Source: an uncultured Acidobacteriota bacterium (GTDB taxonomy: Bacteria; Acidobacteriota; JAQAZP01). Taken from it: 64,000 nucleotides of DNA. Made by a program: the position numbers and the translations under genes. The stretch covers positions 1,536,001 through 1,600,000 of the forward strand of contig CAWIIB010000009.1 of assembly GCA_963836075.1 (NCBI GenBank). The letters are read 5' to 3'. Below the pieces are notes generated by a model. The model worked only from the letters and a program-made list of their open reading frames with translations. It searched no databases and was not told the DNA's origin. Position 1 is the stretch's first letter. The number at the start of each line of letters is the position of its first letter. Positions 1 through 64,000 of the stretch are shown one piece after another.

Positions 1-213
1 ATGGGGCGGGTCCCAGTCCAGCACTTTCTCCCAGGGCTCGATCCAGTCCAGGTCGGCCGCCTGGTCGGCCCAGAAGGCTTCGAAATCGTCGCTGCCTGCA
101 AGGTAGGGGGATTCGTCCCTGACATGTGCCGCGTCGCGGAACCGGTCCGGGGGCGGAAAGAGCCGGTCTTCGTGCAGCAGTTCGCCAAACTGCTCGTTGT
201 TTTCTTCACTCAT
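1..213 (-). CDS. acs: Acetyl-CoA synthetase, N-terminal part (runs off the window)
   Basis: Not in the ORF track. Manual translation from ATG at 213 after a GGAGG RBS gives MSEENNEQFGELLHEDRLFPPP...FEAFWADQAADLDWIEPWEKVLDWDPPH, which matches the ACAS N-terminal pattern. Confidence 0.85.
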   Translation of the reverse strand, partial: MSEENNEQFGELLHEDRLFPPPDRFRDAAHVRDESPYLAGSDDFEAFWADQAADLDWIEPWEKVLDWDPPH

Positions 214-509
214 CTTGGCCTCCGCTGGTCAGGGATGGGGGTGCCCGAGAGGGGCTTTGCTAACGATTCCAACTTCTATTATGACGAATTGAGCAGGAAT
301 TCACAGTGGGAGAGTCCGGTTTCGGGCCCTGAATGCCTGGTTTTCCGCTTTCCGGGGGGCAGGCGGCCCTTCAGACCCTTGACCATTCTTCAGTTTTCTT
401 TACTCCGGCTTGACGCTGCTTAAGGGGCCCGGTGCGTCTAATGGGGTGAGTATGGCAAAGAGCGGGGCCGCAGTGGGCGTCCCCCCGCAACCAGTAAAGG
501 AGAAATGCC

Positions 510-1103
510 ATGAACGGATTGAAAAGCAGTGTTCTGATCGTTGCCCTGGCCGCCCTGATGATCGTGTGCGTCCCCGTCATCGCCGACGACAACGGGGATT
601 GCCCCCTGGGCCCGGGTGGCGGGCCGGGAATGATGGGGCACGGACCGGGCCAGATGGGGCCCCTGGGCCGCCTGGCCGATGAACTGGGGCTCACCGAGGA
701 GCAGAAGGAGGAGATCCGGGCCATCGTGGCCGAGGAAATGCCCGCCGCCAGGGAACGGATCGAGGCGCGGGTGGCCGGTGTGCTCACCACCGAGCAGGTG
801 AGCAAACTCGAGGATCTGAAGGCGGAACATCCGGCCATGACCCGGGGGGGCAAGGGCCGCGGCACGCGTGGCCCCGGCGGTCCGGGAGGCCCCGGTGCCC
901 GGCTGGAGAGGATGGCGGAGGCGCTGGATCTCACCGATGACCAGAAAACGGCCATTGGCGCTATTTTCGCCGAAGCCGGCGAGGAGAAGCGGGCCGAGGT
1001 CCAGCGGAAGATCAACAGCGTGCTGACTCCCGAGCAGCAGGAAAAATTGGAGGAGCTTCACGGGCAGCGCCAGGCTCGGAAAGCCGAACGGCGCAGCCGG
1101 TAA
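510..1103 (+). CDS. Spy/CpxP-family (LTXXQ) periplasmic protein
   Basis: Signal peptide, Gly/Met-rich segments and four LTxEQ/LTDDQ motifs; AAGGAG RBS. Confidence 0.8.
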   Translation: MNGLKSSVLIVALAALMIVCVPVIADDNGDCPLGPGGGPGMMGHGPGQMGPLGRLADELGLTEEQKEEIRAIVAEEMPAARERIEARVAGVLTTEQVSKLEDLKAEHPAMTRGGKGRGTRGPGGPGGPGARLERMAEALDLTDDQKTAIGAIFAEAGEEKRAEVQRKINSVLTPEQQEKLEELHGQRQARKAERRSR

Positions 1104-1127
1104 CAAAGAATGAGGTTTGGACGTTTC

Positions 1128-1160
1128 GGGCGGCGGCCGGTTGAGGCCGCCGCCCTTTTT
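1128..1160 (+). terminator. Intrinsic terminator
   Basis: GGGCGGCGGCC-ggttga-GGCCGCCGCCC followed by TTTTT. Confidence 0.8.
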
Positions 1161-1218
1161 GCATGATACCTGTACCCTCCGGCCATTCACGGTATAATGA
1201 AATCGGAGGTAGCAGAAT

Positions 1219-2967
1219 ATGAAACGCTGGAAAATGTGGATATCGACAATACTCCTGCTGGCCGTGGCAATTCCCGCCGGGGCGGGGCTGCCGGAGGACG
1301 ATCAGGAAGCGGACCGCTACGAGGAGAGCCTCGAGGTGCGGATCCGCGAGGTGGAGGTCTTTGTCACCGACAAGAAGGGCAACCCCATAAAGGGCCTGGG
1401 CAAGGACGATTTCAAACTCTTCGAGAACAAAATCCCCCTGGAGATCCTGAATTTTTACGCCATGGATGGCGGGCAACGGATCGACCCCGGGCCGGGCGAC
1501 CCGTCGCTGTTCGATGAGACTGCGGACGCGGCGCCCCGAGGCCCGGAGCGGCCGCCGATGAACCTGATCGTCTATGTCGACAACTACAACCTGCACCACT
1601 TTTCACGCAATCGCATCTTCGGAACGCTGAAGGACTTTCTCGCTGAGCATGTTCACGGCAACGACCGGGTGATGGTGGTCAGCTTCGACCGCGGGCTCAA
1701 TGTCCGCCAGCCGTTCACCACCGACATGGAGCTGGTGCGCCAGGCCCTGGAGGAGACGGAGCAGCTGAGCACCCAGATGAACTACCTTGACGACGAGCGG
1801 CGCGACCTGCTGGGCGAGATTGCCGGCTACGATCCCGGCTCCCCGTTTATCGAGTCCCTGGTGGGCCGGGTGGAGGCCTACGCCGATTTCGTCGAGCAGG
1901 ACACCAAATACACCCTCGGCGCCTTGAAGTACTTTGTCGGCGCCCTGGCCGGGATCAACGGGCGCAAGGCGCTGCTCTATGTCAGCGACGGCCTGCCCAT
2001 GGTGGCCGGCGAGGAGATGTTCTACGCCCTCGAGGAGAAGGTGGACAAGGCCGCCGCGGAGACCGGCAGCGGCACCGGGAGCCGGACCCAGGGGATGTAT
2101 CTCCGCTCCACCAGCCACGACGCCAGCAAGCTGTTCGACGATCTCACCGCTTTTGCCAGCGCCAACCGCGTCACCTTCTACACCGTGGACGCCGCCGGGT
2201 TGCGCGGCGGTGAAGGGAGCATCGACGTGGCCAACCGGGGCAGTGCCTTCACTTCCGGCATCGATTCCATCGCCCGGCAGAACCTCCAGGCTTCGCTGAA
2301 ATACATGGCCCAGCAGACCGGCGGCCTGGCCTTCACCAACACCAACAATTTCGACCGGGCGCTGGAACTGGTCTTCGCCGACATGGACAGCTACTACTCG
2401 CTGGGCTACAAGCCGATCTACAGTGCCGACAACCCCTACTTCAAGATCAAGGTCAAGACGAAGAAGCGGGGCCTCAAGACCCGGCACCGCACCATCTCCA
2501 TGCACAAGGGGCTGGGCGCCGAGATGGCCGAAGGGCTGCGGGCCACGCTGCTGTTCGGCCAGCCGGACAACGCGTTCGGGATAAAGATGGCCTTTGGCGA
2601 GCCGGAGATGAGGGGCAAGGACGACTACCTGGTGCCCACCATCGTCGCCGTGCCCATGGAAAGCCTCTTCTTCAACCCGGCCACCGGCTATCACGAGTGC
2701 CGGGTGAGCCTCTCCATCGCCGCCCGGGACGAACGGGGCTGGATGTCCACGGTGAGCGAGCCGCCGGTTCCGCCGCCGATCAAGGTGCCCGACGACAGCC
2801 TCGACGAGGCGCGTGCCGGCTTCTTCTTCTACAAGATGCTGCTGGGCATGAAGGGCGGGAGCCAGACCGTGGCGGTGGGTGTGCGGGACGACGCCACTGC
2901 TATCACCTCCTTCACCACCACCTCGGTGGAGCTGGGCACGGACTCGGAGGAGCAGCAGGAAGAGTAA
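1219..2967 (+). CDS. Secreted VWA-domain protein (Acidobacterial VWFA-related type)
   Basis: Signal peptide; VEVFVTDKKGNPIKGLGKDDFKLFEN N-terminus, GRKALLYVSDG and MAQQTGG...YYSLGY motifs; GGAGG RBS and TATAAT at 1193-1198. Confidence 0.8.
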   Translation: MKRWKMWISTILLLAVAIPAGAGLPEDDQEADRYEESLEVRIREVEVFVTDKKGNPIKGLGKDDFKLFENKIPLEILNFYAMDGGQRIDPGPGDPSLFDETADAAPRGPERPPMNLIVYVDNYNLHHFSRNRIFGTLKDFLAEHVHGNDRVMVVSFDRGLNVRQPFTTDMELVRQALEETEQLSTQMNYLDDERRDLLGEIAGYDPGSPFIESLVGRVEAYADFVEQDTKYTLGALKYFVGALAGINGRKALLYVSDGLPMVAGEEMFYALEEKVDKAAAETGSGTGSRTQGMYLRSTSHDASKLFDDLTAFASANRVTFYTVDAAGLRGGEGSIDVANRGSAFTSGIDSIARQNLQASLKYMAQQTGGLAFTNTNNFDRALELVFADMDSYYSLGYKPIYSADNPYFKIKVKTKKRGLKTRHRTISMHKGLGAEMAEGLRATLLFGQPDNAFGIKMAFGEPEMRGKDDYLVPTIVAVPMESLFFNPATGYHECRVSLSIAARDERGWMSTVSEPPVPPPIKVPDDSLDEARAGFFFYKMLLGMKGGSQTVAVGVRDDATAITSFTTTSVELGTDSEEQQEE

Positions 2968-2973
2968 TTACAG

Positions 2974-3050
2974 AATCGGGGACGTACATGAATATATGAA
3001 TATTTGCCTGCTCTAGGCAAATATTCATATATTCATGTACGTCCCCGATT
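2974..3050. repeat. Perfect 36-bp inverted repeat with a 5-nt loop (REP/MITE-like)
   Basis: AATCGGGGACGTACATGAATATATGAATATTTGCCT-gctct-exact reverse complement, lying between convergent genes. Confidence 0.95.
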
Positions 3051-3056
3051 GCTTTT

Positions 3057-4307
3057 CTACTGCTGCTGGTGTCCGAACTCCGGGTCGCCGGGTGGCGACA
3101 GGATGTGGCAGAGGTTGCAGTCGAACAGCGAGCCGGCGCGCCCCTGCAGGGCCATCACGTTGTCGTTGTCCGCTTTCTCGCGCGAGGGCCAGATGGCGTG
3201 CATGCTGTTGTGGCAGCCACCGCACATCAGGCCGAAGTGCCCCCCGGTGAAGAAGCAGTCGCAGTCGGCCTGCGGCCCCTCTTCGTGGGGCGGGGGATGA
3301 CAGGCGTCGCAGTCCGGCTGGTCCACCCAGGGCTCCCGGCCCTCGTCGATGGAGGAGGCCACGTCCGAAATCCAGCCGTGGCAGTGCTGGCAGAGGATTC
3401 CCTCCTGGTGGCCCATGATCCCGCGGTTGAACTGTGCCTCCGGTCCGGGGTGGCAGGTGTAGCACGAGTCGAGGTGCGAATACTCCTGGTCGATGAATTT
3501 GTGCGAGTTGTGGATCACGTAGGAGAGCGACCCGGCGTCTTCTTCGCCGCCGAGGCCGGTCAACTGCTGGGCGTGGCACGAGGCACAGAGCATCGGCCGC
3601 TGGTCCGGGTCGTAGCCGCCGCCGGGCGGGTGCGACTGAACGATCTCCTCCTCGCTGGGGTGGCAGTGGGCGGTGGTACAGTTCACTTCCACCGACGCCG
3701 GCAGGGTGGGGGTGGAAGTGGCCAGCACGCGGCCGTCCAGGTCTTTCAGCACCACCAGGGCTTTCTGATAAGGCTGTTCCTCTGTGGGTGTCAGGTCGGG
3801 GAACGGCGTCAGGGGGATACCGGCGGCTTCAAAATACCGGCCAGGCTGCGGGTCAAAGGTGCCGCTGAGCCCCTTGCCGGTGAGCCCGGTGTCCGGCGGC
3901 AGGGGTGAGCCGTAAAGGGCTTCGGCCTGGTCCCAGAAATCGGTTTTACCGGCGGACCAGGTGTTGCCGGGTATGGAGTACTCAAGCACCAGGTCCTTGG
4001 TTTCGATCCGTGGCCAACTGGCGGCGACGCCGGGCATCCCGCTCTTGGACGAATCGTCGGTATTGCTGCGGTGGACCACCTGGGCGTGCAGAGTGCTGTG
4101 GGGCGGCATCAGCGACATCACCTCATGATCCCGGTTCATGAAGTGCATCCCGCGGTCGCTCCAGGCCAGCAGGACATAGTCGCCCGGGGCCGGGTCTGGG
4201 GGGGGTACGATGTCGCTCTCCCTGCTGGAGCCGGTCTGTCCCGCAAGAACCAGCAAGAGCAGGAACAGCAGGGCGGCAGCGGCTATTTTACCGATGGATG
4301 AACGCAC
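3057..4307 (-). CDS. Secreted multiheme cytochrome c
   Basis: Probable GTG start at 4307 with a signal peptide; six CxxCH motifs (CASCH, CYTCH, CQHCH, CDACH, CGGCH, CNLCH) plus CTTAHCH. Confidence 0.85.
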   Translation of the reverse strand: MRSSIGKIAAAALLFLLLLVLAGQTGSSRESDIVPPPDPAPGDYVLLAWSDRGMHFMNRDHEVMSLMPPHSTLHAQVVHRSNTDDSSKSGMPGVAASWPRIETKDLVLEYSIPGNTWSAGKTDFWDQAEALYGSPLPPDTGLTGKGLSGTFDPQPGRYFEAAGIPLTPFPDLTPTEEQPYQKALVVLKDLDGRVLATSTPTLPASVEVNCTTAHCHPSEEEIVQSHPPGGGYDPDQRPMLCASCHAQQLTGLGGEEDAGSLSYVIHNSHKFIDQEYSHLDSCYTCHPGPEAQFNRGIMGHQEGILCQHCHGWISDVASSIDEGREPWVDQPDCDACHPPPHEEGPQADCDCFFTGGHFGLMCGGCHNSMHAIWPSREKADNDNVMALQGRAGSLFDCNLCHILSPPGDPEFGHQQQ

Positions 4308-4374
4308 GAGTTTCCTTCCAGAGCACACTAAACCATAGTAATTCCTATAATGTATAGTATTTAAGTGGGGAACG

Positions 4375-5679
4375 TCAAGCCGGGGCGGGTCGGAGGGTGC
4401 CGGTGCGCATGCCCGTGAGGCTGCTGCCCAGGCGGCGTACAAAGGGCCCGTCCGTCCAGTAGTAGAAGTTGCGCATGAAGCAGCCCTTGCCCTGGCCCAC
4501 CGAGCAGAGCCGGGAAATGTGGGTGTCGGTCTCCGGATCGTGTTGCCAGCGCTCGCCCTCCGCGGCAATGCGGCGCATCTGAACCCGGACCTGCTGAAAG
4601 GAGTCACCGCGCCAGATTTCGGCCAATGAGCGGTTGTTCAGGTTGCCCAGCTCGTTGGCCTGGATCACGCAGCAGACCGGAACCGCGCCGCTGGCCTTGA
4701 CCACCAGTGAATACCAGGGCATGAGGCAGGAGTCGCCGTGGGCCCCCAGGCGCACGGTTGCCCGCTGTCTCCGCCTGAACCGCCAGTGGTGCCGCCACTT
4801 TTCACGCAGGGTGCAGTCTTCGCGAAGGGTCAGATCAATGAGCCGTTTCCAGTGCGGCACCCGGTCCCGCTCGACTCCGATCCGGGCGTTGATCCGGCCC
4901 ACCCCGTCCGAGAGATCCTGTTCCATGCTGTAGATACAGTCGATACGGCGGTATTCGTCCACCCGCACCAAATCCTCATAGAGGCCCATCATCTCCTCGG
5001 TCTCGCCGGGCGTCATCCGCTGTTCCGGCTTGAGAAAGGAGAGGCCGCTGAAGATGATCCGGTCGACACCCAGGGATACCGCCCGCTGATACATCCCGGG
5101 GAGCGTTCGGAAGTTTTCCTTCCAGACCGGGAAATGGACCAGGATCCGCGGTTTTCGCGAGCCCCGGCGGCGGGCCGCCACCAGGGCGCTGACGTTTTCC
5201 AGCAGCTTGCCATAGATCCGGCGCGGCATGCCCATCATCCGCGAGTAGTGTTCCTCGTCGGCCGCATTGACGCTGATCACCACCTGGTCGCAGCTGCCCC
5301 GCGCCAGCAGGCGGATGATCTCCGGGGTGAGGAGCACGCCGTTGGTGGTCAGGTTGGCGATGGGCAGGCCGGCCTGGTGGAGCATCGCCAGCAGGCGCGG
5401 CGCCTCGGAGTGGAAGAGCGGCTCCCCGCCGCCGTTGAGGCCCACCGAGCGGGTGCTTAGCTCTTTCATTTCCCTGATCAGTCGGTCCAGCCGGGGGAGG
5501 GGGATCTCGTCGGCCTGGCGGATATTCTGGGTGGCGCAGAAAAAACAGTTGATGTTGCAGCGGTTTGTGGGATGCAGCTCAACATGGTACGGACCGCCGC
5601 GGACGCTGCCGTTCTCCAGCCCGGCGAGAATCGCCCGCTTGTCCTCTCTCGTCAGGTGGTGCCAGCCCAGACCGCTCAT
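4375..5679 (-). CDS. Radical SAM protein with SPASM/Twitch domain
   Basis: CNINCFFC motif, GGGEPL, C-terminal CLMPW...VPVCC...LGNL...IWRG; ATG at 5679 after GGAGG. Confidence 0.9.
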   Translation of the reverse strand: MSGLGWHHLTREDKRAILAGLENGSVRGGPYHVELHPTNRCNINCFFCATQNIRQADEIPLPRLDRLIREMKELSTRSVGLNGGGEPLFHSEAPRLLAMLHQAGLPIANLTTNGVLLTPEIIRLLARGSCDQVVISVNAADEEHYSRMMGMPRRIYGKLLENVSALVAARRRGSRKPRILVHFPVWKENFRTLPGMYQRAVSLGVDRIIFSGLSFLKPEQRMTPGETEEMMGLYEDLVRVDEYRRIDCIYSMEQDLSDGVGRINARIGVERDRVPHWKRLIDLTLREDCTLREKWRHHWRFRRRQRATVRLGAHGDSCLMPWYSLVVKASGAVPVCCVIQANELGNLNNRSLAEIWRGDSFQQVRVQMRRIAAEGERWQHDPETDTHISRLCSVGQGKGCFMRNFYYWTDGPFVRRLGSSLTGMRTGTLRPAPA

Positions 5680-5801
5680 CGAAACCTCCGTTCGTGCCCG
5701 ATGACATTGTCCATGAAAACCGGGTCTGCCGTGGAGGCTGCTGCCGCCATATGATACACTCAACCGGAACTCACCTTTTCAGGCCGATCCGGAGCACAGC
5801 A

Positions 5802-8120
5802 ATGACGGGGCAGAGCGGAATCAGGCATCGGTGGACTTTTTTCACGCCGGTTCTCGGTGCTTTTTTGATGCTGGCCCTGCTCCTCGCCGGCGGCTGCCGT
5901 CAGCCCTCCCTCGAGGACACGGTCCGGCATCTCGATTTGAGCGAACAGCTCAGCCGGGCCGAGGCCTGGGGGCCGGTTGAATTGCTGGACCTGGGGACCG
6001 GAGAGCACAAACTGAACCTGCTGGACGGGCTCTATTTCGCCGAGCGGGAGCCCGACGGCCGGACCTTTGCCTGGTCCTGGGGGGACGAGACCAGTTTTCT
6101 GCTCACCTGCCCGTCCCCCCGCCCGCGTACCCTGGCCATCTGCTGCCGGCGTCTGGGAGTGGAGCAACTGGACGACCTGCAGGTTGAGGTCTCGCTCAAC
6201 GGCAATTCCCTGGGCATTTTTACCCCGGGGACGGAATACGCGGACCACCGGTTGGAGGCGCCGGCCGGGGCCTGGCTGGATGGGGACAATATCCTGGTCC
6301 TGCACTATTCGGAGGACGTCTACCTGCCGGACGTGATTCCGGGGAACACCGACACCCGCCGGGTGGCGGTGCAGATGGATGCGATCCGGATCATTGCCGG
6401 CCTTAATGCGGGCGATGACGCGAAACCGGTGCTCGCCGGGGAGGGGCGGGTGGGCCTACCTGTCCCCGCGGATGTCTCCTGGCACTTTCAGGTTCCCCTG
6501 GGGGGGCTGCTGGTTTTTGGCAGTGAATCCGGAGACCCGGCTGAGCTGCGGGTGAGTGTGGCCACCGATGATGCTCCTCCAATTGAGATTTACCGCCGCC
6601 GCATTCCTGCCGGCGGGCAGAGTGATCAGGTCACCCTGGACCTGGCACACTGGTCAGGGCGCTTCGTTCGCCTCACCTGCTCGGTGGACCTTGCGGACGG
6701 GGCCGCCGCTGACACCGGACAGACCGTTCACCTGTTGCAGCCCGAGATCCGGGCCCCGGCGCCGCCGCCAGCTCCTCCGCTGCCGGCCGCCCCTGCCGGG
6801 CCGCCGCCGGACGTGCTGGTCTACGTGATGGACGCCCTGCGGGCGGGCCACCTCTCGGCCTACGGCCACCCCCGGCGCACCAGCCCGGTGCTCGACCGCC
6901 TCTCCCGCCAAGGCCAGCTCTTCAGCAGCGCGTTCTCCCAGGCGCCGAACACCGCTCCGTCGGTGAAATCGCTGTTCACCGGACGGTTCCTCCCCTTCAC
7001 CGGGTATGCCGTCCTTTCCCCGGACCACCCGACCATGGCCGAGGTCTTTTCCAGGTCCGGCTACTCCACCGGTCTTTTTTCCAATAACCCGTACATGGGG
7101 CCGGAGCTGGGGTTTTACCGCGGCTTCGATCACGTGGCCGAGGAGATCCTCTTCCGCCGCCAGCCGGTGAAGGACTTTGCCGGCCAGGCCACCGACGCCT
7201 TCATTAACTGGGCCGCGGAGCTCCCCGCCGGCCGGCCGTTCTTCGCTTACGTCCACACCATTCACCCGCACAACCCCTACCAGGCGCCGGCGCCCTTCGA
7301 CGGGGCTTTTCAACCCGCCGGGGAGGGGCCGGAGGAGGACCTCTCCACCGAGGCCCTCCTGGAATACGTCTACGGCCAGCGGGCGCTGGGGGACGGTACG
7401 CTGCAGCGGATGCGCGACCACTACGACGGCGACATCCTGTACAACGACCTGGAGCTGGGGCGTCTGCTGGCCTGGCTTGGCAACGCCGGCCGGGACCGGG
7501 AGACAGTGATCTTCATCACTGCCGACCACGGGGAGGAACTGGCCGACCACGGCGGGCTGCTTCACGGTTTCACGCTCTACGACGAGCAGATCCACGTGCC
7601 GCTGATCCTGGTCCCGCCGGCTGGAAGAGCGGCGGCCGGGGCGCCGGGCACGGTGATCACCCACAACGTGCGCCTGGTGGACCTGGCCCCCACGCTGTTC
7701 GAGATGAGCGGGGTCACCGAACCTCCGCCCACCGAGGGGGACCCGCTCACCGGATTCACCGGCCACCGCACGGTCTTTTCCTCGGCTTCTTCGGCCGCCG
7801 GGATCTACACCGTGCGCACCGGCCGCTGGAAATATGTCTTTGCCCCGCGAACCAGGCACCTCTGGGGCATGGGGGAGGGCCTGGGGCGGACACGGAAGCT
7901 GCACTACCTCTTTGACCTGCAGGCCGACCCGGGTGAGCGGCAGAACCTCGCCAGCCGGATGCAGGTGACCAGAAAGGCGCTCCAGGCCCGTCTGCTGGAG
8001 TGGATCCACCGCCAGTCCCTGCTGGACAATGCAGCGGGGGACGAGGAGCGGGGGCGGATGCCGGATTTTGACGAGGAGACCAGGCAACGGCTCCTCGATC
8101 TCGGATACATTGCTGAATAA
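5802..8120 (+). CDS. Sulfatase-like lipoprotein with N-terminal extension
   Basis: Lipobox LAGGC; VMDALRA, SQAPNTAPSVKSLFTG, HPHNPY, YDGDI, ADHGEE and HVPLI motifs. The start codon is inferred. Confidence 0.85.
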   Translation: MTGQSGIRHRWTFFTPVLGAFLMLALLLAGGCRQPSLEDTVRHLDLSEQLSRAEAWGPVELLDLGTGEHKLNLLDGLYFAEREPDGRTFAWSWGDETSFLLTCPSPRPRTLAICCRRLGVEQLDDLQVEVSLNGNSLGIFTPGTEYADHRLEAPAGAWLDGDNILVLHYSEDVYLPDVIPGNTDTRRVAVQMDAIRIIAGLNAGDDAKPVLAGEGRVGLPVPADVSWHFQVPLGGLLVFGSESGDPAELRVSVATDDAPPIEIYRRRIPAGGQSDQVTLDLAHWSGRFVRLTCSVDLADGAAADTGQTVHLLQPEIRAPAPPPAPPLPAAPAGPPPDVLVYVMDALRAGHLSAYGHPRRTSPVLDRLSRQGQLFSSAFSQAPNTAPSVKSLFTGRFLPFTGYAVLSPDHPTMAEVFSRSGYSTGLFSNNPYMGPELGFYRGFDHVAEEILFRRQPVKDFAGQATDAFINWAAELPAGRPFFAYVHTIHPHNPYQAPAPFDGAFQPAGEGPEEDLSTEALLEYVYGQRALGDGTLQRMRDHYDGDILYNDLELGRLLAWLGNAGRDRETVIFITADHGEELADHGGLLHGFTLYDEQIHVPLILVPPAGRAAAGAPGTVITHNVRLVDLAPTLFEMSGVTEPPPTEGDPLTGFTGHRTVFSSASSAAGIYTVRTGRWKYVFAPRTRHLWGMGEGLGRTRKLHYLFDLQADPGERQNLASRMQVTRKALQARLLEWIHRQSLLDNAAGDEERGRMPDFDEETRQRLLDLGYIAE

Positions 8121-8177
8121 AATGGGCGTTATCTGAACCGGCCGGCCTGCTGCCGGCACACTCATTGGAGGGGGATC

Positions 8178-9578
8178 ATGGGCGGATTTTTTGGTGTTGT
8201 TTCCCGGGACGACTGCGTGGAAGATCTCTTCTACGGCACCGACTACCATTCACATCTCGGAACCCAGCGGGGGGGCCTTGCCGTCTGGTCCGACTCCGGC
8301 ATCCAGCGAAAAATCCACAACATCACCAATGCCCAGTTCCGCAGCAAGTTCGACGACCATATCGTCACCATGAAGGGCCGCCAGGGCATCGGCGTGATCA
8401 GCGACTACGAGTCCCAGCCGCTGATCATCCGTTCCCACCTCGGTCTGTACACGCTGGTCACCGTGGGGGTGTTGAGCAATCTCGAGGACCTGGCCGCCGA
8501 ATCCTTTGCCGACAAGTCCACACACTTCTCCGAGATCAGCGGGTCCGAACCGAACCCCACCGAGGTGGTGGCCGCGCTGATCAACCAGGGGACCAGCTTC
8601 GTGGACGGGATCCGCATCGCCCAGGAGCGGATCGAAGGCTCCTGTTCGATGCTGCTGCTGCGCGGGAACCGGCTCTACGCCGCTCGCGACCGGCTGGGCC
8701 GCACCCCGGTGATCATCGGCCAGAAGCCGGGGGCCATCGCCGCGACCCTGGAAACCTGCGCCTTCCCCAGCCTGGGGTACGAGACGGTGCACGAACTGGG
8801 CCCGGGTGAGATCGTCTGCATCGAGGGTGAGGGCTGGCAGACCGTCCAGCCGCCGGGGGACCGGCTGCAGATCTGCGCCTTCCTCTGGATCTACTACGGC
8901 TACCCGGCCTCGCGCTACGAAACGATCAACGTGGAGGCCTCCCGCAACCGCTGCGGTGAAGCGCTGGCTGCCCGTGAGGAGATGGAGATCGACATTGTGG
9001 CCGGGATCCCCGACTCGGGCACGGCGCACGGCCTGGGATACGCCAGCGCCGCCGGCATCCCCTACCGCCGGCCCTTCGTCAAGTACACCCCCACCTGGCC
9101 CCGCAGTTTCATGCCCCAGAACCAGTCGGTGCGCGACCTGGTGGCGCGGATGAAGCTGATCCCGGTGCGCGACTACATCACCGGCAAGCGGCTGCTCTTC
9201 TGCGAGGACTCCATCGTGCGGGGGACCCAGCTCAAGGACACCATTTCCCGGCTTTTTGATTACGGGGCCAAGGAGGTGCACATGCGGCCGGCCTGCCCGG
9301 CGCTGATGTTCGGTTGCAAATTCCTCAACTTCTCCCGCTCCAAGTCGGAGCTCGACCTGGCGGCCCGCCGGGCGGTGCGTGAACTTGAGGGGACTGACCC
9401 CGAGGATCTCTCGGCCTATGTCGATCCCGATACGGACAAGCACCACGCCATGATCGAGCGGATTGGTCAGCGCCTGGGGCTCACCTCTCTCCGCTACCAG
9501 CGGCTGGAGGACATGGTGGCTGCCATCGGGATGCCCAAGGAGAAACTCTGCACCTACTGCTGGGACAAGGCCGAGTAA
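8178..9578 (+). CDS. purF: Amidophosphoribosyltransferase (MGGFFG type)
   Basis: ARDRLGRTP, GIPDSG, PRPP motif EDSIVRGT and Fe-S cysteines including CTYCW. Confidence 0.9.
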   Translation: MGGFFGVVSRDDCVEDLFYGTDYHSHLGTQRGGLAVWSDSGIQRKIHNITNAQFRSKFDDHIVTMKGRQGIGVISDYESQPLIIRSHLGLYTLVTVGVLSNLEDLAAESFADKSTHFSEISGSEPNPTEVVAALINQGTSFVDGIRIAQERIEGSCSMLLLRGNRLYAARDRLGRTPVIIGQKPGAIAATLETCAFPSLGYETVHELGPGEIVCIEGEGWQTVQPPGDRLQICAFLWIYYGYPASRYETINVEASRNRCGEALAAREEMEIDIVAGIPDSGTAHGLGYASAAGIPYRRPFVKYTPTWPRSFMPQNQSVRDLVARMKLIPVRDYITGKRLLFCEDSIVRGTQLKDTISRLFDYGAKEVHMRPACPALMFGCKFLNFSRSKSELDLAARRAVRELEGTDPEDLSAYVDPDTDKHHAMIERIGQRLGLTSLRYQRLEDMVAAIGMPKEKLCTYCWDKAE

Positions 9579-9583
9579 ACCGG

Positions 9584-10177
9584 TCAGCTGGAATTCTTCT
9601 CCCAGCGATAGACGCGCTGGGGAGGGATGCTGAGCAGTTCCAGGTCCACCCGCGCTTCGCCCAGCACGGGACTGGTCAGACCATCCACGGCGTTGCGGAT
9701 CTGGTAAGCCACGAAGCGGCCGCCGGGCGGCAGCAGGCGGGCGATCAGGTCCAGCAGGCGGGCGCCGGCTTCAGCGCTCATGGTGGAGAAGGGAATTCCA
9801 GAGACCACCGTGTCCGGCGGAGCCAGACCGTGGTCGGCCAGGGAGGTTTCCATCTCCAGGGCGCTGCCGCAGTGAACCGTCAGGCGGGTATCCTCGATCC
9901 GGCGGATACGGGCGCAGAAGAGCGGGTTGATATCGAGGCTGAGCAGCGAGGCTTCCGGCGGCAGAGCCTTGAGGATGGCCCTGGTGACGCCGCCGGTTCC
10001 CGGCCCCAGCTCAACCACCGAGCGTGATCTGCTGATGCCTCCGGCCAGCACCACCCGCTGTTCCAGGAATCGCGAACTGGGAATGACCGACCCGATCTGC
10101 CGTGGGTGTTTCAGGAATTCTTTGAAGAAGACGGCCCGGTCCTGCATTCGTGAAAAAAGATCCTGGTTCCAGCCCAT
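9584..10177 (-). CDS. Phospholipid N-methyltransferase-like class I SAM methyltransferase
   Basis: IGSVIPSSRFL, VVELGPGTG, VSGIPF and FVAYQ motifs. Confidence 0.8.
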   Translation of the reverse strand: MGWNQDLFSRMQDRAVFFKEFLKHPRQIGSVIPSSRFLEQRVVLAGGISRSRSVVELGPGTGGVTRAILKALPPEASLLSLDINPLFCARIRRIEDTRLTVHCGSALEMETSLADHGLAPPDTVVSGIPFSTMSAEAGARLLDLIARLLPPGGRFVAYQIRNAVDGLTSPVLGEARVDLELLSIPPQRVYRWEKNSS

Positions 10178-10301
10178 TGCTGATCTCCAGTGAGGTTCTC
10201 CCCTTGGACAGTGGATGCCCGGTGTGCCTGTGAGGACTTTATACCACGGTGCACCGGGATCCGTCGAGGAGCGGCGCCGCAACGGCGAGCGCATTCCGTT
10301 C

Positions 10302-10330
10302 TTGACAGGTCCCGGAAGTTTCCTTAAGCT
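10302..10330 (+). promoter_or_regulatory. Sigma70-like promoter for the DtxR-family gene
   Basis: TTGACA-17 bp-TAAGCT. Confidence 0.55.
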
Positions 10331-10367
10331 AATTTTCGGGTGTTCGGTACCTTTCCCGAGGGAGATC

Positions 10368-10862
10368 ATGCACCAGTTAACCCCCAGCCAGGAAAACTAT
10401 CTGGAGTGGATTTACCGCCTCTCCCTCGACGGGCCGGTGCGCATGGGCGATCTGGCCTCCAAGCTCGGGGTCAAGGCCCCCAGCGCCAGCCGGGCGGTTA
10501 CCGGGTTGGCCAGGCTCAAACTGGTGAATCATCAGGTTTACGGGAGGATTGAGCTGACGGCAGAAGGCACCCGGGTGGGCCGGGCCCTGGTCCGCCGCAG
10601 CGACTGCCTCACCAGGCTGCTGGTGGAGATCCTGGGGATGGATGCCGCGGCGGCCGTTCCCGAAGTCCATCGGCTGGAACACGTTCTGGGCCAGGAGGTC
10701 CACTCGCGCCTGGAAGTCCTGGTGGATTTCGCCGGTTCGTCCCCCGCCTGGGTCAAGCGGCTCCAGCACCGGATCGAACAGCGGACCCAGCCGGAGGACG
10801 ACCCGGAAGGATTCGGGATCGGCAGGACCGAGATTCATGTCGGCCTCGACCGCCGGGACTGA
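10368..10862 (+). CDS. DtxR/MntR-family metal-dependent regulator
   Basis: LTPSQENYLEWIY, wHTH, YGRIELT and EVHRLEH motifs. Confidence 0.85.
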   Translation: MHQLTPSQENYLEWIYRLSLDGPVRMGDLASKLGVKAPSASRAVTGLARLKLVNHQVYGRIELTAEGTRVGRALVRRSDCLTRLLVEILGMDAAAAVPEVHRLEHVLGQEVHSRLEVLVDFAGSSPAWVKRLQHRIEQRTQPEDDPEGFGIGRTEIHVGLDRRD

Positions 10863-11046
10863 CCTCCGGACACAACCCACGGCCATTCCCTTAATACCCT
10901 TCTAAACCGGTTACGCCTTCCTTTGCGGGCCGTGAACGTTCCGGCTCGCCCCTGTGGGATCGGCTGCCGATCTTGATCGGTGGCAGGCTCTTCTCTATAC
11001 TTGGATTCCTGGTGCCGGAACTCTCCCACGCCGTGAGGCCAAGCCG

Positions 11047-11757
11047 ATGGGATCAATAACTTCAGAGCCGCTGAAAATTTCCGTGGTGATGCCTGTCTTC
11101 AACGAGGCGGCCACTGTTCGGTCGATCATCGACCTGGTCTGCGAGCAGGAGCTGGTGGACGAACTGGTGGTGGTTGACGACTGTTCCACCGACGGCACCG
11201 GCGAGATTCTCGCCGCGGTGGACATCCCGGCGGTGCGGGTGCTGCGCCACGAGACGAACCGGGGCAAGGGCGCCGCGCTGCGCACCGGGTTTGCCCAGGC
11301 CAGCGGGGACGTGGTCCTGGTCCAGGATGCCGACCTGGAGTACGACCCCCGGGAATACCGGCTGCTGATCCAGCCCATCGCCGAAGGGAAAGCCGATGTG
11401 GTCTACGGCAGCCGCTTCGCCGGCGGCGGGACTCACCGCGTGCTCTACTTCTGGCACTCGGTGGGCAACAGGATGCTGACTCTGCTCTCCAACATCTTCA
11501 CTGACCTCAACCTCACCGACATGGAAGTCTGCTACAAGGCATTCCGCAGCGAGGTCCTCCGTCGGATCACGCTCAAGGAGGACCGCTTCGGTTTCGAACC
11601 CGAAGTGACGGCCAAGATCGCCCGGCTGAAGGTCAGGATTTACGAGGTGCCGGTGAGTTACTACGGCCGCACCTACGCCGAGGGCAAAAAGATCGGTCTC
11701 CGCGACGCCTTCCGCACGCTCTGGTGCATTATCCGCTACAACACCTTCAGCAGATAG
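11047..11757 (+). CDS. GT2 glycosyltransferase (DPM1/polyprenol-phosphate type)
   Basis: VMPVFNE, DDCSTDGT, NRGKG, QDADLEYDP, VYGSRF, FGFEPE and EGKKI motifs. Confidence 0.9.
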   Translation: MGSITSEPLKISVVMPVFNEAATVRSIIDLVCEQELVDELVVVDDCSTDGTGEILAAVDIPAVRVLRHETNRGKGAALRTGFAQASGDVVLVQDADLEYDPREYRLLIQPIAEGKADVVYGSRFAGGGTHRVLYFWHSVGNRMLTLLSNIFTDLNLTDMEVCYKAFRSEVLRRITLKEDRFGFEPEVTAKIARLKVRIYEVPVSYYGRTYAEGKKIGLRDAFRTLWCIIRYNTFSR

Positions 11758-11781
11758 CCACCACCGCAATGACGGACGGAT

Positions 11782-12618
11782 TCAGGCCGCACCCCGGGCC
11801 ATGGCCTCCAGCCGCCGGATCCGCTCTTCCATGGGCGGGTGGGTGGAGAAGAACTTCTGCAGGCCGCCGATGAAGGGGTCGACGATGAACAGGTTGGCAT
11901 CCGCCGCATTGCCCCGCCGGCTGATCGGGATCTGTCGCGCCCCCTGGTGCAGCTTGGCCAGGGCGCGGGCCAGGGCCAGCGGGTTGCCGCAGATCTCTGC
12001 GCCGCCCCGGTCGGCGGCATACTCCCGCACCCGGGAGATGGCCATGCGCAGCAACATGGCGCCCAGCGGCGCACCCACCATGATCAGTATCATGCCCAGC
12101 GGGTTGTTGCTGCGGGACCGGCCCGCGGTGCCGAAGCGGGCGAACTGACCCAGGGTGGCGATGGCGCCGGCAAAGGTGGCGGCAATGGTGCCGGTGAGAA
12201 TGTCGCGATTTTTCACGTGGGCCAGCTCGTGGGCCATCACGCCTTCCAGTTCATCCTTCTCCAGGATCCTGAGAATGCCCCGGGTGGCCGCCACGGCGGC
12301 ATGCTGCGGGTTGCGCCCGGTGGCGAACGCGTTGGGCGTGTCTTCGGGCACGAGGTAGACCTTGGGCATGGGCAGGCCGGCTTTTTGTGTCAGCCCGGCC
12401 ACCATGGAATAGAGGCCCGACCCGTCCTCCGCCGTAATCTCCGCCGCGCGGTAGCGCTTGAGCACCAGTTTGTCGCTGAACCAGTAGGAGAAGAAGTTCA
12501 TTGCCGCGGCGGCGAGGAAGGCCAGGACAGCGCCGTCCCGACCTCCCACCGCCCCGCCAACCAGCACGAACATGACGGTGAGGGCCACCATCAGCATGAA
12601 GGTGCGGGACCTGTTCAT
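11782..12618 (-). CDS. htpX: Zinc metalloprotease HtpX (M48)
   Basis: PNAFATGRNP, HELAH, SRVREYAAD and FSTHPP motifs. Confidence 0.92.
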   Translation of the reverse strand: MNRSRTFMLMVALTVMFVLVGGAVGGRDGAVLAFLAAAAMNFFSYWFSDKLVLKRYRAAEITAEDGSGLYSMVAGLTQKAGLPMPKVYLVPEDTPNAFATGRNPQHAAVAATRGILRILEKDELEGVMAHELAHVKNRDILTGTIAATFAGAIATLGQFARFGTAGRSRSNNPLGMILIMVGAPLGAMLLRMAISRVREYAADRGGAEICGNPLALARALAKLHQGARQIPISRRGNAADANLFIVDPFIGGLQKFFSTHPPMEERIRRLEAMARGAA

Positions 12619-12641
12619 TTATCACCTCATCCGCGGTGCGA

Positions 12642-12845
12642 TCAGTCGCCGATGACGAAGGTCACCTTGAGGTTCACCCGGTAGGCGGTCACCTTGTTGT
12701 CCTTGACCGTCACCTGCTGGTCCTTGACCCAGGCGGTCTTGATCTTGTCCACGGTTTTGCCGGCCCGCTTGATGCCTTCCTGGATGGCATCTTCAAAGCT
12801 CTTTGATGACTCGGCGCTGATTTCGATCACTTTGGCCACTGACAT
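12642..12845 (-). CDS. Dodecin-family protein
   Basis: MSVAKVIEISAESSKSFEDAI...YRVNLKVTF, 67 aa. Confidence 0.9.
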   Translation of the reverse strand: MSVAKVIEISAESSKSFEDAIQEGIKRAGKTVDKIKTAWVKDQQVTVKDNKVTAYRVNLKVTFVIGD

Positions 12846-13112
12846 AATTGATCCCCTTTTGCTGTTCAGCAAGGCTGAGTTTTGGGTGTGGGACCGGGAC
12901 ACGGTCCGGGCATTCATTATATCCACATGAGACAAGACAACGGAACAGAAAAAAAGTCACCTGGCGGAGGTGGTGGAAATCCGGAGCAGGGTGCGGGGCC
13001 GCTGTGTACCCTGACCTGCCGGGCTTGTTCCCTCCGACGTGCCGGAAATGATATATAGATGGGATGAGCGGACCAGGGTGGCCCGTGGTTCAACCATACG
13101 AGGGCATTGCCA

Positions 13113-13667
13113 ATGGAAGCGATCATCCCCAAGAAGCTTTTTTTCACCAAGGGCGTGGGACATCACCGCAACAAACTGCAGAGCTTCGAGCTGGCCCTGC
13201 GGAGCGCCGGGATCGAAAAGTGCAACCTGGTCTATGTTTCCAGCATCTTCCCTCCCGATTGCAAGATCATCTCCCGCGAGGAGGGGATCAGCCAGCTCAA
13301 GCCGGGGCAGATCACTTTTGCCGTGCTGGCCAAGGAGCAGACCAACGAGCCAAACCGCCAGCTCTCGGCGGCCATCGGTCTGGCCCGGCCCAAAAACAGC
13401 CAGCAATACGGATATATCAGCGAGCACCACGGCTTTGGGGAGACCATGCGCAAGTCGGCCGATTTCGCCGAGGACCTGGCCGCCACCATGCTCGCTTCCA
13501 CCCTGGGGATCGAGCTCGATCCCGGTGTCGCCTGGGACGAGCGCAAGCAGGTCTACAAGGTTGGCCAGCGGCTCTTCGTCACCCGCAGCATCGCCCAGTC
13601 GGCCCGGGGCCACAAGGACGGCCTCTGGACCACGGTGGTTTCCAGTATCGTTTTTCTCATCTCCTGA
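13113..13667 (+). CDS. pdaD: Pyruvoyl-dependent arginine decarboxylase
   Basis: SFELALRSAGIEKCNLVYVSSIFPP with the Ser-Ser self-cleavage site; YGYISEHH. Confidence 0.9.
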   Translation: MEAIIPKKLFFTKGVGHHRNKLQSFELALRSAGIEKCNLVYVSSIFPPDCKIISREEGISQLKPGQITFAVLAKEQTNEPNRQLSAAIGLARPKNSQQYGYISEHHGFGETMRKSADFAEDLAATMLASTLGIELDPGVAWDERKQVYKVGQRLFVTRSIAQSARGHKDGLWTTVVSSIVFLIS

Positions 13668-13736
13668 CCTCCGGTGTCCGGACCCTGGACCGGACTGTTT
13701 CCTGGAGGCCCATGGATCAGGAAGGCAGGCTGCTTC

Positions 13737-14810
13737 ATGAGTGCCAGTTCTTCGCATTTCGCTGATGCACCCGACATCATCCCCCCGCGTCTGAAAAAGG
13801 GGATGTCGATGACCGAGCTGGTTCAGTTCATGGGCCGGACCTGCTTCGAAGCGCGAAACGTGGCCGCCGGGGCCCGCCTGTTCGGCCGGATGATCGGCGA
13901 AGGGGATACCATCTGGCTCGGCATCGCCGGGGCCGGTATCGCCGGCGGGATGGGCGGGATGGTGATCGACCTGATCGAGGCCGGGTTCATCGACGTGATC
14001 TGTTCCACCGGCGCCCAGGTCTATCACGATCTGCACTTCGCCTTCGGCCTGCCGGTGAAGGCGATCCATCCCCAGGCGGACGACGATGAACTGCGGCGTT
14101 GCGGCGACGTACGGATCTACGACATCGGCATCCGGGACAAGGAGACACTGGACGCCCAGGACACCTTGATCCGCCGTTTCGTCAGGGAGTGCCACGCCGC
14201 CGAGTTCGCCGGCCGCGCAGTTTCCAGCTGGGAGTTCAACTTCGCCCTCGGCCGCTGGGTGCTGGCCAAAGCTCCGCACCCCGAGCGGAGCTTCACCGCC
14301 GCCGCGGCCCGGTGCGGCGTGCCGCTTTTCTGGGATTCGCTCTCCAACCACTCCATCGCCCTGAACCTGATCATCACCGATGCCGAGGGGCTGCCGGTGA
14401 CCCTCTCGGCTCAGAAGGATATTTTCGATTCCACCGCCATCGCCTTTTCAGCGAAGAACACCGGTTTTGTCGAGCTCGGCGGCGGCGGGCCGAAGAACTT
14501 CATCCAGCAGACCGGCCCCACGATCAGCCAGATTCTCAAGAAGCCATTTAGCGGCGCTGAGCGGGGCCTGCAGATCGGCACGGCCATGGAGAAGGAGGGG
14601 AGCCTCTCCGGTTGCACCTTCAGCGAGTCGGTCACCTGGGGCAAGTATCACTCGGCGGACGACCGGAAGCTGATCCAGATCTGGGGCGAGTACAGTGTGA
14701 TCTTTCCCCTGCTGGCCGCCCACGTCATCGACAACTGCCCGGCCCGGAAAGCAAAGGACGTGGTCTCCCGGATGCCGGGCTTTATCGCCGCGCTGGAGGA
14801 AGCCCGGTGA
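13737..14810 (+). CDS. Deoxyhypusine synthase-like protein (probable homospermidine pathway)
   Basis: STGAQVYHDLHFA, GGGGPKNF and GSLSGCTFSESVTWGK (catalytic Lys kept). The true start may be 13712 if there is a +1 error. Confidence 0.85.
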   Translation: MSASSSHFADAPDIIPPRLKKGMSMTELVQFMGRTCFEARNVAAGARLFGRMIGEGDTIWLGIAGAGIAGGMGGMVIDLIEAGFIDVICSTGAQVYHDLHFAFGLPVKAIHPQADDDELRRCGDVRIYDIGIRDKETLDAQDTLIRRFVRECHAAEFAGRAVSSWEFNFALGRWVLAKAPHPERSFTAAAARCGVPLFWDSLSNHSIALNLIITDAEGLPVTLSAQKDIFDSTAIAFSAKNTGFVELGGGGPKNFIQQTGPTISQILKKPFSGAERGLQIGTAMEKEGSLSGCTFSESVTWGKYHSADDRKLIQIWGEYSVIFPLLAAHVIDNCPARKAKDVVSRMPGFIAALEEAR

Positions 14811-15742
14811 AACGGTACCACCTGCAGTTCCTGGAACCCGGAGAGGCGCTCACCGGTTTCGATGACGCAGCGGCGGCCATCCTGCCGGTGCCCTACGAAG
14901 GCGGAGTCTCCTGGGGACGGGGTGCGGCCGGCGGGCCCGACGCCCTGCTGAAGGCCTCGGCCCATGTCGAGGAATATGACGAGGTGCTGGATGTTGAACC
15001 CTGTCGGATGGGTATTGTCACCGTAACCCCGCCCGAGATTTCATCGGAGCCTGAGCGGGTGGAGCGGGCTGTCTTCGCCTGCACGGAAGAACTGATCGCC
15101 AACAGCAAGTTCCCGGTGATCATCGGCGGGGATCACTCGGTGAGCCTCGGCGGGTTCCGTGCTTTGCACGGGCGGTATGGCCGCCTCTCCGCCATCCAGC
15201 TGGATGCCCATGCCGACCTGCGGGAGGAATACGAAGGGAGCCGGCTGAGCCACGCCTGCATCATGGCCCGCATCCGGGAGTTCACCCCGGATGTGCTGCA
15301 GCTGGGTATTCGCAGCCTGTCGAAGCCCGAGGCGGAGCGGATTACCCGGGAAGAGCTGGCCGTCTTCACCATGGACCGGCTGCGCGGAAGCGAATTCGAC
15401 CTGGATGCCGAACTGGGTCGCCTGCCCGATCCGGTCTATGTCACGGTGGATCTGGACGCGTTCGACTGGAGTGTTATCCGCGGCACCGGCACCCCGGAGC
15501 CGGGTGGTTTTCTCTGGGCCGAGGGGCTGTCACTGCTGCGACGGATCTTCGAGACGAAGAATGTGGTGGGGTTTGACCTGGTGGAGCTGGCCGGCGGTGA
15601 AGGGGACCGCAATTCGGCCTTTGCCGCGGCCAAGCTTGCCTACCGGATGCTGGGGTTCAAGCTGGCCGCCGAGGTGTCCCGGGGCCATATGGATTGGCCC
15701 CGGGAACCGTGCGGCCCGCTCTCTTCCGTCACTAGTCCTTGA
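14807..15742 (+). CDS. speB: Agmatinase (ureohydrolase)
   Basis: GGDHS, DAHADL, DLDAFD and GTGTPEPGG motifs; GTGA overlap with the upstream gene. Confidence 0.88.
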   Translation: MKRYHLQFLEPGEALTGFDDAAAAILPVPYEGGVSWGRGAAGGPDALLKASAHVEEYDEVLDVEPCRMGIVTVTPPEISSEPERVERAVFACTEELIANSKFPVIIGGDHSVSLGGFRALHGRYGRLSAIQLDAHADLREEYEGSRLSHACIMARIREFTPDVLQLGIRSLSKPEAERITREELAVFTMDRLRGSEFDLDAELGRLPDPVYVTVDLDAFDWSVIRGTGTPEPGGFLWAEGLSLLRRIFETKNVVGFDLVELAGGEGDRNSAFAAAKLAYRMLGFKLAAEVSRGHMDWPREPCGPLSSVTSP

Positions 15743-16028
15743 TCTTCTCGGCGGTTTCCTCCACCGCCTCCTCGATCCCATCCGCCACCTCTCCGGCGCC
15801 CTCGGCGATCTCTTCGCCCACTTCCACGGCGTCCTCCTTCAACTCCTCAGCCGCCTCGGCCGTCTCTTTGCCAATCTCCTTGGCCGTTTCCTTGGTCGAA
15901 TCCACGGCCTGGTCCACCTTCTCGCCGGCCGATTCCATGAAGCCCTGCTCTTCTGTATTGGAGCAGCCCATGGAGACGCCAATAATCAGAGCCAGACAGA
16001 GCACCGCCAGCAGTGATTTGATCCACAT
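15732..16028 (-). CDS. Small acidic helical-repeat lipoprotein (LEA/YtxH-like)
   Basis: Lipobox SMGC followed by Glu/Ala/Lys-rich repeats. Confidence 0.7.
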   Translation of the reverse strand: MWIKSLLAVLCLALIIGVSMGCSNTEEQGFMESAGEKVDQAVDSTKETAKEIGKETAEAAEELKEDAVEVGEEIAEGAGEVADGIEEAVEETAEKIKD

Positions 16029-16135
16029 CTTTCATTCTCCTTATTGATTGCGGGATATGAAGTGATATCCCAGCCGGCATTATACTTGTCTCTTGTGATT
16101 GTCTTCCATCGGGGCCTGAAAGAACCGAGCAGTGA

Positions 16136-16378
16136 TCAGGCCTTTTTCACCAGGCCCACCACGAAGAGCAGCACAACGGCGCCCACCACAGCGGTGACCA
16201 GCGAGCCGATCATCCCGCCGGCGGCCATGCCGAACAGGCTGAAGAGGTAGCCGCCGATCATGGCGCCCACAACTCCCACCACCACGTTGCCCAGGAGGCC
16301 GAACCCGCGGCCCTTCATGATCTGTCCGGCGAGCCAGCCGGCCACGGCGCCAAGAAGCAGGAACCAGATGAATTGCAT
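16136..16378 (-). CDS. GlsB/YeaQ/YmgE (transglycosylase-associated) membrane protein
   Basis: GAVAGWLAGQIMKGRGFGLLGNVVVGVVGA motif. Confidence 0.9.
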   Translation of the reverse strand: MQFIWFLLLGAVAGWLAGQIMKGRGFGLLGNVVVGVVGAMIGGYLFSLFGMAAGGMIGSLVTAVVGAVVLLFVVGLVKKA

Positions 16379-16518
16379 TTGAGAACTCCTTTTACTGGAG
16401 AAATGATTATCGGACGGTGATTTCACCAGATTAGACCATATCCGGGCGGGAAAGTCACACGGGCGCACCGCAGCGGCATCCTTCCGGATGTCCGCCCTGA
16501 GATTTGGTGCGATGGGTT

Positions 16519-17856
16519 TTACCGGGGATAGAGCCGGCCAGCGGCCAGGTTGGCGCCGAAGGCGTCGTCGGTTGTGCCGACAAAGGCGTTGATCTGGCCC
16601 CGGTAATTGACGGTGCCTGTGGCCAGGCTGAACCAGCGGATCGCCCCGGGGTAGTTGGGGCTGGGCCCCGGAGCGGTGATCACCTCTTCGAAGCAGTCGT
16701 TGTCCACGTCAGCGGCGGCCACCTTGACGCCAAAGTGAGGCGTGGGGAAGGCCCGGAACGAGAGGCCGGGAAGGGGAATGCTGCCGCCGTCAACGTCGAA
16801 GATACGCACTTCGGCATTGCAGTTGAGCGCCGGCCCGGCGCCGGTGATAATCTCGTCGTACCCGTCACCGTCCACGTCGCCGGCGGCCACGTTGACCCCC
16901 CTGGTGTCGGCGCCATAGGCCATGAAATCGAGGCCGGGGACCGGTTTGATAGTGCCGCCCTCGAGGGTGAAGACTCGGACCCGGGCACAGAGCACGAGGC
17001 CCGGGCCGCAGCCGGTGATGATCTCGTCGCGGCCGTCACCGTCCAGGTCGCCGCAGGCCACGTTGACCCCGTATCCCTGATCCCCGGGGAAGGCCAGAAA
17101 ACCCAGGTCGTTGACCGAGTTGAAGCTTCCGCCGGCATAGCTGAAGATTTTCACCCCCGGTTTATACTGGTGGCCCGGGCCGCAGCCGGCGATGATCTCA
17201 TCCACCCCGTCGCCGTTCAGGTCACCGCAGCAGACCGACGCCCCGAAGTGGTTGTAGGAGAAGGCCAGGAAGGAACCGTTGTCCACCGGGCTCCCGTGGG
17301 CATGAAAGACCCTGATCTCGGGGCCGTGGCTGCCGGGTCCCGGGGAAACCACGATCTGGTCGGTGCCCGTGCCCAGTACGTCGCCACAGGCCAGCTGGAG
17401 CCCGCGTGTCTGATTGATGCCGCCAAAGGTCGTGAAGCTGCACATTTCGGGGGCCAGGTCCTCGAAGGCAAAGAGCCGGGCCGTGTCGGAGTTGAACAGG
17501 CCAGGGCCCGGCCCGGCGGCCAGTCGGGGCCGTTGCGGCGTGACCATCGGGCTGGTGTTGCCATATTGATCCACGGACTGGACGGCGAAGTAGTATGTGG
17601 TCTCCGCCTCACAGGGCACATCGATCACCACGCTCTCCCCGTCGTCAACAAAGTGGCGGTCCCCCTCGTCGAACGAGCCGGGAACGGTGGAGACGTAGAC
17701 GTAGTAGTCGAGGGAGCCAGGAGGAACAGTGGAAGGAGCGTTCCAGCTGACCAGGAACGAGGAGGCCTGGGCAGGTCCGGACATGAGAAGCACCGTTGAC
17801 ATGAGGACCAGTACGAGAACAAGCACCGTGAATCTGTGGGTCTGGAGGAACTGCAT
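16519..17856 (-). CDS. Secreted protein with an FN3-like N-terminal domain and FG-GAP repeats
   Basis: Signal peptide; VSWNAP...YYFAVQSVDQYGNTS; repeated GVNVAxGDxDGDGxDEIITGxGPG. Confidence 0.8.
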   Translation of the reverse strand: MQFLQTHRFTVLVLVLVLMSTVLLMSGPAQASSFLVSWNAPSTVPPGSLDYYVYVSTVPGSFDEGDRHFVDDGESVVIDVPCEAETTYYFAVQSVDQYGNTSPMVTPQRPRLAAGPGPGLFNSDTARLFAFEDLAPEMCSFTTFGGINQTRGLQLACGDVLGTGTDQIVVSPGPGSHGPEIRVFHAHGSPVDNGSFLAFSYNHFGASVCCGDLNGDGVDEIIAGCGPGHQYKPGVKIFSYAGGSFNSVNDLGFLAFPGDQGYGVNVACGDLDGDGRDEIITGCGPGLVLCARVRVFTLEGGTIKPVPGLDFMAYGADTRGVNVAAGDVDGDGYDEIITGAGPALNCNAEVRIFDVDGGSIPLPGLSFRAFPTPHFGVKVAAADVDNDCFEEVITAPGPSPNYPGAIRWFSLATGTVNYRGQINAFVGTTDDAFGANLAAGRLYPR

Positions 17857-17985
17857 TTCTCTCTCCCCGCGGTGTCATTAACCTCCCCCTGTGCCGGGTG
17901 AACCGGGCTGCTGCCCGCTGGCGTTGGCAAACGACATCGAACTGAATTGTTATAATACTTCTCAACAATAACACCCATATCTATG

Positions 17986-18001
17986 GCAATAGTCGTGCCA
18001 G
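17986..18001 (-). promoter_or_regulatory. Sigma54 (-24/-12) promoter
   Basis: Minus strand reads CTGGCACGACTATTGC, a consensus match, about 130 bp upstream of the 17856 start. Confidence 0.75.
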
Positions 18002-18199
18002 ATTCCCTCCTGTTGCTCACGGTATTTTCTCCTTCTATTGCCTCACTTGGATGCATTGCCATGTTGCGACAACCAATTACCCGCGCGGGGTTACCATTCG
18101 CGTCACGTTGAATTACGATATTGAAATATTCATCCCGGTTTCCGTGCCCGTGGTATAGGATGAACTGCCTCGCTCACAAGCAGGGTGTAAGGAGGGACA

Positions 18200-19009
18200 A
18201 TGACCGATACGACCGCAGGCACATCGTTACCAAAGGCCATACTCATCGACCTCGACGGGACGCTCTATGTCGGCAAAGTCCCGATCCCCGGGACGCAGGA
18301 GGCGGTCCAGTCTCTGCGCCGGGCAGGGATTCCTCTCCGGGTGCTGACCAACACCACCCGGAAATCGAGGCGGAACCTGGCCCGCAGGCTGGAGGGGATG
18401 GGGTTCCAGTTCCAAAACGAAGAGATCTATAGTGCACCATCCGCTGCTGCACGCTGGCTCCAATCCCGGGGCCTGAACCGGGTGATGCCGCTGATCGGCC
18501 GAGAGGCCTGGGAGGACCTGGAGAGGCTGACCATCGTGCCGCCTGAGGACGGGGCCGGACCGGTGGATGCTGTGCTGGTGGGCGACCTGGCCCATGACCT
18601 CAGCTTCGACCTGCTCAACCGGGCGTTCCTCGCCCTCGATGCCGGTGCCGAGCTGGTGGCCTGCCAGAAGAACCGTTACTGGCTCAGCCCCCGGGGCCTG
18701 TTGATGGATGCCGGTCCCATTGTCGTGGCCCTGGAATACGCCTCGGGGAAGGACGCCACGGTGGTGGGCAAGCCCTCGGCCGAGTTCTTCCACCAGGTCT
18801 TCCAGACGCCGGACGGGGACAGGTCAAATGTCTGGATGGTGGGTGACGACCTGGCTGCCGACGTTGGCGGCGCCCAGGCCGCCGGCCTCAAGGGCATACT
18901 GGTGAAGACCGGCAAGTTCCGCGAAAAGGACATCGCCCCCGACGCCCCCACCCCCGACCTGGCCCTCGACTCCTTTGCCGACCTGCCGGCCGCGCTGGGG
19001 CTGCCCTAG
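18200..19009 (+). CDS. HAD-IIA hydrolase (LHPP/TIGR01458-like)
   Basis: DLDGTLY, LTNTT, GKPS, VGDD...DVGGAQ and VKTGKF motifs. Confidence 0.88.
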   Translation: MTDTTAGTSLPKAILIDLDGTLYVGKVPIPGTQEAVQSLRRAGIPLRVLTNTTRKSRRNLARRLEGMGFQFQNEEIYSAPSAAARWLQSRGLNRVMPLIGREAWEDLERLTIVPPEDGAGPVDAVLVGDLAHDLSFDLLNRAFLALDAGAELVACQKNRYWLSPRGLLMDAGPIVVALEYASGKDATVVGKPSAEFFHQVFQTPDGDRSNVWMVGDDLAADVGGAQAAGLKGILVKTGKFREKDIAPDAPTPDLALDSFADLPAALGLP

Positions 19010-19016
19010 ACTTACC

Positions 19017-21027
19017 CTACGGCTTGATGCCTGTCACCACACTGGCATCCAGATCGGTATCCCCCGACGGCGGATAGGGCGGTTGGTTAAAGGGCGCCGG
19101 AGTCACGTCCTCGGCCTCCAGGGAGAAGATGTTTTTCCCCACCAGCGACAGCGCCAGCGGGATATTCTGGTTCCAGCTGGTGGTGTAGAACGACCCGGCA
19201 GTGATGTTGGCGTAGCCCCGCCTCCAGTTGGTCACCGACGTGCCGTTGGCCAGGGCTATATTGATCCTCGCCGCCATCCGGCGGGTCAGTCCGGAATAGG
19301 TGTTGGCCAGCCTCACCGTCATCTGGGTGGTGAAGGGCAGGGTGCCGGAGGAGGGTGAGCAGGTCAGGCTGACGGAGATGGTTCCCGTCGTATTGAGCAG
19401 CACCGAGACAACGCCATTGGTAATATTCGCCGTGGCCAGGTCGAGGTGACCGTCCAGGTCCAGGTCGTCGATGAGCACCGATTCCGGTCCGCCTCCCACG
19501 CCGTAGCTCTCCATCACCGGGAACGTGCCGTCCCCCTCCCCGTAGAGCACGGTGACGCCGAGACCGCCCTGGCACGGAACGGCTGTAGTCGACCCGGGGC
19601 AGGAAAGTGCCGTCGCCCAGGCCGAAGAATACCGATACGCCGTGGATGTATCTGTTCACTACGGCCAGATCCGTGTTGCCGTCACCATCGAGATCTTCAA
19701 GGGCCGCGGCCATTCCCGTTGAACCGATGGTGTCGTCGATGGCGATAACCGGTTGATACGTTCCATCCCCGTTGCCCATCAGCAGGGAGAGATAGCCGAT
19801 ATACGAAGCGGCCACCACCAGGTCCGGGGCTCCGTCCCCATCGAGGTCGCCGCTGGTCACGAATCTGGCGTAGCTCCTGGCGCCGAAATCCGACGCTGCC
19901 GGGTACGAGCCGTCGCCGCGGTTCAGGAATACCGAGACATTGTGACTCAGGTTGTTCGCCGTGGTGATGTCGAGAGAGCCGTCATTGCCCAGGTCATCGA
20001 GCTCGAGGGTGATCGGGCTGTTCCCGGCCACATATCTAACCGGCGTCTGGAAGGTGCCGTCACTGTTGCCGAAGTGCAGCGAGATGCTGTCCCAGTCGTC
20101 ATTGGCGGCGGCCATGTCCGGGGTGCCGTCCTGGTCCAGATCACCGATGGCCACCGACATGATGCCGCCCTCGTTGGCGACGGTGTAAGGGGCCTGGAAG
20201 GTTCCGTCGCCGTTGCCTGGCAGCACGGCGATATCCCCGGTGGCGGCAATGGCCAGGGCCAGGTCCTGCAGGCCGTCGCCGGTCAGGTCACCGATGGCAA
20301 CGTCCTTGACCACCGTGAAACCGCCGAAGGTCACCGGCATCTGGAACGTGCCGTTGCCGTTGGCCATCATCACGGAGATGGTATTGGCCTGGGAGTTGCC
20401 CACCACCATGTCCGGGTGGCCGTCATCGTTCAAATCACCGATGGCCAGTGAATCCGGAAGATCATCCACCGGATAGTGCAGACCGCCCTGGAAGGTGCCG
20501 TCACCGTTGCCCAGTCGCACCGTGACCGTGTCGGCGTACGCGTTGACCACCACCAGGTCCAGGTTGCCGTCACTGTCCAGGTGATGGAGGGCGATGGCGG
20601 AGGGGTAGTCACCGGCGGCGATCTCCACCGGATCGGAGAAGGTTCCGTCGCCATTGCCCATGAAGACCCAGGCGCTGTCGCTGTCACCCACCGCTACGGC
20701 CAGGTCGGCATTGCCGTCGTTGTCCACGTCACCGATGGCTGCGCCCGTGGGGTAGTCCCCGATGCCGAGCTCCTGTCGCTGGCCGAACTCACCACTCCCG
20801 GTGCCTGTCAGGATGAAGAGGTGGTGATCGTTGTAATTGGCCGACACCGCTGCCAGGTCGGGAATCCCGTCGTTGTCCAGGTCGCCCACGGCGTGTGACT
20901 GGACGTAGTTGCCCACCCGGTAGTTTCGCCGGGATTCGAACGTTGCGGCGCTCACCGTTGCCGACAGGATCAGACCGCATGAAACAAGGGCGATGAGGAA
21001 TGGCAATGAACAGGCGCGGGCTTTCAT
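19017..21027 (-). pseudogene. FG-GAP repeat protein copy 1 with the conserved C-terminal domain; out-of-frame internal deletion near 19580
   Basis: ORFs 19087..21027 and 19017..19550 join; only 10 Ca loops versus 14 in paralogs; about 0.5 kb shorter than paralogs. Confidence 0.7.
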
Positions 21028-23529
21028 GGTTTTATCCCGGTCAGCACACTGGCGTCCGCGCCGATGTCACCCGACGGCGGATAGGGCGGCTGGTTGAACG
21101 GCGCCGGAGTCACGTCTTCGGCTTCCAGTCTGAAGATGTTGTTCCCCACCATGGACAAGGCCAGCGGGATGTTCTGGTTCCAGTTGGTCGAATAGGACGA
21201 CCCGGCCGCGATGTTGGCATAGCCCCGCCGCCAGTTGGTTACTGCCGTGCCGTTGGCCAGGGTGATATTGATCTGGGCCGCCACCCGGCGAGTCTGGCCG
21301 GAGTAGCGGTTTTCCAAAGATACCGATATCTGGGTGGTGAAAGGCAGGGTGCCCGAGGAGGGCGAGCAGGTCAGGTTGGCGGATATCGTTCCGCTGCGGT
21401 TCAGCAGAACCGAAACGTCGTCACCGTGATAGTTCGGGGTCACCAGGTCTGTCTTGCCGTCTCCGTTCAGGTCGGCCACAGCCAGCGACCAGGGCCGTAC
21501 GCCGACTCCGAAATGCACGGCCGGATCGAAGGTGCCGTCCCCCACTCCCGGCAGTACCCGAGACGTTTGCACTGAACTGGTTGACCACCGCCAGGTCGGG
21601 CGAGCCGTCGTCGTCCAGGTCACTGATGGCCACCGCCTCAGGGTGTCTGCCGGTGGGGTAGTCGACGGCAGAGCCGAAGGTGCCGTCCCCGTTCCCCGGC
21701 AGCACCGACACATCATAGCTGTTCGCGTTGACCACGGCCAGGTCGGCCGTGCCGTTGCCATCCAGGTCGCCGGCGGCGATGAAGACCGGGTCCCAGGCCG
21801 CCAGCGGGAACTGGACAGCGGTGGCAAAGGTCCCGTCGCCGTTGCCGAGCAATACGGATATGTCGCCGGACTCATAGTTGGCCGCAGCCAGGTCCGGGAC
21901 CTCGTCGCCATTGTAGTCGTCCACCGCCACCGCCCGGGGATCGGTTCCGGCACCATACGCCACCATGGCGCCAAATGTGCCGTCACCGTTCCCGATGAAG
22001 ATGGAGAGTTCATTGCTTCCAGAGTTGGCCGTGATCAGGTCGGGAATACCGTCCTGGTCGAGATCATCGATGGTGACATGTTGTGGTCCACCGACCACCG
22101 CATAGTCAACGGCGGCCTGAAAGCTGCCGTTTCCCATGGACAGAAGTACCGAGATGGTCTGGTCCCCGCCATTGGCTGCCACCAGATCGTGATTTCCGTC
22201 ACCATCCAGGTCGCCGGCGGCAACCGAATTCGGATGTTCGCCAACATCGTGGAATGTGGCCGCCTGGAAGGTGCCGTCCCCGTTTCCCAGGAGAACGGAG
22301 AGGTTGTCGTCGAGGCTGTTGGCCACGGCCAGGTCCTGAATCCCGTCGCTGTTCAGGTCACCCACGGCCACCGAGAACGGTTCTTCACCCGTTTCATACC
22401 TTGACTCGACCGGAAAGGTGCCGTCCCCGCTGTTGAAGATCACTGATACAAGAAGCCCCCCCCAGTTGCCCACCGCCAGGTCGGGATCACCGTCCCCGTC
22501 CAAATCATCGATGGCCGCACACCTCGGCGAGGAGCCGGCCAGATACTCCGCGGCCGTGGCAAATGTGCCGTCCCCGTTCCCCGGGAAAACAACGACGCTT
22601 TCGCTGCCAGAGCTGGTCACCACCAGGTCTCTGGAATCGTCACCGTTCAGGTCAACGATAGCGATTGAAGTCGGGGCTGTCATGGATCCGAAGATAAACG
22701 CGGTCGCCCCGAAGGTGCCGTCACCGTTGCCCGGGAGGATGGACAGGGAATCGCCGAGGAAGTTCACCACGGCGAGGTCCAGATGGCCATCGCCATCGAG
22801 GTCGCTGGCGGCGGCATCGTATGGCCTGTCGCCCACCACATAGTCCACCATCGCTCCGAAGGTCCCGTCACCGATGCCGGGGAGGACCGAAACCTTGCCG
22901 TTGTCCTGATTCACCACCACCAGGTCGGGAACAGTATCACCATTCAGGTCCTCGGTGAGCACGTCCACGGGGGCAGGACCAACGGGAACGTTCATCGCCG
23001 TGGAGAAGGTGCCGTCCCCCACGCCCAGGAACACCGACAGATCGTCCGAATAGCTGTTCCCGGTAACCATGTCCGGATGACCGTCGCCGTTCAGGTCGTC
23101 CACGGCCATTGCCACGGGAACGGAGCCCGCGGCGTAGGTCACGGCATCGGCGAATGTCCCGTCCCCGTTGCCCAGGAACACCGAAGCGGTATCGGTCCAC
23201 CCGCTGGCCACAGCCAGGTCCGGCACCTTGTCGTGGTTCAGGTCGGCGATGACCACGTCTTCGGGAGCATTGCCGGCCGTGTAGTAGACGGCGGGCTGGA
23301 AATAGCCGCCGCCCGTTCCCAGCAGGACGGCGATACAGTCGTTTGGTGGAATCACCGTCACCAGATCGCGAATGCCGTCACCATCCAGGTCGCCCGCCAC
23401 CACCGCGCTGGCCCCGCCGTTCAGCAGGAAATCGAGCCGGGCCTCGAACAGTTGAGCGCTCACTGTCGCTGTAAACATGACGGAAAGCAGGAGCGAGACG
23501 ATGATGAACAGGACATTACGTTTTTTCAC
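21024..23529 (-). CDS. FG-GAP repeat protein copy 2 (14 repeats + conserved C-terminal domain); +1 frameshift near 21558
   Basis: GTG start after GAGGAG and a signal peptide; removing one G in TCGGGTA restores VSVLPGVGDG. Confidence 0.8.
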
Positions 23530-23564
23530 GGCGACTCCTCGAATCAATGAATATCGATGTGGAC

Positions 23565-26078
23565 CTACGGTTTTATCCCGGTCAGCACATCGGCATTCAC
23601 GCTGGTGTCCCCCGACGCCGGGTAGGGCGGCTGGTTGAATGGCGCCGGGGTGACGTCTTCGGCTTCCAGGGTGAAGAAGTTGCCCCCCACCAGTGACAGG
23701 GACAGTGGGAGGTTCTGGTTCCAGCTGGTCGTGTAGGACGATCCCACTGCGATGTTGGCGTAGCCCCGCCGCCAGTTGGTGACCGAGGTGCCATTGGCCA
23801 GGGCGATGTTGATCTGTGCCGCCACCCGCCGGGTCTGCCCGCCATACATGTTTCGCAGCTCCACCGTCATCTGGGTGGTGAAGGGCAGGGTACCCGAGGA
23901 GGGCGAGCAGCTCAGGTCGGTAGAAATCGTGCCTCTGGTGTTAAAAAGAATGGAAACGTCGTGGCTGTCGAAGTTGCCCACGGCCAGGTCGGGTTTGCCG
24001 TCCTCGTTCCAGTCGGCGACGGCGATGGTTCTGGGGTCGGCGCCGGCGCCAAACGTGATGACATCCTTGAATGAGCCGTCCCCGATGCCCCGGTAGATGG
24101 AGACGAGGCTGTCGGTGCCGTTGGCCACTGCCAGGTCGGGGTGGCTGTCACCGTCCAGGTCTTCGATGAGAATCGAGCGGGGCTCCATGGCGGAATCGTA
24201 AGTCACCCCCGTGCCGAACGTGCCGTCCCCGTTGCCGATGAACACCGATACGGCCCATAACAGGCCAATTGCCACCTGGTTCGACACGGCCATGTCGGGA
24301 ACACCGTCATGGTTCAGGTCCTCGATGGCGATGCCATTGGGGACATTGAATGCGCCGTAGGTCGCCGGCCACTGAAAGGTGCCGTCCCCGTTGTTCAGCT
24401 GAACCGAAACATCCCACTGTCCCGAGGTTGCAACAATGTCCTGGTCGCCATCACCATCCAGGTCCTCAAGAGCGACGAATCTGGACCATGCTCCAAGGCC
24501 GATGGAAGTGGCCGGCTGGAAGGTGCCGTCCCCGTTGCCGCGGAAAAACACCAGCGTGTCAAGCTGGTATTTGACCACGACCAGGTCTGTGGCACCGTCA
24601 TTATCCATGTCGGCGAGGGCGAGACCCTGGGGATAGGTTTCGATGGGGTAGTCCACCGCGGCCATATACGTGCCGTCGCCGTTGTTCAGCAGAATTGAAA
24701 CGTCAAAGCTGTATTCATTACCCATGGCCAGGTCCGGGGCTCCATCCCCGTTTAAATCGGCGGCGGCGAGATATGCCGGCCCATCGCCCACCGCATAGGT
24801 CACCCCTGGTTGGAAAGTGCCGTCTCCGTTGCCCCGCAGGGTCAGGATCTGATCATCCTGGTAGATTCCCAGTGCCAGGTCCTGGTGTCCGTCCCCGTCC
24901 AGGTCAAGGGCGGTTACGGACGTTGGAAAATCTCCCACTGCAATGTTCAGGGGAGACTGAAATGAGCCATTCCCCTTGCCCAGCAGTACCGAGGTTGTAT
25001 CAGACCACCGGTTGGCCGTGGCCAGGTCCAGGTTGCCGTCTCCGTTAAAATCATCGATTCCGATGGAACGGGGCTCATTGCCAACACTGAAATTTTCGGC
25101 GGCCTGGAATGTTCCGTCACCGTTGTTCAGCAACACCGAGATGTCATCACTGCCGACATTGACCGAGATCAGGTCCGGGTGACCGTTGTTGTCCAGGTCT
25201 CCAGTGGCCATCTCGATGGGATAATCGCCGGCCGCGAAGGCGGTCGGGCTACCGAAGGTGCCGTCCCCCATACCCCAGAGAACTGAGACGGTGGCGACAG
25301 TGACGTTAGCCACGGTAAGGTCCAGCACCCCGTCATCGTCCAGGTCGTCGAGAGCCACGCTGATCGGGTGTTCGCCGGCGGCGAACGCGGTCCCGGCTCC
25401 GAAGGTGCCGTCTCCAGCACCGAGAAAAACCGAGACGGTGGTGCCGCCATCGTAGCCAATGACCAGGTCGATGTTTCCGTCACCGTCCAGGTCACCGGCG
25501 GCCAGGGACCAGGGATCGTTGCCCACGGCGTAACTCACTCCCGGTTGAAAGGTGCAGTCACCATTGCCCTGTAGAATGTAAAACTCTTCCGGAGATTCAT
25601 CGATGGAGGCCAGGTCGGGGATCCCGTCGTTGTCGAAGTCGCTGATAACGGTATAGAGAGGCTGGCTACTCACGGTCGCTTCGATGGGGGCCTGGAATGT
25701 CCCGTCCCCGTTGCCCGGGAAGACCGCGATATCGTGGTCATAGGAGCCAGTCACCACCAGGTCGAGAATGCCGTCGTTGTCCAGATCCCCCAGGGTACTG
25801 GACCAGGGGCCGTTCCCCACCGGGAACAGGGTTGAATTGCCGAAGGTGCCGTTACCGTTGCCCAGCAGGATGGCAACTGCCCCGTCAGCCTCCGCCGTCC
25901 CGACCAGGTCCGGACGGCCGTCCCCGTTCAGATCACCGGTGACGACGGATGCCGGGTTCCAGCCGATGGGATAGTCGACTCGTGTGTCGAATATCGTCGC
26001 TTGCGCGGTCGTTACCGGAAGGAGAAGGCAAGCGGCAGCTAAGATCGTGATCATCGCACTTTTGAATGTTTTACTCAT
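23565..26078 (-). CDS. FG-GAP repeat protein copy 3 (14 repeats + conserved C-terminal domain)
   Basis: Intact ORF; signal peptide from MSKTFK; 14 DxDxDG-type loops counted. Confidence 0.9.
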   Translation of the reverse strand: MSKTFKSAMITILAAACLLLPVTTAQATIFDTRVDYPIGWNPASVVTGDLNGDGRPDLVGTAEADGAVAILLGNGNGTFGNSTLFPVGNGPWSSTLGDLDNDGILDLVVTGSYDHDIAVFPGNGDGTFQAPIEATVSSQPLYTVISDFDNDGIPDLASIDESPEEFYILQGNGDCTFQPGVSYAVGNDPWSLAAGDLDGDGNIDLVIGYDGGTTVSVFLGAGDGTFGAGTAFAAGEHPISVALDDLDDDGVLDLTVANVTVATVSVLWGMGDGTFGSPTAFAAGDYPIEMATGDLDNNGHPDLISVNVGSDDISVLLNNGDGTFQAAENFSVGNEPRSIGIDDFNGDGNLDLATANRWSDTTSVLLGKGNGSFQSPLNIAVGDFPTSVTALDLDGDGHQDLALGIYQDDQILTLRGNGDGTFQPGVTYAVGDGPAYLAAADLNGDGAPDLAMGNEYSFDVSILLNNGDGTYMAAVDYPIETYPQGLALADMDNDGATDLVVVKYQLDTLVFFRGNGDGTFQPATSIGLGAWSRFVALEDLDGDGDQDIVATSGQWDVSVQLNNGDGTFQWPATYGAFNVPNGIAIEDLNHDGVPDMAVSNQVAIGLLWAVSVFIGNGDGTFGTGVTYDSAMEPRSILIEDLDGDSHPDLAVANGTDSLVSIYRGIGDGSFKDVITFGAGADPRTIAVADWNEDGKPDLAVGNFDSHDVSILFNTRGTISTDLSCSPSSGTLPFTTQMTVELRNMYGGQTRRVAAQINIALANGTSVTNWRRGYANIAVGSSYTTSWNQNLPLSLSLVGGNFFTLEAEDVTPAPFNQPPYPASGDTSVNADVLTGIKP

Positions 26079-26135
26079 CGTTGCTCCAGTGATGATTCCT
26101 GATGATGGCAAATTACGTATTTCAACAAACATACC

Positions 26136-28638
26136 TTATGGCTTTATGCCAGTCACTATTCCGGCATCAATGTCGGTGTCGCCCGATGGCGGGTAGGGCG
26201 GCTGGTTGAAGGGCGCCGGGGTGACGTCCTCGGCCTCCAGGGTAAAGAAGTTGCCCCCCACCAGTGACAGGGACAATGGGAGGTTCTGGTTCCAGCTGGT
26301 GGTGTAGTGCGACCCTGCCCCGATGTTGGCGTAACCCCGTCGCCAGTTGGTCACCGAAGTGCCGTTGGCCAGGGTGATGTTGATAAGTGCCGCCATCCGG
26401 CGGGTCTGCCCGGGGTAGCGGTTCTCCAGCTTCACCGTCATCTGGGTGGTGAAGGGCAGGGTGCCGGATGCAGGCGAGCAGGTCAGGTCGGCGGATACCG
26501 TGCCGCTGCGGTTGAGCAGAACCGAAAGATCGTTGCTGAAATAATTCGCCGTCACCAGGTCAGCTTTCCCGTCATTGTTCAGGTCGGTGATGTCCACCGA
26601 GAGCGGTTGTCTGCCCACTCCGAAAGCGATGGTCGGATTGAACGATCCGTCCCCGTTGCCCGACAGCACCGAGACATCGAAACTCCACTCGTTGGCCACG
26701 ACGACGTCCGGGATGCTGTCATTGTCGACGTCATCGATGGCCACCGAGAAAGGCTGGCAGCCGGCTCCGGTACTCGATGGCCGCCCCGAAGGTGCCGTCA
26801 CCGATCCCCGGCATCACCGAAACAGATTGCCGGTGCTGGTTTGCCACCACCAGTTCCGGGGCGCCGTCGCCGTCCAGGTCGCCGGCCGCGATTGAACGGG
26901 GATTCCACACGTAGAGCAGGTACACCACCGGGGTCATGAACGTGCCGTCGCCATTGCCCAGCAGAATGGAGACTTCCCCGCTGCCATAGTGTGAGGTCGC
27001 CAGGTCCGGGGCACCGTCGCCGTCCAGATCTTCGATGACAAAGGTACTCGGAGCTTCGCTGAAGCTGTAGCTCACTGCCGCCCCGAAGGTGCCGTCCCCG
27101 TTGCCGAGAAATACCGTGAGCTGTCCAGGGTAGTTGCTCACCACCAGGTCCGGGGCGCCGTCCGCGTCCAGGTCTTCAGCTTTGATCGAGGAAGGGCTGT
27201 CCAGGGATCCTAAGGTCTCAGCCGGCTGGAAAGACCCGTCACCATTGGCCAGCAGGATTGAAATATTGTCGGAATAGTAATTTGACACGGCCAGATCGGG
27301 ATAGGAGTCCCCATCCAGGTCTTCGATGGCTACGGATCTGGGGTGATCGCCCACAGGGTAGTCCACGGCAGATTGAAATGTGCCGTTGCCGTTGCCCAGG
27401 CGCACCGAGACGGTATCGACATCGGTGTTGACCACGGCCAGGTCCGGGAAACCGTCACCATCCAGGTCAGCCGGTTCCATTGAAAAGTCGCCGGGAGCGA
27501 TACCGACCCGTTCGTCCACCGGGAAGGTGCCGTCTCCGTTCCCCAGGTGCACGGAGACCATATCACTGTTGTAATTGGTCACGGCCAGATCCGCCGTTCC
27601 GTTTCCGTCAAGGTCGCTGAAGGTGATTGACGATGGGAAATGCCCCACCAGGTACTCTCCAGCCGCCACGAATGTGCCGTCGCCGTTTCCTGCAAGCAGC
27701 GTGACCAAGTCTGCGCCGCCACCGAGGATGACGGCCAGATCCTGGTCGCCGTCCTGATCCAGGTCTTTGGTGGCCACGGCCGAGGGCGTGTCGCCAACCG
27801 CGATGTGCAAAGCGGCCCCGAAGGTGCCGTCGCCGATTCCCGGCAAAACGGAAACGTTGTCACCATTCTCGTTGGCGGTCACCAGGTCAGGAATACCGTC
27901 GCCATTCAGATCGCTGACGGCAACCTCCCGCGGTCTCTCATCCGTTGCGTACTCCACCGCGGCCACGAAGGTGCCGTCGCCGTTGCCGATGAGGATCGAG
28001 ACGCTGTCGCTGAACCAGTTGGCCACGGCCAGGTCGGGTGCCCCGTCGTCATCCAGATCATGGATGACTACGTTCTCGGGATATGATCCAACCGCATAGA
28101 TGACTGCTGTCCCGAAGGTGCCGTCACCGTTGCCCGGATGAACCGAAATAGCGTGATCACCGGAGTTCACCACCACCAGATCCGGGATATCGTCGGCATC
28201 CAGGTCATCAATGGCGATTGAAGCGGGATGCTCGCCAACCGCGAAGTTTGTTGACGCCTGAAAGGTCCCGTCGCCGTTGCCCGGCAGGACCGAGATGGTA
28301 TCGTCATAGCCATTGGCCACCACCAGGTCGGGAATACCATCTCCGTCCAGGTCGTTGATCACCACGGTATTCGGACCATCACCGGTGCTGTAGTGCACTG
28401 CCTCCTTAAAGGTGCAGTCACCGATGTTGAGCAGCACGGAAACATCGTCGGTGCCCAGATTCGCGACGACCATGTCAGAATGGCCATCACCATTGAGGTC
28501 GCCAGTATCCACTGACAGCGGGTCGTCACCCACCATGAAGCCCAGACGTGCTTCGAAAAGCCGGGCACCCGTGGCCGGACTGGCAGCGCAAAGGAACAGC
28601 AGCAGGATGAAGAACAGACAGGTATGGCGAATGCTCAC
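26136..28638 (-). CDS. FG-GAP repeat protein copy 4 (14 repeats + conserved C-terminal domain); +1 frameshift near 26770
   Basis: GTG start after GAGGAG; removing one C in TACCGGA restores IEYGAGCQPFSV. Confidence 0.8.
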
Positions 28639-28772
28639 GGCGACTCCTCGGGGAAACGAACTGTATAAATGATTGAATACGTGGCAGATCCTTCACGCAA
28701 ACCGATGCGAGGAAACCGGATGGCGGATAGGTTTTGTCCGTCACCATCCGGGCACAACTTTTATCTTATTGA

Positions 28773-28802
28773 AATATAGGGCTGTTATCCGTGATAAGTC
28801 AA
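28773..28802 (-). promoter_or_regulatory. Sigma70-like internal promoter of the FG-GAP array
   Basis: TTGACT-18 bp-TATATT in the AT-rich spacer between copies 5 and 4. Confidence 0.45.
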
Positions 28803-28818
28803 GGATTTGCCTGATGTT

Positions 28819-31320
28819 TCACGGCGCCACCCCGGTTGCCGTGCAGCTGTCCGTGTCCGTGTCCCCCGCCGGCGGGTAGGGCGGCAGGTTGTAGGGGGGT
28901 GGCGTGACGTCGGCCACGGTCAGGTCGAACAGATTCACTCCCGCGAGGCTGGGCAGGTCGGGGATTGTCTGTGACCACTGTTTGATGTAGACCTCCCCCG
29001 CCATGACGTTCTGCCAGCCCCGGCGCCAGTTGGAATAGAACTGACCGCCGGCCGTGGTGACATCGATGATGTACTGCAGGCGTCGGGTCTGGTCCTGACA
29101 GAGGTTGGTCATGGTGGCCTGGAACAGCGAGGCGAAGGGCAGGGTGCCTGAGGAGGGCGTGCAGGTCAGGTCCGCCCTGATTGTGGGCCAATAACCCACT
29201 CTTGCGTTGAGTAACACCGAAAAGTTTCCCGTATGTCGATTCACCACCGCGAGGTCGGGGCTGTCGTTGCCGTCCATATCTTCCAAGGCCACAAATCGCG
29301 GTTCGGTGCCGGCAAGGTAATTGGCCTCCAAAGTGAATGTGCCATCGCCGAATCCGGTGAGGACCGAGACAGACCCGCTCATTAAGTTTGCCACAACCAG
29401 ATCCAGTCGTCGGTCACCATCCAGATCTTCTATTGCGATCCAACGCGGATCTTTTCCGACCGAGTAGTGTGCCGCAGGAAGGAACGTTCCGTCCCCGTAG
29501 GCCAGCAACACGGATATAGAGTCTCCGCCATTATTCGCCGTGACCAGGTCGCTGTGGCCGTCGTCATTCAGATCATCGATGGCGATCGATAGGGGACTTT
29601 CGGCGACGCCGTATGACACGGCCGTCTGGAATGAACCATCCCCAACGCCCAGCAAGACGGAAACGTCGTCACTCTCCCAGTTCGCCGTCACCAGATCGGG
29701 GATGCCATTACCGTCCAGGTCATCAACTGCAATCGAATAGGGATTCATACCGGCATCAAAGTACACCGGCGATTGGAAAGAACCGTCCCCGTTGGCCAGC
29801 AGGACGGAGGCGGCCCCGGTACTGTTTGACGTGACCAGGTCGGGTTTGCTGTCATTATTCAGGTCGTTGATGACGATGGTTCGGTTTCTCCCCGGAACCT
29901 CATAGTCCACAGTTGCTGCGAAGGTGCCGTCCCCGTTGCCCAGAAGGACTGAGACATCATAACTGCCAACGGCAAGGTCAGGGATACCGTCTGCATTCAG
30001 GTCCCCGATGGCCACCGAATACGGATATAGCCCGGCACTAAATGTCATTCTCGTTCCGAAGGTGCCCTCTCCCTGGCCAAGACGCACCGAGACGATGGAG
30101 CCATAAATCAAGGTCTCGACGATGTCTGGAATCTCATCACCGTCAAGATCACCTATGGCAACCGATGTGGGTGTGTATCCTTCGTATTCAACACCGTAAT
30201 GAGTGGCGGAAGGGAAAATGGGGTCGTCGCGGATGGTCAGGATTGTGAAAGAGTCGATGACCCCATTGGTCACCACCAGGTCCGGAATACCATTATTGTC
30301 CATGTCCCCGATGGCCATCGCCAGGGGTGAGTATCCCGCAGGATATCGGCCACCGCCGGAGAGTGTGCCGCTCGCATTACCCAGGCCCACCAGGACATCA
30401 TATGAATCCTCGCTGGCTACCGCCACGTCAAGTTTGCCGTCCTCATTCAAATCGCCGATGGCCACCGAGGTCGGCTCATCTCCTGCCAGGTGAAAATCGT
30501 CGCGGGGAAAGCCGCCGGTCCCATCACCGTAGTGTATCGACAACTCGTCACTGAATGAGTTGGTCACGGCGAGGTCCGGGTAACCATCGCGGTCCACATC
30601 GCCGATGGCTATATCGCTGGGCCTGCGGCCCGCGACAACGGCAACCGGGGGCAGGAAACTGCCGTCTCCACTGCCAATGAACACCCAGACATTATTTCCG
30701 CTGAAAATGTTGTTCGCCACGGCAAGGTCCGGCGTGGTATCGCCATTGAGATCACCGATGGCAACCGCTACAGGATAGTCTGCTACCGGATAGTGAACGG
30801 CCGTTGGAAACGTTCCATCACCGGTACCCAAAAGAACGGAGATATCATCACTGTCGATATTCGTTGTCACCAGGTCCAGATTACCATCACCGTCCAGATC
30901 GTCGATGGCCACCGACCAGGGACCAGTGCCCGTGGAAAATGATCCGCCCACCTGAAATGAGCCGTCCCCAACTCCCAACAGGACAGAGACATGGTCGCTG
31001 TCCTTGATTGCAAAAGCCAGATCCGGAACGGTGTCATTGTCCAGATCACCGATGGCCACTCCAGACGGCATACCACCAACCCCGTAATTCACAGCGGCCA
31101 TGAATGTCCCGTCACCATTGCCCAGCACAACGGAGAGATCAGAACTCTGGTGATTTGCGGTGACAACATCAAGATTGCCATCATCATTCAGATCTTCAAC
31201 GGCCACCGAATATGGCTGCTCGCCTACATCAAAGAACATGCTGGAATTGAATATCTGCCCCTTGGCTGCCGGTGCTTGAGCGAGAAGCACGGCGAGGGCC
31301 AGGATGCCGAATTTGCTCAT
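28819..31320 (-). CDS. FG-GAP repeat protein copy 5 (14 repeats + subtype B C-terminal domain)
   Basis: Intact ORF; signal peptide from MSKFG; ends DTDSCTATGVAP. Confidence 0.9.
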   Translation of the reverse strand: MSKFGILALAVLLAQAPAAKGQIFNSSMFFDVGEQPYSVAVEDLNDDGNLDVVTANHQSSDLSVVLGNGDGTFMAAVNYGVGGMPSGVAIGDLDNDTVPDLAFAIKDSDHVSVLLGVGDGSFQVGGSFSTGTGPWSVAIDDLDGDGNLDLVTTNIDSDDISVLLGTGDGTFPTAVHYPVADYPVAVAIGDLNGDTTPDLAVANNIFSGNNVWVFIGSGDGSFLPPVAVVAGRRPSDIAIGDVDRDGYPDLAVTNSFSDELSIHYGDGTGGFPRDDFHLAGDEPTSVAIGDLNEDGKLDVAVASEDSYDVLVGLGNASGTLSGGGRYPAGYSPLAMAIGDMDNNGIPDLVVTNGVIDSFTILTIRDDPIFPSATHYGVEYEGYTPTSVAIGDLDGDEIPDIVETLIYGSIVSVRLGQGEGTFGTRMTFSAGLYPYSVAIGDLNADGIPDLAVGSYDVSVLLGNGDGTFAATVDYEVPGRNRTIVINDLNNDSKPDLVTSNSTGAASVLLANGDGSFQSPVYFDAGMNPYSIAVDDLDGNGIPDLVTANWESDDVSVLLGVGDGSFQTAVSYGVAESPLSIAIDDLNDDGHSDLVTANNGGDSISVLLAYGDGTFLPAAHYSVGKDPRWIAIEDLDGDRRLDLVVANLMSGSVSVLTGFGDGTFTLEANYLAGTEPRFVALEDMDGNDSPDLAVVNRHTGNFSVLLNARVGYWPTIRADLTCTPSSGTLPFASLFQATMTNLCQDQTRRLQYIIDVTTAGGQFYSNWRRGWQNVMAGEVYIKQWSQTIPDLPSLAGVNLFDLTVADVTPPPYNLPPYPPAGDTDTDSCTATGVAP

Positions 31321-31360
31321 TTCATCCCCTCTCTTCCGCACATATCATCCAACATCACTG

Positions 31361-33880
31361 TTACGGCGCCACCCCGGTTACCGTGCAGCTGTCGGTGTCC
31401 GTGTCGCCTGCCGGCGGGTAGGGCGGCTGGTTGTAGGGCGGCGGCGTGACGTCGGCCACGGTCATTCGGAACAGGTTGGTCCCCTCCAGGGTGGGCCAGG
31501 CAGGAATGTTCTGTGACCACTGTTTGGTATAGACCTCTCCGGCCTGGACGTTCTGCCAACCACGGCGCCAGTTTGAGTAATACTGCCCTCCGGCCAGGGT
31601 GACATCGATGGTGTATTGGAAGCGCCGAATCTGACCGTCGTAACGATTGGTCATGGTCGCCTGGAAGAGGGAGGCGAAGGGCAGGGTGCCTGACGATGGA
31701 GTACCGGTCAGTTCGGCCGAGATCGTGCTCATTTCGGGATCACTGGTGTTCATCAGTGTTGTGATCATCGGGGTTCGACTAATAACCACGAGGTCCGGGT
31801 CACTGTCATTGTCCAGGTCACCGATCGCTACAAACTGACTTGCCTGGCCGGCACCGTAGCTCACCGACGGCTGAAAGGTCCCGTCCCCGTTACCCTGCAG
31901 CATTTCAAGATAGCCATACGTTAGCACCACGGCCAGGTCCGGAATGGTATCTCCGTCCAGATCACTGATGGCGATGCAATGAGGAAAGAAACTTGTGCTG
32001 TAGTGCACGGCACTCTGAAAGGTGCCGTCACCATTGCCCAGTGCAACCGAGATGTCGTGACCACCATTGTTCGCCGTCGCCAGGTCCGGATCGCCGTCAC
32101 CATTGAGGTCACCGATTGCTATTTCCACGGGAACGATCCCGACTTCCACGGTCCCGGCCAACCGAAAGGACCCGTCACCCCGGCCCAGGCCCACCACGAT
32201 GTAACCGCCTGCTTTAGACACGACCAGGTCGAGGTTCCCATCATTGTCCAGGTCGCCGGCGGCCATGCACAGGGGTTCGGTGAACGGGCCAAAATGTACA
32301 GCGGACTGAAACGTCCCGTCGCCGTTGCCCTTGACGATTGAGATGTCGTCGCTGTCCCGGTTTGCGGTTGCCAGGTCCAGGTGACTGTCATTGTCGAAAT
32401 CACCGATGACAAGGACCCTCGGGCCCTCACCGGCGCCAACAGGCAAAATGGATGCAAACGAACCGTTTCCGACGCCCAGAAAAATAGAGATGTCGTCACT
32501 GTCCTTGTTTGCCACCGCCAGGTCCGGCTCATCGTCCTCATCGAGGTCGCCGCAGGCGACATAACGGGGGCCTTCTCCGGCGGCGTAGTCAGCGGATGAT
32601 GCCAGGGTGCCGTCCCCGTTGCCCGGGTAAACCGAAATTGTATCTTCGTAGAGGTTTGTCACCACCAGGTCGAGTTTGTTGTCCTGGTTAAAATCACGTA
32701 GCACCGCCGAATAGCTGTAGCCGATCGCCGTATATCGTGACTCTTGGGGGAAAGTGCCGTCACCCCTGCCGATCAGCACCGTGATGAAATCGTTGGAGGA
32801 AAAGAAGGGATTGGTGTAATCGGTCACCACCAGGTCAGGGATACCGTCGTTATCCAGGTCCCCGGAGGTAACCGATGTCGGCTGCCAGGTGGTGTGGTAA
32901 TGGACTGCTGCCTGAAAGTTCCCGGTGCCGCTGCCCATGATCACCGAAAGGGTGTCGCTGTCATGATTTGTCACCGCCAGGTCGGGGTTGCCGTCGCCGT
33001 CCAGGTCATCGATGGCAACCGATCCGGGATTTGCCTCCACCGCCTGTTGGTCGGTGATTTCAAAGGTCCCGTCTCCATTGCCCAGGGCCACCGCCACGTG
33101 GCTGATGAGCACCACGGCCAGGTCGCAACTACCGTTTCCGTTCAGGTCGTCAAGGGCCAGTGAACGCGGCTCCACGCCGATGTAGTGATGGACGGCGTTT
33201 TGGAATGTACCATCCCCGTTGCCGATCAGGATCGAGATGTTGTTGCTGTCGAAGTTCGTCACCGCCAGGTCCGGAATGTCGTCACCGTCCAGATCACCGA
33301 CAGCTATTGAAGAAGGGCTGGCGTCGGCGCCATATCGTACGGTTGCCTGGAAAGTGCCGTCCCCGATGCCCAGCAGAATCGAAACGTCGTTACTGCCGGC
33401 ATTGCCGACCACCAGGTCAGGGTTGCCATCTCCGTCCAGGTCACTGATGGCCAGCGAACTGGGATTCAGAGCGGACCCGTAGAGAACGCGGTCCTGGAAA
33501 GTTCCGTCGCCATGACCCAGAAAAACAGATACGCTGTGCCCCCACTCGTTCACTGCCGCCAGGTCCAGGTCGCCGTCAGCATCCAGGTCCCCGGTGACGA
33601 TGTCAGAGGTTCCGCCATCTGACTGATAGTTTACGGCGAGACTAAACGTTCCGTCGCCGTTGCCCATCAGAACGGAGATGTTGCCGGACTCATGGTTGGC
33701 CGAGGCCAGATCAGGATTGCCGTCGCCATCCAGATCGCCGATTGCGGTTGCACGGGGGGAAGTGCCGACCTCGAAGTTCATCCTTGTGTCGAAAAGCTGC
33801 GCCTCTGTTGTCGATGAAACAGCAAACAGCAGCAATAGAGCCAGGCCGAAATTCCTCGAGGTGCATGAATTCATGATCAT
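31361..33880 (-). CDS. FG-GAP repeat protein copy 6 (14 repeats + subtype B C-terminal domain)
   Basis: Intact ORF; signal peptide; ends DTDSCTVTGVAP. Confidence 0.9.
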   Translation of the reverse strand: MIMNSCTSRNFGLALLLLFAVSSTTEAQLFDTRMNFEVGTSPRATAIGDLDGDGNPDLASANHESGNISVLMGNGDGTFSLAVNYQSDGGTSDIVTGDLDADGDLDLAAVNEWGHSVSVFLGHGDGTFQDRVLYGSALNPSSLAISDLDGDGNPDLVVGNAGSNDVSILLGIGDGTFQATVRYGADASPSSIAVGDLDGDDIPDLAVTNFDSNNISILIGNGDGTFQNAVHHYIGVEPRSLALDDLNGNGSCDLAVVLISHVAVALGNGDGTFEITDQQAVEANPGSVAIDDLDGDGNPDLAVTNHDSDTLSVIMGSGTGNFQAAVHYHTTWQPTSVTSGDLDNDGIPDLVVTDYTNPFFSSNDFITVLIGRGDGTFPQESRYTAIGYSYSAVLRDFNQDNKLDLVVTNLYEDTISVYPGNGDGTLASSADYAAGEGPRYVACGDLDEDDEPDLAVANKDSDDISIFLGVGNGSFASILPVGAGEGPRVLVIGDFDNDSHLDLATANRDSDDISIVKGNGDGTFQSAVHFGPFTEPLCMAAGDLDNDGNLDLVVSKAGGYIVVGLGRGDGSFRLAGTVEVGIVPVEIAIGDLNGDGDPDLATANNGGHDISVALGNGDGTFQSAVHYSTSFFPHCIAISDLDGDTIPDLAVVLTYGYLEMLQGNGDGTFQPSVSYGAGQASQFVAIGDLDNDSDPDLVVISRTPMITTLMNTSDPEMSTISAELTGTPSSGTLPFASLFQATMTNRYDGQIRRFQYTIDVTLAGGQYYSNWRRGWQNVQAGEVYTKQWSQNIPAWPTLEGTNLFRMTVADVTPPPYNQPPYPPAGDTDTDSCTVTGVAP

Positions 33881-33997
33881 TCCTATTTCAGGATTGTGCC
33901 CGAATCTGGATCCAAATGGTTGGCGATAAAGATACGGAATCAGGGAATACTGTGAAGCGGCAGATCCCTCACCCGGAATATTCTTTACATTGACGTA

Positions 33998-34026
33998 ACA
34001 ATAGGTCCCAGGCCTTGGGAAGTCAA
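33998..34026 (-). promoter_or_regulatory. Sigma70-like promoter at the head of the FG-GAP array
   Basis: TTGACT-17 bp-TATTGT. Confidence 0.55.
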
Positions 34027-34047
34027 GAATGGCGGGGTATTTCGGGC

Positions 34048-34078
34048 AAAAAACGGCCCGGCTTTGGGGGCCGGGCTG
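34048..34078 (-). terminator. Intrinsic terminator of the RND operon
   Basis: Minus strand GCCCGGC-ccccaaa-GCCGGGC then cgTTTTTT. Confidence 0.75.
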
Positions 34079-34109
34079 CTGGGTTACGTTACAATTTTCT
34101 GTGCTTTGT

Positions 34110-37100
34110 TCAGGCCGCCTTTGTGCCGTTCTCCGCAGTGAAGATCTTGCCGCTGAGCCAGCGGAAGGGGGCGCTGGTGAAGAAGCCGTCCAGCAGTGAG
34201 TAGACCACCGGGATCACCACCAGGGTGAGGACCGTGGAGGTGACCATGCCGCCGATGACGCAGATGGCCATCGGCGCCCGGGTCTCGGCGCCGGAGCCGC
34301 CGAAGAAGGCCACCGGGATTGCGGCGGCCACGGTGGAAACGGCGGTCATCATGATCGGCCGGAAGCGGATGGGGCCGGCCTTCATCAGCGCGGCCTGGCG
34401 GTCCAGCCCTTCCCGGCGGCACTGGTTGGTGAAGTCCACCAGCAGAATGGCATTCTTGGTCACCAGCCCCATCAGCATGATGATGCCGATCATGGAGAAG
34501 ATGTTCATGGTCAGGCCGGAGAGGTAGAGCGCTCCCAGGGCGCCGACGATGGACAGGGGCAGAGAGAGCATGATGGTCAGCGGGTGGATGTAGCTCTCGT
34601 ACTGGCTGGCCAGGGTCATGTAGATCAGCAGCACGGCCAGCAGCAGGGCGAAGTTCATGCTGGCAAAGCTCTCCACCATGATCTCGGCCATGCCCACCAC
34701 CTTGGTGGTGTAACCTTCGGGCATCCCGATCTCCGAGTTCCAGCTTTCCACCAGCTTCAGCGCCTCGCCCAGCGGCAGCTCCTCGGTGAGGTTGGCCAGC
34801 ACCATCACCTGGCGCCGGCGGCTCAGGCGGTTGATCTCCACCGGGCCGGTCTCGCGGGTGGTGGTCACCACATTGTTCAGCTCCACCAGCCTGCCGTCGG
34901 CGGCGCGCACCTCCAGGCGGCCGATGTCGCCGGCGGCCAGCCGGTCGGCCTGCTGCAGGCGGATGCGCACCGCGTAGTCATTGCCCGACTCCTTGAAGCT
35001 GCCGGCCTCGCGGCCGCCGATCAGCGAGCCGATGGTGGAGGCGATGCTGATGGTGCTCACTCCCAGGTCGGCGGCCTTGTCCCGGTCGATGGTCACCGAG
35101 ACCTGAGGCTTGCCGGTCTCGAAGGTGGTGTCGATGTCGACGAAGTTGCCGTTGGCCCGCATGCGGGTGAGATACTCGTTGGCCAGTTCCTCCAGCTTCT
35201 CCAGCGAGGGGCCCTGGATCGAGGTACTGGAAGATCTGCGGCGCCCAGCCGCCGCTGCTCAGCCGCTGGGCCTCCACCACGTTGGTCTTCAGCCGCCCGG
35301 AGAATTTGCGCAGCCGGGTGCGCAGCTCGTTCATCGCCGTCAGCTGGTTGAACGACCGTTCCTCGGCGGGGATCAGCTTGACCAGCAGTTCGGCGCCGTT
35401 CTGCTTCTGCCGCTCGCCCTTGCCGATGGTGGTGTAGATGTCGGTGACCCAGCCGGTGGCGCGGATCTCCTCCTCCACCATCTCGGTCTGACGCAGGGTC
35501 TCGCGCAGCGATGCACCCTCCTGCAGCTCCACAAAGACGGTGAACTCGCCCTCGTCCTCCTGGGGCACGAACTCCGAGGGGATCCGGGAGGCGAGGAACA
35601 ACGATCCGAAGAAGATGATCGTGGCCACCGCCATGGTCAGCAGCCGCTGGCGGAGGCAGAATCCGAGAATGGACCGGTAGAGCTCGGTACCCCAGATGAT
35701 CAGCTTCTCCACGGCGTGGAACAGGGCGCCCAGACGCATCGCCCGCCAGTCCAGTATTCTGAGGAAGCGGGAACAGAGCATGGGGGTGAGGGTAAAACTG
35801 ATGAGCAGGGAGACCATCACGGCGAAGGCCACGGTGAGCCCGAACTCGTAGAAGAACTGCCCCACCATGCCGGTCATGAAGGCCACCGGGACGAAAACGG
35901 CGACGATGGAAATGGTGGTGGCGAAGACGGCCAGACCGATTTCGGCGGTGCCCTCGCGGGCCGCCTGCATGCGGGTCTTGCCCATCTCCATGTGCCGGTA
36001 GATGTTCTCCATCACCACTATGGCATCATCCACCAGCATCCCCACCGAGATGGTCAGCCCGAGCATGGTCAGGTTGTTGATGGTGAAGCCGAGGTAGTTC
36101 ATGAAGGAGAAGGTGGCGATCACCGAAACGGGGATGGCCAGGGTGGCGATGATCGTTGCCCGCAGGTTGCGCAGGAAGAAGAAAATCACCAGTGCGGCGA
36201 AGAAGGAGCCTTCGATGAGGTTTTTCTTCACCTCGGCGATGGACTTGGTGACGAAGAAGGAGTTGTCCATCACCACGGCCATCTCCAGGCCCTCGGGCAG
36301 CGACTCCTGCAGTTCGGCCACAGCCTCCTTGATCGCCTCGGCCACCCGCACGGTGTTGGTCCCCGACTGCTTCATACACTCCAGGGCCACCGCCCGCCGG
36401 TCGTTCCACTTGGCCAGCGAGCGCTCGTCCTCCTGGCCGTCCTCGGCATAGCCGATGTCGCGCAGACGCACCGGGGCCCCCTCGCGATAGGCCAGCACCA
36501 GGTTCTCGAAGGCCTCGACGCTCTCCAGCTGGCCCAGGGTCTTGACCACCAGCTCGCTGGCCCCCTGCTCGATGCGGCCGCCGGGGATCTCCACGTTCTC
36601 GGTGAGCAGCACCTGCTCCACCTCGGATACGGTGATGCCGTAGGCCTTGAGCAGGTCGGCGTCGAGCCAGATCCGCACCTCGCGCTCGCGGTTGCCGATG
36701 AGGTTCACCCGGCCCACGCCGCGGATGGTCTGCAGGCGGGTCTTGATGTTGTCCTTGGCGAACTCGGTGACCTCGCGGATCGACCCCTCACCGAAGAGGG
36801 CCACCGAGACCACCGGCATGGTGTCAAAGGCGAACTTTTCCACCAGCGGCGGCTCGGTGTCGCTGGGCAGGTCGCCGCGGATCGAGGCCACCCGGTCGCG
36901 CACCTCCTGGGCGCCCACGTCCACGTCCTTGTCCAGGACGAACTCGATCATCACCTGGCTGAAACCCTCGAAACTGGAGGAGCTGAGGGTCTTGATCCCC
37001 TCCAGGGTGCTCACCGCCTCCTCGATCTTGTCGGTGACCTCCAGCTCCACGGTCTCCGGGTCGGCGCCGGGGAGCACGGTGAGGATGGTGACGTAGGGGA

Positions 37101-37224
37101 AGTCCACCTCGGGGAAGAAGTCCATCCCGATCTGGTTATAGTTGATCAGGCCGAAGACCAGCAGCACGCTGATCACCATGGTGGCGAAGATCGGCCGCTT
37201 TACGGATATGTCTGCCAGGATCAT
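34110..37224 (-). CDS. RND efflux permease (AcrB/AcrD/AcrF family); +1 frameshift near 35223
   Basis: [20 protein letters not shown] and RFRPIMMT motifs; removing one C restores QYSIQGP. Confidence 0.9.
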
Positions 37225-37234
37225 TGTCTGTCCC

Positions 37235-38341
37235 TCAGTGGTAGAGCACGGTGTCGCCGACCTTCAGATCGCCGGTGACCAGGTAGTGGCCGCCCTCGGT
37301 CCCGGCCACGGTGACCACGGCCGGCCTGGTGCCGTCGCCGTCGGCCAGGTCGACGTAGCTCTCCCCGACCTCGTTGCGCTTCAACGCGTCCCGTGGAATC
37401 TGCAGCACCTGCTCTCCCCGGGGGAGCCGCAGGCTCACCGAGGCGAAGAAGCCGCTCCTCAGCTTGCCGTCCCGGTTGTCGAACTTCGCTTCCACCGGGA
37501 TAGTGCGGGTTCGAATGGAGGCCGATGGGCTCACTGCGTGGATCGTGCCGCTGAACAGACGATCGCCAAAGGCAGCCACTTTTGCCTGTACCGGCTCACC
37601 GGTGGTGATGCGCGCCCCCAGTTTCTCCGGCACCTCGAAGACCAGCTTCATCGGCCGGTCCACCACCAGGCGGAACATCTCATAGCCCGAAGCCATGCTG
37701 AGGAACTCGCCCTCGGCCACCAGTTTCTGGCCCACATACCCGGACGCCGGGGCGGTGATCCGGGCCTTGGTCAACCGGTGGCGGGCCTGGGCCAGCACCG
37801 CTTCGGCCATCCTCAGGTTCGCCTCGGCCTGGGCCAGGCGCGTGGCGAAGCTGTCGAAGCTCGACTTGGGGATGGTGTTGTCCTTGTAGAGCAGCTCCTT
37901 CCGGTCGTAATCGTTTTTCGCATTGTCCCGGTCGGCCCGGGCCATGTCGAGGCCCGCCTCGGCCCGCTCCACGCCCAGTTTGAAATCGGTCTCCTCCAAC
38001 AGCGCCAGCAGGTCGCCTTTTTTTACCCGCTGTCCGATCTCCACCGGAATGCGGTCGATCTTGCCGTCCACTTCACAACTGACCGTGATCTCCTGCCAGC
38101 CCTGGAAGCTGCCCACCGCTTCGAAGACAATTTCCTCCGAAGCGGCGGTGACCGTGGCCGAAAGCCGCTGCTGGGAGACCGGCACCCCTTGCTGATCCCC
38201 GGCTGATGTCGCTTCAGCGGTACCGTTGTCGTTCAACCCGACCTTGTCGTTGCCGTTGCTGCAGGCGGGGAAGAGGGCCAGCAGTGGGACGAGGGTAACT
38301 AGCAGCAGTGCGGCGGCGATGCGCTCACTGTTCCAGGACAT
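37235..38341 (-). CDS. RND periplasmic adaptor (membrane fusion lipoprotein)
   Basis: Lipobox FPAC, lipoyl half-motifs GQRVKKGDLL and ITAPASG, helical hairpin. Confidence 0.9.
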   Translation of the reverse strand: MSWNSERIAAALLLVTLVPLLALFPACSNGNDKVGLNDNGTAEATSAGDQQGVPVSQQRLSATVTAASEEIVFEAVGSFQGWQEITVSCEVDGKIDRIPVEIGQRVKKGDLLALLEETDFKLGVERAEAGLDMARADRDNAKNDYDRKELLYKDNTIPKSSFDSFATRLAQAEANLRMAEAVLAQARHRLTKARITAPASGYVGQKLVAEGEFLSMASGYEMFRLVVDRPMKLVFEVPEKLGARITTGEPVQAKVAAFGDRLFSGTIHAVSPSASIRTRTIPVEAKFDNRDGKLRSGFFASVSLRLPRGEQVLQIPRDALKRNEVGESYVDLADGDGTRPAVVTVAGTEGGHYLVTGDLKVGDTVLYH

Positions 38342-39722
38342 GATCCGGTTCTCCTTCAGCTGTGGCGGTGATCCCGCGACCCAGGGTACCCAGGCTGAGC
38401 TCCAGGGCGCAGGCCGCCAGCACCATATCGTTCTCCACGTCGTTCAGCATCCGTTCCGATTCGATCAGCGCTCTCCGGGATTCCAGCAGGTCGAGGTCGG
38501 TGGCCTCGCCCACGGCGTAGATCTTGTCGATGTCTTCGTAGGTCTGGTTGGCCAGTGACGCCTGCTCCTGGATCACCCGGTAGACCTTCTGCAGGTCGAG
38601 GGTGGTCAGCCGGGTCTGGATCACCTCGCTGCGCACCAGTTTCACCAGTTCGTCACGTTTCAACTCGGCCTGGATCTGGGTCTGCTCGGCCTCCCGCTTG
38701 TGCGAGAGGGCCAGGCCGCCGTCAAAGATCGGCAGCGAGAGGCTGAGCACGCCGCTCCACCACTGGTCGGTGGGGAAGGCGGCCTTCTGGTGGATGTAGT
38801 TCACGTCGGCGAAGAGGGTGGGCAGCCACTCGCCGCGGGCGATCTCCACCATCAGCTCGGCGTTCCTGATCTCCAGGTCCACGGCGCGGATCTCGGGCCG
38901 CGCGGCCAGCGCCTGGGTGATCATCTCCTCCTGGTCACCCAGGTCGGGGGAGGGGGCCGGCGGCTGGAGCAGGGTGAAGTCGCCGCTGATTCCGGTGAGC
39001 ACGGTGAAGTTCTCCCGGCTGCGCACCAGCCGGTTCTCCGCCTCGATGAGCCGGCGTTCGCCGCTGACCACCGCCAGCTCGGCCCGCAGCACGCTGGCCC
39101 GCACCGCCTCGCCGGCGTCGAACAGCGACTGGGCCACCTGGCGCTGGCGGGCGGCCAGCTCCATGTCGGTGTGGGCCAGCCGGATGTCGCTCTCCGCCTT
39201 GAGGATTTCGGTGTAGGCGGCAGCCACGGCCAGCAGCACCTGCTGCCGCACCTGCTCCAGGCCCTGCTGCGAGAGGTCGCGCAGGTTGTCGGTGTATTTC
39301 AGTGCCCGGCGGGGCCGGCCGCCGGCGTAGAGCACCTGGCGCAGGTTGAACATGTAGGACCAGTCGTTCTCGGGGATGATCTCGAAGGAGGTGGGGTTGC
39401 CCTCTTCGTCCTCGCCGAAGTCCAGTTCCTGGGCCTTGTCGTAGCGGGTCATGCTGCCGTTGAAGGTCAGGCTGGGGATCACCTGGGACCAGGCGCCCTT
39501 GTGTACGGCCTCGGCCTTGGCCACCTCGGCCCAGGCCCGGCCGATGGCCTCGTTGTCCGCCAGCACCTTGCCGAAGACCTGCTCCAGGGTGTAGGTGCCG
39601 CCGGCTGCGGTTTCCGCTTCCTGCTCCGCTGCACCGGCGGTGTCGTCGGCAGGCGCCGGCGGCGCGGCACTCAGTGGCAGGAGCAGGATCATCAATGCAA
39701 GTGCCCACCATGCCCGGTTCAT
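38325..39722 (-). CDS. TolC-family outer membrane factor
   Basis: Signal peptide, two OEP repeats, LSLPIFDGG motif. Confidence 0.9.
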   Translation of the reverse strand: MNRAWWALALMILLLPLSAAPPAPADDTAGAAEQEAETAAGGTYTLEQVFGKVLADNEAIGRAWAEVAKAEAVHKGAWSQVIPSLTFNGSMTRYDKAQELDFGEDEEGNPTSFEIIPENDWSYMFNLRQVLYAGGRPRRALKYTDNLRDLSQQGLEQVRQQVLLAVAAAYTEILKAESDIRLAHTDMELAARQRQVAQSLFDAGEAVRASVLRAELAVVSGERRLIEAENRLVRSRENFTVLTGISGDFTLLQPPAPSPDLGDQEEMITQALAARPEIRAVDLEIRNAELMVEIARGEWLPTLFADVNYIHQKAAFPTDQWWSGVLSLSLPIFDGGLALSHKREAEQTQIQAELKRDELVKLVRSEVIQTRLTTLDLQKVYRVIQEQASLANQTYEDIDKIYAVGEATDLDLLESRRALIESERMLNDVENDMVLAACALELSLGTLGRGITATAEGEPDHVLEQ

Positions 39723-40351
39723 TCCGTATCTCCCTTTTTGTTGGCGATTCCGTGAAGGACCACGTCGAGAACGAACTCCACTTCCTCGTCGATCTTCAGT
39801 TCCTGTTCCGCGATGGCGTAATCGGCCAGCACCGAGTCCACAGTGCCGGCAAAGACCCGGGCCAGTTTTCGCGGTTCCAGACGTCTGATCTCTCCGGCGG
39901 CCATCGCTCTGGTGAAGTGGGTGGTCATCAGGTCGAGGAACTGGTCGTATTCCTCCCGCATCCGGCTCTGGAAATCTTTCCGCGCCGCATGCTCGCTTCC
40001 GCCCATCTGGGCCCGGTAGTAGAGGAAGATGTTGCGATTGGTCCTGATGAACTCGAACTGGTCGCCGATCATCTGTCGCATCCGTTCCAGCAGCGGCGCA
40101 TCCGTCCCCATCGCCGCCCTGGTTCTCTCCAGCAGCCGGCCGATGTCTTCCTTCAGAACCGTGAAGACCAGTTCGTCCTTGCTGGGGAAGTAGAGGTAGA
40201 GGGTCCCCTTGGCCACTCCCGCTGCCTCGGCCACCCGGTCGAGGGTGAACTCCGGGCCGAGCTCGGCGAAGATCTTCCGCGTGGCGGCGATGATCGCCTC
40301 GGTGCGGTAGCGGGCCACCACCTCCTGTTTCGATTCCCGTTTTTCGGCCAT
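39719..40351 (-). CDS. TetR/AcrR-family regulator
   Basis: VAEAAGVAKGTLYLYFPSKDEL helix-turn-helix; ATGA overlap with the TolC-family gene. Confidence 0.92.
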   Translation of the reverse strand: MAEKRESKQEVVARYRTEAIIAATRKIFAELGPEFTLDRVAEAAGVAKGTLYLYFPSKDELVFTVLKEDIGRLLERTRAAMGTDAPLLERMRQMIGDQFEFIRTNRNIFLYYRAQMGGSEHAARKDFQSRMREEYDQFLDLMTTHFTRAMAAGEIRRLEPRKLARVFAGTVDSVLADYAIAEQELKIDEEVEFVLDVVLHGIANKKGDTE

Positions 40352-40374
40352 GTTCCGTGCCCTTTTCTGCCTGA

Positions 40375-40428
40375 TGACCGCATGGTCAATATAATGACTC
40401 ACCGGTCAGTCAACTGACCGATGGGTCA
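40375..40428. promoter_or_regulatory. Three tandem TGAC-N6-GTCA operator boxes
   Basis: Boxes at 40375-40388, 40395-40408 and 40415-40428, an exact 20-bp period. Confidence 0.85.
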
Positions 40429-40430
40429 GG

Positions 40431-40459
40431 ACTCTACCAATTACGTCTGTTGGAGTCAA
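40431..40459 (-). promoter_or_regulatory. Sigma70 promoter of the tetR-RND operon
   Basis: TTGACT-17 bp-TAGAGT with an extended TG. Confidence 0.6.
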
Positions 40460-40486
40460 GAGTTTCAGAGAATTTTCATGTATCGG

Positions 40487-40583
40487 TATCATCGCGAGCA
40501 ACTGACCCGTGGATCTCCTTGAAGCAGCGCTGTCCCTCGGGGGATTACAACCTTGCGGGCTTCGCCCACTCCTCGCCAAGACA
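40487..40583. repeat. Degenerate palindromic intergenic element
   Basis: Minus strand TGTCTTGGCGAGGAG...CGAAGC...GTAATCCC...GAGATC...GCTCGCGATGATA; the ends pair imperfectly. Confidence 0.45.
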
Positions 40584-40691
40584 AGAGGGGCCTGTTCCTT
40601 GAGCGGATTGTCACACTCCTTGCGCGGAGCGGTGGGCGACACTAGAATCAGCTGTGGTGAATAACGCTTCAGCCGCGGAAAGACGCATAGA

Positions 40692-41640
40692 GTGATCCCC
40701 TTTCTCACAGCCCTTGTTCTCTGCTGCGCCGGCTGGCTCATCTACCGGCTCTGGCACTACTTCCGCACGCCCTGGGTCCCGGTCCTCTGCTACCACCATG
40801 TGGCCGAGCCGCAGGGCGACGATCCCGGCGGGCTCTTTGTCAGCCCGCGGCGATTCAACGATCAGCTGGGCTTCCTGCGCAAGACCGGCTGCAGCCCGGT
40901 GACCCTCGACCAGCTGTATGACCACGTGACCGGCGGGACTGAGCTGCCCGACAACCCGGTGGCGGTGACCTTTGACGACGGTTACCTCGACAACTGGAGC
41001 TACGCCTTTCCAATGCTGGTCCACTTCGAGGTACCGGCCACCATATTCATCATCACGTCGAAGGTGGGGGCGGGCGAGCCGCGGCCGAACCTCGACGCTG
41101 TGCGGGAGGAGAAGTTGACCAGGGAGGAGCTGGACCTGCACCACCGGGAGAGCGGTGGGAGCGGCGTCGCATATCTCAACTGGAACGAGCTGTCGAGGAT
41201 GCGGGCCACCGGCCTGGTCTCCCTGGCCGGCCACTCGCACACCCATCTCGACCTGAAGAGATCTGACCGGCAGACGGTACTGGAGGAACTGAGGCTCTCC
41301 CGGGCGATGCTCCAGGAAAAAGCGGGGGGCGAATGCCTCGACCTGGCCTGGCCCTTCGGCTTCCACAGCCCGGGCGCCCAGCGGGCGGTGCGGGTGGCCG
41401 GCTACCGGTCGGCCTACCGGGTGTCCACCCGCTTCTTCGGCGGGCGGGGCAACTGTCGCGGCGCCAACCCGCTGACCCTGCGGCGGCTGGCCGTGACATC
41501 GGATCTCGACCTGGAAAAGGCCCTGGAATTTTATCACCAGCCGTCATTTCCCGGCCGGCTCCGGGCAGTGCTCAACTTCATCCACTACCACCTGGGGCGT
41601 CATCTCCCACCGTTCGGTCAGAATGGGGGGATGCACATGA
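40692..41640 (+). CDS. Polysaccharide deacetylase (NodB/IcaB-like)
   Basis: PVLCYHHV, TFDDGY, GHSHTH and AWPFG motifs. In this assembly it reads through into the next gene; the 3' end is inferred. Confidence 0.8.
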
Positions 41641-42395
41641 GCCGACCAACCGTTGACAGCGGAGTTCGCTGGAAGCTCCTCCTGCCCTTCCTGCTCTTCA
41701 TGGCCTTCAGCTACAGCTGCATGCTGATCCCCGCGGAGTCGGTGCGCAAGATCCTGCTCTGGGAAGACGGTGTGGTGGAGACGGCGGGGGCCCTCTTTCT
41801 CCTGCTGGCCGCGGTCTTCTTCCTGATCCTCTTTTTCCGCTCGGAAGGGGAGCAGGGCTGGCTCTGTTTCGGTACGCGGAAGAACTGGTTCTACCTCTTG
41901 CTCGCCTTCTTCTTTTTCTTTGGCGCGGGTGAAGAGATCAGCTGGGGCCAGCACTACCTGCACTACGAGACCCCGGAGTTCTGGAAGTCGCGCAACGTGC
42001 AGGAAGAGCTCACCGTGCACAACCTGATCTACCTCAACCAGCGGGAGTTTTCCGGCGAGATCAAGCCGGTCTGGCAGCGGCTGTTCAGCGTGGAGAACAT
42101 CTTCACCTACGGCACGCTGTTCTACGTCTTCCTCCTGCCGGTGGCCGCCTCCGCGGACCAGCGGGTCCGGCGGCTGGTGCGGCGGGCGGGTCTGCCCCTG
42201 GCCCCGCTGACCCTCTCCTGGGCCCTGCTGGGCTACTTCATCTGGGTCAAACTGCTCAAGTTCTTCGTCCTCCCCGACTACCTGATGCAGAACAACACCG
42301 AGATCATGGAATCCATGTGGGGGCTGCTCTACCTGCTGATCGCCCTCAGCTGGTACGGCGCACTGCGGCGCCGGACGGCCGGAGGAGGGGACTGA
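41637..42395 (+). CDS. Polytopic membrane protein (EDGxxE / EEISWGQ motif family)
   Basis: WEDGVVET, GEEISWGQ and NVQEELTVHNL motifs; several TM segments. Confidence 0.7.
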   Translation: MSRPTVDSGVRWKLLLPFLLFMAFSYSCMLIPAESVRKILLWEDGVVETAGALFLLLAAVFFLILFFRSEGEQGWLCFGTRKNWFYLLLAFFFFFGAGEEISWGQHYLHYETPEFWKSRNVQEELTVHNLIYLNQREFSGEIKPVWQRLFSVENIFTYGTLFYVFLLPVAASADQRVRRLVRRAGLPLAPLTLSWALLGYFIWVKLLKFFVLPDYLMQNNTEIMESMWGLLYLLIALSWYGALRRRTAGGGD

Positions 42396-44677
42396 TGACC
42401 GCCCCGGGAAAAAGCGGCATCGCCACCCCGGCCCTGGTCCTCGGCCTGCTGGCCGTCTTTTTCCTGCTCTTCGCCGCCACCGTGGGCAAGGACCGGCTCC
42501 CCGGCGGCTTCATCTGCGACGAGGCGGCCTACTTCATGATGACCCAGAGCCTCTGGGAGGACGGCGACCTGCGCTGGGAGGAGCGGGACGTGGTGACCGC
42601 CAACCGGCTCTTCGAGGGCGGGCCGCGCAACGTGATCCTGATGACCCCGGACGGCGGCGAGACGCTCTACTACGGCAAGCCGTATATCTACTCTTTGCTG
42701 GTCCTGCCCTTTTTTGCCCTGCTGGGGGTCAACGGGTTCGTCCTGGTCAATGCGCTGATGTTCATCACCATGGTCTGGCTGTCCTGGCGCTACCTGCGGG
42801 CCTGGAACGGGTCGGCGGTGGCGCTGCTGATGGCGGTGACCTTCTTCTTCCTTTCCGCCGCCTTCCCTTACGTCTTCTGGATGCACCCCGAGGTGTTCAA
42901 CATGTTCGTCATCTTCCTCGGCTGCTACTTCTGGATCCACCCCGGTCCGGGCAGCGGCGAGGAAGGAGGGGCGGGGGTGAAACCGGGGTTTTTCACCCGC
43001 CCGGTGGTCCGGGCCGCGCTGGCCGGGTTCTTCTTCGCCCTGGCCGCGTTTTCCAAGTTCCCCCACGCCGCCTTTGGCGGGTTTTTCGCCCTGCACGGCC
43101 TGGTCACCCGGCGCTGGAGCCGTCTGGTGGCCCTGGGTCTGGTCTTTGCCGCCTGTTTCGGCCTGCTGGTGGTCGGCCAGCTGGCGCTGAGCGACACGCC
43201 CTCGGTCTATCACGTGGCCCGCTGCGCCATCCCGCGGGCCGACTCGGTGGAGCGGTTGGCCGGGGTGAGCGACCTGCTGCTGGACGAGGACCCCCGGGGC
43301 GCCGGGGAATACGGCGGCGGCGGGCTGGGCCTGTTCAACATGGACGGCAAGTTCCCCTACAACATGGTCTACTACTTCATCGGGCGGCACACCGGGCTGG
43401 TGCCCTACTTTTTCCCCGCGGTGCTGGCCCTCTACTGGTTCTTCTTCCGCGGCGGCCGCAAGATGGGCCTCGACCGCTGGGCCCTGCTGGCCGCGGCAAC
43501 GGTGCTCATCGGCTTCTACGTCCTGGTGCTGCCCTTCAACTACCAGGGGGGCGGGGGATTCATCGGCAACCGCTACTTCGTCTCCTTCTACCCGGCGTTT
43601 CTCTTCCTCATCGGCCGTCTGCCCTCGCTCACCGGGGTGGCCGCCGGCTGGGTGGTGGCCGGGCTCTTTCTCTCCCAGTTGCTTTTCACCCCCTTCGGCG
43701 CCAACACCAGCCGCCAGTCGCTCCAGGCCCACGTGCGCAACCCGGTGTTCCGCGTGCTGCCCTTCGAGACCACCCTGCGCTGGATCCCGTCCTACATCGA
43801 CCAGGTGCGGGGGTTCGAGAAGGGGACGATCATGTACCGCAACCGCTTCCTCGACCTCAACGCGTACGTCGAGGGCGACTCCTTCTGGGTCCGGGGCAAG
43901 AGCCGCACCGCGGTGCTGCTGATGTCCCGCAAACCGCTGGAGCGGATCGTGTTCAGCAGTTCCAGCCGGGACCTGGAGGCCTGGTGCCGCGGGGCCAGAG
44001 GGGAGTTCCGCACGGTGCAGCTGCTCCGATTCCCTGAGGGTGGGCCGGCCGCAGGGGTGGAGGAGGAGCAGCTCCAGGTGGTGCTGGAAAACCCGCGGCC
44101 GCGGGCGGTGCACCCCTTTGGCAGCGAGGAGTTCACCAGCTGGTTTTACGTGGTGAAGTTCAGGACCGACCACGGCTTTATTCCGAAGTTCAGCGAGCCG
44201 GGGAGCAGTGACATCCGCTACCTCGGGGTGAGGCTGACCCTGCTGGGCGAGGGCGAGCCGTATCTCGGCGACGAGTTCTTCCGCTACCGGCTGCTGGAAA
44301 TACAGCTGCCCGAAACGGTGGCCCCGGGGGCGGAGTTCGAGGTGCCGCTGCGCCTGCAGTCCCGGAGCCCCTACACCTGGGACGAGAAGGTGCGGCTCTC
44401 CTACCACTGGATGACGCCGGCGTCGGACGGGGGAAAGCCCCGGCCCGTGATCTGGGACGGGCTGCACACCGCCATCCCCGGCGGCCGCCTGGACCCCGGC
44501 GGGACGATGGATGTGGCGATGAAGGTCAAGGCGCCCGATGACCCGGGACGCTACCTGCTGCAGGTGGACCTGCTCTGCGACGGCGTGGACTGGTTCGCCA
44601 ACCGCAACCGCTGGACCATGGCGGCCGAGGCCGAACTGCTGGTGGGGGAGACCACCGAGGACGGGACCGATGAGTGA
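42395..44677 (+). CDS. GT-C-like polytopic membrane glycosyltransferase with a C-terminal Ig-like domain
   Basis: DEAAY after TM1, many TM helices, GNRYF; C-terminal RLSYHW...PGRYLLQVDL. Confidence 0.65.
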   Translation: MTAPGKSGIATPALVLGLLAVFFLLFAATVGKDRLPGGFICDEAAYFMMTQSLWEDGDLRWEERDVVTANRLFEGGPRNVILMTPDGGETLYYGKPYIYSLLVLPFFALLGVNGFVLVNALMFITMVWLSWRYLRAWNGSAVALLMAVTFFFLSAAFPYVFWMHPEVFNMFVIFLGCYFWIHPGPGSGEEGGAGVKPGFFTRPVVRAALAGFFFALAAFSKFPHAAFGGFFALHGLVTRRWSRLVALGLVFAACFGLLVVGQLALSDTPSVYHVARCAIPRADSVERLAGVSDLLLDEDPRGAGEYGGGGLGLFNMDGKFPYNMVYYFIGRHTGLVPYFFPAVLALYWFFFRGGRKMGLDRWALLAAATVLIGFYVLVLPFNYQGGGGFIGNRYFVSFYPAFLFLIGRLPSLTGVAAGWVVAGLFLSQLLFTPFGANTSRQSLQAHVRNPVFRVLPFETTLRWIPSYIDQVRGFEKGTIMYRNRFLDLNAYVEGDSFWVRGKSRTAVLLMSRKPLERIVFSSSSRDLEAWCRGARGEFRTVQLLRFPEGGPAAGVEEEQLQVVLENPRPRAVHPFGSEEFTSWFYVVKFRTDHGFIPKFSEPGSSDIRYLGVRLTLLGEGEPYLGDEFFRYRLLEIQLPETVAPGAEFEVPLRLQSRSPYTWDEKVRLSYHWMTPASDGGKPRPVIWDGLHTAIPGGRLDPGGTMDVAMKVKAPDDPGRYLLQVDLLCDGVDWFANRNRWTMAAEAELLVGETTEDGTDE

Positions 44678-45578
44678 CGTGGTTGAAGCCGCGCCCCGGG
44701 TGGCGGTGATCCTGCTCAACTGGAACCAGAAGGAGATGACCCTGGCCTGTCTCCGGTCGCTGGCCGGGGTGGACTACCCCAACTTCGGCATGGTGCTGGT
44801 GGACAACGCTTCGGAGGACGGGTCGGCTGAGGCGGTGCAGCAGGCTTTCCCCGAGGTCACCGTGATCCGCAACCAGGAGAACCTCGGCGTGGCCGGCGGG
44901 CGGAACGTGGGTCTGAAGCACGTGCTGGAGCAGGAGGCCGCCGAGTATCTGCTGCTGCTGGACAACGACACCGAGGTGGACCCGGCCTTTCTCACCGCCC
45001 TGGTCCGCGCCGGGGAGCAGGAAGCCCGGGCGGGGATCCTCACCGGCAAGATCTACTTCCACGACCGGCCGGAGGTGATCTGGTGCGCCGGAGGGACGTG
45101 GGATCTCTACCGCTGCGACTTCCGGCTCGCCGGCCACGATGAGGCGGACCAGGGCCAGTACGACACGCTGCGCGACGTGGACCACGTGGCCGGCTGCTGC
45201 CAGATGATCACCCGGCCGGCGCTGGACGCCATCGGCCTGCTGGACGAACGCTTCTCCCCCTATTTCTGCGAGGACACCGACTGGTGCGCCCGGGCGGCCG
45301 AGGCCGGCTTCCGGGTGCTCTACGTCCCCCGGGCCCGGCTGTGGCACCACGTGGTGAAGAAAACCGAGGTCTCCGACCGCTACCTGTTCCTCAAGGGCCG
45401 CAACCTGCTGCTGTTCATGCGCAAGCACGCCAGACTGCGCCACTGGTTCGTCTTCTCCTTTGTGGCCGTGGGCCGGGGGCTGAAGGTGGCTTGGCGGGAG
45501 CTGCGGGCCGGCAACCTCAAGCACTTCTTCACCATGGCCCGGGGCGCGTTCAGCTCGCTGAAAATCCGGAATAAATAG
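44670..45578 (+). CDS. GT2 glycosyltransferase (WbbL-like)
   Basis: LLNWN, VDNASEDGS, NLGVAGGRN, LLDNDT and EDTDWC motifs. Confidence 0.9.
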   Translation: MSDVVEAAPRVAVILLNWNQKEMTLACLRSLAGVDYPNFGMVLVDNASEDGSAEAVQQAFPEVTVIRNQENLGVAGGRNVGLKHVLEQEAAEYLLLLDNDTEVDPAFLTALVRAGEQEARAGILTGKIYFHDRPEVIWCAGGTWDLYRCDFRLAGHDEADQGQYDTLRDVDHVAGCCQMITRPALDAIGLLDERFSPYFCEDTDWCARAAEAGFRVLYVPRARLWHHVVKKTEVSDRYLFLKGRNLLLFMRKHARLRHWFVFSFVAVGRGLKVAWRELRAGNLKHFFTMARGAFSSLKIRNK

Positions 45579-45592
45579 ACAGACCCGGCAGG

Positions 45593-46198
45593 TTAAAAGA
45601 CCAGCACGATGGACCGGTTCCCCTCGCGGTCTTCGGTCTCGTGCTCGGCGATGATGGTGAAATTCGAGCGGATCAACTCCACCACCGCCGCCTGCTGCTC
45701 CTTGCTGTAGAGCTGCACGATCTGCACCCCGTCCGGGGCGAGAAAATCCTTGTAGCGGTTGAGCACCGGCACGATCTTCTGGTGATCGAAGTAGTAGATG
45801 ACCTCGCTCCAGAGGACCACGTCGTAACGGTGCTGGTCGGTGTAGCTGGCGATGTCGGCGGCGACGAAGAAGACGTTCTCCCGGCCGCGAAAATCCTCCC
45901 GGCCCTTGCCCACTGCCACCGTGGACACGTCGAGTCCGGTGTAGCGGGTGAAGGCGGAGAGGGCGTGGATGGTCTTGCCGGTGCCGCAGCCGAGGTCGAT
46001 GATCGATCCGCCCTTGAGGTGCTCCTCGATGATCCGGGCAAAATGCTCGGCCGGCGGGTAGTCGATGTAGTCCCAGTCACCGCTGCGGTATTCGTAGTCC
46101 CAGATGAGACGCTTGAACAGCGTGGTATTCCGCAGCACCAGTTTGCGCAGAAACGTCTTTTCCTTGAGCCAGGTGACGAGGTTTTTCATGTGTCCCAT
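45593..46198 (-). CDS. Class I SAM-dependent methyltransferase
   Basis: IDLGCGTG, GLDVS and YDVVLWSEVIYY motifs. Confidence 0.85.
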   Translation of the reverse strand: MGHMKNLVTWLKEKTFLRKLVLRNTTLFKRLIWDYEYRSGDWDYIDYPPAEHFARIIEEHLKGGSIIDLGCGTGKTIHALSAFTRYTGLDVSTVAVGKGREDFRGRENVFFVAADIASYTDQHRYDVVLWSEVIYYFDHQKIVPVLNRYKDFLAPDGVQIVQLYSKEQQAAVVELIRSNFTIIAEHETEDREGNRSIVLVF

Positions 46199-46224
46199 TG
46201 GTGCCGAATTTCTCCAGAGAGCCG

Positions 46225-47592
46225 CTACTCTACCACAGCTCGGGGTTCCGGGGCCTCAGCCAATGAACCCGGCCCGCCGGTGAGGCCGCGCTGGTGGATC
46301 TGGTGGGCCAGGATCCGGGCCACCGCGCGGTGCCCCTCGGTGGTCAGGTGGTTGTCGTCGAGGAAATAGGCCGCGATACCCCGGTTTTGCTGCTCCATGT
46401 CCTGCCGCAGCAGGGGCAGCAGGTCCACGGTGTCGATCCCCTGCTCCGTGGCGTGGCGCGTCAGGGTTTTCTGGGGCCGGCCGTAGGCTGCGGGGTTCTG
46501 CAGCTGGAAGGCGTAGGGCAGGATCACCAGCATCGACGGGATGCCCTCCTCCCGGCAGCGCAGAAAGATCCGGTCCAGGTTTTCCAGGGTCAGGGCCCAG
46601 GCCTGGTCGGTCAGTTCCTTCTTCTCGTCGTAGAGCAGGTCCATCACCTGCAGGCGCTCGATCTCCCGCGCCGCTTCAGCCGGTTGGCCGCCGAAACGGA
46701 CCCGGTCCCGGAGGTACGACCCGAAGGCGAAGATGCTGCTCCACCCGGCCAGCCGGTCCCCCAGCCCTTCCACTGTGTGACGCAACTGGAAGCCCAGCTC
46801 GCTGCCGCCGAACTGCACCAGGCTGAATTTTTCGGTGACATCGTTGAGCACGAAGCAGACCAGCACCAGGTCGGGCTCGAGGTCCAGGCCGTAGCGGACC
46901 AGGAACTCGTATTCCTGCCACGGGGAAAAGCCGCCGGTTCCCGCGTTGAGCGGCACCACCATCCGCTCCGGGTTGCGGGCGTTGAGGTCCCGGCCGGTGA
47001 GCAGGGGGAACGGCTCGTCGTCGCGCACCCGGTAGCCGAAAGTCACCGAGTCGCCGAGGAAAAGGATGCGGAACTGCTCCAGCTGTCCCTCGGGCGGCAC
47101 GTCGGCCCCGCGCAGGCCGTGGGCGTTGATGGTGGCCGGCACCAGACCCCAGCTGCCCCGCACCCCCGGTTTGAGCCGCCAGCCGAGGTCCGGGTCGCGG
47201 GCGAAAATAGTGGTGCTGCGCGAACTGTCCCGGTAGAAGCGGATGGAGAGGACCTGCTCCAGGGTAAACACGGTGGTCAGCAGCATGGTGGCCAGCAGGA
47301 CCAGGTTGACCCGCAGGTTGCGCCGCGCCGCCCAGCGGAAGAACCCGGCCCGGCGCAGGAGGAAGCCCCCGGCCAGCAGGGCCAGACCGCCCAGGGCCAG
47401 CCGCAGCCGGGCGGCCGGGACCCGCTCCGCCACCCGGTCCAGCAGGCCGCCCCAGGGTCGGAAGACCCAGTCGATCAGGCTGCCGCTGAACAGCAGGGCC
47501 AGGCCCAGCAGCGCCAGGCCGAGGACCACCCAGAGAGCGAAGAGAATCCGCGCGTTCCCGACGTTGCCCTCGTTCTTCCCGTCCCCGGACAT
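46225..47592 (-). CDS. Membrane-anchored SGNH/GDSL hydrolase
   Basis: N-terminal TM segments; LGDSVTFG, NAGTGG, LND and DDNHLT motifs. Confidence 0.85.
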   Translation of the reverse strand: MSGDGKNEGNVGNARILFALWVVLGLALLGLALLFSGSLIDWVFRPWGGLLDRVAERVPAARLRLALGGLALLAGGFLLRRAGFFRWAARRNLRVNLVLLATMLLTTVFTLEQVLSIRFYRDSSRSTTIFARDPDLGWRLKPGVRGSWGLVPATINAHGLRGADVPPEGQLEQFRILFLGDSVTFGYRVRDDEPFPLLTGRDLNARNPERMVVPLNAGTGGFSPWQEYEFLVRYGLDLEPDLVLVCFVLNDVTEKFSLVQFGGSELGFQLRHTVEGLGDRLAGWSSIFAFGSYLRDRVRFGGQPAEAAREIERLQVMDLLYDEKKELTDQAWALTLENLDRIFLRCREEGIPSMLVILPYAFQLQNPAAYGRPQKTLTRHATEQGIDTVDLLPLLRQDMEQQNRGIAAYFLDDNHLTTEGHRAVARILAHQIHQRGLTGGPGSLAEAPEPRAVVE

Positions 47593-47958
47593 CGGTGAAT
47601 CCTCCATCCCCTGAACTGCCCTGTCCCGCCCTGCAACATGCCGGAAATGAAAAGTCCGGCCGGTCGTTATTGTAACGCGCATTTTTCGGCCCGTCATCCT
47701 GGGGGAGAAAAGGCCGGTTTTGCTCAAGAAAGACGGCCGGACCGCCGATAGAAAAAGAGAATAAAGGGGTTTCTGACGGCAGCCGTTCATCTACCCGTCG
47801 GCGCCGCAGATCTGATCGTCCAACACATGTCCGACTCTCTGTGGACAAAGGATGTATGAAAAGAGCTGAATCTCGAGTGGTTTTCGGTTTAGCAGCCGGT
47901 GAGATGCACTCAAGCGATACCAGAGAAGCTTCTATCGATACCTGGAGGGCCTTCGACA

Positions 47959-50892
47959 ATGTGTCGTCCTGAATCCCACCGCGGCAGCCGGTTCGCCCGC
48001 CGTGCCGCGGTCTGCGTGTTCCTGTTCTTGTTCTCCTGCACGTTCGCCCACCTGCGGGCCGACGACCTGGTCACCGGCGACGGCCTCACCGTCCAGGTGG
48101 ACGCGGCAGGCCAGGTGACCGGGGTCCAGGTGGCGGGCGACGAGCTGCTCACCACCGGCGTCACCGGCGGCTTCTCCCTCACCGATTACACCGGCATCAA
48201 CGGGGTGAACATCCTGGTCAACTCAGGGTTCGAGGGCGGGTTCACCCACGTCCTCGACAACATCCACATCCCGGACAACTGGAACCTGCTCACCGCCACC
48301 GGTTCGGCGGACAACATCTCTCTTCAGCAGGAGACCGGCGGGCCCCACGAGGGCCTTAACGCTATCCACTTCGTCACCACCCAGTCCGGCGACGAAGCCG
48401 ACCCGCTGGAACCGGACGTGATCGAAATCGCCAGCGACACCTTTACCGTGGTCGGCGGCGTGACCTACTACTGCAGTTCGGTGTGCCGCAGCGACTTCGG
48501 CTATTCCCGGGATATCAACGGCTGGCCCTATGAAGCCGCCGTCTACCTCGACTGGTATGACGGGGACCAGGCGCTGATCTCCAGCGACAAGGTTTTCGAG
48601 GCGAGCCAGACGTTCTACAGCTGGACCCGGTTCACCGGCTGGGCGGAATCGCCCGAAAACGCCGCCAGCGCTTCGGTGCGCATCTATGTCAGCGGCAACT
48701 CCATCGATTATTCCCAGCCCATGGATGTCCTCTTCGACAACTTCCGCTGTTTCCGCGAACCCGCCGGCATCCGGGACATCCCGGTGAGCGGCACGGTGAC
48801 CAATAACGCCGGCGTGCTGAACATGCAGGCGGTGAACGTGGGTGGCCGAGGTCTCGACATATCGGCCCGGATGGAGGCCTTGACCGACCGCATCGAGATC
48901 AGCGGCCAGGTGACTCCCAGCGAGGGGAACGAAGGCCTGGACCGGGCGCTGGACCTCTCCTTCGTCCTGCCGGTGGATACCTCGTCCATGGAATGGTGGT
49001 GGTACGACAACCTGCATAAGAACTACCGCATCCGCGACCAGTATGTCTACGACGAGAACGTGGCGGCCGACGCCATCTCGCCGAACCTGAGGCTGAACGT
49101 CTACAACCTCTCCTGCATCACCGACGGGGACCACGTGCTGAACATCGCCCGCGAACCGGATCTGGTGCGGCCGTACTACGTGCAATACGAAGCCGAGGAC
49201 GACCTTTACATCATCCGCTTCCAGCTGGGGCTGGCAGCCCAGCGGGATCATGCCAGTTTCGATTTCGTCCTCTACACCTCGCTGCCCAACTGGGACATGC
49301 GCGGCGCGCTGCAGAAGTATTACGACATCTACACCGGCTACGGCCGGCTGCGCTCGGTGGGCGGTGAGCCCATGGCCGGGGGGATCAACGGCGGCCGGCC
49401 GGAATCGATCATGGGCAACGCCTATGAGACCAACCCCGAGGACTATGCTGTCCGTTACTACTTCAACAACAGTGCGGACGAGGCCGCCTACATGACCGAT
49501 GACCTGGGACTGCAGATGCTCTACTACACGCAGCCCTGGATGGTGATGTTCGAATCACCCGAGGATGATCCGCTGCCGCCATACCCCGAGTTCCGCAACG
49601 CGGTGAACGACCTGCCCAGCGTGTTCACCGAGGCGGAGATTATCGAGTCCTTCCCCTCGGACATCCTGATCAACATCAACGACACAACCAACCAGGACTA
49701 CCTGCTCTACCGCATCACCCACTACCCCGACCAGGCAGCTTTCCAGTACATGGCCTCGGTCTACATCAACACCGAGGACCAGACGCCCAGTTTCGGCAAC
49801 CGCTACCTCGACCACGTGGAGGATTACTACGAGTACATGGTGGAGACCATGCTCAGCCAGGAGTATCTCTACGGGGTGATGATGGACCTGTCGAACATCG
49901 GCGGCGCGACCCTGGACGGTTCGCGCAGCCGTTTCGCCTCGGCGGGCTACGACCTGACCTACAGCCCCACCACGTTCACGCCGGCGCTCTGGAACCTCAA
50001 CGCCTTCCAGAACTTCATGGGCGGCCTGCAGGAGCGCCTGGAGGCGAACCAGCCCGACCGCGACATCATCAGCGCCAACATGATCGAATACGGCTACCTC
50101 TTCTCGGCGGCCAACCACCTCGACACCTTCGGTTTCGAGTGCTCGCCCATCTCCGGCTGGAACTGGGGAAACAAGCACCTCGACTACCGCAAGATCGTCG
50201 CCGGCAGCAAACCCTGGTCGCCGGTGATCACTTACGCCGAGGCGCTGGCCTTTGACGAGCCGAGCAACGAGTATTACAAGGGGATGTGCGACATGTACAA
50301 TGTCGCCCTGCTCTACGCCTTCTACCTCGCCCCCAAGAAATTCGTCGAGGTGAACAACAAGGACCTGGAGGAACTGCGGAACGTCTCCGCCGGAGTGGTG
50401 CCGTTCATCGACCGGTTCAACGAACTGGGCTGGTACCCCTGCCACAAGGTGCTGCAGGTGGACGAGTCGGACGAGCCGGCCCCGGACAAGTACGTCATGA
50501 TCGAGCGCTACGGGCCGAGCACCACCTTCGACTCGGGCGAGACGGCGTACGTGGTGCTGCACTACAACCACACCAGTCTCAAGTCGTTCGACACCCTCTT
50601 CCCCCGGCCCACCACGCTGGGCGAGACCCGGGACTTCCGGATCAAGATCGACCTGGTGGAGATCGGGATGACCGAACCGGTGACACTGGAAGAGATGACC
50701 GCCACCATGCACGATATGGCGCCGGTGACCCCGCCCGACCTCAACCTGACCAACAACGGGGACGGCACGGTGACCATCACCGGCACGCTGGACTGGCGCG
50801 ACACACTGGTGCTCAAGCTGCAGCAGTACACCCCGGACACCATACCTCCGGCGGTGCCCACCGGTGTGCAGGCCGAGGTTCTGCTACCCTGA
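47959..50892 (+). CDS. Large acidic secreted protein with a CBM-like domain; possible glycoside hydrolase-like core
   Basis: Signal peptide; NILVNSGFE...W...FDN CBM4/9-like pattern; aromatic-rich core. Function uncertain. Confidence 0.55.
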   Translation: MCRPESHRGSRFARRAAVCVFLFLFSCTFAHLRADDLVTGDGLTVQVDAAGQVTGVQVAGDELLTTGVTGGFSLTDYTGINGVNILVNSGFEGGFTHVLDNIHIPDNWNLLTATGSADNISLQQETGGPHEGLNAIHFVTTQSGDEADPLEPDVIEIASDTFTVVGGVTYYCSSVCRSDFGYSRDINGWPYEAAVYLDWYDGDQALISSDKVFEASQTFYSWTRFTGWAESPENAASASVRIYVSGNSIDYSQPMDVLFDNFRCFREPAGIRDIPVSGTVTNNAGVLNMQAVNVGGRGLDISARMEALTDRIEISGQVTPSEGNEGLDRALDLSFVLPVDTSSMEWWWYDNLHKNYRIRDQYVYDENVAADAISPNLRLNVYNLSCITDGDHVLNIAREPDLVRPYYVQYEAEDDLYIIRFQLGLAAQRDHASFDFVLYTSLPNWDMRGALQKYYDIYTGYGRLRSVGGEPMAGGINGGRPESIMGNAYETNPEDYAVRYYFNNSADEAAYMTDDLGLQMLYYTQPWMVMFESPEDDPLPPYPEFRNAVNDLPSVFTEAEIIESFPSDILININDTTNQDYLLYRITHYPDQAAFQYMASVYINTEDQTPSFGNRYLDHVEDYYEYMVETMLSQEYLYGVMMDLSNIGGATLDGSRSRFASAGYDLTYSPTTFTPALWNLNAFQNFMGGLQERLEANQPDRDIISANMIEYGYLFSAANHLDTFGFECSPISGWNWGNKHLDYRKIVAGSKPWSPVITYAEALAFDEPSNEYYKGMCDMYNVALLYAFYLAPKKFVEVNNKDLEELRNVSAGVVPFIDRFNELGWYPCHKVLQVDESDEPAPDKYVMIERYGPSTTFDSGETAYVVLHYNHTSLKSFDTLFPRPTTLGETRDFRIKIDLVEIGMTEPVTLEEMTATMHDMAPVTPPDLNLTNNGDGTVTITGTLDWRDTLVLKLQQYTPDTIPPAVPTGVQAEVLLP

Positions 50893-50913
50893 GAAACTGA
50901 TTAAACAGGAATG

Positions 50914-50939
50914 AAAAAGCCCCCCTGAACGGGGGGCTT
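50914..50939. terminator. Terminator hairpin between convergent genes
   Basis: AAAAAGCCCCCC-tgaac-GGGGGGCTT. Confidence 0.8.
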
Positions 50940-50976
50940 GCTCTGTACTGTCGGGTAAAGTTGAGGCAGGCCGGGT

Positions 50977-51991
50977 CTAGTATTCCCGCAGCAGCACGTC
51001 ACAGGCCAGGCGCACCTTGCGCAGCAGCCCGGCGAGGAAGCTGCCCTTGATCCCGGACCGCAGACCGACGATCAGTTTCCGCTGCAGGCGATACTTGTTC
51101 ATCTTCACCTTTTTCGGGCCGATATCGGTGAAGTTGGCCTCTTCCAGCGGTTTCCAGAGGGTTTCCGGGGGATATCCCCAGGTGCGCAGGTCATCGGGGT
51201 TCAGCTGGCCGATGATCTCTTCCATCAGCGAGAGCTTGGTCTGGTCGTAGGCCAGTTCCTCGGCCCACTTGTCGATGGAGCTGGTCACCGGCCGGGTGTG
51301 TTTCTTCACCCCCAGCGGGTCGCCCAGACCCTTGACCTCCGGCTGCCGCCGCCCGTATTCCACGCAGTTCTCCTCGAAGGGCAGGTCGAGGAAGTCGAGG
51401 ATCTCCTTGACCTTCTTCTCCGGATCCCGGGTGATGTCCTCGTAGCGCACGTGGATCATCGGCACCGGCTTCTCGCGGAGGAACCAGGCCATCACCGGCA
51501 CGTAGCGGTTGAGCAGCGGGTTGTACTCCTGGGCCAGCTGGTAATCGCCGTCGAAGAAGGAGTTGGCGAAGGAACTGAAGATGCCCAGCGGGTGCCGGGT
51601 GAGCACGATGAACCTGGCCCGGGGGTAGAGCTTGGCCAGGTAGGGCACCACCAGGCCGTAGGCCGGGGTCTTGTCCAGGAAGTAGCGCTTGCCGCTGGGC
51701 TCCAGCATCCGGCCGTACAGCGTGTCGGCATAGGCCCGGCAGGCGTCGTAGTAGTCGGTCTTCGGTGTTCGGCAGGTCGGCCACGAACTGCCTGGTCGAC
51801 TCGGCGGCCAGTACGTGGTCAAAGGGCGCCTTATCCACGTTGGCCCAGTAGCCCAGGTGGGCCAGCGGGGTCATCAGGTGCGGCTCCGGACGGCCGTAGA
51901 TCTCGGAATGGGACTCCAGCATCCGTTCCAGCATGGTGGACCCCGAGCGGGGGGTGCCGATGATGAAGAGCATCCTCTCTTGCATGGACAT
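50977..51991 (-). CDS. PAPS-dependent sulfotransferase; +1 frameshift near 51757
   Basis: GTPRSGSTML (5'-PSB), DKTP, RHPLGIFSS (3'-PB) and RYED motifs; removing one C restores TEDDYYDAC. Confidence 0.88.
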
Positions 51992-52100
51992 CTATCGCCT
52001 CTCCTCGTAAAACCCGGCTTTTCCGTCGCCGGGCCCAGTGTCGGTGGCAAAAACACACTAAATTACTACAATTTATCCGCCCGGTGCAATAAAGGGCCGG

Positions 52101-53654
52101 TTACCGGGAGCCGGCCGGCCGCCGCTGCCGGGCAGCGGGATTGATGTGCAGGGAGACAGTGATCGCCTCGTTGACCGCGGAAAAGGTCCGCTGACCGCCG
52201 GCCGGCCGCATGGTCCTGCCCATGGCGGCGCCGTAGCTGGGCAGCGGGCCGAAGGTCGCCCCGCGGTATTCCACCAGCCAGACCCGGCGGTGGCGGAGGA
52301 GTTCGCCCCGCAGCTCGTCGAAACGGCTGGGGTAGACGATGATCTTGGGCAGTGCCGGTCCGGGTTCGTAGCGTTCGAATGATGGTGAGGCAAAGGCGGG
52401 GTTGAAGAGCACGGCGTCACCGGGACGGGCCGAGGCGGCGATGGCGGCAGTGCAGTCGCGCACCGCGGTCTTGCGATAGCCGGGATCGTAGTAGAGCCGC
52501 AGCGAGAAGATGTTCAGGACGAGGAAGCCTATGGCCAGCATGATGGCGGCCCATCGCGGCCGGAGCACGGTGAGCAGGCGGGCCAGCAGGATGAAGAAGA
52601 CCGGGCTGAGATAGGCCAGGTGCCGCGGCTGGAACAGTTCGGGCTTGAAGGGCGAGGCGAGGACCGCAACCAGCGGCAGGGCCAGCAGCAGGACAACCAG
52701 CAGCAGCTGCCGGCGGTCCCGCTTGCGGAAGATCAGCAGGGCCGCGGCCAGCTGGGCCAGCACCAGGACGGCCAGGCCCCAGTTGAGCCAGCCCGCCGAA
52801 AACTTCAGCGGGAAGACGTAGAGAGCCCGGAAGAAATCCGCCACGGCCAGCGGACCGTAGTTCACCGTCTCCCTGGCCGAGGCCATTTCACTGAAGCGGA
52901 GCAGCGATTCCCGGACCCAGAGCGCCCAGGGAAGCAGCAGCAGGCAGCCGGCAACGCCGGCCAGCGCCACCGGCCAGCGGAAGCTGCGGGAAAAGGAGCT
53001 GCCCCGGGCGTCCAGCGCTCCGTGAACCAGCAGGAAGAGCAGCTGGGCCGCCACCAGGTAGACGGCGTAGTAGTAGGTGTGCAGGGCCAGGGCCACCAGC
53101 AGTCCGTAGAGGATTGCGGCCCACAGGGCGCCTCGGTCCCGTTTTCCGAAGACCGCGCGGTGAAAGGCGAGGGTGGAGGCCAGCAGCAGGAAGGTGGCCA
53201 GGGCTGCCGGGCGTCCCTCCTGGGCGACGGCCACCTCGAAGGAACTGCAGGCGGCAAGGGCCGCCGCGGCCAGGCCGGCACTCCGGCCGAACATCCTCCA
53301 GGCCAGCAGAGCGGTGAACAGCACGCTGAGGGTCGAGGCCAGCGCCGGCAGCAGCCGCACCGCGGCGTCACCGTGGCCCGGGCGGAGGAGGGGAGCGGAG
53401 AGGAGGTGAAAGAGCGGCGGGTGCCGCTCGTGGGTCTTGATCCGCTCCATGATCTCCGCCGGGCCGGCCTGCTGGGTGCGGACCAGGGTGAAGACCTCGT
53501 CGAGCCAGAGGGCCTTTTCACCCAGGTGGTAATAACGGAGGCCGGCCCCGGCCAGAACCAGCAGGCAGAGCACCAGCGGGACGATCCAGAGCCGTCTTCC
53601 GCCGTTTTGTCCTGAATCCGGAGTCTTTTCCATGGCCTGTCTATTGTCCACCAT
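52101..53654 (-). CDS. GT39/ArnT-like (PMT_2) membrane glycosyltransferase
   Basis: LWLDEVFT, HPPLFHLL, QEGRP and HTYY motifs; multiple TM segments. Confidence 0.8.
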   Translation of the reverse strand: MVDNRQAMEKTPDSGQNGGRRLWIVPLVLCLLVLAGAGLRYYHLGEKALWLDEVFTLVRTQQAGPAEIMERIKTHERHPPLFHLLSAPLLRPGHGDAAVRLLPALASTLSVLFTALLAWRMFGRSAGLAAAALAACSSFEVAVAQEGRPAALATFLLLASTLAFHRAVFGKRDRGALWAAILYGLLVALALHTYYYAVYLVAAQLLFLLVHGALDARGSSFSRSFRWPVALAGVAGCLLLLPWALWVRESLLRFSEMASARETVNYGPLAVADFFRALYVFPLKFSAGWLNWGLAVLVLAQLAAALLIFRKRDRRQLLLVVLLLALPLVAVLASPFKPELFQPRHLAYLSPVFFILLARLLTVLRPRWAAIMLAIGFLVLNIFSLRLYYDPGYRKTAVRDCTAAIAASARPGDAVLFNPAFASPSFERYEPGPALPKIIVYPSRFDELRGELLRHRRVWLVEYRGATFGPLPSYGAAMGRTMRPAGGQRTFSAVNEAITVSLHINPAARQRRPAGSR

Positions 53655-53684
53655 GGGGATGGGACAGGCAAGGATTCGGGGGCA

Positions 53685-54041
53685 TCACCCGGTGAAAATC
53701 GGTTCCACCTCGGGGTTGATCAGCACCCAGAGGGTGTAGATCCCCAGGGCGGTGCCCAGGGGGAAACTGATCAGGTTGAGACAGCCGAGCACCAGGACCA
53801 GAACCCTGGCCCAGGGCTTCCGCTGGAGCAGGCCGATGCCGCAGATCACGCCGGGAAAGGAGATCAGGCTGAGAATTCCGGCGATCACCGTGCCCACGAT
53901 GGAGGTGGCGGCCATCGCTTCGCCGTCGCCGGAGATCAGGCCGGCCCCCACCATGAAGATAAAGAAGAAGGCCGCGGCCAGCAGGCCCAGGATCCCCAGG
54001 CCGATGTAGAACGCCCCCAGCAGTTTGACATGTGTTTCCAT
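53685..54041 (-). CDS. Small membrane protein
   Basis: METHVKLLG...FPLGTALGIYTLWVL; AGGAGG RBS. Confidence 0.7.
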   Translation of the reverse strand: METHVKLLGAFYIGLGILGLLAAAFFFIFMVGAGLISGDGEAMAATSIVGTVIAGILSLISFPGVICGIGLLQRKPWARVLVLVLGCLNLISFPLGTALGIYTLWVLINPEVEPIFTG

Positions 54042-54139
54042 GTTGGTCCTCCTTTTCCCGCGGCCGCCGCCCGGCCGGTCATTTTCGGTTTCTTCTTCAG
54101 TATACGGCCAATTCAGCGTCAAAGATCCCGCAGGCGGTC

Positions 54140-54886
54140 TCAGAGCAGGTCGGCCAGCGAGTCGACCCGGCTGCTGAGCAGCAGGGGTCCGGCCCCCGGC
54201 GGGTGGTTCACCGCCACGGCCAGGGTGTGGTGCGGGCCGGGCCGGAAGCGGAAAAAGCTCCAGCGGTTAGCCAGGTCGCCCAGGGGCGGTGAGAAGAGGA
54301 TCGCGCCCTGGTCATCCTCCGGGAGGGTGAAGCCGAAGGAGCGGAGGGGCAGGGAGACCCCGATCCCCCGGCCCTTGACGTACGATTCCTTGAGGGTCCA
54401 GATGTCGAAGAATGCCCGCTGCCTCGCCTCCCCGGAGATCCCCTCCAGCTGGGCCCGTTCCACCGGCGAAAAGAAGCGATGGGCCAGCCCGGGGTCGGTC
54501 TTGCGGTCGAGGTGCTCGGCGTCCAGGCCCACTTCGAATGTTGGTGATACAACGCAAGCGGCCAGCCCGGCGGTGTGGGTCAGGTTGAAACGGAACGGGG
54601 GATTGCCGTTGTCCGGAACCAGGTGCGGCTTCCCGTAGCGGTTGGTGTGGAAGGACCACTCCCGGGGAGTCACGCTGCCGTACTGCGAGAGGGTGGCCCG
54701 CAGCAGGGTGTGGGCCGCCAGGTAGAGCCGGCGGTCCCGGTCATAACGGAACCGGCCGTACCGCGACCGCTCGTCCGGCGAGAGGGTCTCCAGGCAGCGG
54801 GCGTCGAGACTCCGGTCTTCGGTCTGCTCCACGGCCAGCCAGCGGAGGTGGACCGGGTCCGGTTGAGGCCTGTTTTCCATCAGCAC
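54140..54886 (-). CDS. Sfp/HetI-type 4'-phosphopantetheinyl transferase
   Basis: YGKP, FNLTHT, VGLDAE and WTLKESYVKGRG motifs. Confidence 0.9.
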   Translation of the reverse strand: MLMENRPQPDPVHLRWLAVEQTEDRSLDARCLETLSPDERSRYGRFRYDRDRRLYLAAHTLLRATLSQYGSVTPREWSFHTNRYGKPHLVPDNGNPPFRFNLTHTAGLAACVVSPTFEVGLDAEHLDRKTDPGLAHRFFSPVERAQLEGISGEARQRAFFDIWTLKESYVKGRGIGVSLPLRSFGFTLPEDDQGAILFSPPLGDLANRWSFFRFRPGPHHTLAVAVNHPPGAGPLLLSSRVDSLADLL

Positions 54887-54971
54887 ACCATCGGTTTCTG
54901 GTACGATCCATCATACACCTGCCATTTTAACGATATACTTGGCATTAGACGAGAGCACTGGCATTTCCTGC

Positions 54972-54998
54972 TGAACGGAAGAGACCTCCGATTGTTAT
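54972..54998 (+). promoter_or_regulatory. Candidate ECF autoregulatory promoter
   Basis: TGAAC-17 bp-GTTA upstream of the ECF gene. Confidence 0.3.
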
Positions 54999-55055
54999 AC
55001 ATGGTGACAGTGGTTCGCGAACAGTTCTCAAAACGGAAACGAATCGGATGATGCC

Positions 55056-55592
55056 ATGAACCAGCAATCACGGAACACGAAAGCGGAGTGGATACAACAG
55101 GCGCTGGACCGCTACGAAGGCCCGCTGCTCAGGTATGCGGCCCGGATCACCGGAAGCGCCGAGACGGCCCGCGACGTGGTGCAGGAGACCTTCCTGCGCC
55201 TCTGCGCAGCCAAGCGGGACAAGGTGGACGACCACCTGGCCGCCTGGTTGTACACGGTGGCCCGCAACCACGCGCTCAATGTCCGGAAGAAGGAGGCTCG
55301 CATGCACGGCATACCCCAGGATCGGGCCGAGGCGCGCGCCGACAGCAGCGCCGGGCCGGGTGCGGCAGTCCTGCAGAGCGAGGCCCACGAGCGCGTGAAC
55401 AACGCGCTGCAGGGCCTCCCCGACCGACAGCAGGAAGCCTGCCGCCTCAAGTTTCAGGATGACCTGACCTACCGCGAAATCTCCCAGGTGATGGGTGTTT
55501 CGCTGGGCACGGTGAGCACCCTGATCACCTCTGCTCTCGACAGCATTCGACAGCAGCTTCGGGCCGGGGACAACCTGGCCCAGGAGGCTTGA
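55056..55592 (+). CDS. ECF RNA polymerase sigma factor
   Basis: ARDVVQETFLRL, WLYTVARN and LTYREISQVMGVSLGTV motifs. Confidence 0.92.
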   Translation: MNQQSRNTKAEWIQQALDRYEGPLLRYAARITGSAETARDVVQETFLRLCAAKRDKVDDHLAAWLYTVARNHALNVRKKEARMHGIPQDRAEARADSSAGPGAAVLQSEAHERVNNALQGLPDRQQEACRLKFQDDLTYREISQVMGVSLGTVSTLITSALDSIRQQLRAGDNLAQEA

Positions 55593-55595
55593 ACC

Positions 55596-57897
55596 ATGAA
55601 TATCAATCTTAACAAGGAGAAACTCACCGCTTACGTGCTCGGCGAACTGGACGGGCCCGAGCTGGCCGCCGTGGAACAGGCGCTGGCCGATGACGAAAAG
55701 GCCCGGGAGCAGGTGGAAGAGATCCGCGCCGCCGCGGAGATCACCCGGGAGCTCTTTGCCGGGGCCCCGGAGTTGACGCTGAGCAGCGGTCAGCGGGAGA
55801 CCATCGCCAGCCGGGCAGCGGAGGCCGAGGAGGATGAGGGCGCCGAGGTGGTGTCGCTCCATCCGGAGCGGTCCCGCTGGTCCCACTGGCCATGCTGCGC
55901 GCCGCCGCCGTCTTCCTGATGGTCATCGGCACCGGCGCCATTGTCTTCTACCCCATGTATGAGCACGGGCGGGAGCCTGAACCGCTGTCGGCCAAGAGTC
56001 AACCCGCTATGGTGAAGGCCTTGGGGCCGCGTAGCAAGTCCCCCACTCCGCAAAAGAGCGATCGAAGGGAAGCCGGGAACATCGCCCGGCAGGACCCTGA
56101 TGCCGGTTCACCGGCTGACAATGAACAGCCTTCAGTTGCGGAAGAGATGATCGCTGAGGCGAGGAGCAGGAGCAAGGAGCAGAAGGACAAGAAGCAGGCC
56201 CCGGTCAGTGCCGGCATCCGGAAAAGCCGCAGATGGACCAGGCAACCCGGAACCGTCTCCAGGCTCTCGGCTACGTGGGCGATAACTACGCCGCTTCGGC
56301 TCCGCCGGCATCGAAGGCCGGCATGGTGGCGCATGGCGGCGCAACGGCTCCCCTGGCCGCCGGGGATGCGGAGTACGGCCGGGCCTCGGGGGCATTGGAG
56401 AAGCGGGAGATGTTCGGCTACGAGCTGGAGCAGGACGACTCTTCCATCGACGACCCGAACCTCAACCACTGGCCGGGCCACAACACCGAAGCCTACGACC
56501 GGATCGAGGACAACCCTTTCAAGGCGGTGGGCGAGAACCCGCTCTCCACCTTCTCCATCGACGTGGACACCGCGGCCTATGCCAACATGCGCCGCTTCAT
56601 CAACCAGGGCCAGCTGCCGCCGCCGGACTCGGTGCGCATCGAGGAACTGGTCAACTACTTCGACTATGACTATCAGTCGCCCGGCGACGACAGTCCGTTC
56701 TCAGCCGACGTGACCGTGGCCGGCTGCCCCTGGAACGCTGATCACCGGCTGGCCCGGGTGGGCCTCAAGGGCTGGGAGATGCCCGTCGGCCGCCGTCCGG
56801 CATCGAACCTGGTCTTCCTGCTCGACGTCTCCGGCTCGATGAACTCGCAGAACAAACTGCCGCTGCTCAAGGAGGCCATGAGCCTGCTGGTGCAGCAGCT
56901 GGGCGAGAAGGACAGCGTGGCCATCGCGGTCTATGCCGGCGCTTCGGGCCTGGTGCTGCCGCCCACTTCGGGAAACAACCGGCAGGCGATCCTCGGTGCT
57001 CTCAACAATCTGCGGGCCGGCGGTTCCACCAACGGCGGCGCCGGCATCGAGCTGGCCTACGACCTGGCCGTCCGCAACTTCATCAAGGGCGGGGTCAACC
57101 GGGTCATCCTGGCCACCGACGGCGACTTCAACGTGGGCACCACCAACCGTGGTGACCTGACCCGGATGATCGAAGACAAGGCCAAGAGCGGCGTCTTCCT
57201 CACTGTGCTGGGCTTCGGCATGGGCAACCTCAAGGATGCCACCATGGAGAACCTGGCCGACAAGGGCAACGGGAACTACGCCTACATCGACACCATCCGC
57301 GAGGCGAAGAAGGTGCTGGTGGACGAGATCGGCTCCACCATGATCACCATCGCCAAGGACGTGAAGATCCAGGTGGAGTTCAACCCGGCCGAGGTGTCGG
57401 CCTACCGGCTGATCGGTTACGAGAACCGTATCCTGGCCGCCGAGGACTTCAACGACGACACCAAGGACGCCGGTGAGATCGGCGCCGGCCACACGGTCAC
57501 CGCGCTCTACGAGCTGGTGCCCGCCGGTGTGGAGATCGAGCTGCCCAACGTGGACCCGCTGAAATATCAGCAGTCCACCACGCCCAGCCGCGAGGCGGGC
57601 AGCGGTGAACTGTTCACCATCAAACTGCGTTTCAAGAGGCCGGACGGTGAGAAGAGCAGTCTGCTCTCCTTCCCGGTGACCGACCAGGGCACGGGCTACG
57701 CCGCGGCACCGCCGGACTTCAAGTTTGCCGCCGCGGTGGCCTCCTTCGGCATGATCCTTCGCGATTCGCCGCACAAGGGGAGCGCCACCGTCGATTCGGT
57801 GATCGAACTGGCCGGAGAGGGGCTGGGACGCGACGCCAACGGTTATCGAGCCGAGTTCATCGAACTGGTGAAAAAGGCCAGGTCGCTGAAGAGATAG
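55596..57897 (+). CDS. Anti-sigma-like N-terminus + TM + YfbK-type vWA protein; two frameshifts (near 55890 and before 56233)
   Basis: [10 protein letters not shown]-terminus, TM helix, [30 protein letters not shown] and [10 protein letters not shown], split over three ORFs. Confidence 0.8.
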
Positions 57898-57917
57898 CCG
57901 ACAGGAGTTTGACAACA

Positions 57918-59984
57918 CTACGCGGGCGGATGGCCGGTCGGGCCTCCGCCCGCTGTTTTGTCTTCAGGAGTCTCCAGGTCCACCCGGTGAAGCTCACCGG
58001 CGGGGAGGGTCTCGTTGTAGATCTGGCGGCGGCCCTCATCCATGATCAGCACATTGATCCCGCCGTCCACGCGCTGAACCTCCATGTCCCAGGTGGCACC
58101 AAAAGCCCTGACCCGGCTCAGGGCCATCCAGTCCCAGCTTGCGGGCAGCCGGGGGATGCAGTGGAACGAGCTCAGCCCGGTGGGCCGGATGCCGAACAGG
58201 CCTTCGGTGATGATCCGGCAGTAGAGCCCGCTCTCCGCCGAGAGGTGGCTCTGGTTGAACTCGGGGAAGGCCTCGATCACGTAGGGCACGTGGTCCCCCA
58301 GCAGCCGCCAGCGGGAAAAGGCGGCAAGTTTCTCCAGCGCCTGTTCGGTACCGCCGCTGGCGAATACGCCGCGCAGGGCGTAGAGGGTGGCGCGGTCCCA
58401 GACCGTTTCGGTGCCCGCCTCGGTGAGCAGCCCGGCCCGGGTCCAGAGGCGGGGCGAGAAGAGCGCATTGATTGTTCCCTCGGCCCGGTCAAAGATGCCC
58501 ACGGTGAGCGGGATGCAGATCCAGCTGCGCAGGATCTCGTTGCCCGCGAAATAACGATAGGTTGAATATCCTTCCACTTCGGCGGCAAACTGGTCTTCGA
58601 TTGCCGTCCGCAGCGTGGCGGCCCGGTTCCGAAACTCGCCGGCATCGTCCTTCCCCAGTTCCTCGGCCAGCCAGGCGGCGGAGAGCAGGGCGTCATAGCA
58701 GAGGCAGGAGGTGCAGAGGTTGGCCTCGCCGGCGGGGAAGCGGCCCTCCAGTTCGTCGGTGTCCGAGGCGATGATGCCTTCGGTGGTGGTCTGCCGACGG
58801 CAATACTCCAGGCACCAGCTGATCAGCGGCCACAATTCCTCGGCCCAGGCCCGGTTCCCCGAAGCCAGGGCGAAACGGCCGGCGCCGTAGGCGATCATTG
58901 CCGCGTCGCCGCGGTCCCCGGCGCCGTTCCAGAACCCGCGGCCCTCGGCGATGATCGAGCTGGGAAGCGGTTTGTACTCCGGGTTCATATACGCGGCGAA
59001 GTGGCGAAAGGCGTTCATCGCGCTCTCGTTGCCCGCGGTATTGCCGAGAAAGGGGAAGAAGGGGTTGATGTATTCGGCCTGGTCGTTGGCCCAGATGGCG
59101 GCCAGATACTTGTTGTATCCCCCCGGCCCGTGCATCAGCCCCCCGCGGGTGGCGAAGATGCTCTCCGTCCCCCGCAGCTTGGAAAAGGCGAACAGCCGGT
59201 TGATCACTCTGTCCGGTGTCTTCAGCTCCAGATCGATCTCGATACTGCGCACGAACTGTTCCCTGGCGGCCAGTTCGGCATCCGCGTCACAGGAGAAGGG
59301 TGCATCGTCTTTTTTTCGCGCCGATCGGACGATGGCCCAGCGGATGCTCTCTCCCGGGGCCACCCGGCGGCTCGCTTCCCCCACCAGGAACTGGTCCACG
59401 ATATAGGAGCCGAACAGCCCCGCCTCGGCTGTGGTGCTGTGGGAGACCCTCCAGCCGGGGACGGTGATCTGCAGGGTCCGGGTGCCGGTGTTTTCCAGAA
59501 CCCAGTGATCGATGACTGCCGGAGAGTGCGGGCTGGGGAAGATGGTCTGCTCGGTCCACACGCCCTCCCGGTGATCGCTGGAGACGGTCATCAGGCCGTG
59601 AATCAGCACTTGCTGGACCGCACCGCCGGAGAGGGGCTGCCCATCCACCAGTGGCCGGGGATCCATCCCGTCGTTCAGTTCCCTGGACAGGCTGGCGTGG
59701 GTGTCGTCGGGCAGGGTGCGCAGCATGGGCCAGCGAACCACCCTGGTGGCCTGAAAACTGCCCCCGGCGTCCACCTCCCACTCCAGGATCAGGTCCACGC
59801 TGCGGCCGGACATGGCCATGTGGTCCTGGTGGGGCAGTGTTTCGTCCGGTTCGATATCCCAGTGAATTCTCCCTAGATGGTCGGTGTGCCAGCGGTGGGA
59901 CGATTCTGCTCCATCCGCGGAGCCGGCATGGACGGGCAGGGAGAGCAGGAGGAAGGCCAGTATTGCCGTGGTCAGCTTTCTCAT
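57918..59984 (-). CDS. Secreted six-hairpin glycoside hydrolase-like protein
   Basis: Signal peptide; AAIWANDQAEY, SDTDELEGRF and C-terminal GLFGIRP...PRLP. The GH family cannot be assigned by eye. Confidence 0.7.
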   Translation of the reverse strand: MRKLTTAILAFLLLSLPVHAGSADGAESSHRWHTDHLGRIHWDIEPDETLPHQDHMAMSGRSVDLILEWEVDAGGSFQATRVVRWPMLRTLPDDTHASLSRELNDGMDPRPLVDGQPLSGGAVQQVLIHGLMTVSSDHREGVWTEQTIFPSPHSPAVIDHWVLENTGTRTLQITVPGWRVSHSTTAEAGLFGSYIVDQFLVGEASRRVAPGESIRWAIVRSARKKDDAPFSCDADAELAAREQFVRSIEIDLELKTPDRVINRLFAFSKLRGTESIFATRGGLMHGPGGYNKYLAAIWANDQAEYINPFFPFLGNTAGNESAMNAFRHFAAYMNPEYKPLPSSIIAEGRGFWNGAGDRGDAAMIAYGAGRFALASGNRAWAEELWPLISWCLEYCRRQTTTEGIIASDTDELEGRFPAGEANLCTSCLCYDALLSAAWLAEELGKDDAGEFRNRAATLRTAIEDQFAAEVEGYSTYRYFAGNEILRSWICIPLTVGIFDRAEGTINALFSPRLWTRAGLLTEAGTETVWDRATLYALRGVFASGGTEQALEKLAAFSRWRLLGDHVPYVIEAFPEFNQSHLSAESGLYCRIITEGLFGIRPTGLSSFHCIPRLPASWDWMALSRVRAFGATWDMEVQRVDGGINVLIMDEGRRQIYNETLPAGELHRVDLETPEDKTAGGGPTGHPPA

Positions 59985-60174
59985 GGTCAACTACCTCGAT
60001 GTGGATGGTGAGCTGTTGTCACTCCCCCATTATACGGCCTCAATGGCGTATGGCAGGAATGTGCGACTAAACAGCTCCTGTCCCTCAGGTAGCTTGTCCC
60101 TTTTTGCGGTCATGCATTTTTCACACTGTATCGGGCTTCACCCGGATTGCCGGTGATCCTGCCTGTTGCGGAGT

Positions 60175-60190
60175 TGGCAAACGGATTGCA
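60175..60190 (+). promoter_or_regulatory. Sigma54-like promoter
   Basis: TGGCAAACGGATTGCA with correct GG-N10-GC spacing, about 58 bp upstream of 60248. Confidence 0.6.
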
Positions 60191-60247
60191 ATACCTCAGG
60201 TCCGGACGTCCAATCATTCTGCATAGCGAACCGAAAGGAGGTGCGAG

Positions 60248-60724
60248 ATGTCCGATTCAGGATTCGAGCGTATCGCGTCCGGGGCCGGCAGTCTCTTCTT
60301 CCTGGCCGCCATTGCTCTGTTCGTCACGCTGATTCTCTTGGCAACTGGAATGGTCAGGGCCCAGGAGGTTTTTTTGATTGCCGACTCCCTGGAGCCGGAC
60401 GCTCTGGAGGAGGACGCCCTGGAGCCGGATGCCCTGGGCGAAGATGCGCTGGGCCTCGAACGCGTCGATCCCGCTCTGATCCGGCAACTGGCGGCGCAGC
60501 CCAACGCGTTGCCCATTGCCCAGATCCCGCCCCGTCCGCGGCAGGCTATTACCATGTACTTCTGCTGGCGCTGCTGGTCGTGGCACCGGGGTCACCGAGG
60601 GGGGCTCGGTGACGAATATCAATGGATCAACGGGTTTATATACCCGGCGGTGCCCGGAGAGCGGGCTTCCGATCTTCCAGTCGCGCCGGTAAAAAAATTA
60701 GCAAATGAGGGGAATAAGAAGTAA
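60248..60724 (+). CDS. Hypothetical exported protein with pentapeptide tandem repeats
   Basis: AAGGAGG RBS, hydrophobic N-terminus, D(S/A)L(E/G)x five times (15-bp repeats at 60383-60457). Confidence 0.55.
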   Translation: MSDSGFERIASGAGSLFFLAAIALFVTLILLATGMVRAQEVFLIADSLEPDALEEDALEPDALGEDALGLERVDPALIRQLAAQPNALPIAQIPPRPRQAITMYFCWRCWSWHRGHRGGLGDEYQWINGFIYPAVPGERASDLPVAPVKKLANEGNKK

Positions 60725-60757
60725 ACTGGATCAGAGATGATCAAAGGGAGGTGCGAG

Positions 60758-61337
60758 ATGTTCAAATCACGACTGTTTCTCGTTGCGGCGGCCCTGCTTT
60801 TCATGCTGGTCCTCTGCGGGACGCAGGAGGCCCAGGCCCAGAAGATGCCCGGCGCGTTCTCCTCGGGCGAGTGGTTCGGATCGATCAATCCAAATGCTCA
60901 TACGGCGTACTATCTACCCGTACTATGACCAGTTTCGGTTTCCTTGGGATTATTTCTATCCACGCTTCGGTCCCCGTGTCCATGGCCGCCGCTACGCCGG
61001 GGGATACTGGTACCCCTGGACCTACCGCTGGGGCCGCTATGATGTTCCCAATTACACCTGGTGGAGCTTTGGTGAGGGCTTTGTCGATGAATACGGGACC
61101 GGCGGGATCTGGACGGCCAGTGATCCGCGGAAGACAACGGAACTGAAAGCCATCCAGACCGTCGAGCGGGAGATACAGACGAGGCGGGTGACCAGAGAGG
61201 CCACGCGGATCACACAGCGGCGGGGCATGGGATCGTCCGGTATATCGATGGGCCGGGGGTCATCCAGCGGGTCGTCGGGCGGCGGAAGTTCAATCGGGTC
61301 GTCGGGCGGTGGCGGCGGCCGCAGCGGCAAGAAGTAG
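60758..61337 (+). CDS. Hypothetical secreted aromatic/Arg-rich protein with a Gly/Ser tail; +1 frameshift near 60893
   Basis: GGAGG RBS; signal peptide ending AQA; continues in ORF 60783..61337. Confidence 0.6.
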
Positions 61338-61347
61338 TCCAGACGCG

Positions 61348-61397
61348 AAAAACGGCGCGGGAGTAGGGCCAATACGGCCTCCACCCGCGCCTTGTTG
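61348..61397. terminator. Bidirectional terminator-like hairpin
   Basis: AAAAAC-GGCGCGGG...GGCC-aatac-GGCC...CCCGCGCC-TTGTT. Confidence 0.6.
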
Positions 61398-61407
61398 TGT
61401 ACCCCAT

Positions 61408-62712
61408 TCAACCCACCGCGTCGAGGATCTGCTGCTGCAGGGCGATGTTGTCCCGGTGGCCGGAGAAGCGGGCGGTGACCTTGCCCCGCACCGGGAAGCC
61501 GAGGAGGTAGAAGTCGCCGATGATGTCGAGGATCTTGTGCCGCACGAACTCGTCGGGGAAGCGGAGCTCGGTGTTGATCACGTTGTCTTCGCCGACGAGG
61601 ATGAAGTTGTCCAGCCGGCCGCCGGAGCCCAGGCCCAGTTCGTTCATCATCTTCAGGTCGCGCATGAAACCGAAGGTGCGGGCCGGCGCGATCTGTTCGC
61701 GGTAGGCTTCGGCGTTCTCCATCCGAAACTCGCAGAACTGGTCGCCCACCGGCGGCGGGTAGCTCAGCTGGTAGGAGACGGAGAAACCGTCATCCGGCTC
61801 GATGGCCAGCATCTTCTTCCCGTCGTCCTCGCCCACCTGGTAGCGTTTGTCGATAACCAGTTCCATCCGGGGGATACCCTGGTCCTCGATGCCCACCTTT
61901 TCCAGCTCGTGGCAGAACTCCAGGGCCGAGCCGTCGAGCACCGGGATCTCGCCGTGGACCTTGATCAGCAGGTTGGTGATTCCGCAGGCGTGGAGCGCCG
62001 AGAGCAGGTGCTCCACGGTGCGGATGCCCTCGCCGTGGCCGGTGAGGGTCGTGGCATATTCGGTGTTGCCGGCGGCGGAGATGTGGGCCGGGATCACCGT
62101 CCCGCCGGGCAGGGTGATGAAGTGGATGCCGCTGTCCGGGGGCAGCGGCTGGATCACCATGCCGGTGCGGCTGCCCGAGTGGAGGCCAAGGCCGTAGATC
62201 GCCTTGCTGGTGCTGATGGTCCGCTGCGGAACGTCGGTCTGTTGCAGCAGGGGGAGTCGCGGCGGCGGGCTCACCCGCACCTCGTCGTCGGTGCGGGCCT
62301 TGGCCAGTTCCAGCACCGGGTTCGACCGCAGGCTGGCCCGGTCCGGTTTGTCCCGCAGCGCGCCCACCACCGCGTCCATCACCTGGTCGTAGGAGAGCGG
62401 TTTCTCCAGGTAGTCGCAGGCGCCCATCTTGATTGCCCGCACCGCGGTGGGGGTGGTGCCGTGGCCCGACATCATGATCACCGCCGCCCCGGCGTCCAGT
62501 TCCAGCAGGGCGCGCAGGGTTTCCAGCCCGTCCCGGTCGGGGAGCCAGATGTCGAGGAAGACCACGTCGGGCAGGTGCTGCTGGTAGAGGGTCAGCGCCT
62601 CCTCGCCGCGGCCGGTGGTCACCGTACGGTATCCCTCGTCCTTGAGAATGTTGGACAGCGAAACAAGGATTCCCGGCTCGTCGTCCACGATGAGAACCAG
62701 TTTCTTTTTCAT
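61408..62712 (-). CDS. lpxC: Receiver (REC) domain fused to UDP-3-O-acyl-GlcNAc deacetylase
   Basis: REC: IVDDEP, FLDIWLP, MSGHG, LEKP. LpxC: QRTI...GLGLHSG, TVEHLLSAL, DGSA, ARTFGF, RHKILDIIGD, GHRDN. Confidence 0.9.
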   Translation of the reverse strand: MKKKLVLIVDDEPGILVSLSNILKDEGYRTVTTGRGEEALTLYQQHLPDVVFLDIWLPDRDGLETLRALLELDAGAAVIMMSGHGTTPTAVRAIKMGACDYLEKPLSYDQVMDAVVGALRDKPDRASLRSNPVLELAKARTDDEVRVSPPPRLPLLQQTDVPQRTISTSKAIYGLGLHSGSRTGMVIQPLPPDSGIHFITLPGGTVIPAHISAAGNTEYATTLTGHGEGIRTVEHLLSALHACGITNLLIKVHGEIPVLDGSALEFCHELEKVGIEDQGIPRMELVIDKRYQVGEDDGKKMLAIEPDDGFSVSYQLSYPPPVGDQFCEFRMENAEAYREQIAPARTFGFMRDLKMMNELGLGSGGRLDNFILVGEDNVINTELRFPDEFVRHKILDIIGDFYLLGFPVRGKVTARFSGHRDNIALQQQILDAVG

Positions 62713-62880
62713 GAACACAGTTTGCTACTTTGGGCCGCGCCGGTCAAGGGGGCTGCTGTCGGGGCCTGGTTTCCGCCACACCCGCCGTCCGTTGTATGAT
62801 GAGCCGTGTCAGCGGATCCCAGTCCGGCCTTCCGGAAACCAACCGTTCCCGGCCGGCCCAACCCCAGCGGAGAGCCTCCA

Positions 62881-64000
62881 ATGCGCAAGCCAACGTCACT
62901 TCTCCTCCTTGTCCTGTCGGGTATTCTCGCGATCCCCGTCCCCGCGGTTTTCGCCGGTGACCGGCCGGCCTATCCGGAAACCGACCGGGTGGACCAGGTG
63001 GAGATCTACCACGGCACCGAGGTGGCCGATCCCTACCGCTGGCTGGAGGACGACGTGCGCACCAGCGATGCCGTGGCCGGGTGGGTGGAAGCGCAGAACA
63101 GGCTCACCTTCTCCTGGCTGGAGGCGATCCCCCAGCGGCCGGCCATCCGCTCCCGGCTCACCGAACTGTGGAACTACGAGCGGTTCGGTCTGCCGGCGCG
63201 GCACGGCGGTGTCTACTACTTCGAGAAGAACGACGGCCTGCAGAACCAGGACGTACTCTATGCCGTGGACAGACTCGACGGGAAGCCGCGGGTGCTCATC
63301 GACCCCAATGCCTGGTCCGGCGACGGCACGGTCACCCTGGGCAGCACCTCCTTCTCCGACGACGGCCGCTACATGGCCTGGTCGGTGGCCGAGGCCGGTT
63401 CGGACTGGAACCGCTGGCGCATCCGCGATCTGCGGACCGGCAAGGACCTGCCCGAGGAACTGACCTGGATCAAGTGGTCCGCGGTTTCCTGGACCCTGGA
63501 CGGTCTGGGCTTTTTCTACAGCCGCTTCGACGAGCCGGCCGAGGGGGCAACCTTCCAGCAGTCAAACCTCAATCAGAAGATCTTCTACCACCGGCTGGGC
63601 ACGTCCCAGGCCGACGACACTCTGGTCTACCAGCGGCCCGACCAGCCGCAGTGGACCTTCTGGGCCACGGTGACCGAGGACGGCCGCTACCTGGTGATCA
63701 CTGTCTGGGAGGCTGGGGAGAAGAACCTGGTCTTTGTCCGGGACCTGGCCCGGCCCTACGCCATGCCGCAACCGTTGATCGGCGGCTGGGACGCCAGCTA
63801 CGGCTTTCTGGGCAACGATGGCCCTCTGCTCTACTTCCGCACCGACCTGGACGCGCCGCGGGGCCGGGTGGTGGCGGTGGACTTGCGGCACCCCGAGCGC
63901 AGCGCCTGGAAAACGCTGATTCCCCAGACCGAGGACACGCTCCAGCGGGTGGGTCTGGTGGGCAACTTATTCTTTGCCCGCTACCTGCGCCACGCGTCGA
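62881..64000 (+). CDS. Prolyl oligopeptidase (S9A), N-terminal part (runs off the window)
   Basis: Not in the ORF track. Manual translation: signal peptide, YHGTEVADPYRWLED, NDGLQNQ, DPN and GSDW. Confidence 0.9.
   Translation, partial: MRKPTSLLLLVLSGILAIPVPAVFAGDRPAYPETDRVDQVEIYHGTEVADPYRWLEDDVRTSDAVAGWVEAQNRLTFSWLEAIPQRPAIRSRLTELWNYERFGLPARHGGVYYFEKNDGLQNQDVLYAVDRLDGKPRVLIDPNAWSGDGTVTLGSTSFSDDGRYMAWSVAEAGSDWNRWRIRDLRTGKDLPEELTWIKWSAVSWTLDGLGFFYSRFDEPAEGATFQQSNLNQKIFYHRLGTSQADDTLVYQRPDQPQWTFWATVTEDGRYLVITVWEAGEKNLVFVRDLARPYAMPQPLIGGWDASYGFLGNDGPLLYFRTDLDAPRGRVVAVDLRHPERSAWKTLIPQTEDTLQRVGLVGNLFFARYLRHAS

Follow-up and report, generated by a model that had tools for sequence, protein, structure and literature searches.

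One question raised by this locus is whether LpxC, which catalyzes the committed step in the synthesis of lipid A and is both the main control point of LPS and an antibiotic target, can be switched directly by a receiver domain carried on its own chain. The gene concerned (61408..62712, minus strand) lies in a 64-kb stretch of DNA from an uncultured Acidobacteriota bacterium, referred to here as the window, and encodes a protein of 434 amino acid residues. All coordinates given below for parts of this gene are on the minus strand.

The fusion gene and its setting

The gene was defined by its stop-free translation and by Pfam and NCBIfam matches; it begins with ATG, and an in-frame GTG is found two codons further upstream. 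Pfam recognizes Response_reg over residues 6–115 (E 1.5e-28) and LpxC over residues 163–430 (E 1.1e-81). The earlier note had described a single open reading frame with an intact receiver (REC), a linker, and the LpxC motifs, a description which was borne out: the linker measures 42–47 residues, and the motifs are D10/D11, D54, S82-G-H-G, and K104-P105 in the receiver, followed by E234-H235, H392-K393-x-x-D396, and G418-H419 in the enzyme. The LpxC deacetylase domain (residues 163–430; 61423..62226; PF03331) scores 232 bits against the NCBIfam lpxC equivalog TIGR00325, for which the cut-off is 187, and this part of the AlphaFold model superimposes on solved LpxC at about 1.6 Å rmsd. Six zinc-binding or catalytic residues of LpxC are retained in 344 of 344 full-length fusions, a redundant set composed of 121 near relatives, 146 long forms, and 77 others. 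They include Glu234-His235 (62008..62013), which from LpxC enzymology we take to be the catalytic glutamate and a zinc ligand; the zinc-binding motif His392-Lys393-x-x-Asp396 (61525..61539); and His419 (61456..61458), presumably the catalytic histidine.

The receiver (residues 1–120; 62353..62712; PF00072) is of the NtrX type, NtrX being the best NCBIfam response-regulator model, although its 94 bits against NF051870 fall far under the whole-protein cut-off of 600. Among solved structures it is best matched by Spo0F and by proteins of the NtrC family and the NtrX type. All residues expected for phosphorylation (D10, D11, D54, S82, Y101, and K104) are present in the window protein. Asp54 (62551..62553), the predicted phospho-acceptor, is Asp in 342 of the same 344 fusions, and the remaining machinery is equally well kept (D11, S/T82, and K104 in 343 each; F/Y101 in 342). 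By every sequence test the protein is both an LpxC and a receiver, with deacetylation of UDP-3-O-acyl-GlcNAc as its predicted reaction; it is NtrX-derived and not an NtrX.

A sequencing or gene-calling error that joined two genes might be suspected from apparent frameshifts elsewhere in the window, in an AcrB-type and a VWA gene. The best 120 hits to the fusion protein (8000 candidates scored) are all two-domain proteins with 67–92% identity and 98–100% query coverage, and the gene has an even GC3 all along its length (0.89/0.88/0.93); together these exclude a merged-gene artefact. Taxonomy was readable for seven of these hits, all Acidobacteriota and mostly Thermoanaerobaculia. With 74 intact full-length fusions in 80 independent loci besides, the artefact has a negligible probability and is already refuted. 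The earlier note had reached the same conclusion from the lack of a Met codon or ribosome-binding site before the sequence QRTI. The conclusion stands on the homologues; its premise requires amendment, as codon 147 is an in-frame GTG with a weak Shine-Dalgarno-like word 4 nt ahead. A conserved internal start yielding free LpxC was nevertheless rejected, since such sites precede LpxC in 6 of 74 relatives and occur in 4 of 74 in a control stretch within LpxC.

Homologous fusions, the lack of which elsewhere the note had named as a refutation, proved abundant, and its suspicion that they may already sit in databases was correct: of 30 Atlas hits, 17 are REC+LpxC clusters under automatic names. 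None of 4575 matching plasmid records covers 80% of the fusion protein, and none of the best 60 of 257 matches to solved structures contains both REC and LpxC. Several Klebsiella plasmids and one from Diaphorobacter (records H4–H10) carry an annotated unfused lpxC.

The fusion gene stands alone, with a convergent ORF without known function on one side and a divergent prolyl oligopeptidase gene on the other. A promoter-like element recognized by eye (TTGACC, 17 nt, CAAACT; 62719..62747) ends 6 nt ahead of the ATG, and no Shine-Dalgarno sequence precedes this start. Of 17 clade relatives, six have a similar element ahead of the start (four by pattern, two by eye); a consensus promoter scanner did not call the element at 62719..62747 and gave neither a site nor a terminator. 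From these sequence features the transcript is probably leaderless and issues from a stand-alone gene. A hairpin 3′ of the gene is not claimed, its folding being no better than that of shuffled sequences (z −1.17). The earlier note had placed the cognate histidine kinase outside the window, and tblastn at E ≤ 0.01 over the 64 kb indeed revealed no histidine kinase, nor a second receiver or second lpxC. No DUF4390 gene is found in the window either.

Other features of the window may be recorded. The AcrB-type efflux gene (34110–37224, minus) is split by an apparent frameshift into two overlapping ORFs of 748 and 350 residues, and at 55056–57897 (plus) an ECF sigma factor gene is followed by an anti-sigma/VWA (YfbK-like) gene in three overlapping ORFs; these breaks suggest indel errors or pseudogenes. 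At 16519–33880 (minus), where G+C dips to 57%, about eight repeat proteins follow one another; they resemble each other, look secreted, reach 855 residues, and in some cases are apparently frameshifted; FG-GAP repeats were confirmed by Pfam for the first protein only. A pyruvoyl-dependent arginine decarboxylase gene adjoins one of the deoxyhypusine-synthase family at 13107–14810 (plus), likely a polyamine cluster. Two small ORFs (60235–60270 and 60740–60775, plus) have signal-peptide-like starts and a near-identical ribosome-binding/start region, suggesting local duplication.

Descent from an NtrX-type regulator

A search of representatives at 50% identity exposed longer forms of the fusion. 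Among 50 hand-picked from the 150 representatives listed, 21 were REC-LpxC, 15 REC-AAA+-LpxC, and two REC-HTH-LpxC; the rest comprised six AAA+-LpxC proteins without a receiver, which are probably fragments, four of LpxC only, one LpxC-FabZ, and one with a triple receiver. A protein search with one long form returned 120 relatives, several of them automatically named NtrX. A further search for proteins of 761–2170 residues gave five hits, all REC-AAA+-LpxC and none a kinase-REC-LpxC hybrid, which is weak evidence. The N-terminal parts of two long forms scored 247 and 213 bits against NCBIfam NtrX (cut-off 600), which was the best model for the former.

The AAA+ portion of the long forms has decayed. 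In a set of 146, dominated by relatives of one query, the Walker B DE is present in one, a GAFTGA-like motif in none, and the arginine finger is gone; of 34 less redundant rows, none has DE in that column. With these motifs lost, the long forms cannot be ordinary sigma-54 activators. Several lack an HTH, and many keep a Fis-type HTH region. A Walker A-like motif is kept in 134 of the 146 (for example, P0125 and L006) despite the lost hydrolysis motifs, hinting at a putative nucleotide-binding sensor between receiver and LpxC.

A quick maximum likelihood tree of 131 LpxC domains sets 114 fused and three unfused family-type sequences apart from 14 ordinary ones (SH-aLRT 98), this outgroup having been drawn from the same search. 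The window protein belongs to a clade of 20 Acidobacteriota rows (SH-aLRT 100). Long and short forms are interleaved, with 12 changes and with sister groups of both kinds at support 100. That the short forms arose only once was rejected (p-AU 4.5e-6) on a 44-row subset picked after the tree was seen. The tree alone gives no direction of change; since the NtrX body of the long forms is complete though decayed, the direction is read as fusion followed by repeated deletion. On these alignments the family originates from an NtrX-type REC-AAA+-HTH protein fused whole to LpxC, from which AAA+ and HTH were deleted more than once. The earlier note had remarked on the NtrX-like appearance of the receiver, and it is indeed the remnant of such a regulator. 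The site of the deletions corresponds to the variable linker of the window protein (residues 121–162; 62227..62352); linkers are 23–67 residues long and unalike in short forms, and 257–340 residues long in long forms.

Both domains remain under constraint. In 11 close pairs, of which six are kinase-less members of the Acidobacteriota clade of the window protein, uncorrected pN/pS was 0–0.23 for REC, 0.07–0.27 for LpxC, and 0.04–0.80 for the linker, which exceeded both domains in nine pairs. By this measure purifying selection on the receiver is as strong as on LpxC, also at kinase-less loci, and the receiver is not decaying. Nine positions of the LpxC domain (T183, G184, L190, H241, Y/C243, K251, C267, R366, and L372) are conserved in fused proteins and rare in 70 unfused LpxC, with G184 at 99% versus 6%, K251 at 98% versus 3%, H241 at 85% versus 10%, and C267 at 95% versus 3%. 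Common descent alone could be the source of these family-specific residues.

Candidate kinase partners and predicted contact between the domains

GTDB genomes were searched by DNA pattern for a motif of the fused, not the canonical, LpxC. At least 119 places were found, 80 of them with flanking sequence; the pattern selects the fusion family, and the frequency of ordinary LpxC in genomes is therefore not readable from these 80 loci. They comprise 74 full-length fusions (55 short, 19 long), one fusion cut by a contig end, three frameshifted ones, and two unfused LpxC. By record title, the fusions occur in Thermoanaerobaculia, Binatia, Nitrospinota, Desulfomonile, Syntrophorhabdus, Syntrophaceae, Thermodesulfovibrionia, Bdellovibrionota, Aminicenantes, and Omnitrophota, a few titles looking like binning errors. 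Three loci titled as archaeon, enterobacterium, and Patescibacteria (L039, L040, and L041) group with Desulfobacterota-, Binatia-, and Aminicenantes-type sequences and are probably mis-binned contigs. In locus L016 a second LpxC match (3845–4117, minus), about 1 kb downstream of the intact fusion, was rejected as a second enzyme; it is a decayed partial copy of the lpxC 3′ end.

The kinase which the earlier note had predicted can be named an NtrY-type sensor: in 31 of the 80 loci the gene immediately upstream, on the same strand, codes for such a protein of about 745 residues. In the 30 of these with an intact fusion, the two genes overlap by as much as 22 nt or stand as far as 397 nt apart. 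Of 30 kinases, all have an intact phospho-His box and 25–29 have intact ATP-binding boxes. Six kinases that were scanned possess NtrY_N, HAMP, PAS, HisKA, and HATPase domains. In 24 loci the kinase precedes a short REC-LpxC, where LpxC is the sole possible output domain. Five of the 80 loci have a DUF4390 gene ahead of the kinase (by Pfam for one, by similarity for the others), and yebC-ruvC-ruvA-ruvB lies directly ahead of ntrY and the fusion in 15 (L017, L018, L019, L021, L044, L058, L062, and eight more). Matrix correlations of 0.53–0.69 between NtrY, REC, and LpxC over 30 loci show joint inheritance only and are not evidence of binding.

No NtrY-type kinase adjoins the fusion in the 17 loci of the window protein's Acidobacteriota clade, 16 of which have at least 2 kb of upstream sequence, and none was found nearby in the Nitrospinota and Desulfomonile loci. 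The specificity of a receiver for its kinase is set by residues of its helix 1, and these residues in the orphan fusions match those of NtrY-linked members.

CheB-like gating would call for a fixed contact between receiver and enzyme. AlphaFold gave pLDDT 91 and pTM 0.86 for the window protein, and pLDDT 90 and pTM 0.88 for an NtrY-linked member which is 46% identical to it and has a disordered linker. By our own rough estimate a freely tethered receiver would give a pTM of about 0.6–0.7, and the values obtained need placement within 3–4 Å; the models thus imply that REC docks on LpxC, as read from one global score per model and from two overlapping alignments. A candidate surface is helix α4 of the receiver (residues 87–96; 62425..62454), seen as a helix in the model. 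Three of the top 10 inter-domain covariation pairs involve it (T87-T224, A93-C243, and R92-A239), and the best patch, itself weak, sets α4 against residues 237–244, the end of the helix bearing Glu234/His235, in agreement with the patch of residues conserved in fused LpxC. The mean-field analysis was under-powered (effective depth 121 for 387 columns, no shuffle control); many top pairs are noise-like, and the top 100 inter-domain pairs spread across the whole receiver, so that the α4 contact is a weak lead only. Complex prediction with REC (1–128) and LpxC (150–434) as separate chains scored 0.00 and 0.00 with unfolded controls, and speaks neither for nor against binding.

A proposed shift from transcriptional to direct control of LpxC

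We consider it probable that the window protein is an NtrX-derived receiver with LpxC as its output, in which Asp54 is under NtrY-type control and the docked receiver changes catalytic activity. An NtrY-type membrane sensor encoded elsewhere in the genome, or another donor in its place, would set the phosphorylation of Asp54; the receiver would be docked on LpxC, probably with its α4 switch helix against the helix carrying Glu234/His235; and phosphorylation would alter deacetylase activity within seconds, with neither new transcription nor proteolysis. The unphosphorylated receiver would restrain LpxC and phosphorylation would release it, NtrY acting mainly as a phosphatase which keeps lipid A synthesis in check. 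That phosphorylation activates is somewhat favored over the opposite, by analogy with Desulfovibrio, where the kinase holds down a regulator that is an activator.

In that genus, the accessible part of PMC3333781 gives lpxC as the single target found for D. vulgaris DVU2934 (ntrX in the supplement), a protein which carries GAFTGA according to the consulted portion of PMC4641369. For D. alaskensis, excerpts of PMC4045070 report that a mutant of an NtrY-annotated kinase up-regulates lpxC and apparently nothing else, and its authors conclude that the kinase lowers the activity of the regulator. These pairs (DVU2931/DVU2934; Dde_3000/Dde_3003) resemble the fusion system in devoting a kinase and a regulator to LpxC, but their NtrX is a separate sigma-54 activator at the lpxC promoter, whereas in the window protein the regulator has neither AAA+ nor HTH and sits on the enzyme. 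Alphaproteobacterial NtrYX and betaproteobacterial PlrP-PlrSR, as far as the available texts go, share the kinase architecture, an envelope role, a phosphatase-biased kinase, and a DUF4390 partner gene, but have broad transcriptional regulons and no enzyme output. Caulobacter NtrY is mainly a phosphatase (10.1101/2021.04.17.440287, in part), and DUF4390 proteins are proposed, in the accessible sections of PMC13001219, to modulate the phosphatase activity of the NtrY family from the periplasm. When Rhodobacter loses NtrYX, lpxC mRNA rises 8.8-fold and LPS doubles, an indirect effect by the portion of PMC7240162 consulted; control thus does not have one uniform direction.

Response regulators with enzymes as output include the methylesterase CheB, the cyclases PleD and WspR, and the phosphodiesterase RpfG. 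In all of these, as proposed here, a receiver covalently gates a catalytic domain, and mechanically the closest model is relief of inhibition as in CheB; their outputs, however, are signaling enzymes, whereas that of the fusion belongs to an essential envelope pathway, of which it is the committed enzyme. Regulation by FtsH/LapB/YejM, MurA activation, Ght, and the LpxC-FabZ fusion concern the same committed step, but none of them phosphorylates a domain on LpxC's own chain. LpxC does tolerate fusion, LpxC-FabZ being the only one mentioned in the accessible part of a paper on pathway evolution (PMC3087551). A term search of the 2025 review of lipid A regulation (PMC12444477) found neither "fusion" nor "fused," and neither a description of a REC-LpxC fusion nor a biochemical or genetic assay of any family member was found in full-text literature, in sources partially accessible and mostly from non-subscription journals, where a mention in a response-regulator census is possible. 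Receiver-gated enzymes and NtrYX-lpxC links are each known; a two-component system that gates the committed LPS enzyme directly, and of which evolutionary intermediates survive, appears to be undescribed.

All of the conservation and neighborhood evidence would fit equally well a scheme in which NtrY phosphorylates the receiver and the amount or place of LpxC is controlled instead of its catalysis, by kinase docking at the membrane, dimerization, or protease exposure. Known controls of LpxC include proteolysis and membrane recruitment, and direct binding can alter its activity (PMC12444477, in the portion available). The high pTM in two members points instead to a fixed REC-LpxC contact, and the C-terminal tails of the fusions are short, unalike, and devoid of a shared degron; we regard this scheme as rather unlikely. 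Less likely still is a passenger receiver which serves the kinase, as a phosphate sink or in NtrY feedback, or acts as a structural cap, LpxC being constitutive and the fusion merely fixing co-expression. Neighboring genes fuse easily, lpxC adjoins the regulator operon in Syntrophobacter fumaroxidans (PMC3333781, accessible part), and 43 of the 74 full-length loci, some cut short upstream, lack an adjoining NtrY. Against a passenger, REC was kept while AAA+ and HTH were repeatedly lost; of the 80 loci where the family-type LpxC motif occurs, 78 have fusions; and conservation extends beyond the fold to the phospho-site itself.

That the family consists of bifunctional transcription factor-enzymes, the long forms regulating through their HTH and the short forms being decay products, would account for the many long forms with a Fis-type HTH region and Walker A, and alphaproteobacterial NtrX without GAFTGA still binds DNA, in the sources partially available. 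The several long forms without HTH and the strong purifying selection on short forms make this highly improbable for the family, and for the window protein, having neither AAA+ nor HTH, it is excluded. Direct phospho-control of LpxC, into which transcriptional control has been short-circuited, is the best reading. On balance we lean, by a small margin over even chances, toward a family of phospho-switched LPS enzymes with its intermediates preserved (intact regulator, dead AAA+, HTH only, and receiver only) across Acidobacteriota, Binatia, Nitrospinota, Desulfobacterota lineages, and others, in which the Walker A pocket of the long forms may add nucleotide sensing.

The regulation of LpxC outside a few proteobacteria is described as still emerging (PMC12444477, as accessible). 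If the proposal is true, direct two-component control would be a further mechanism beside proteolysis, MurA activation, and transcription, and would reveal an allosteric surface on LpxC. The fusion would be an enzymatic read-out for the NtrY signal and would link the conserved NtrY(-DUF4390) sensor with homeostasis of the outer membrane, likely its ancestral role. The family would offer a clean case of a transcription factor having become an allosteric domain of its sole target.
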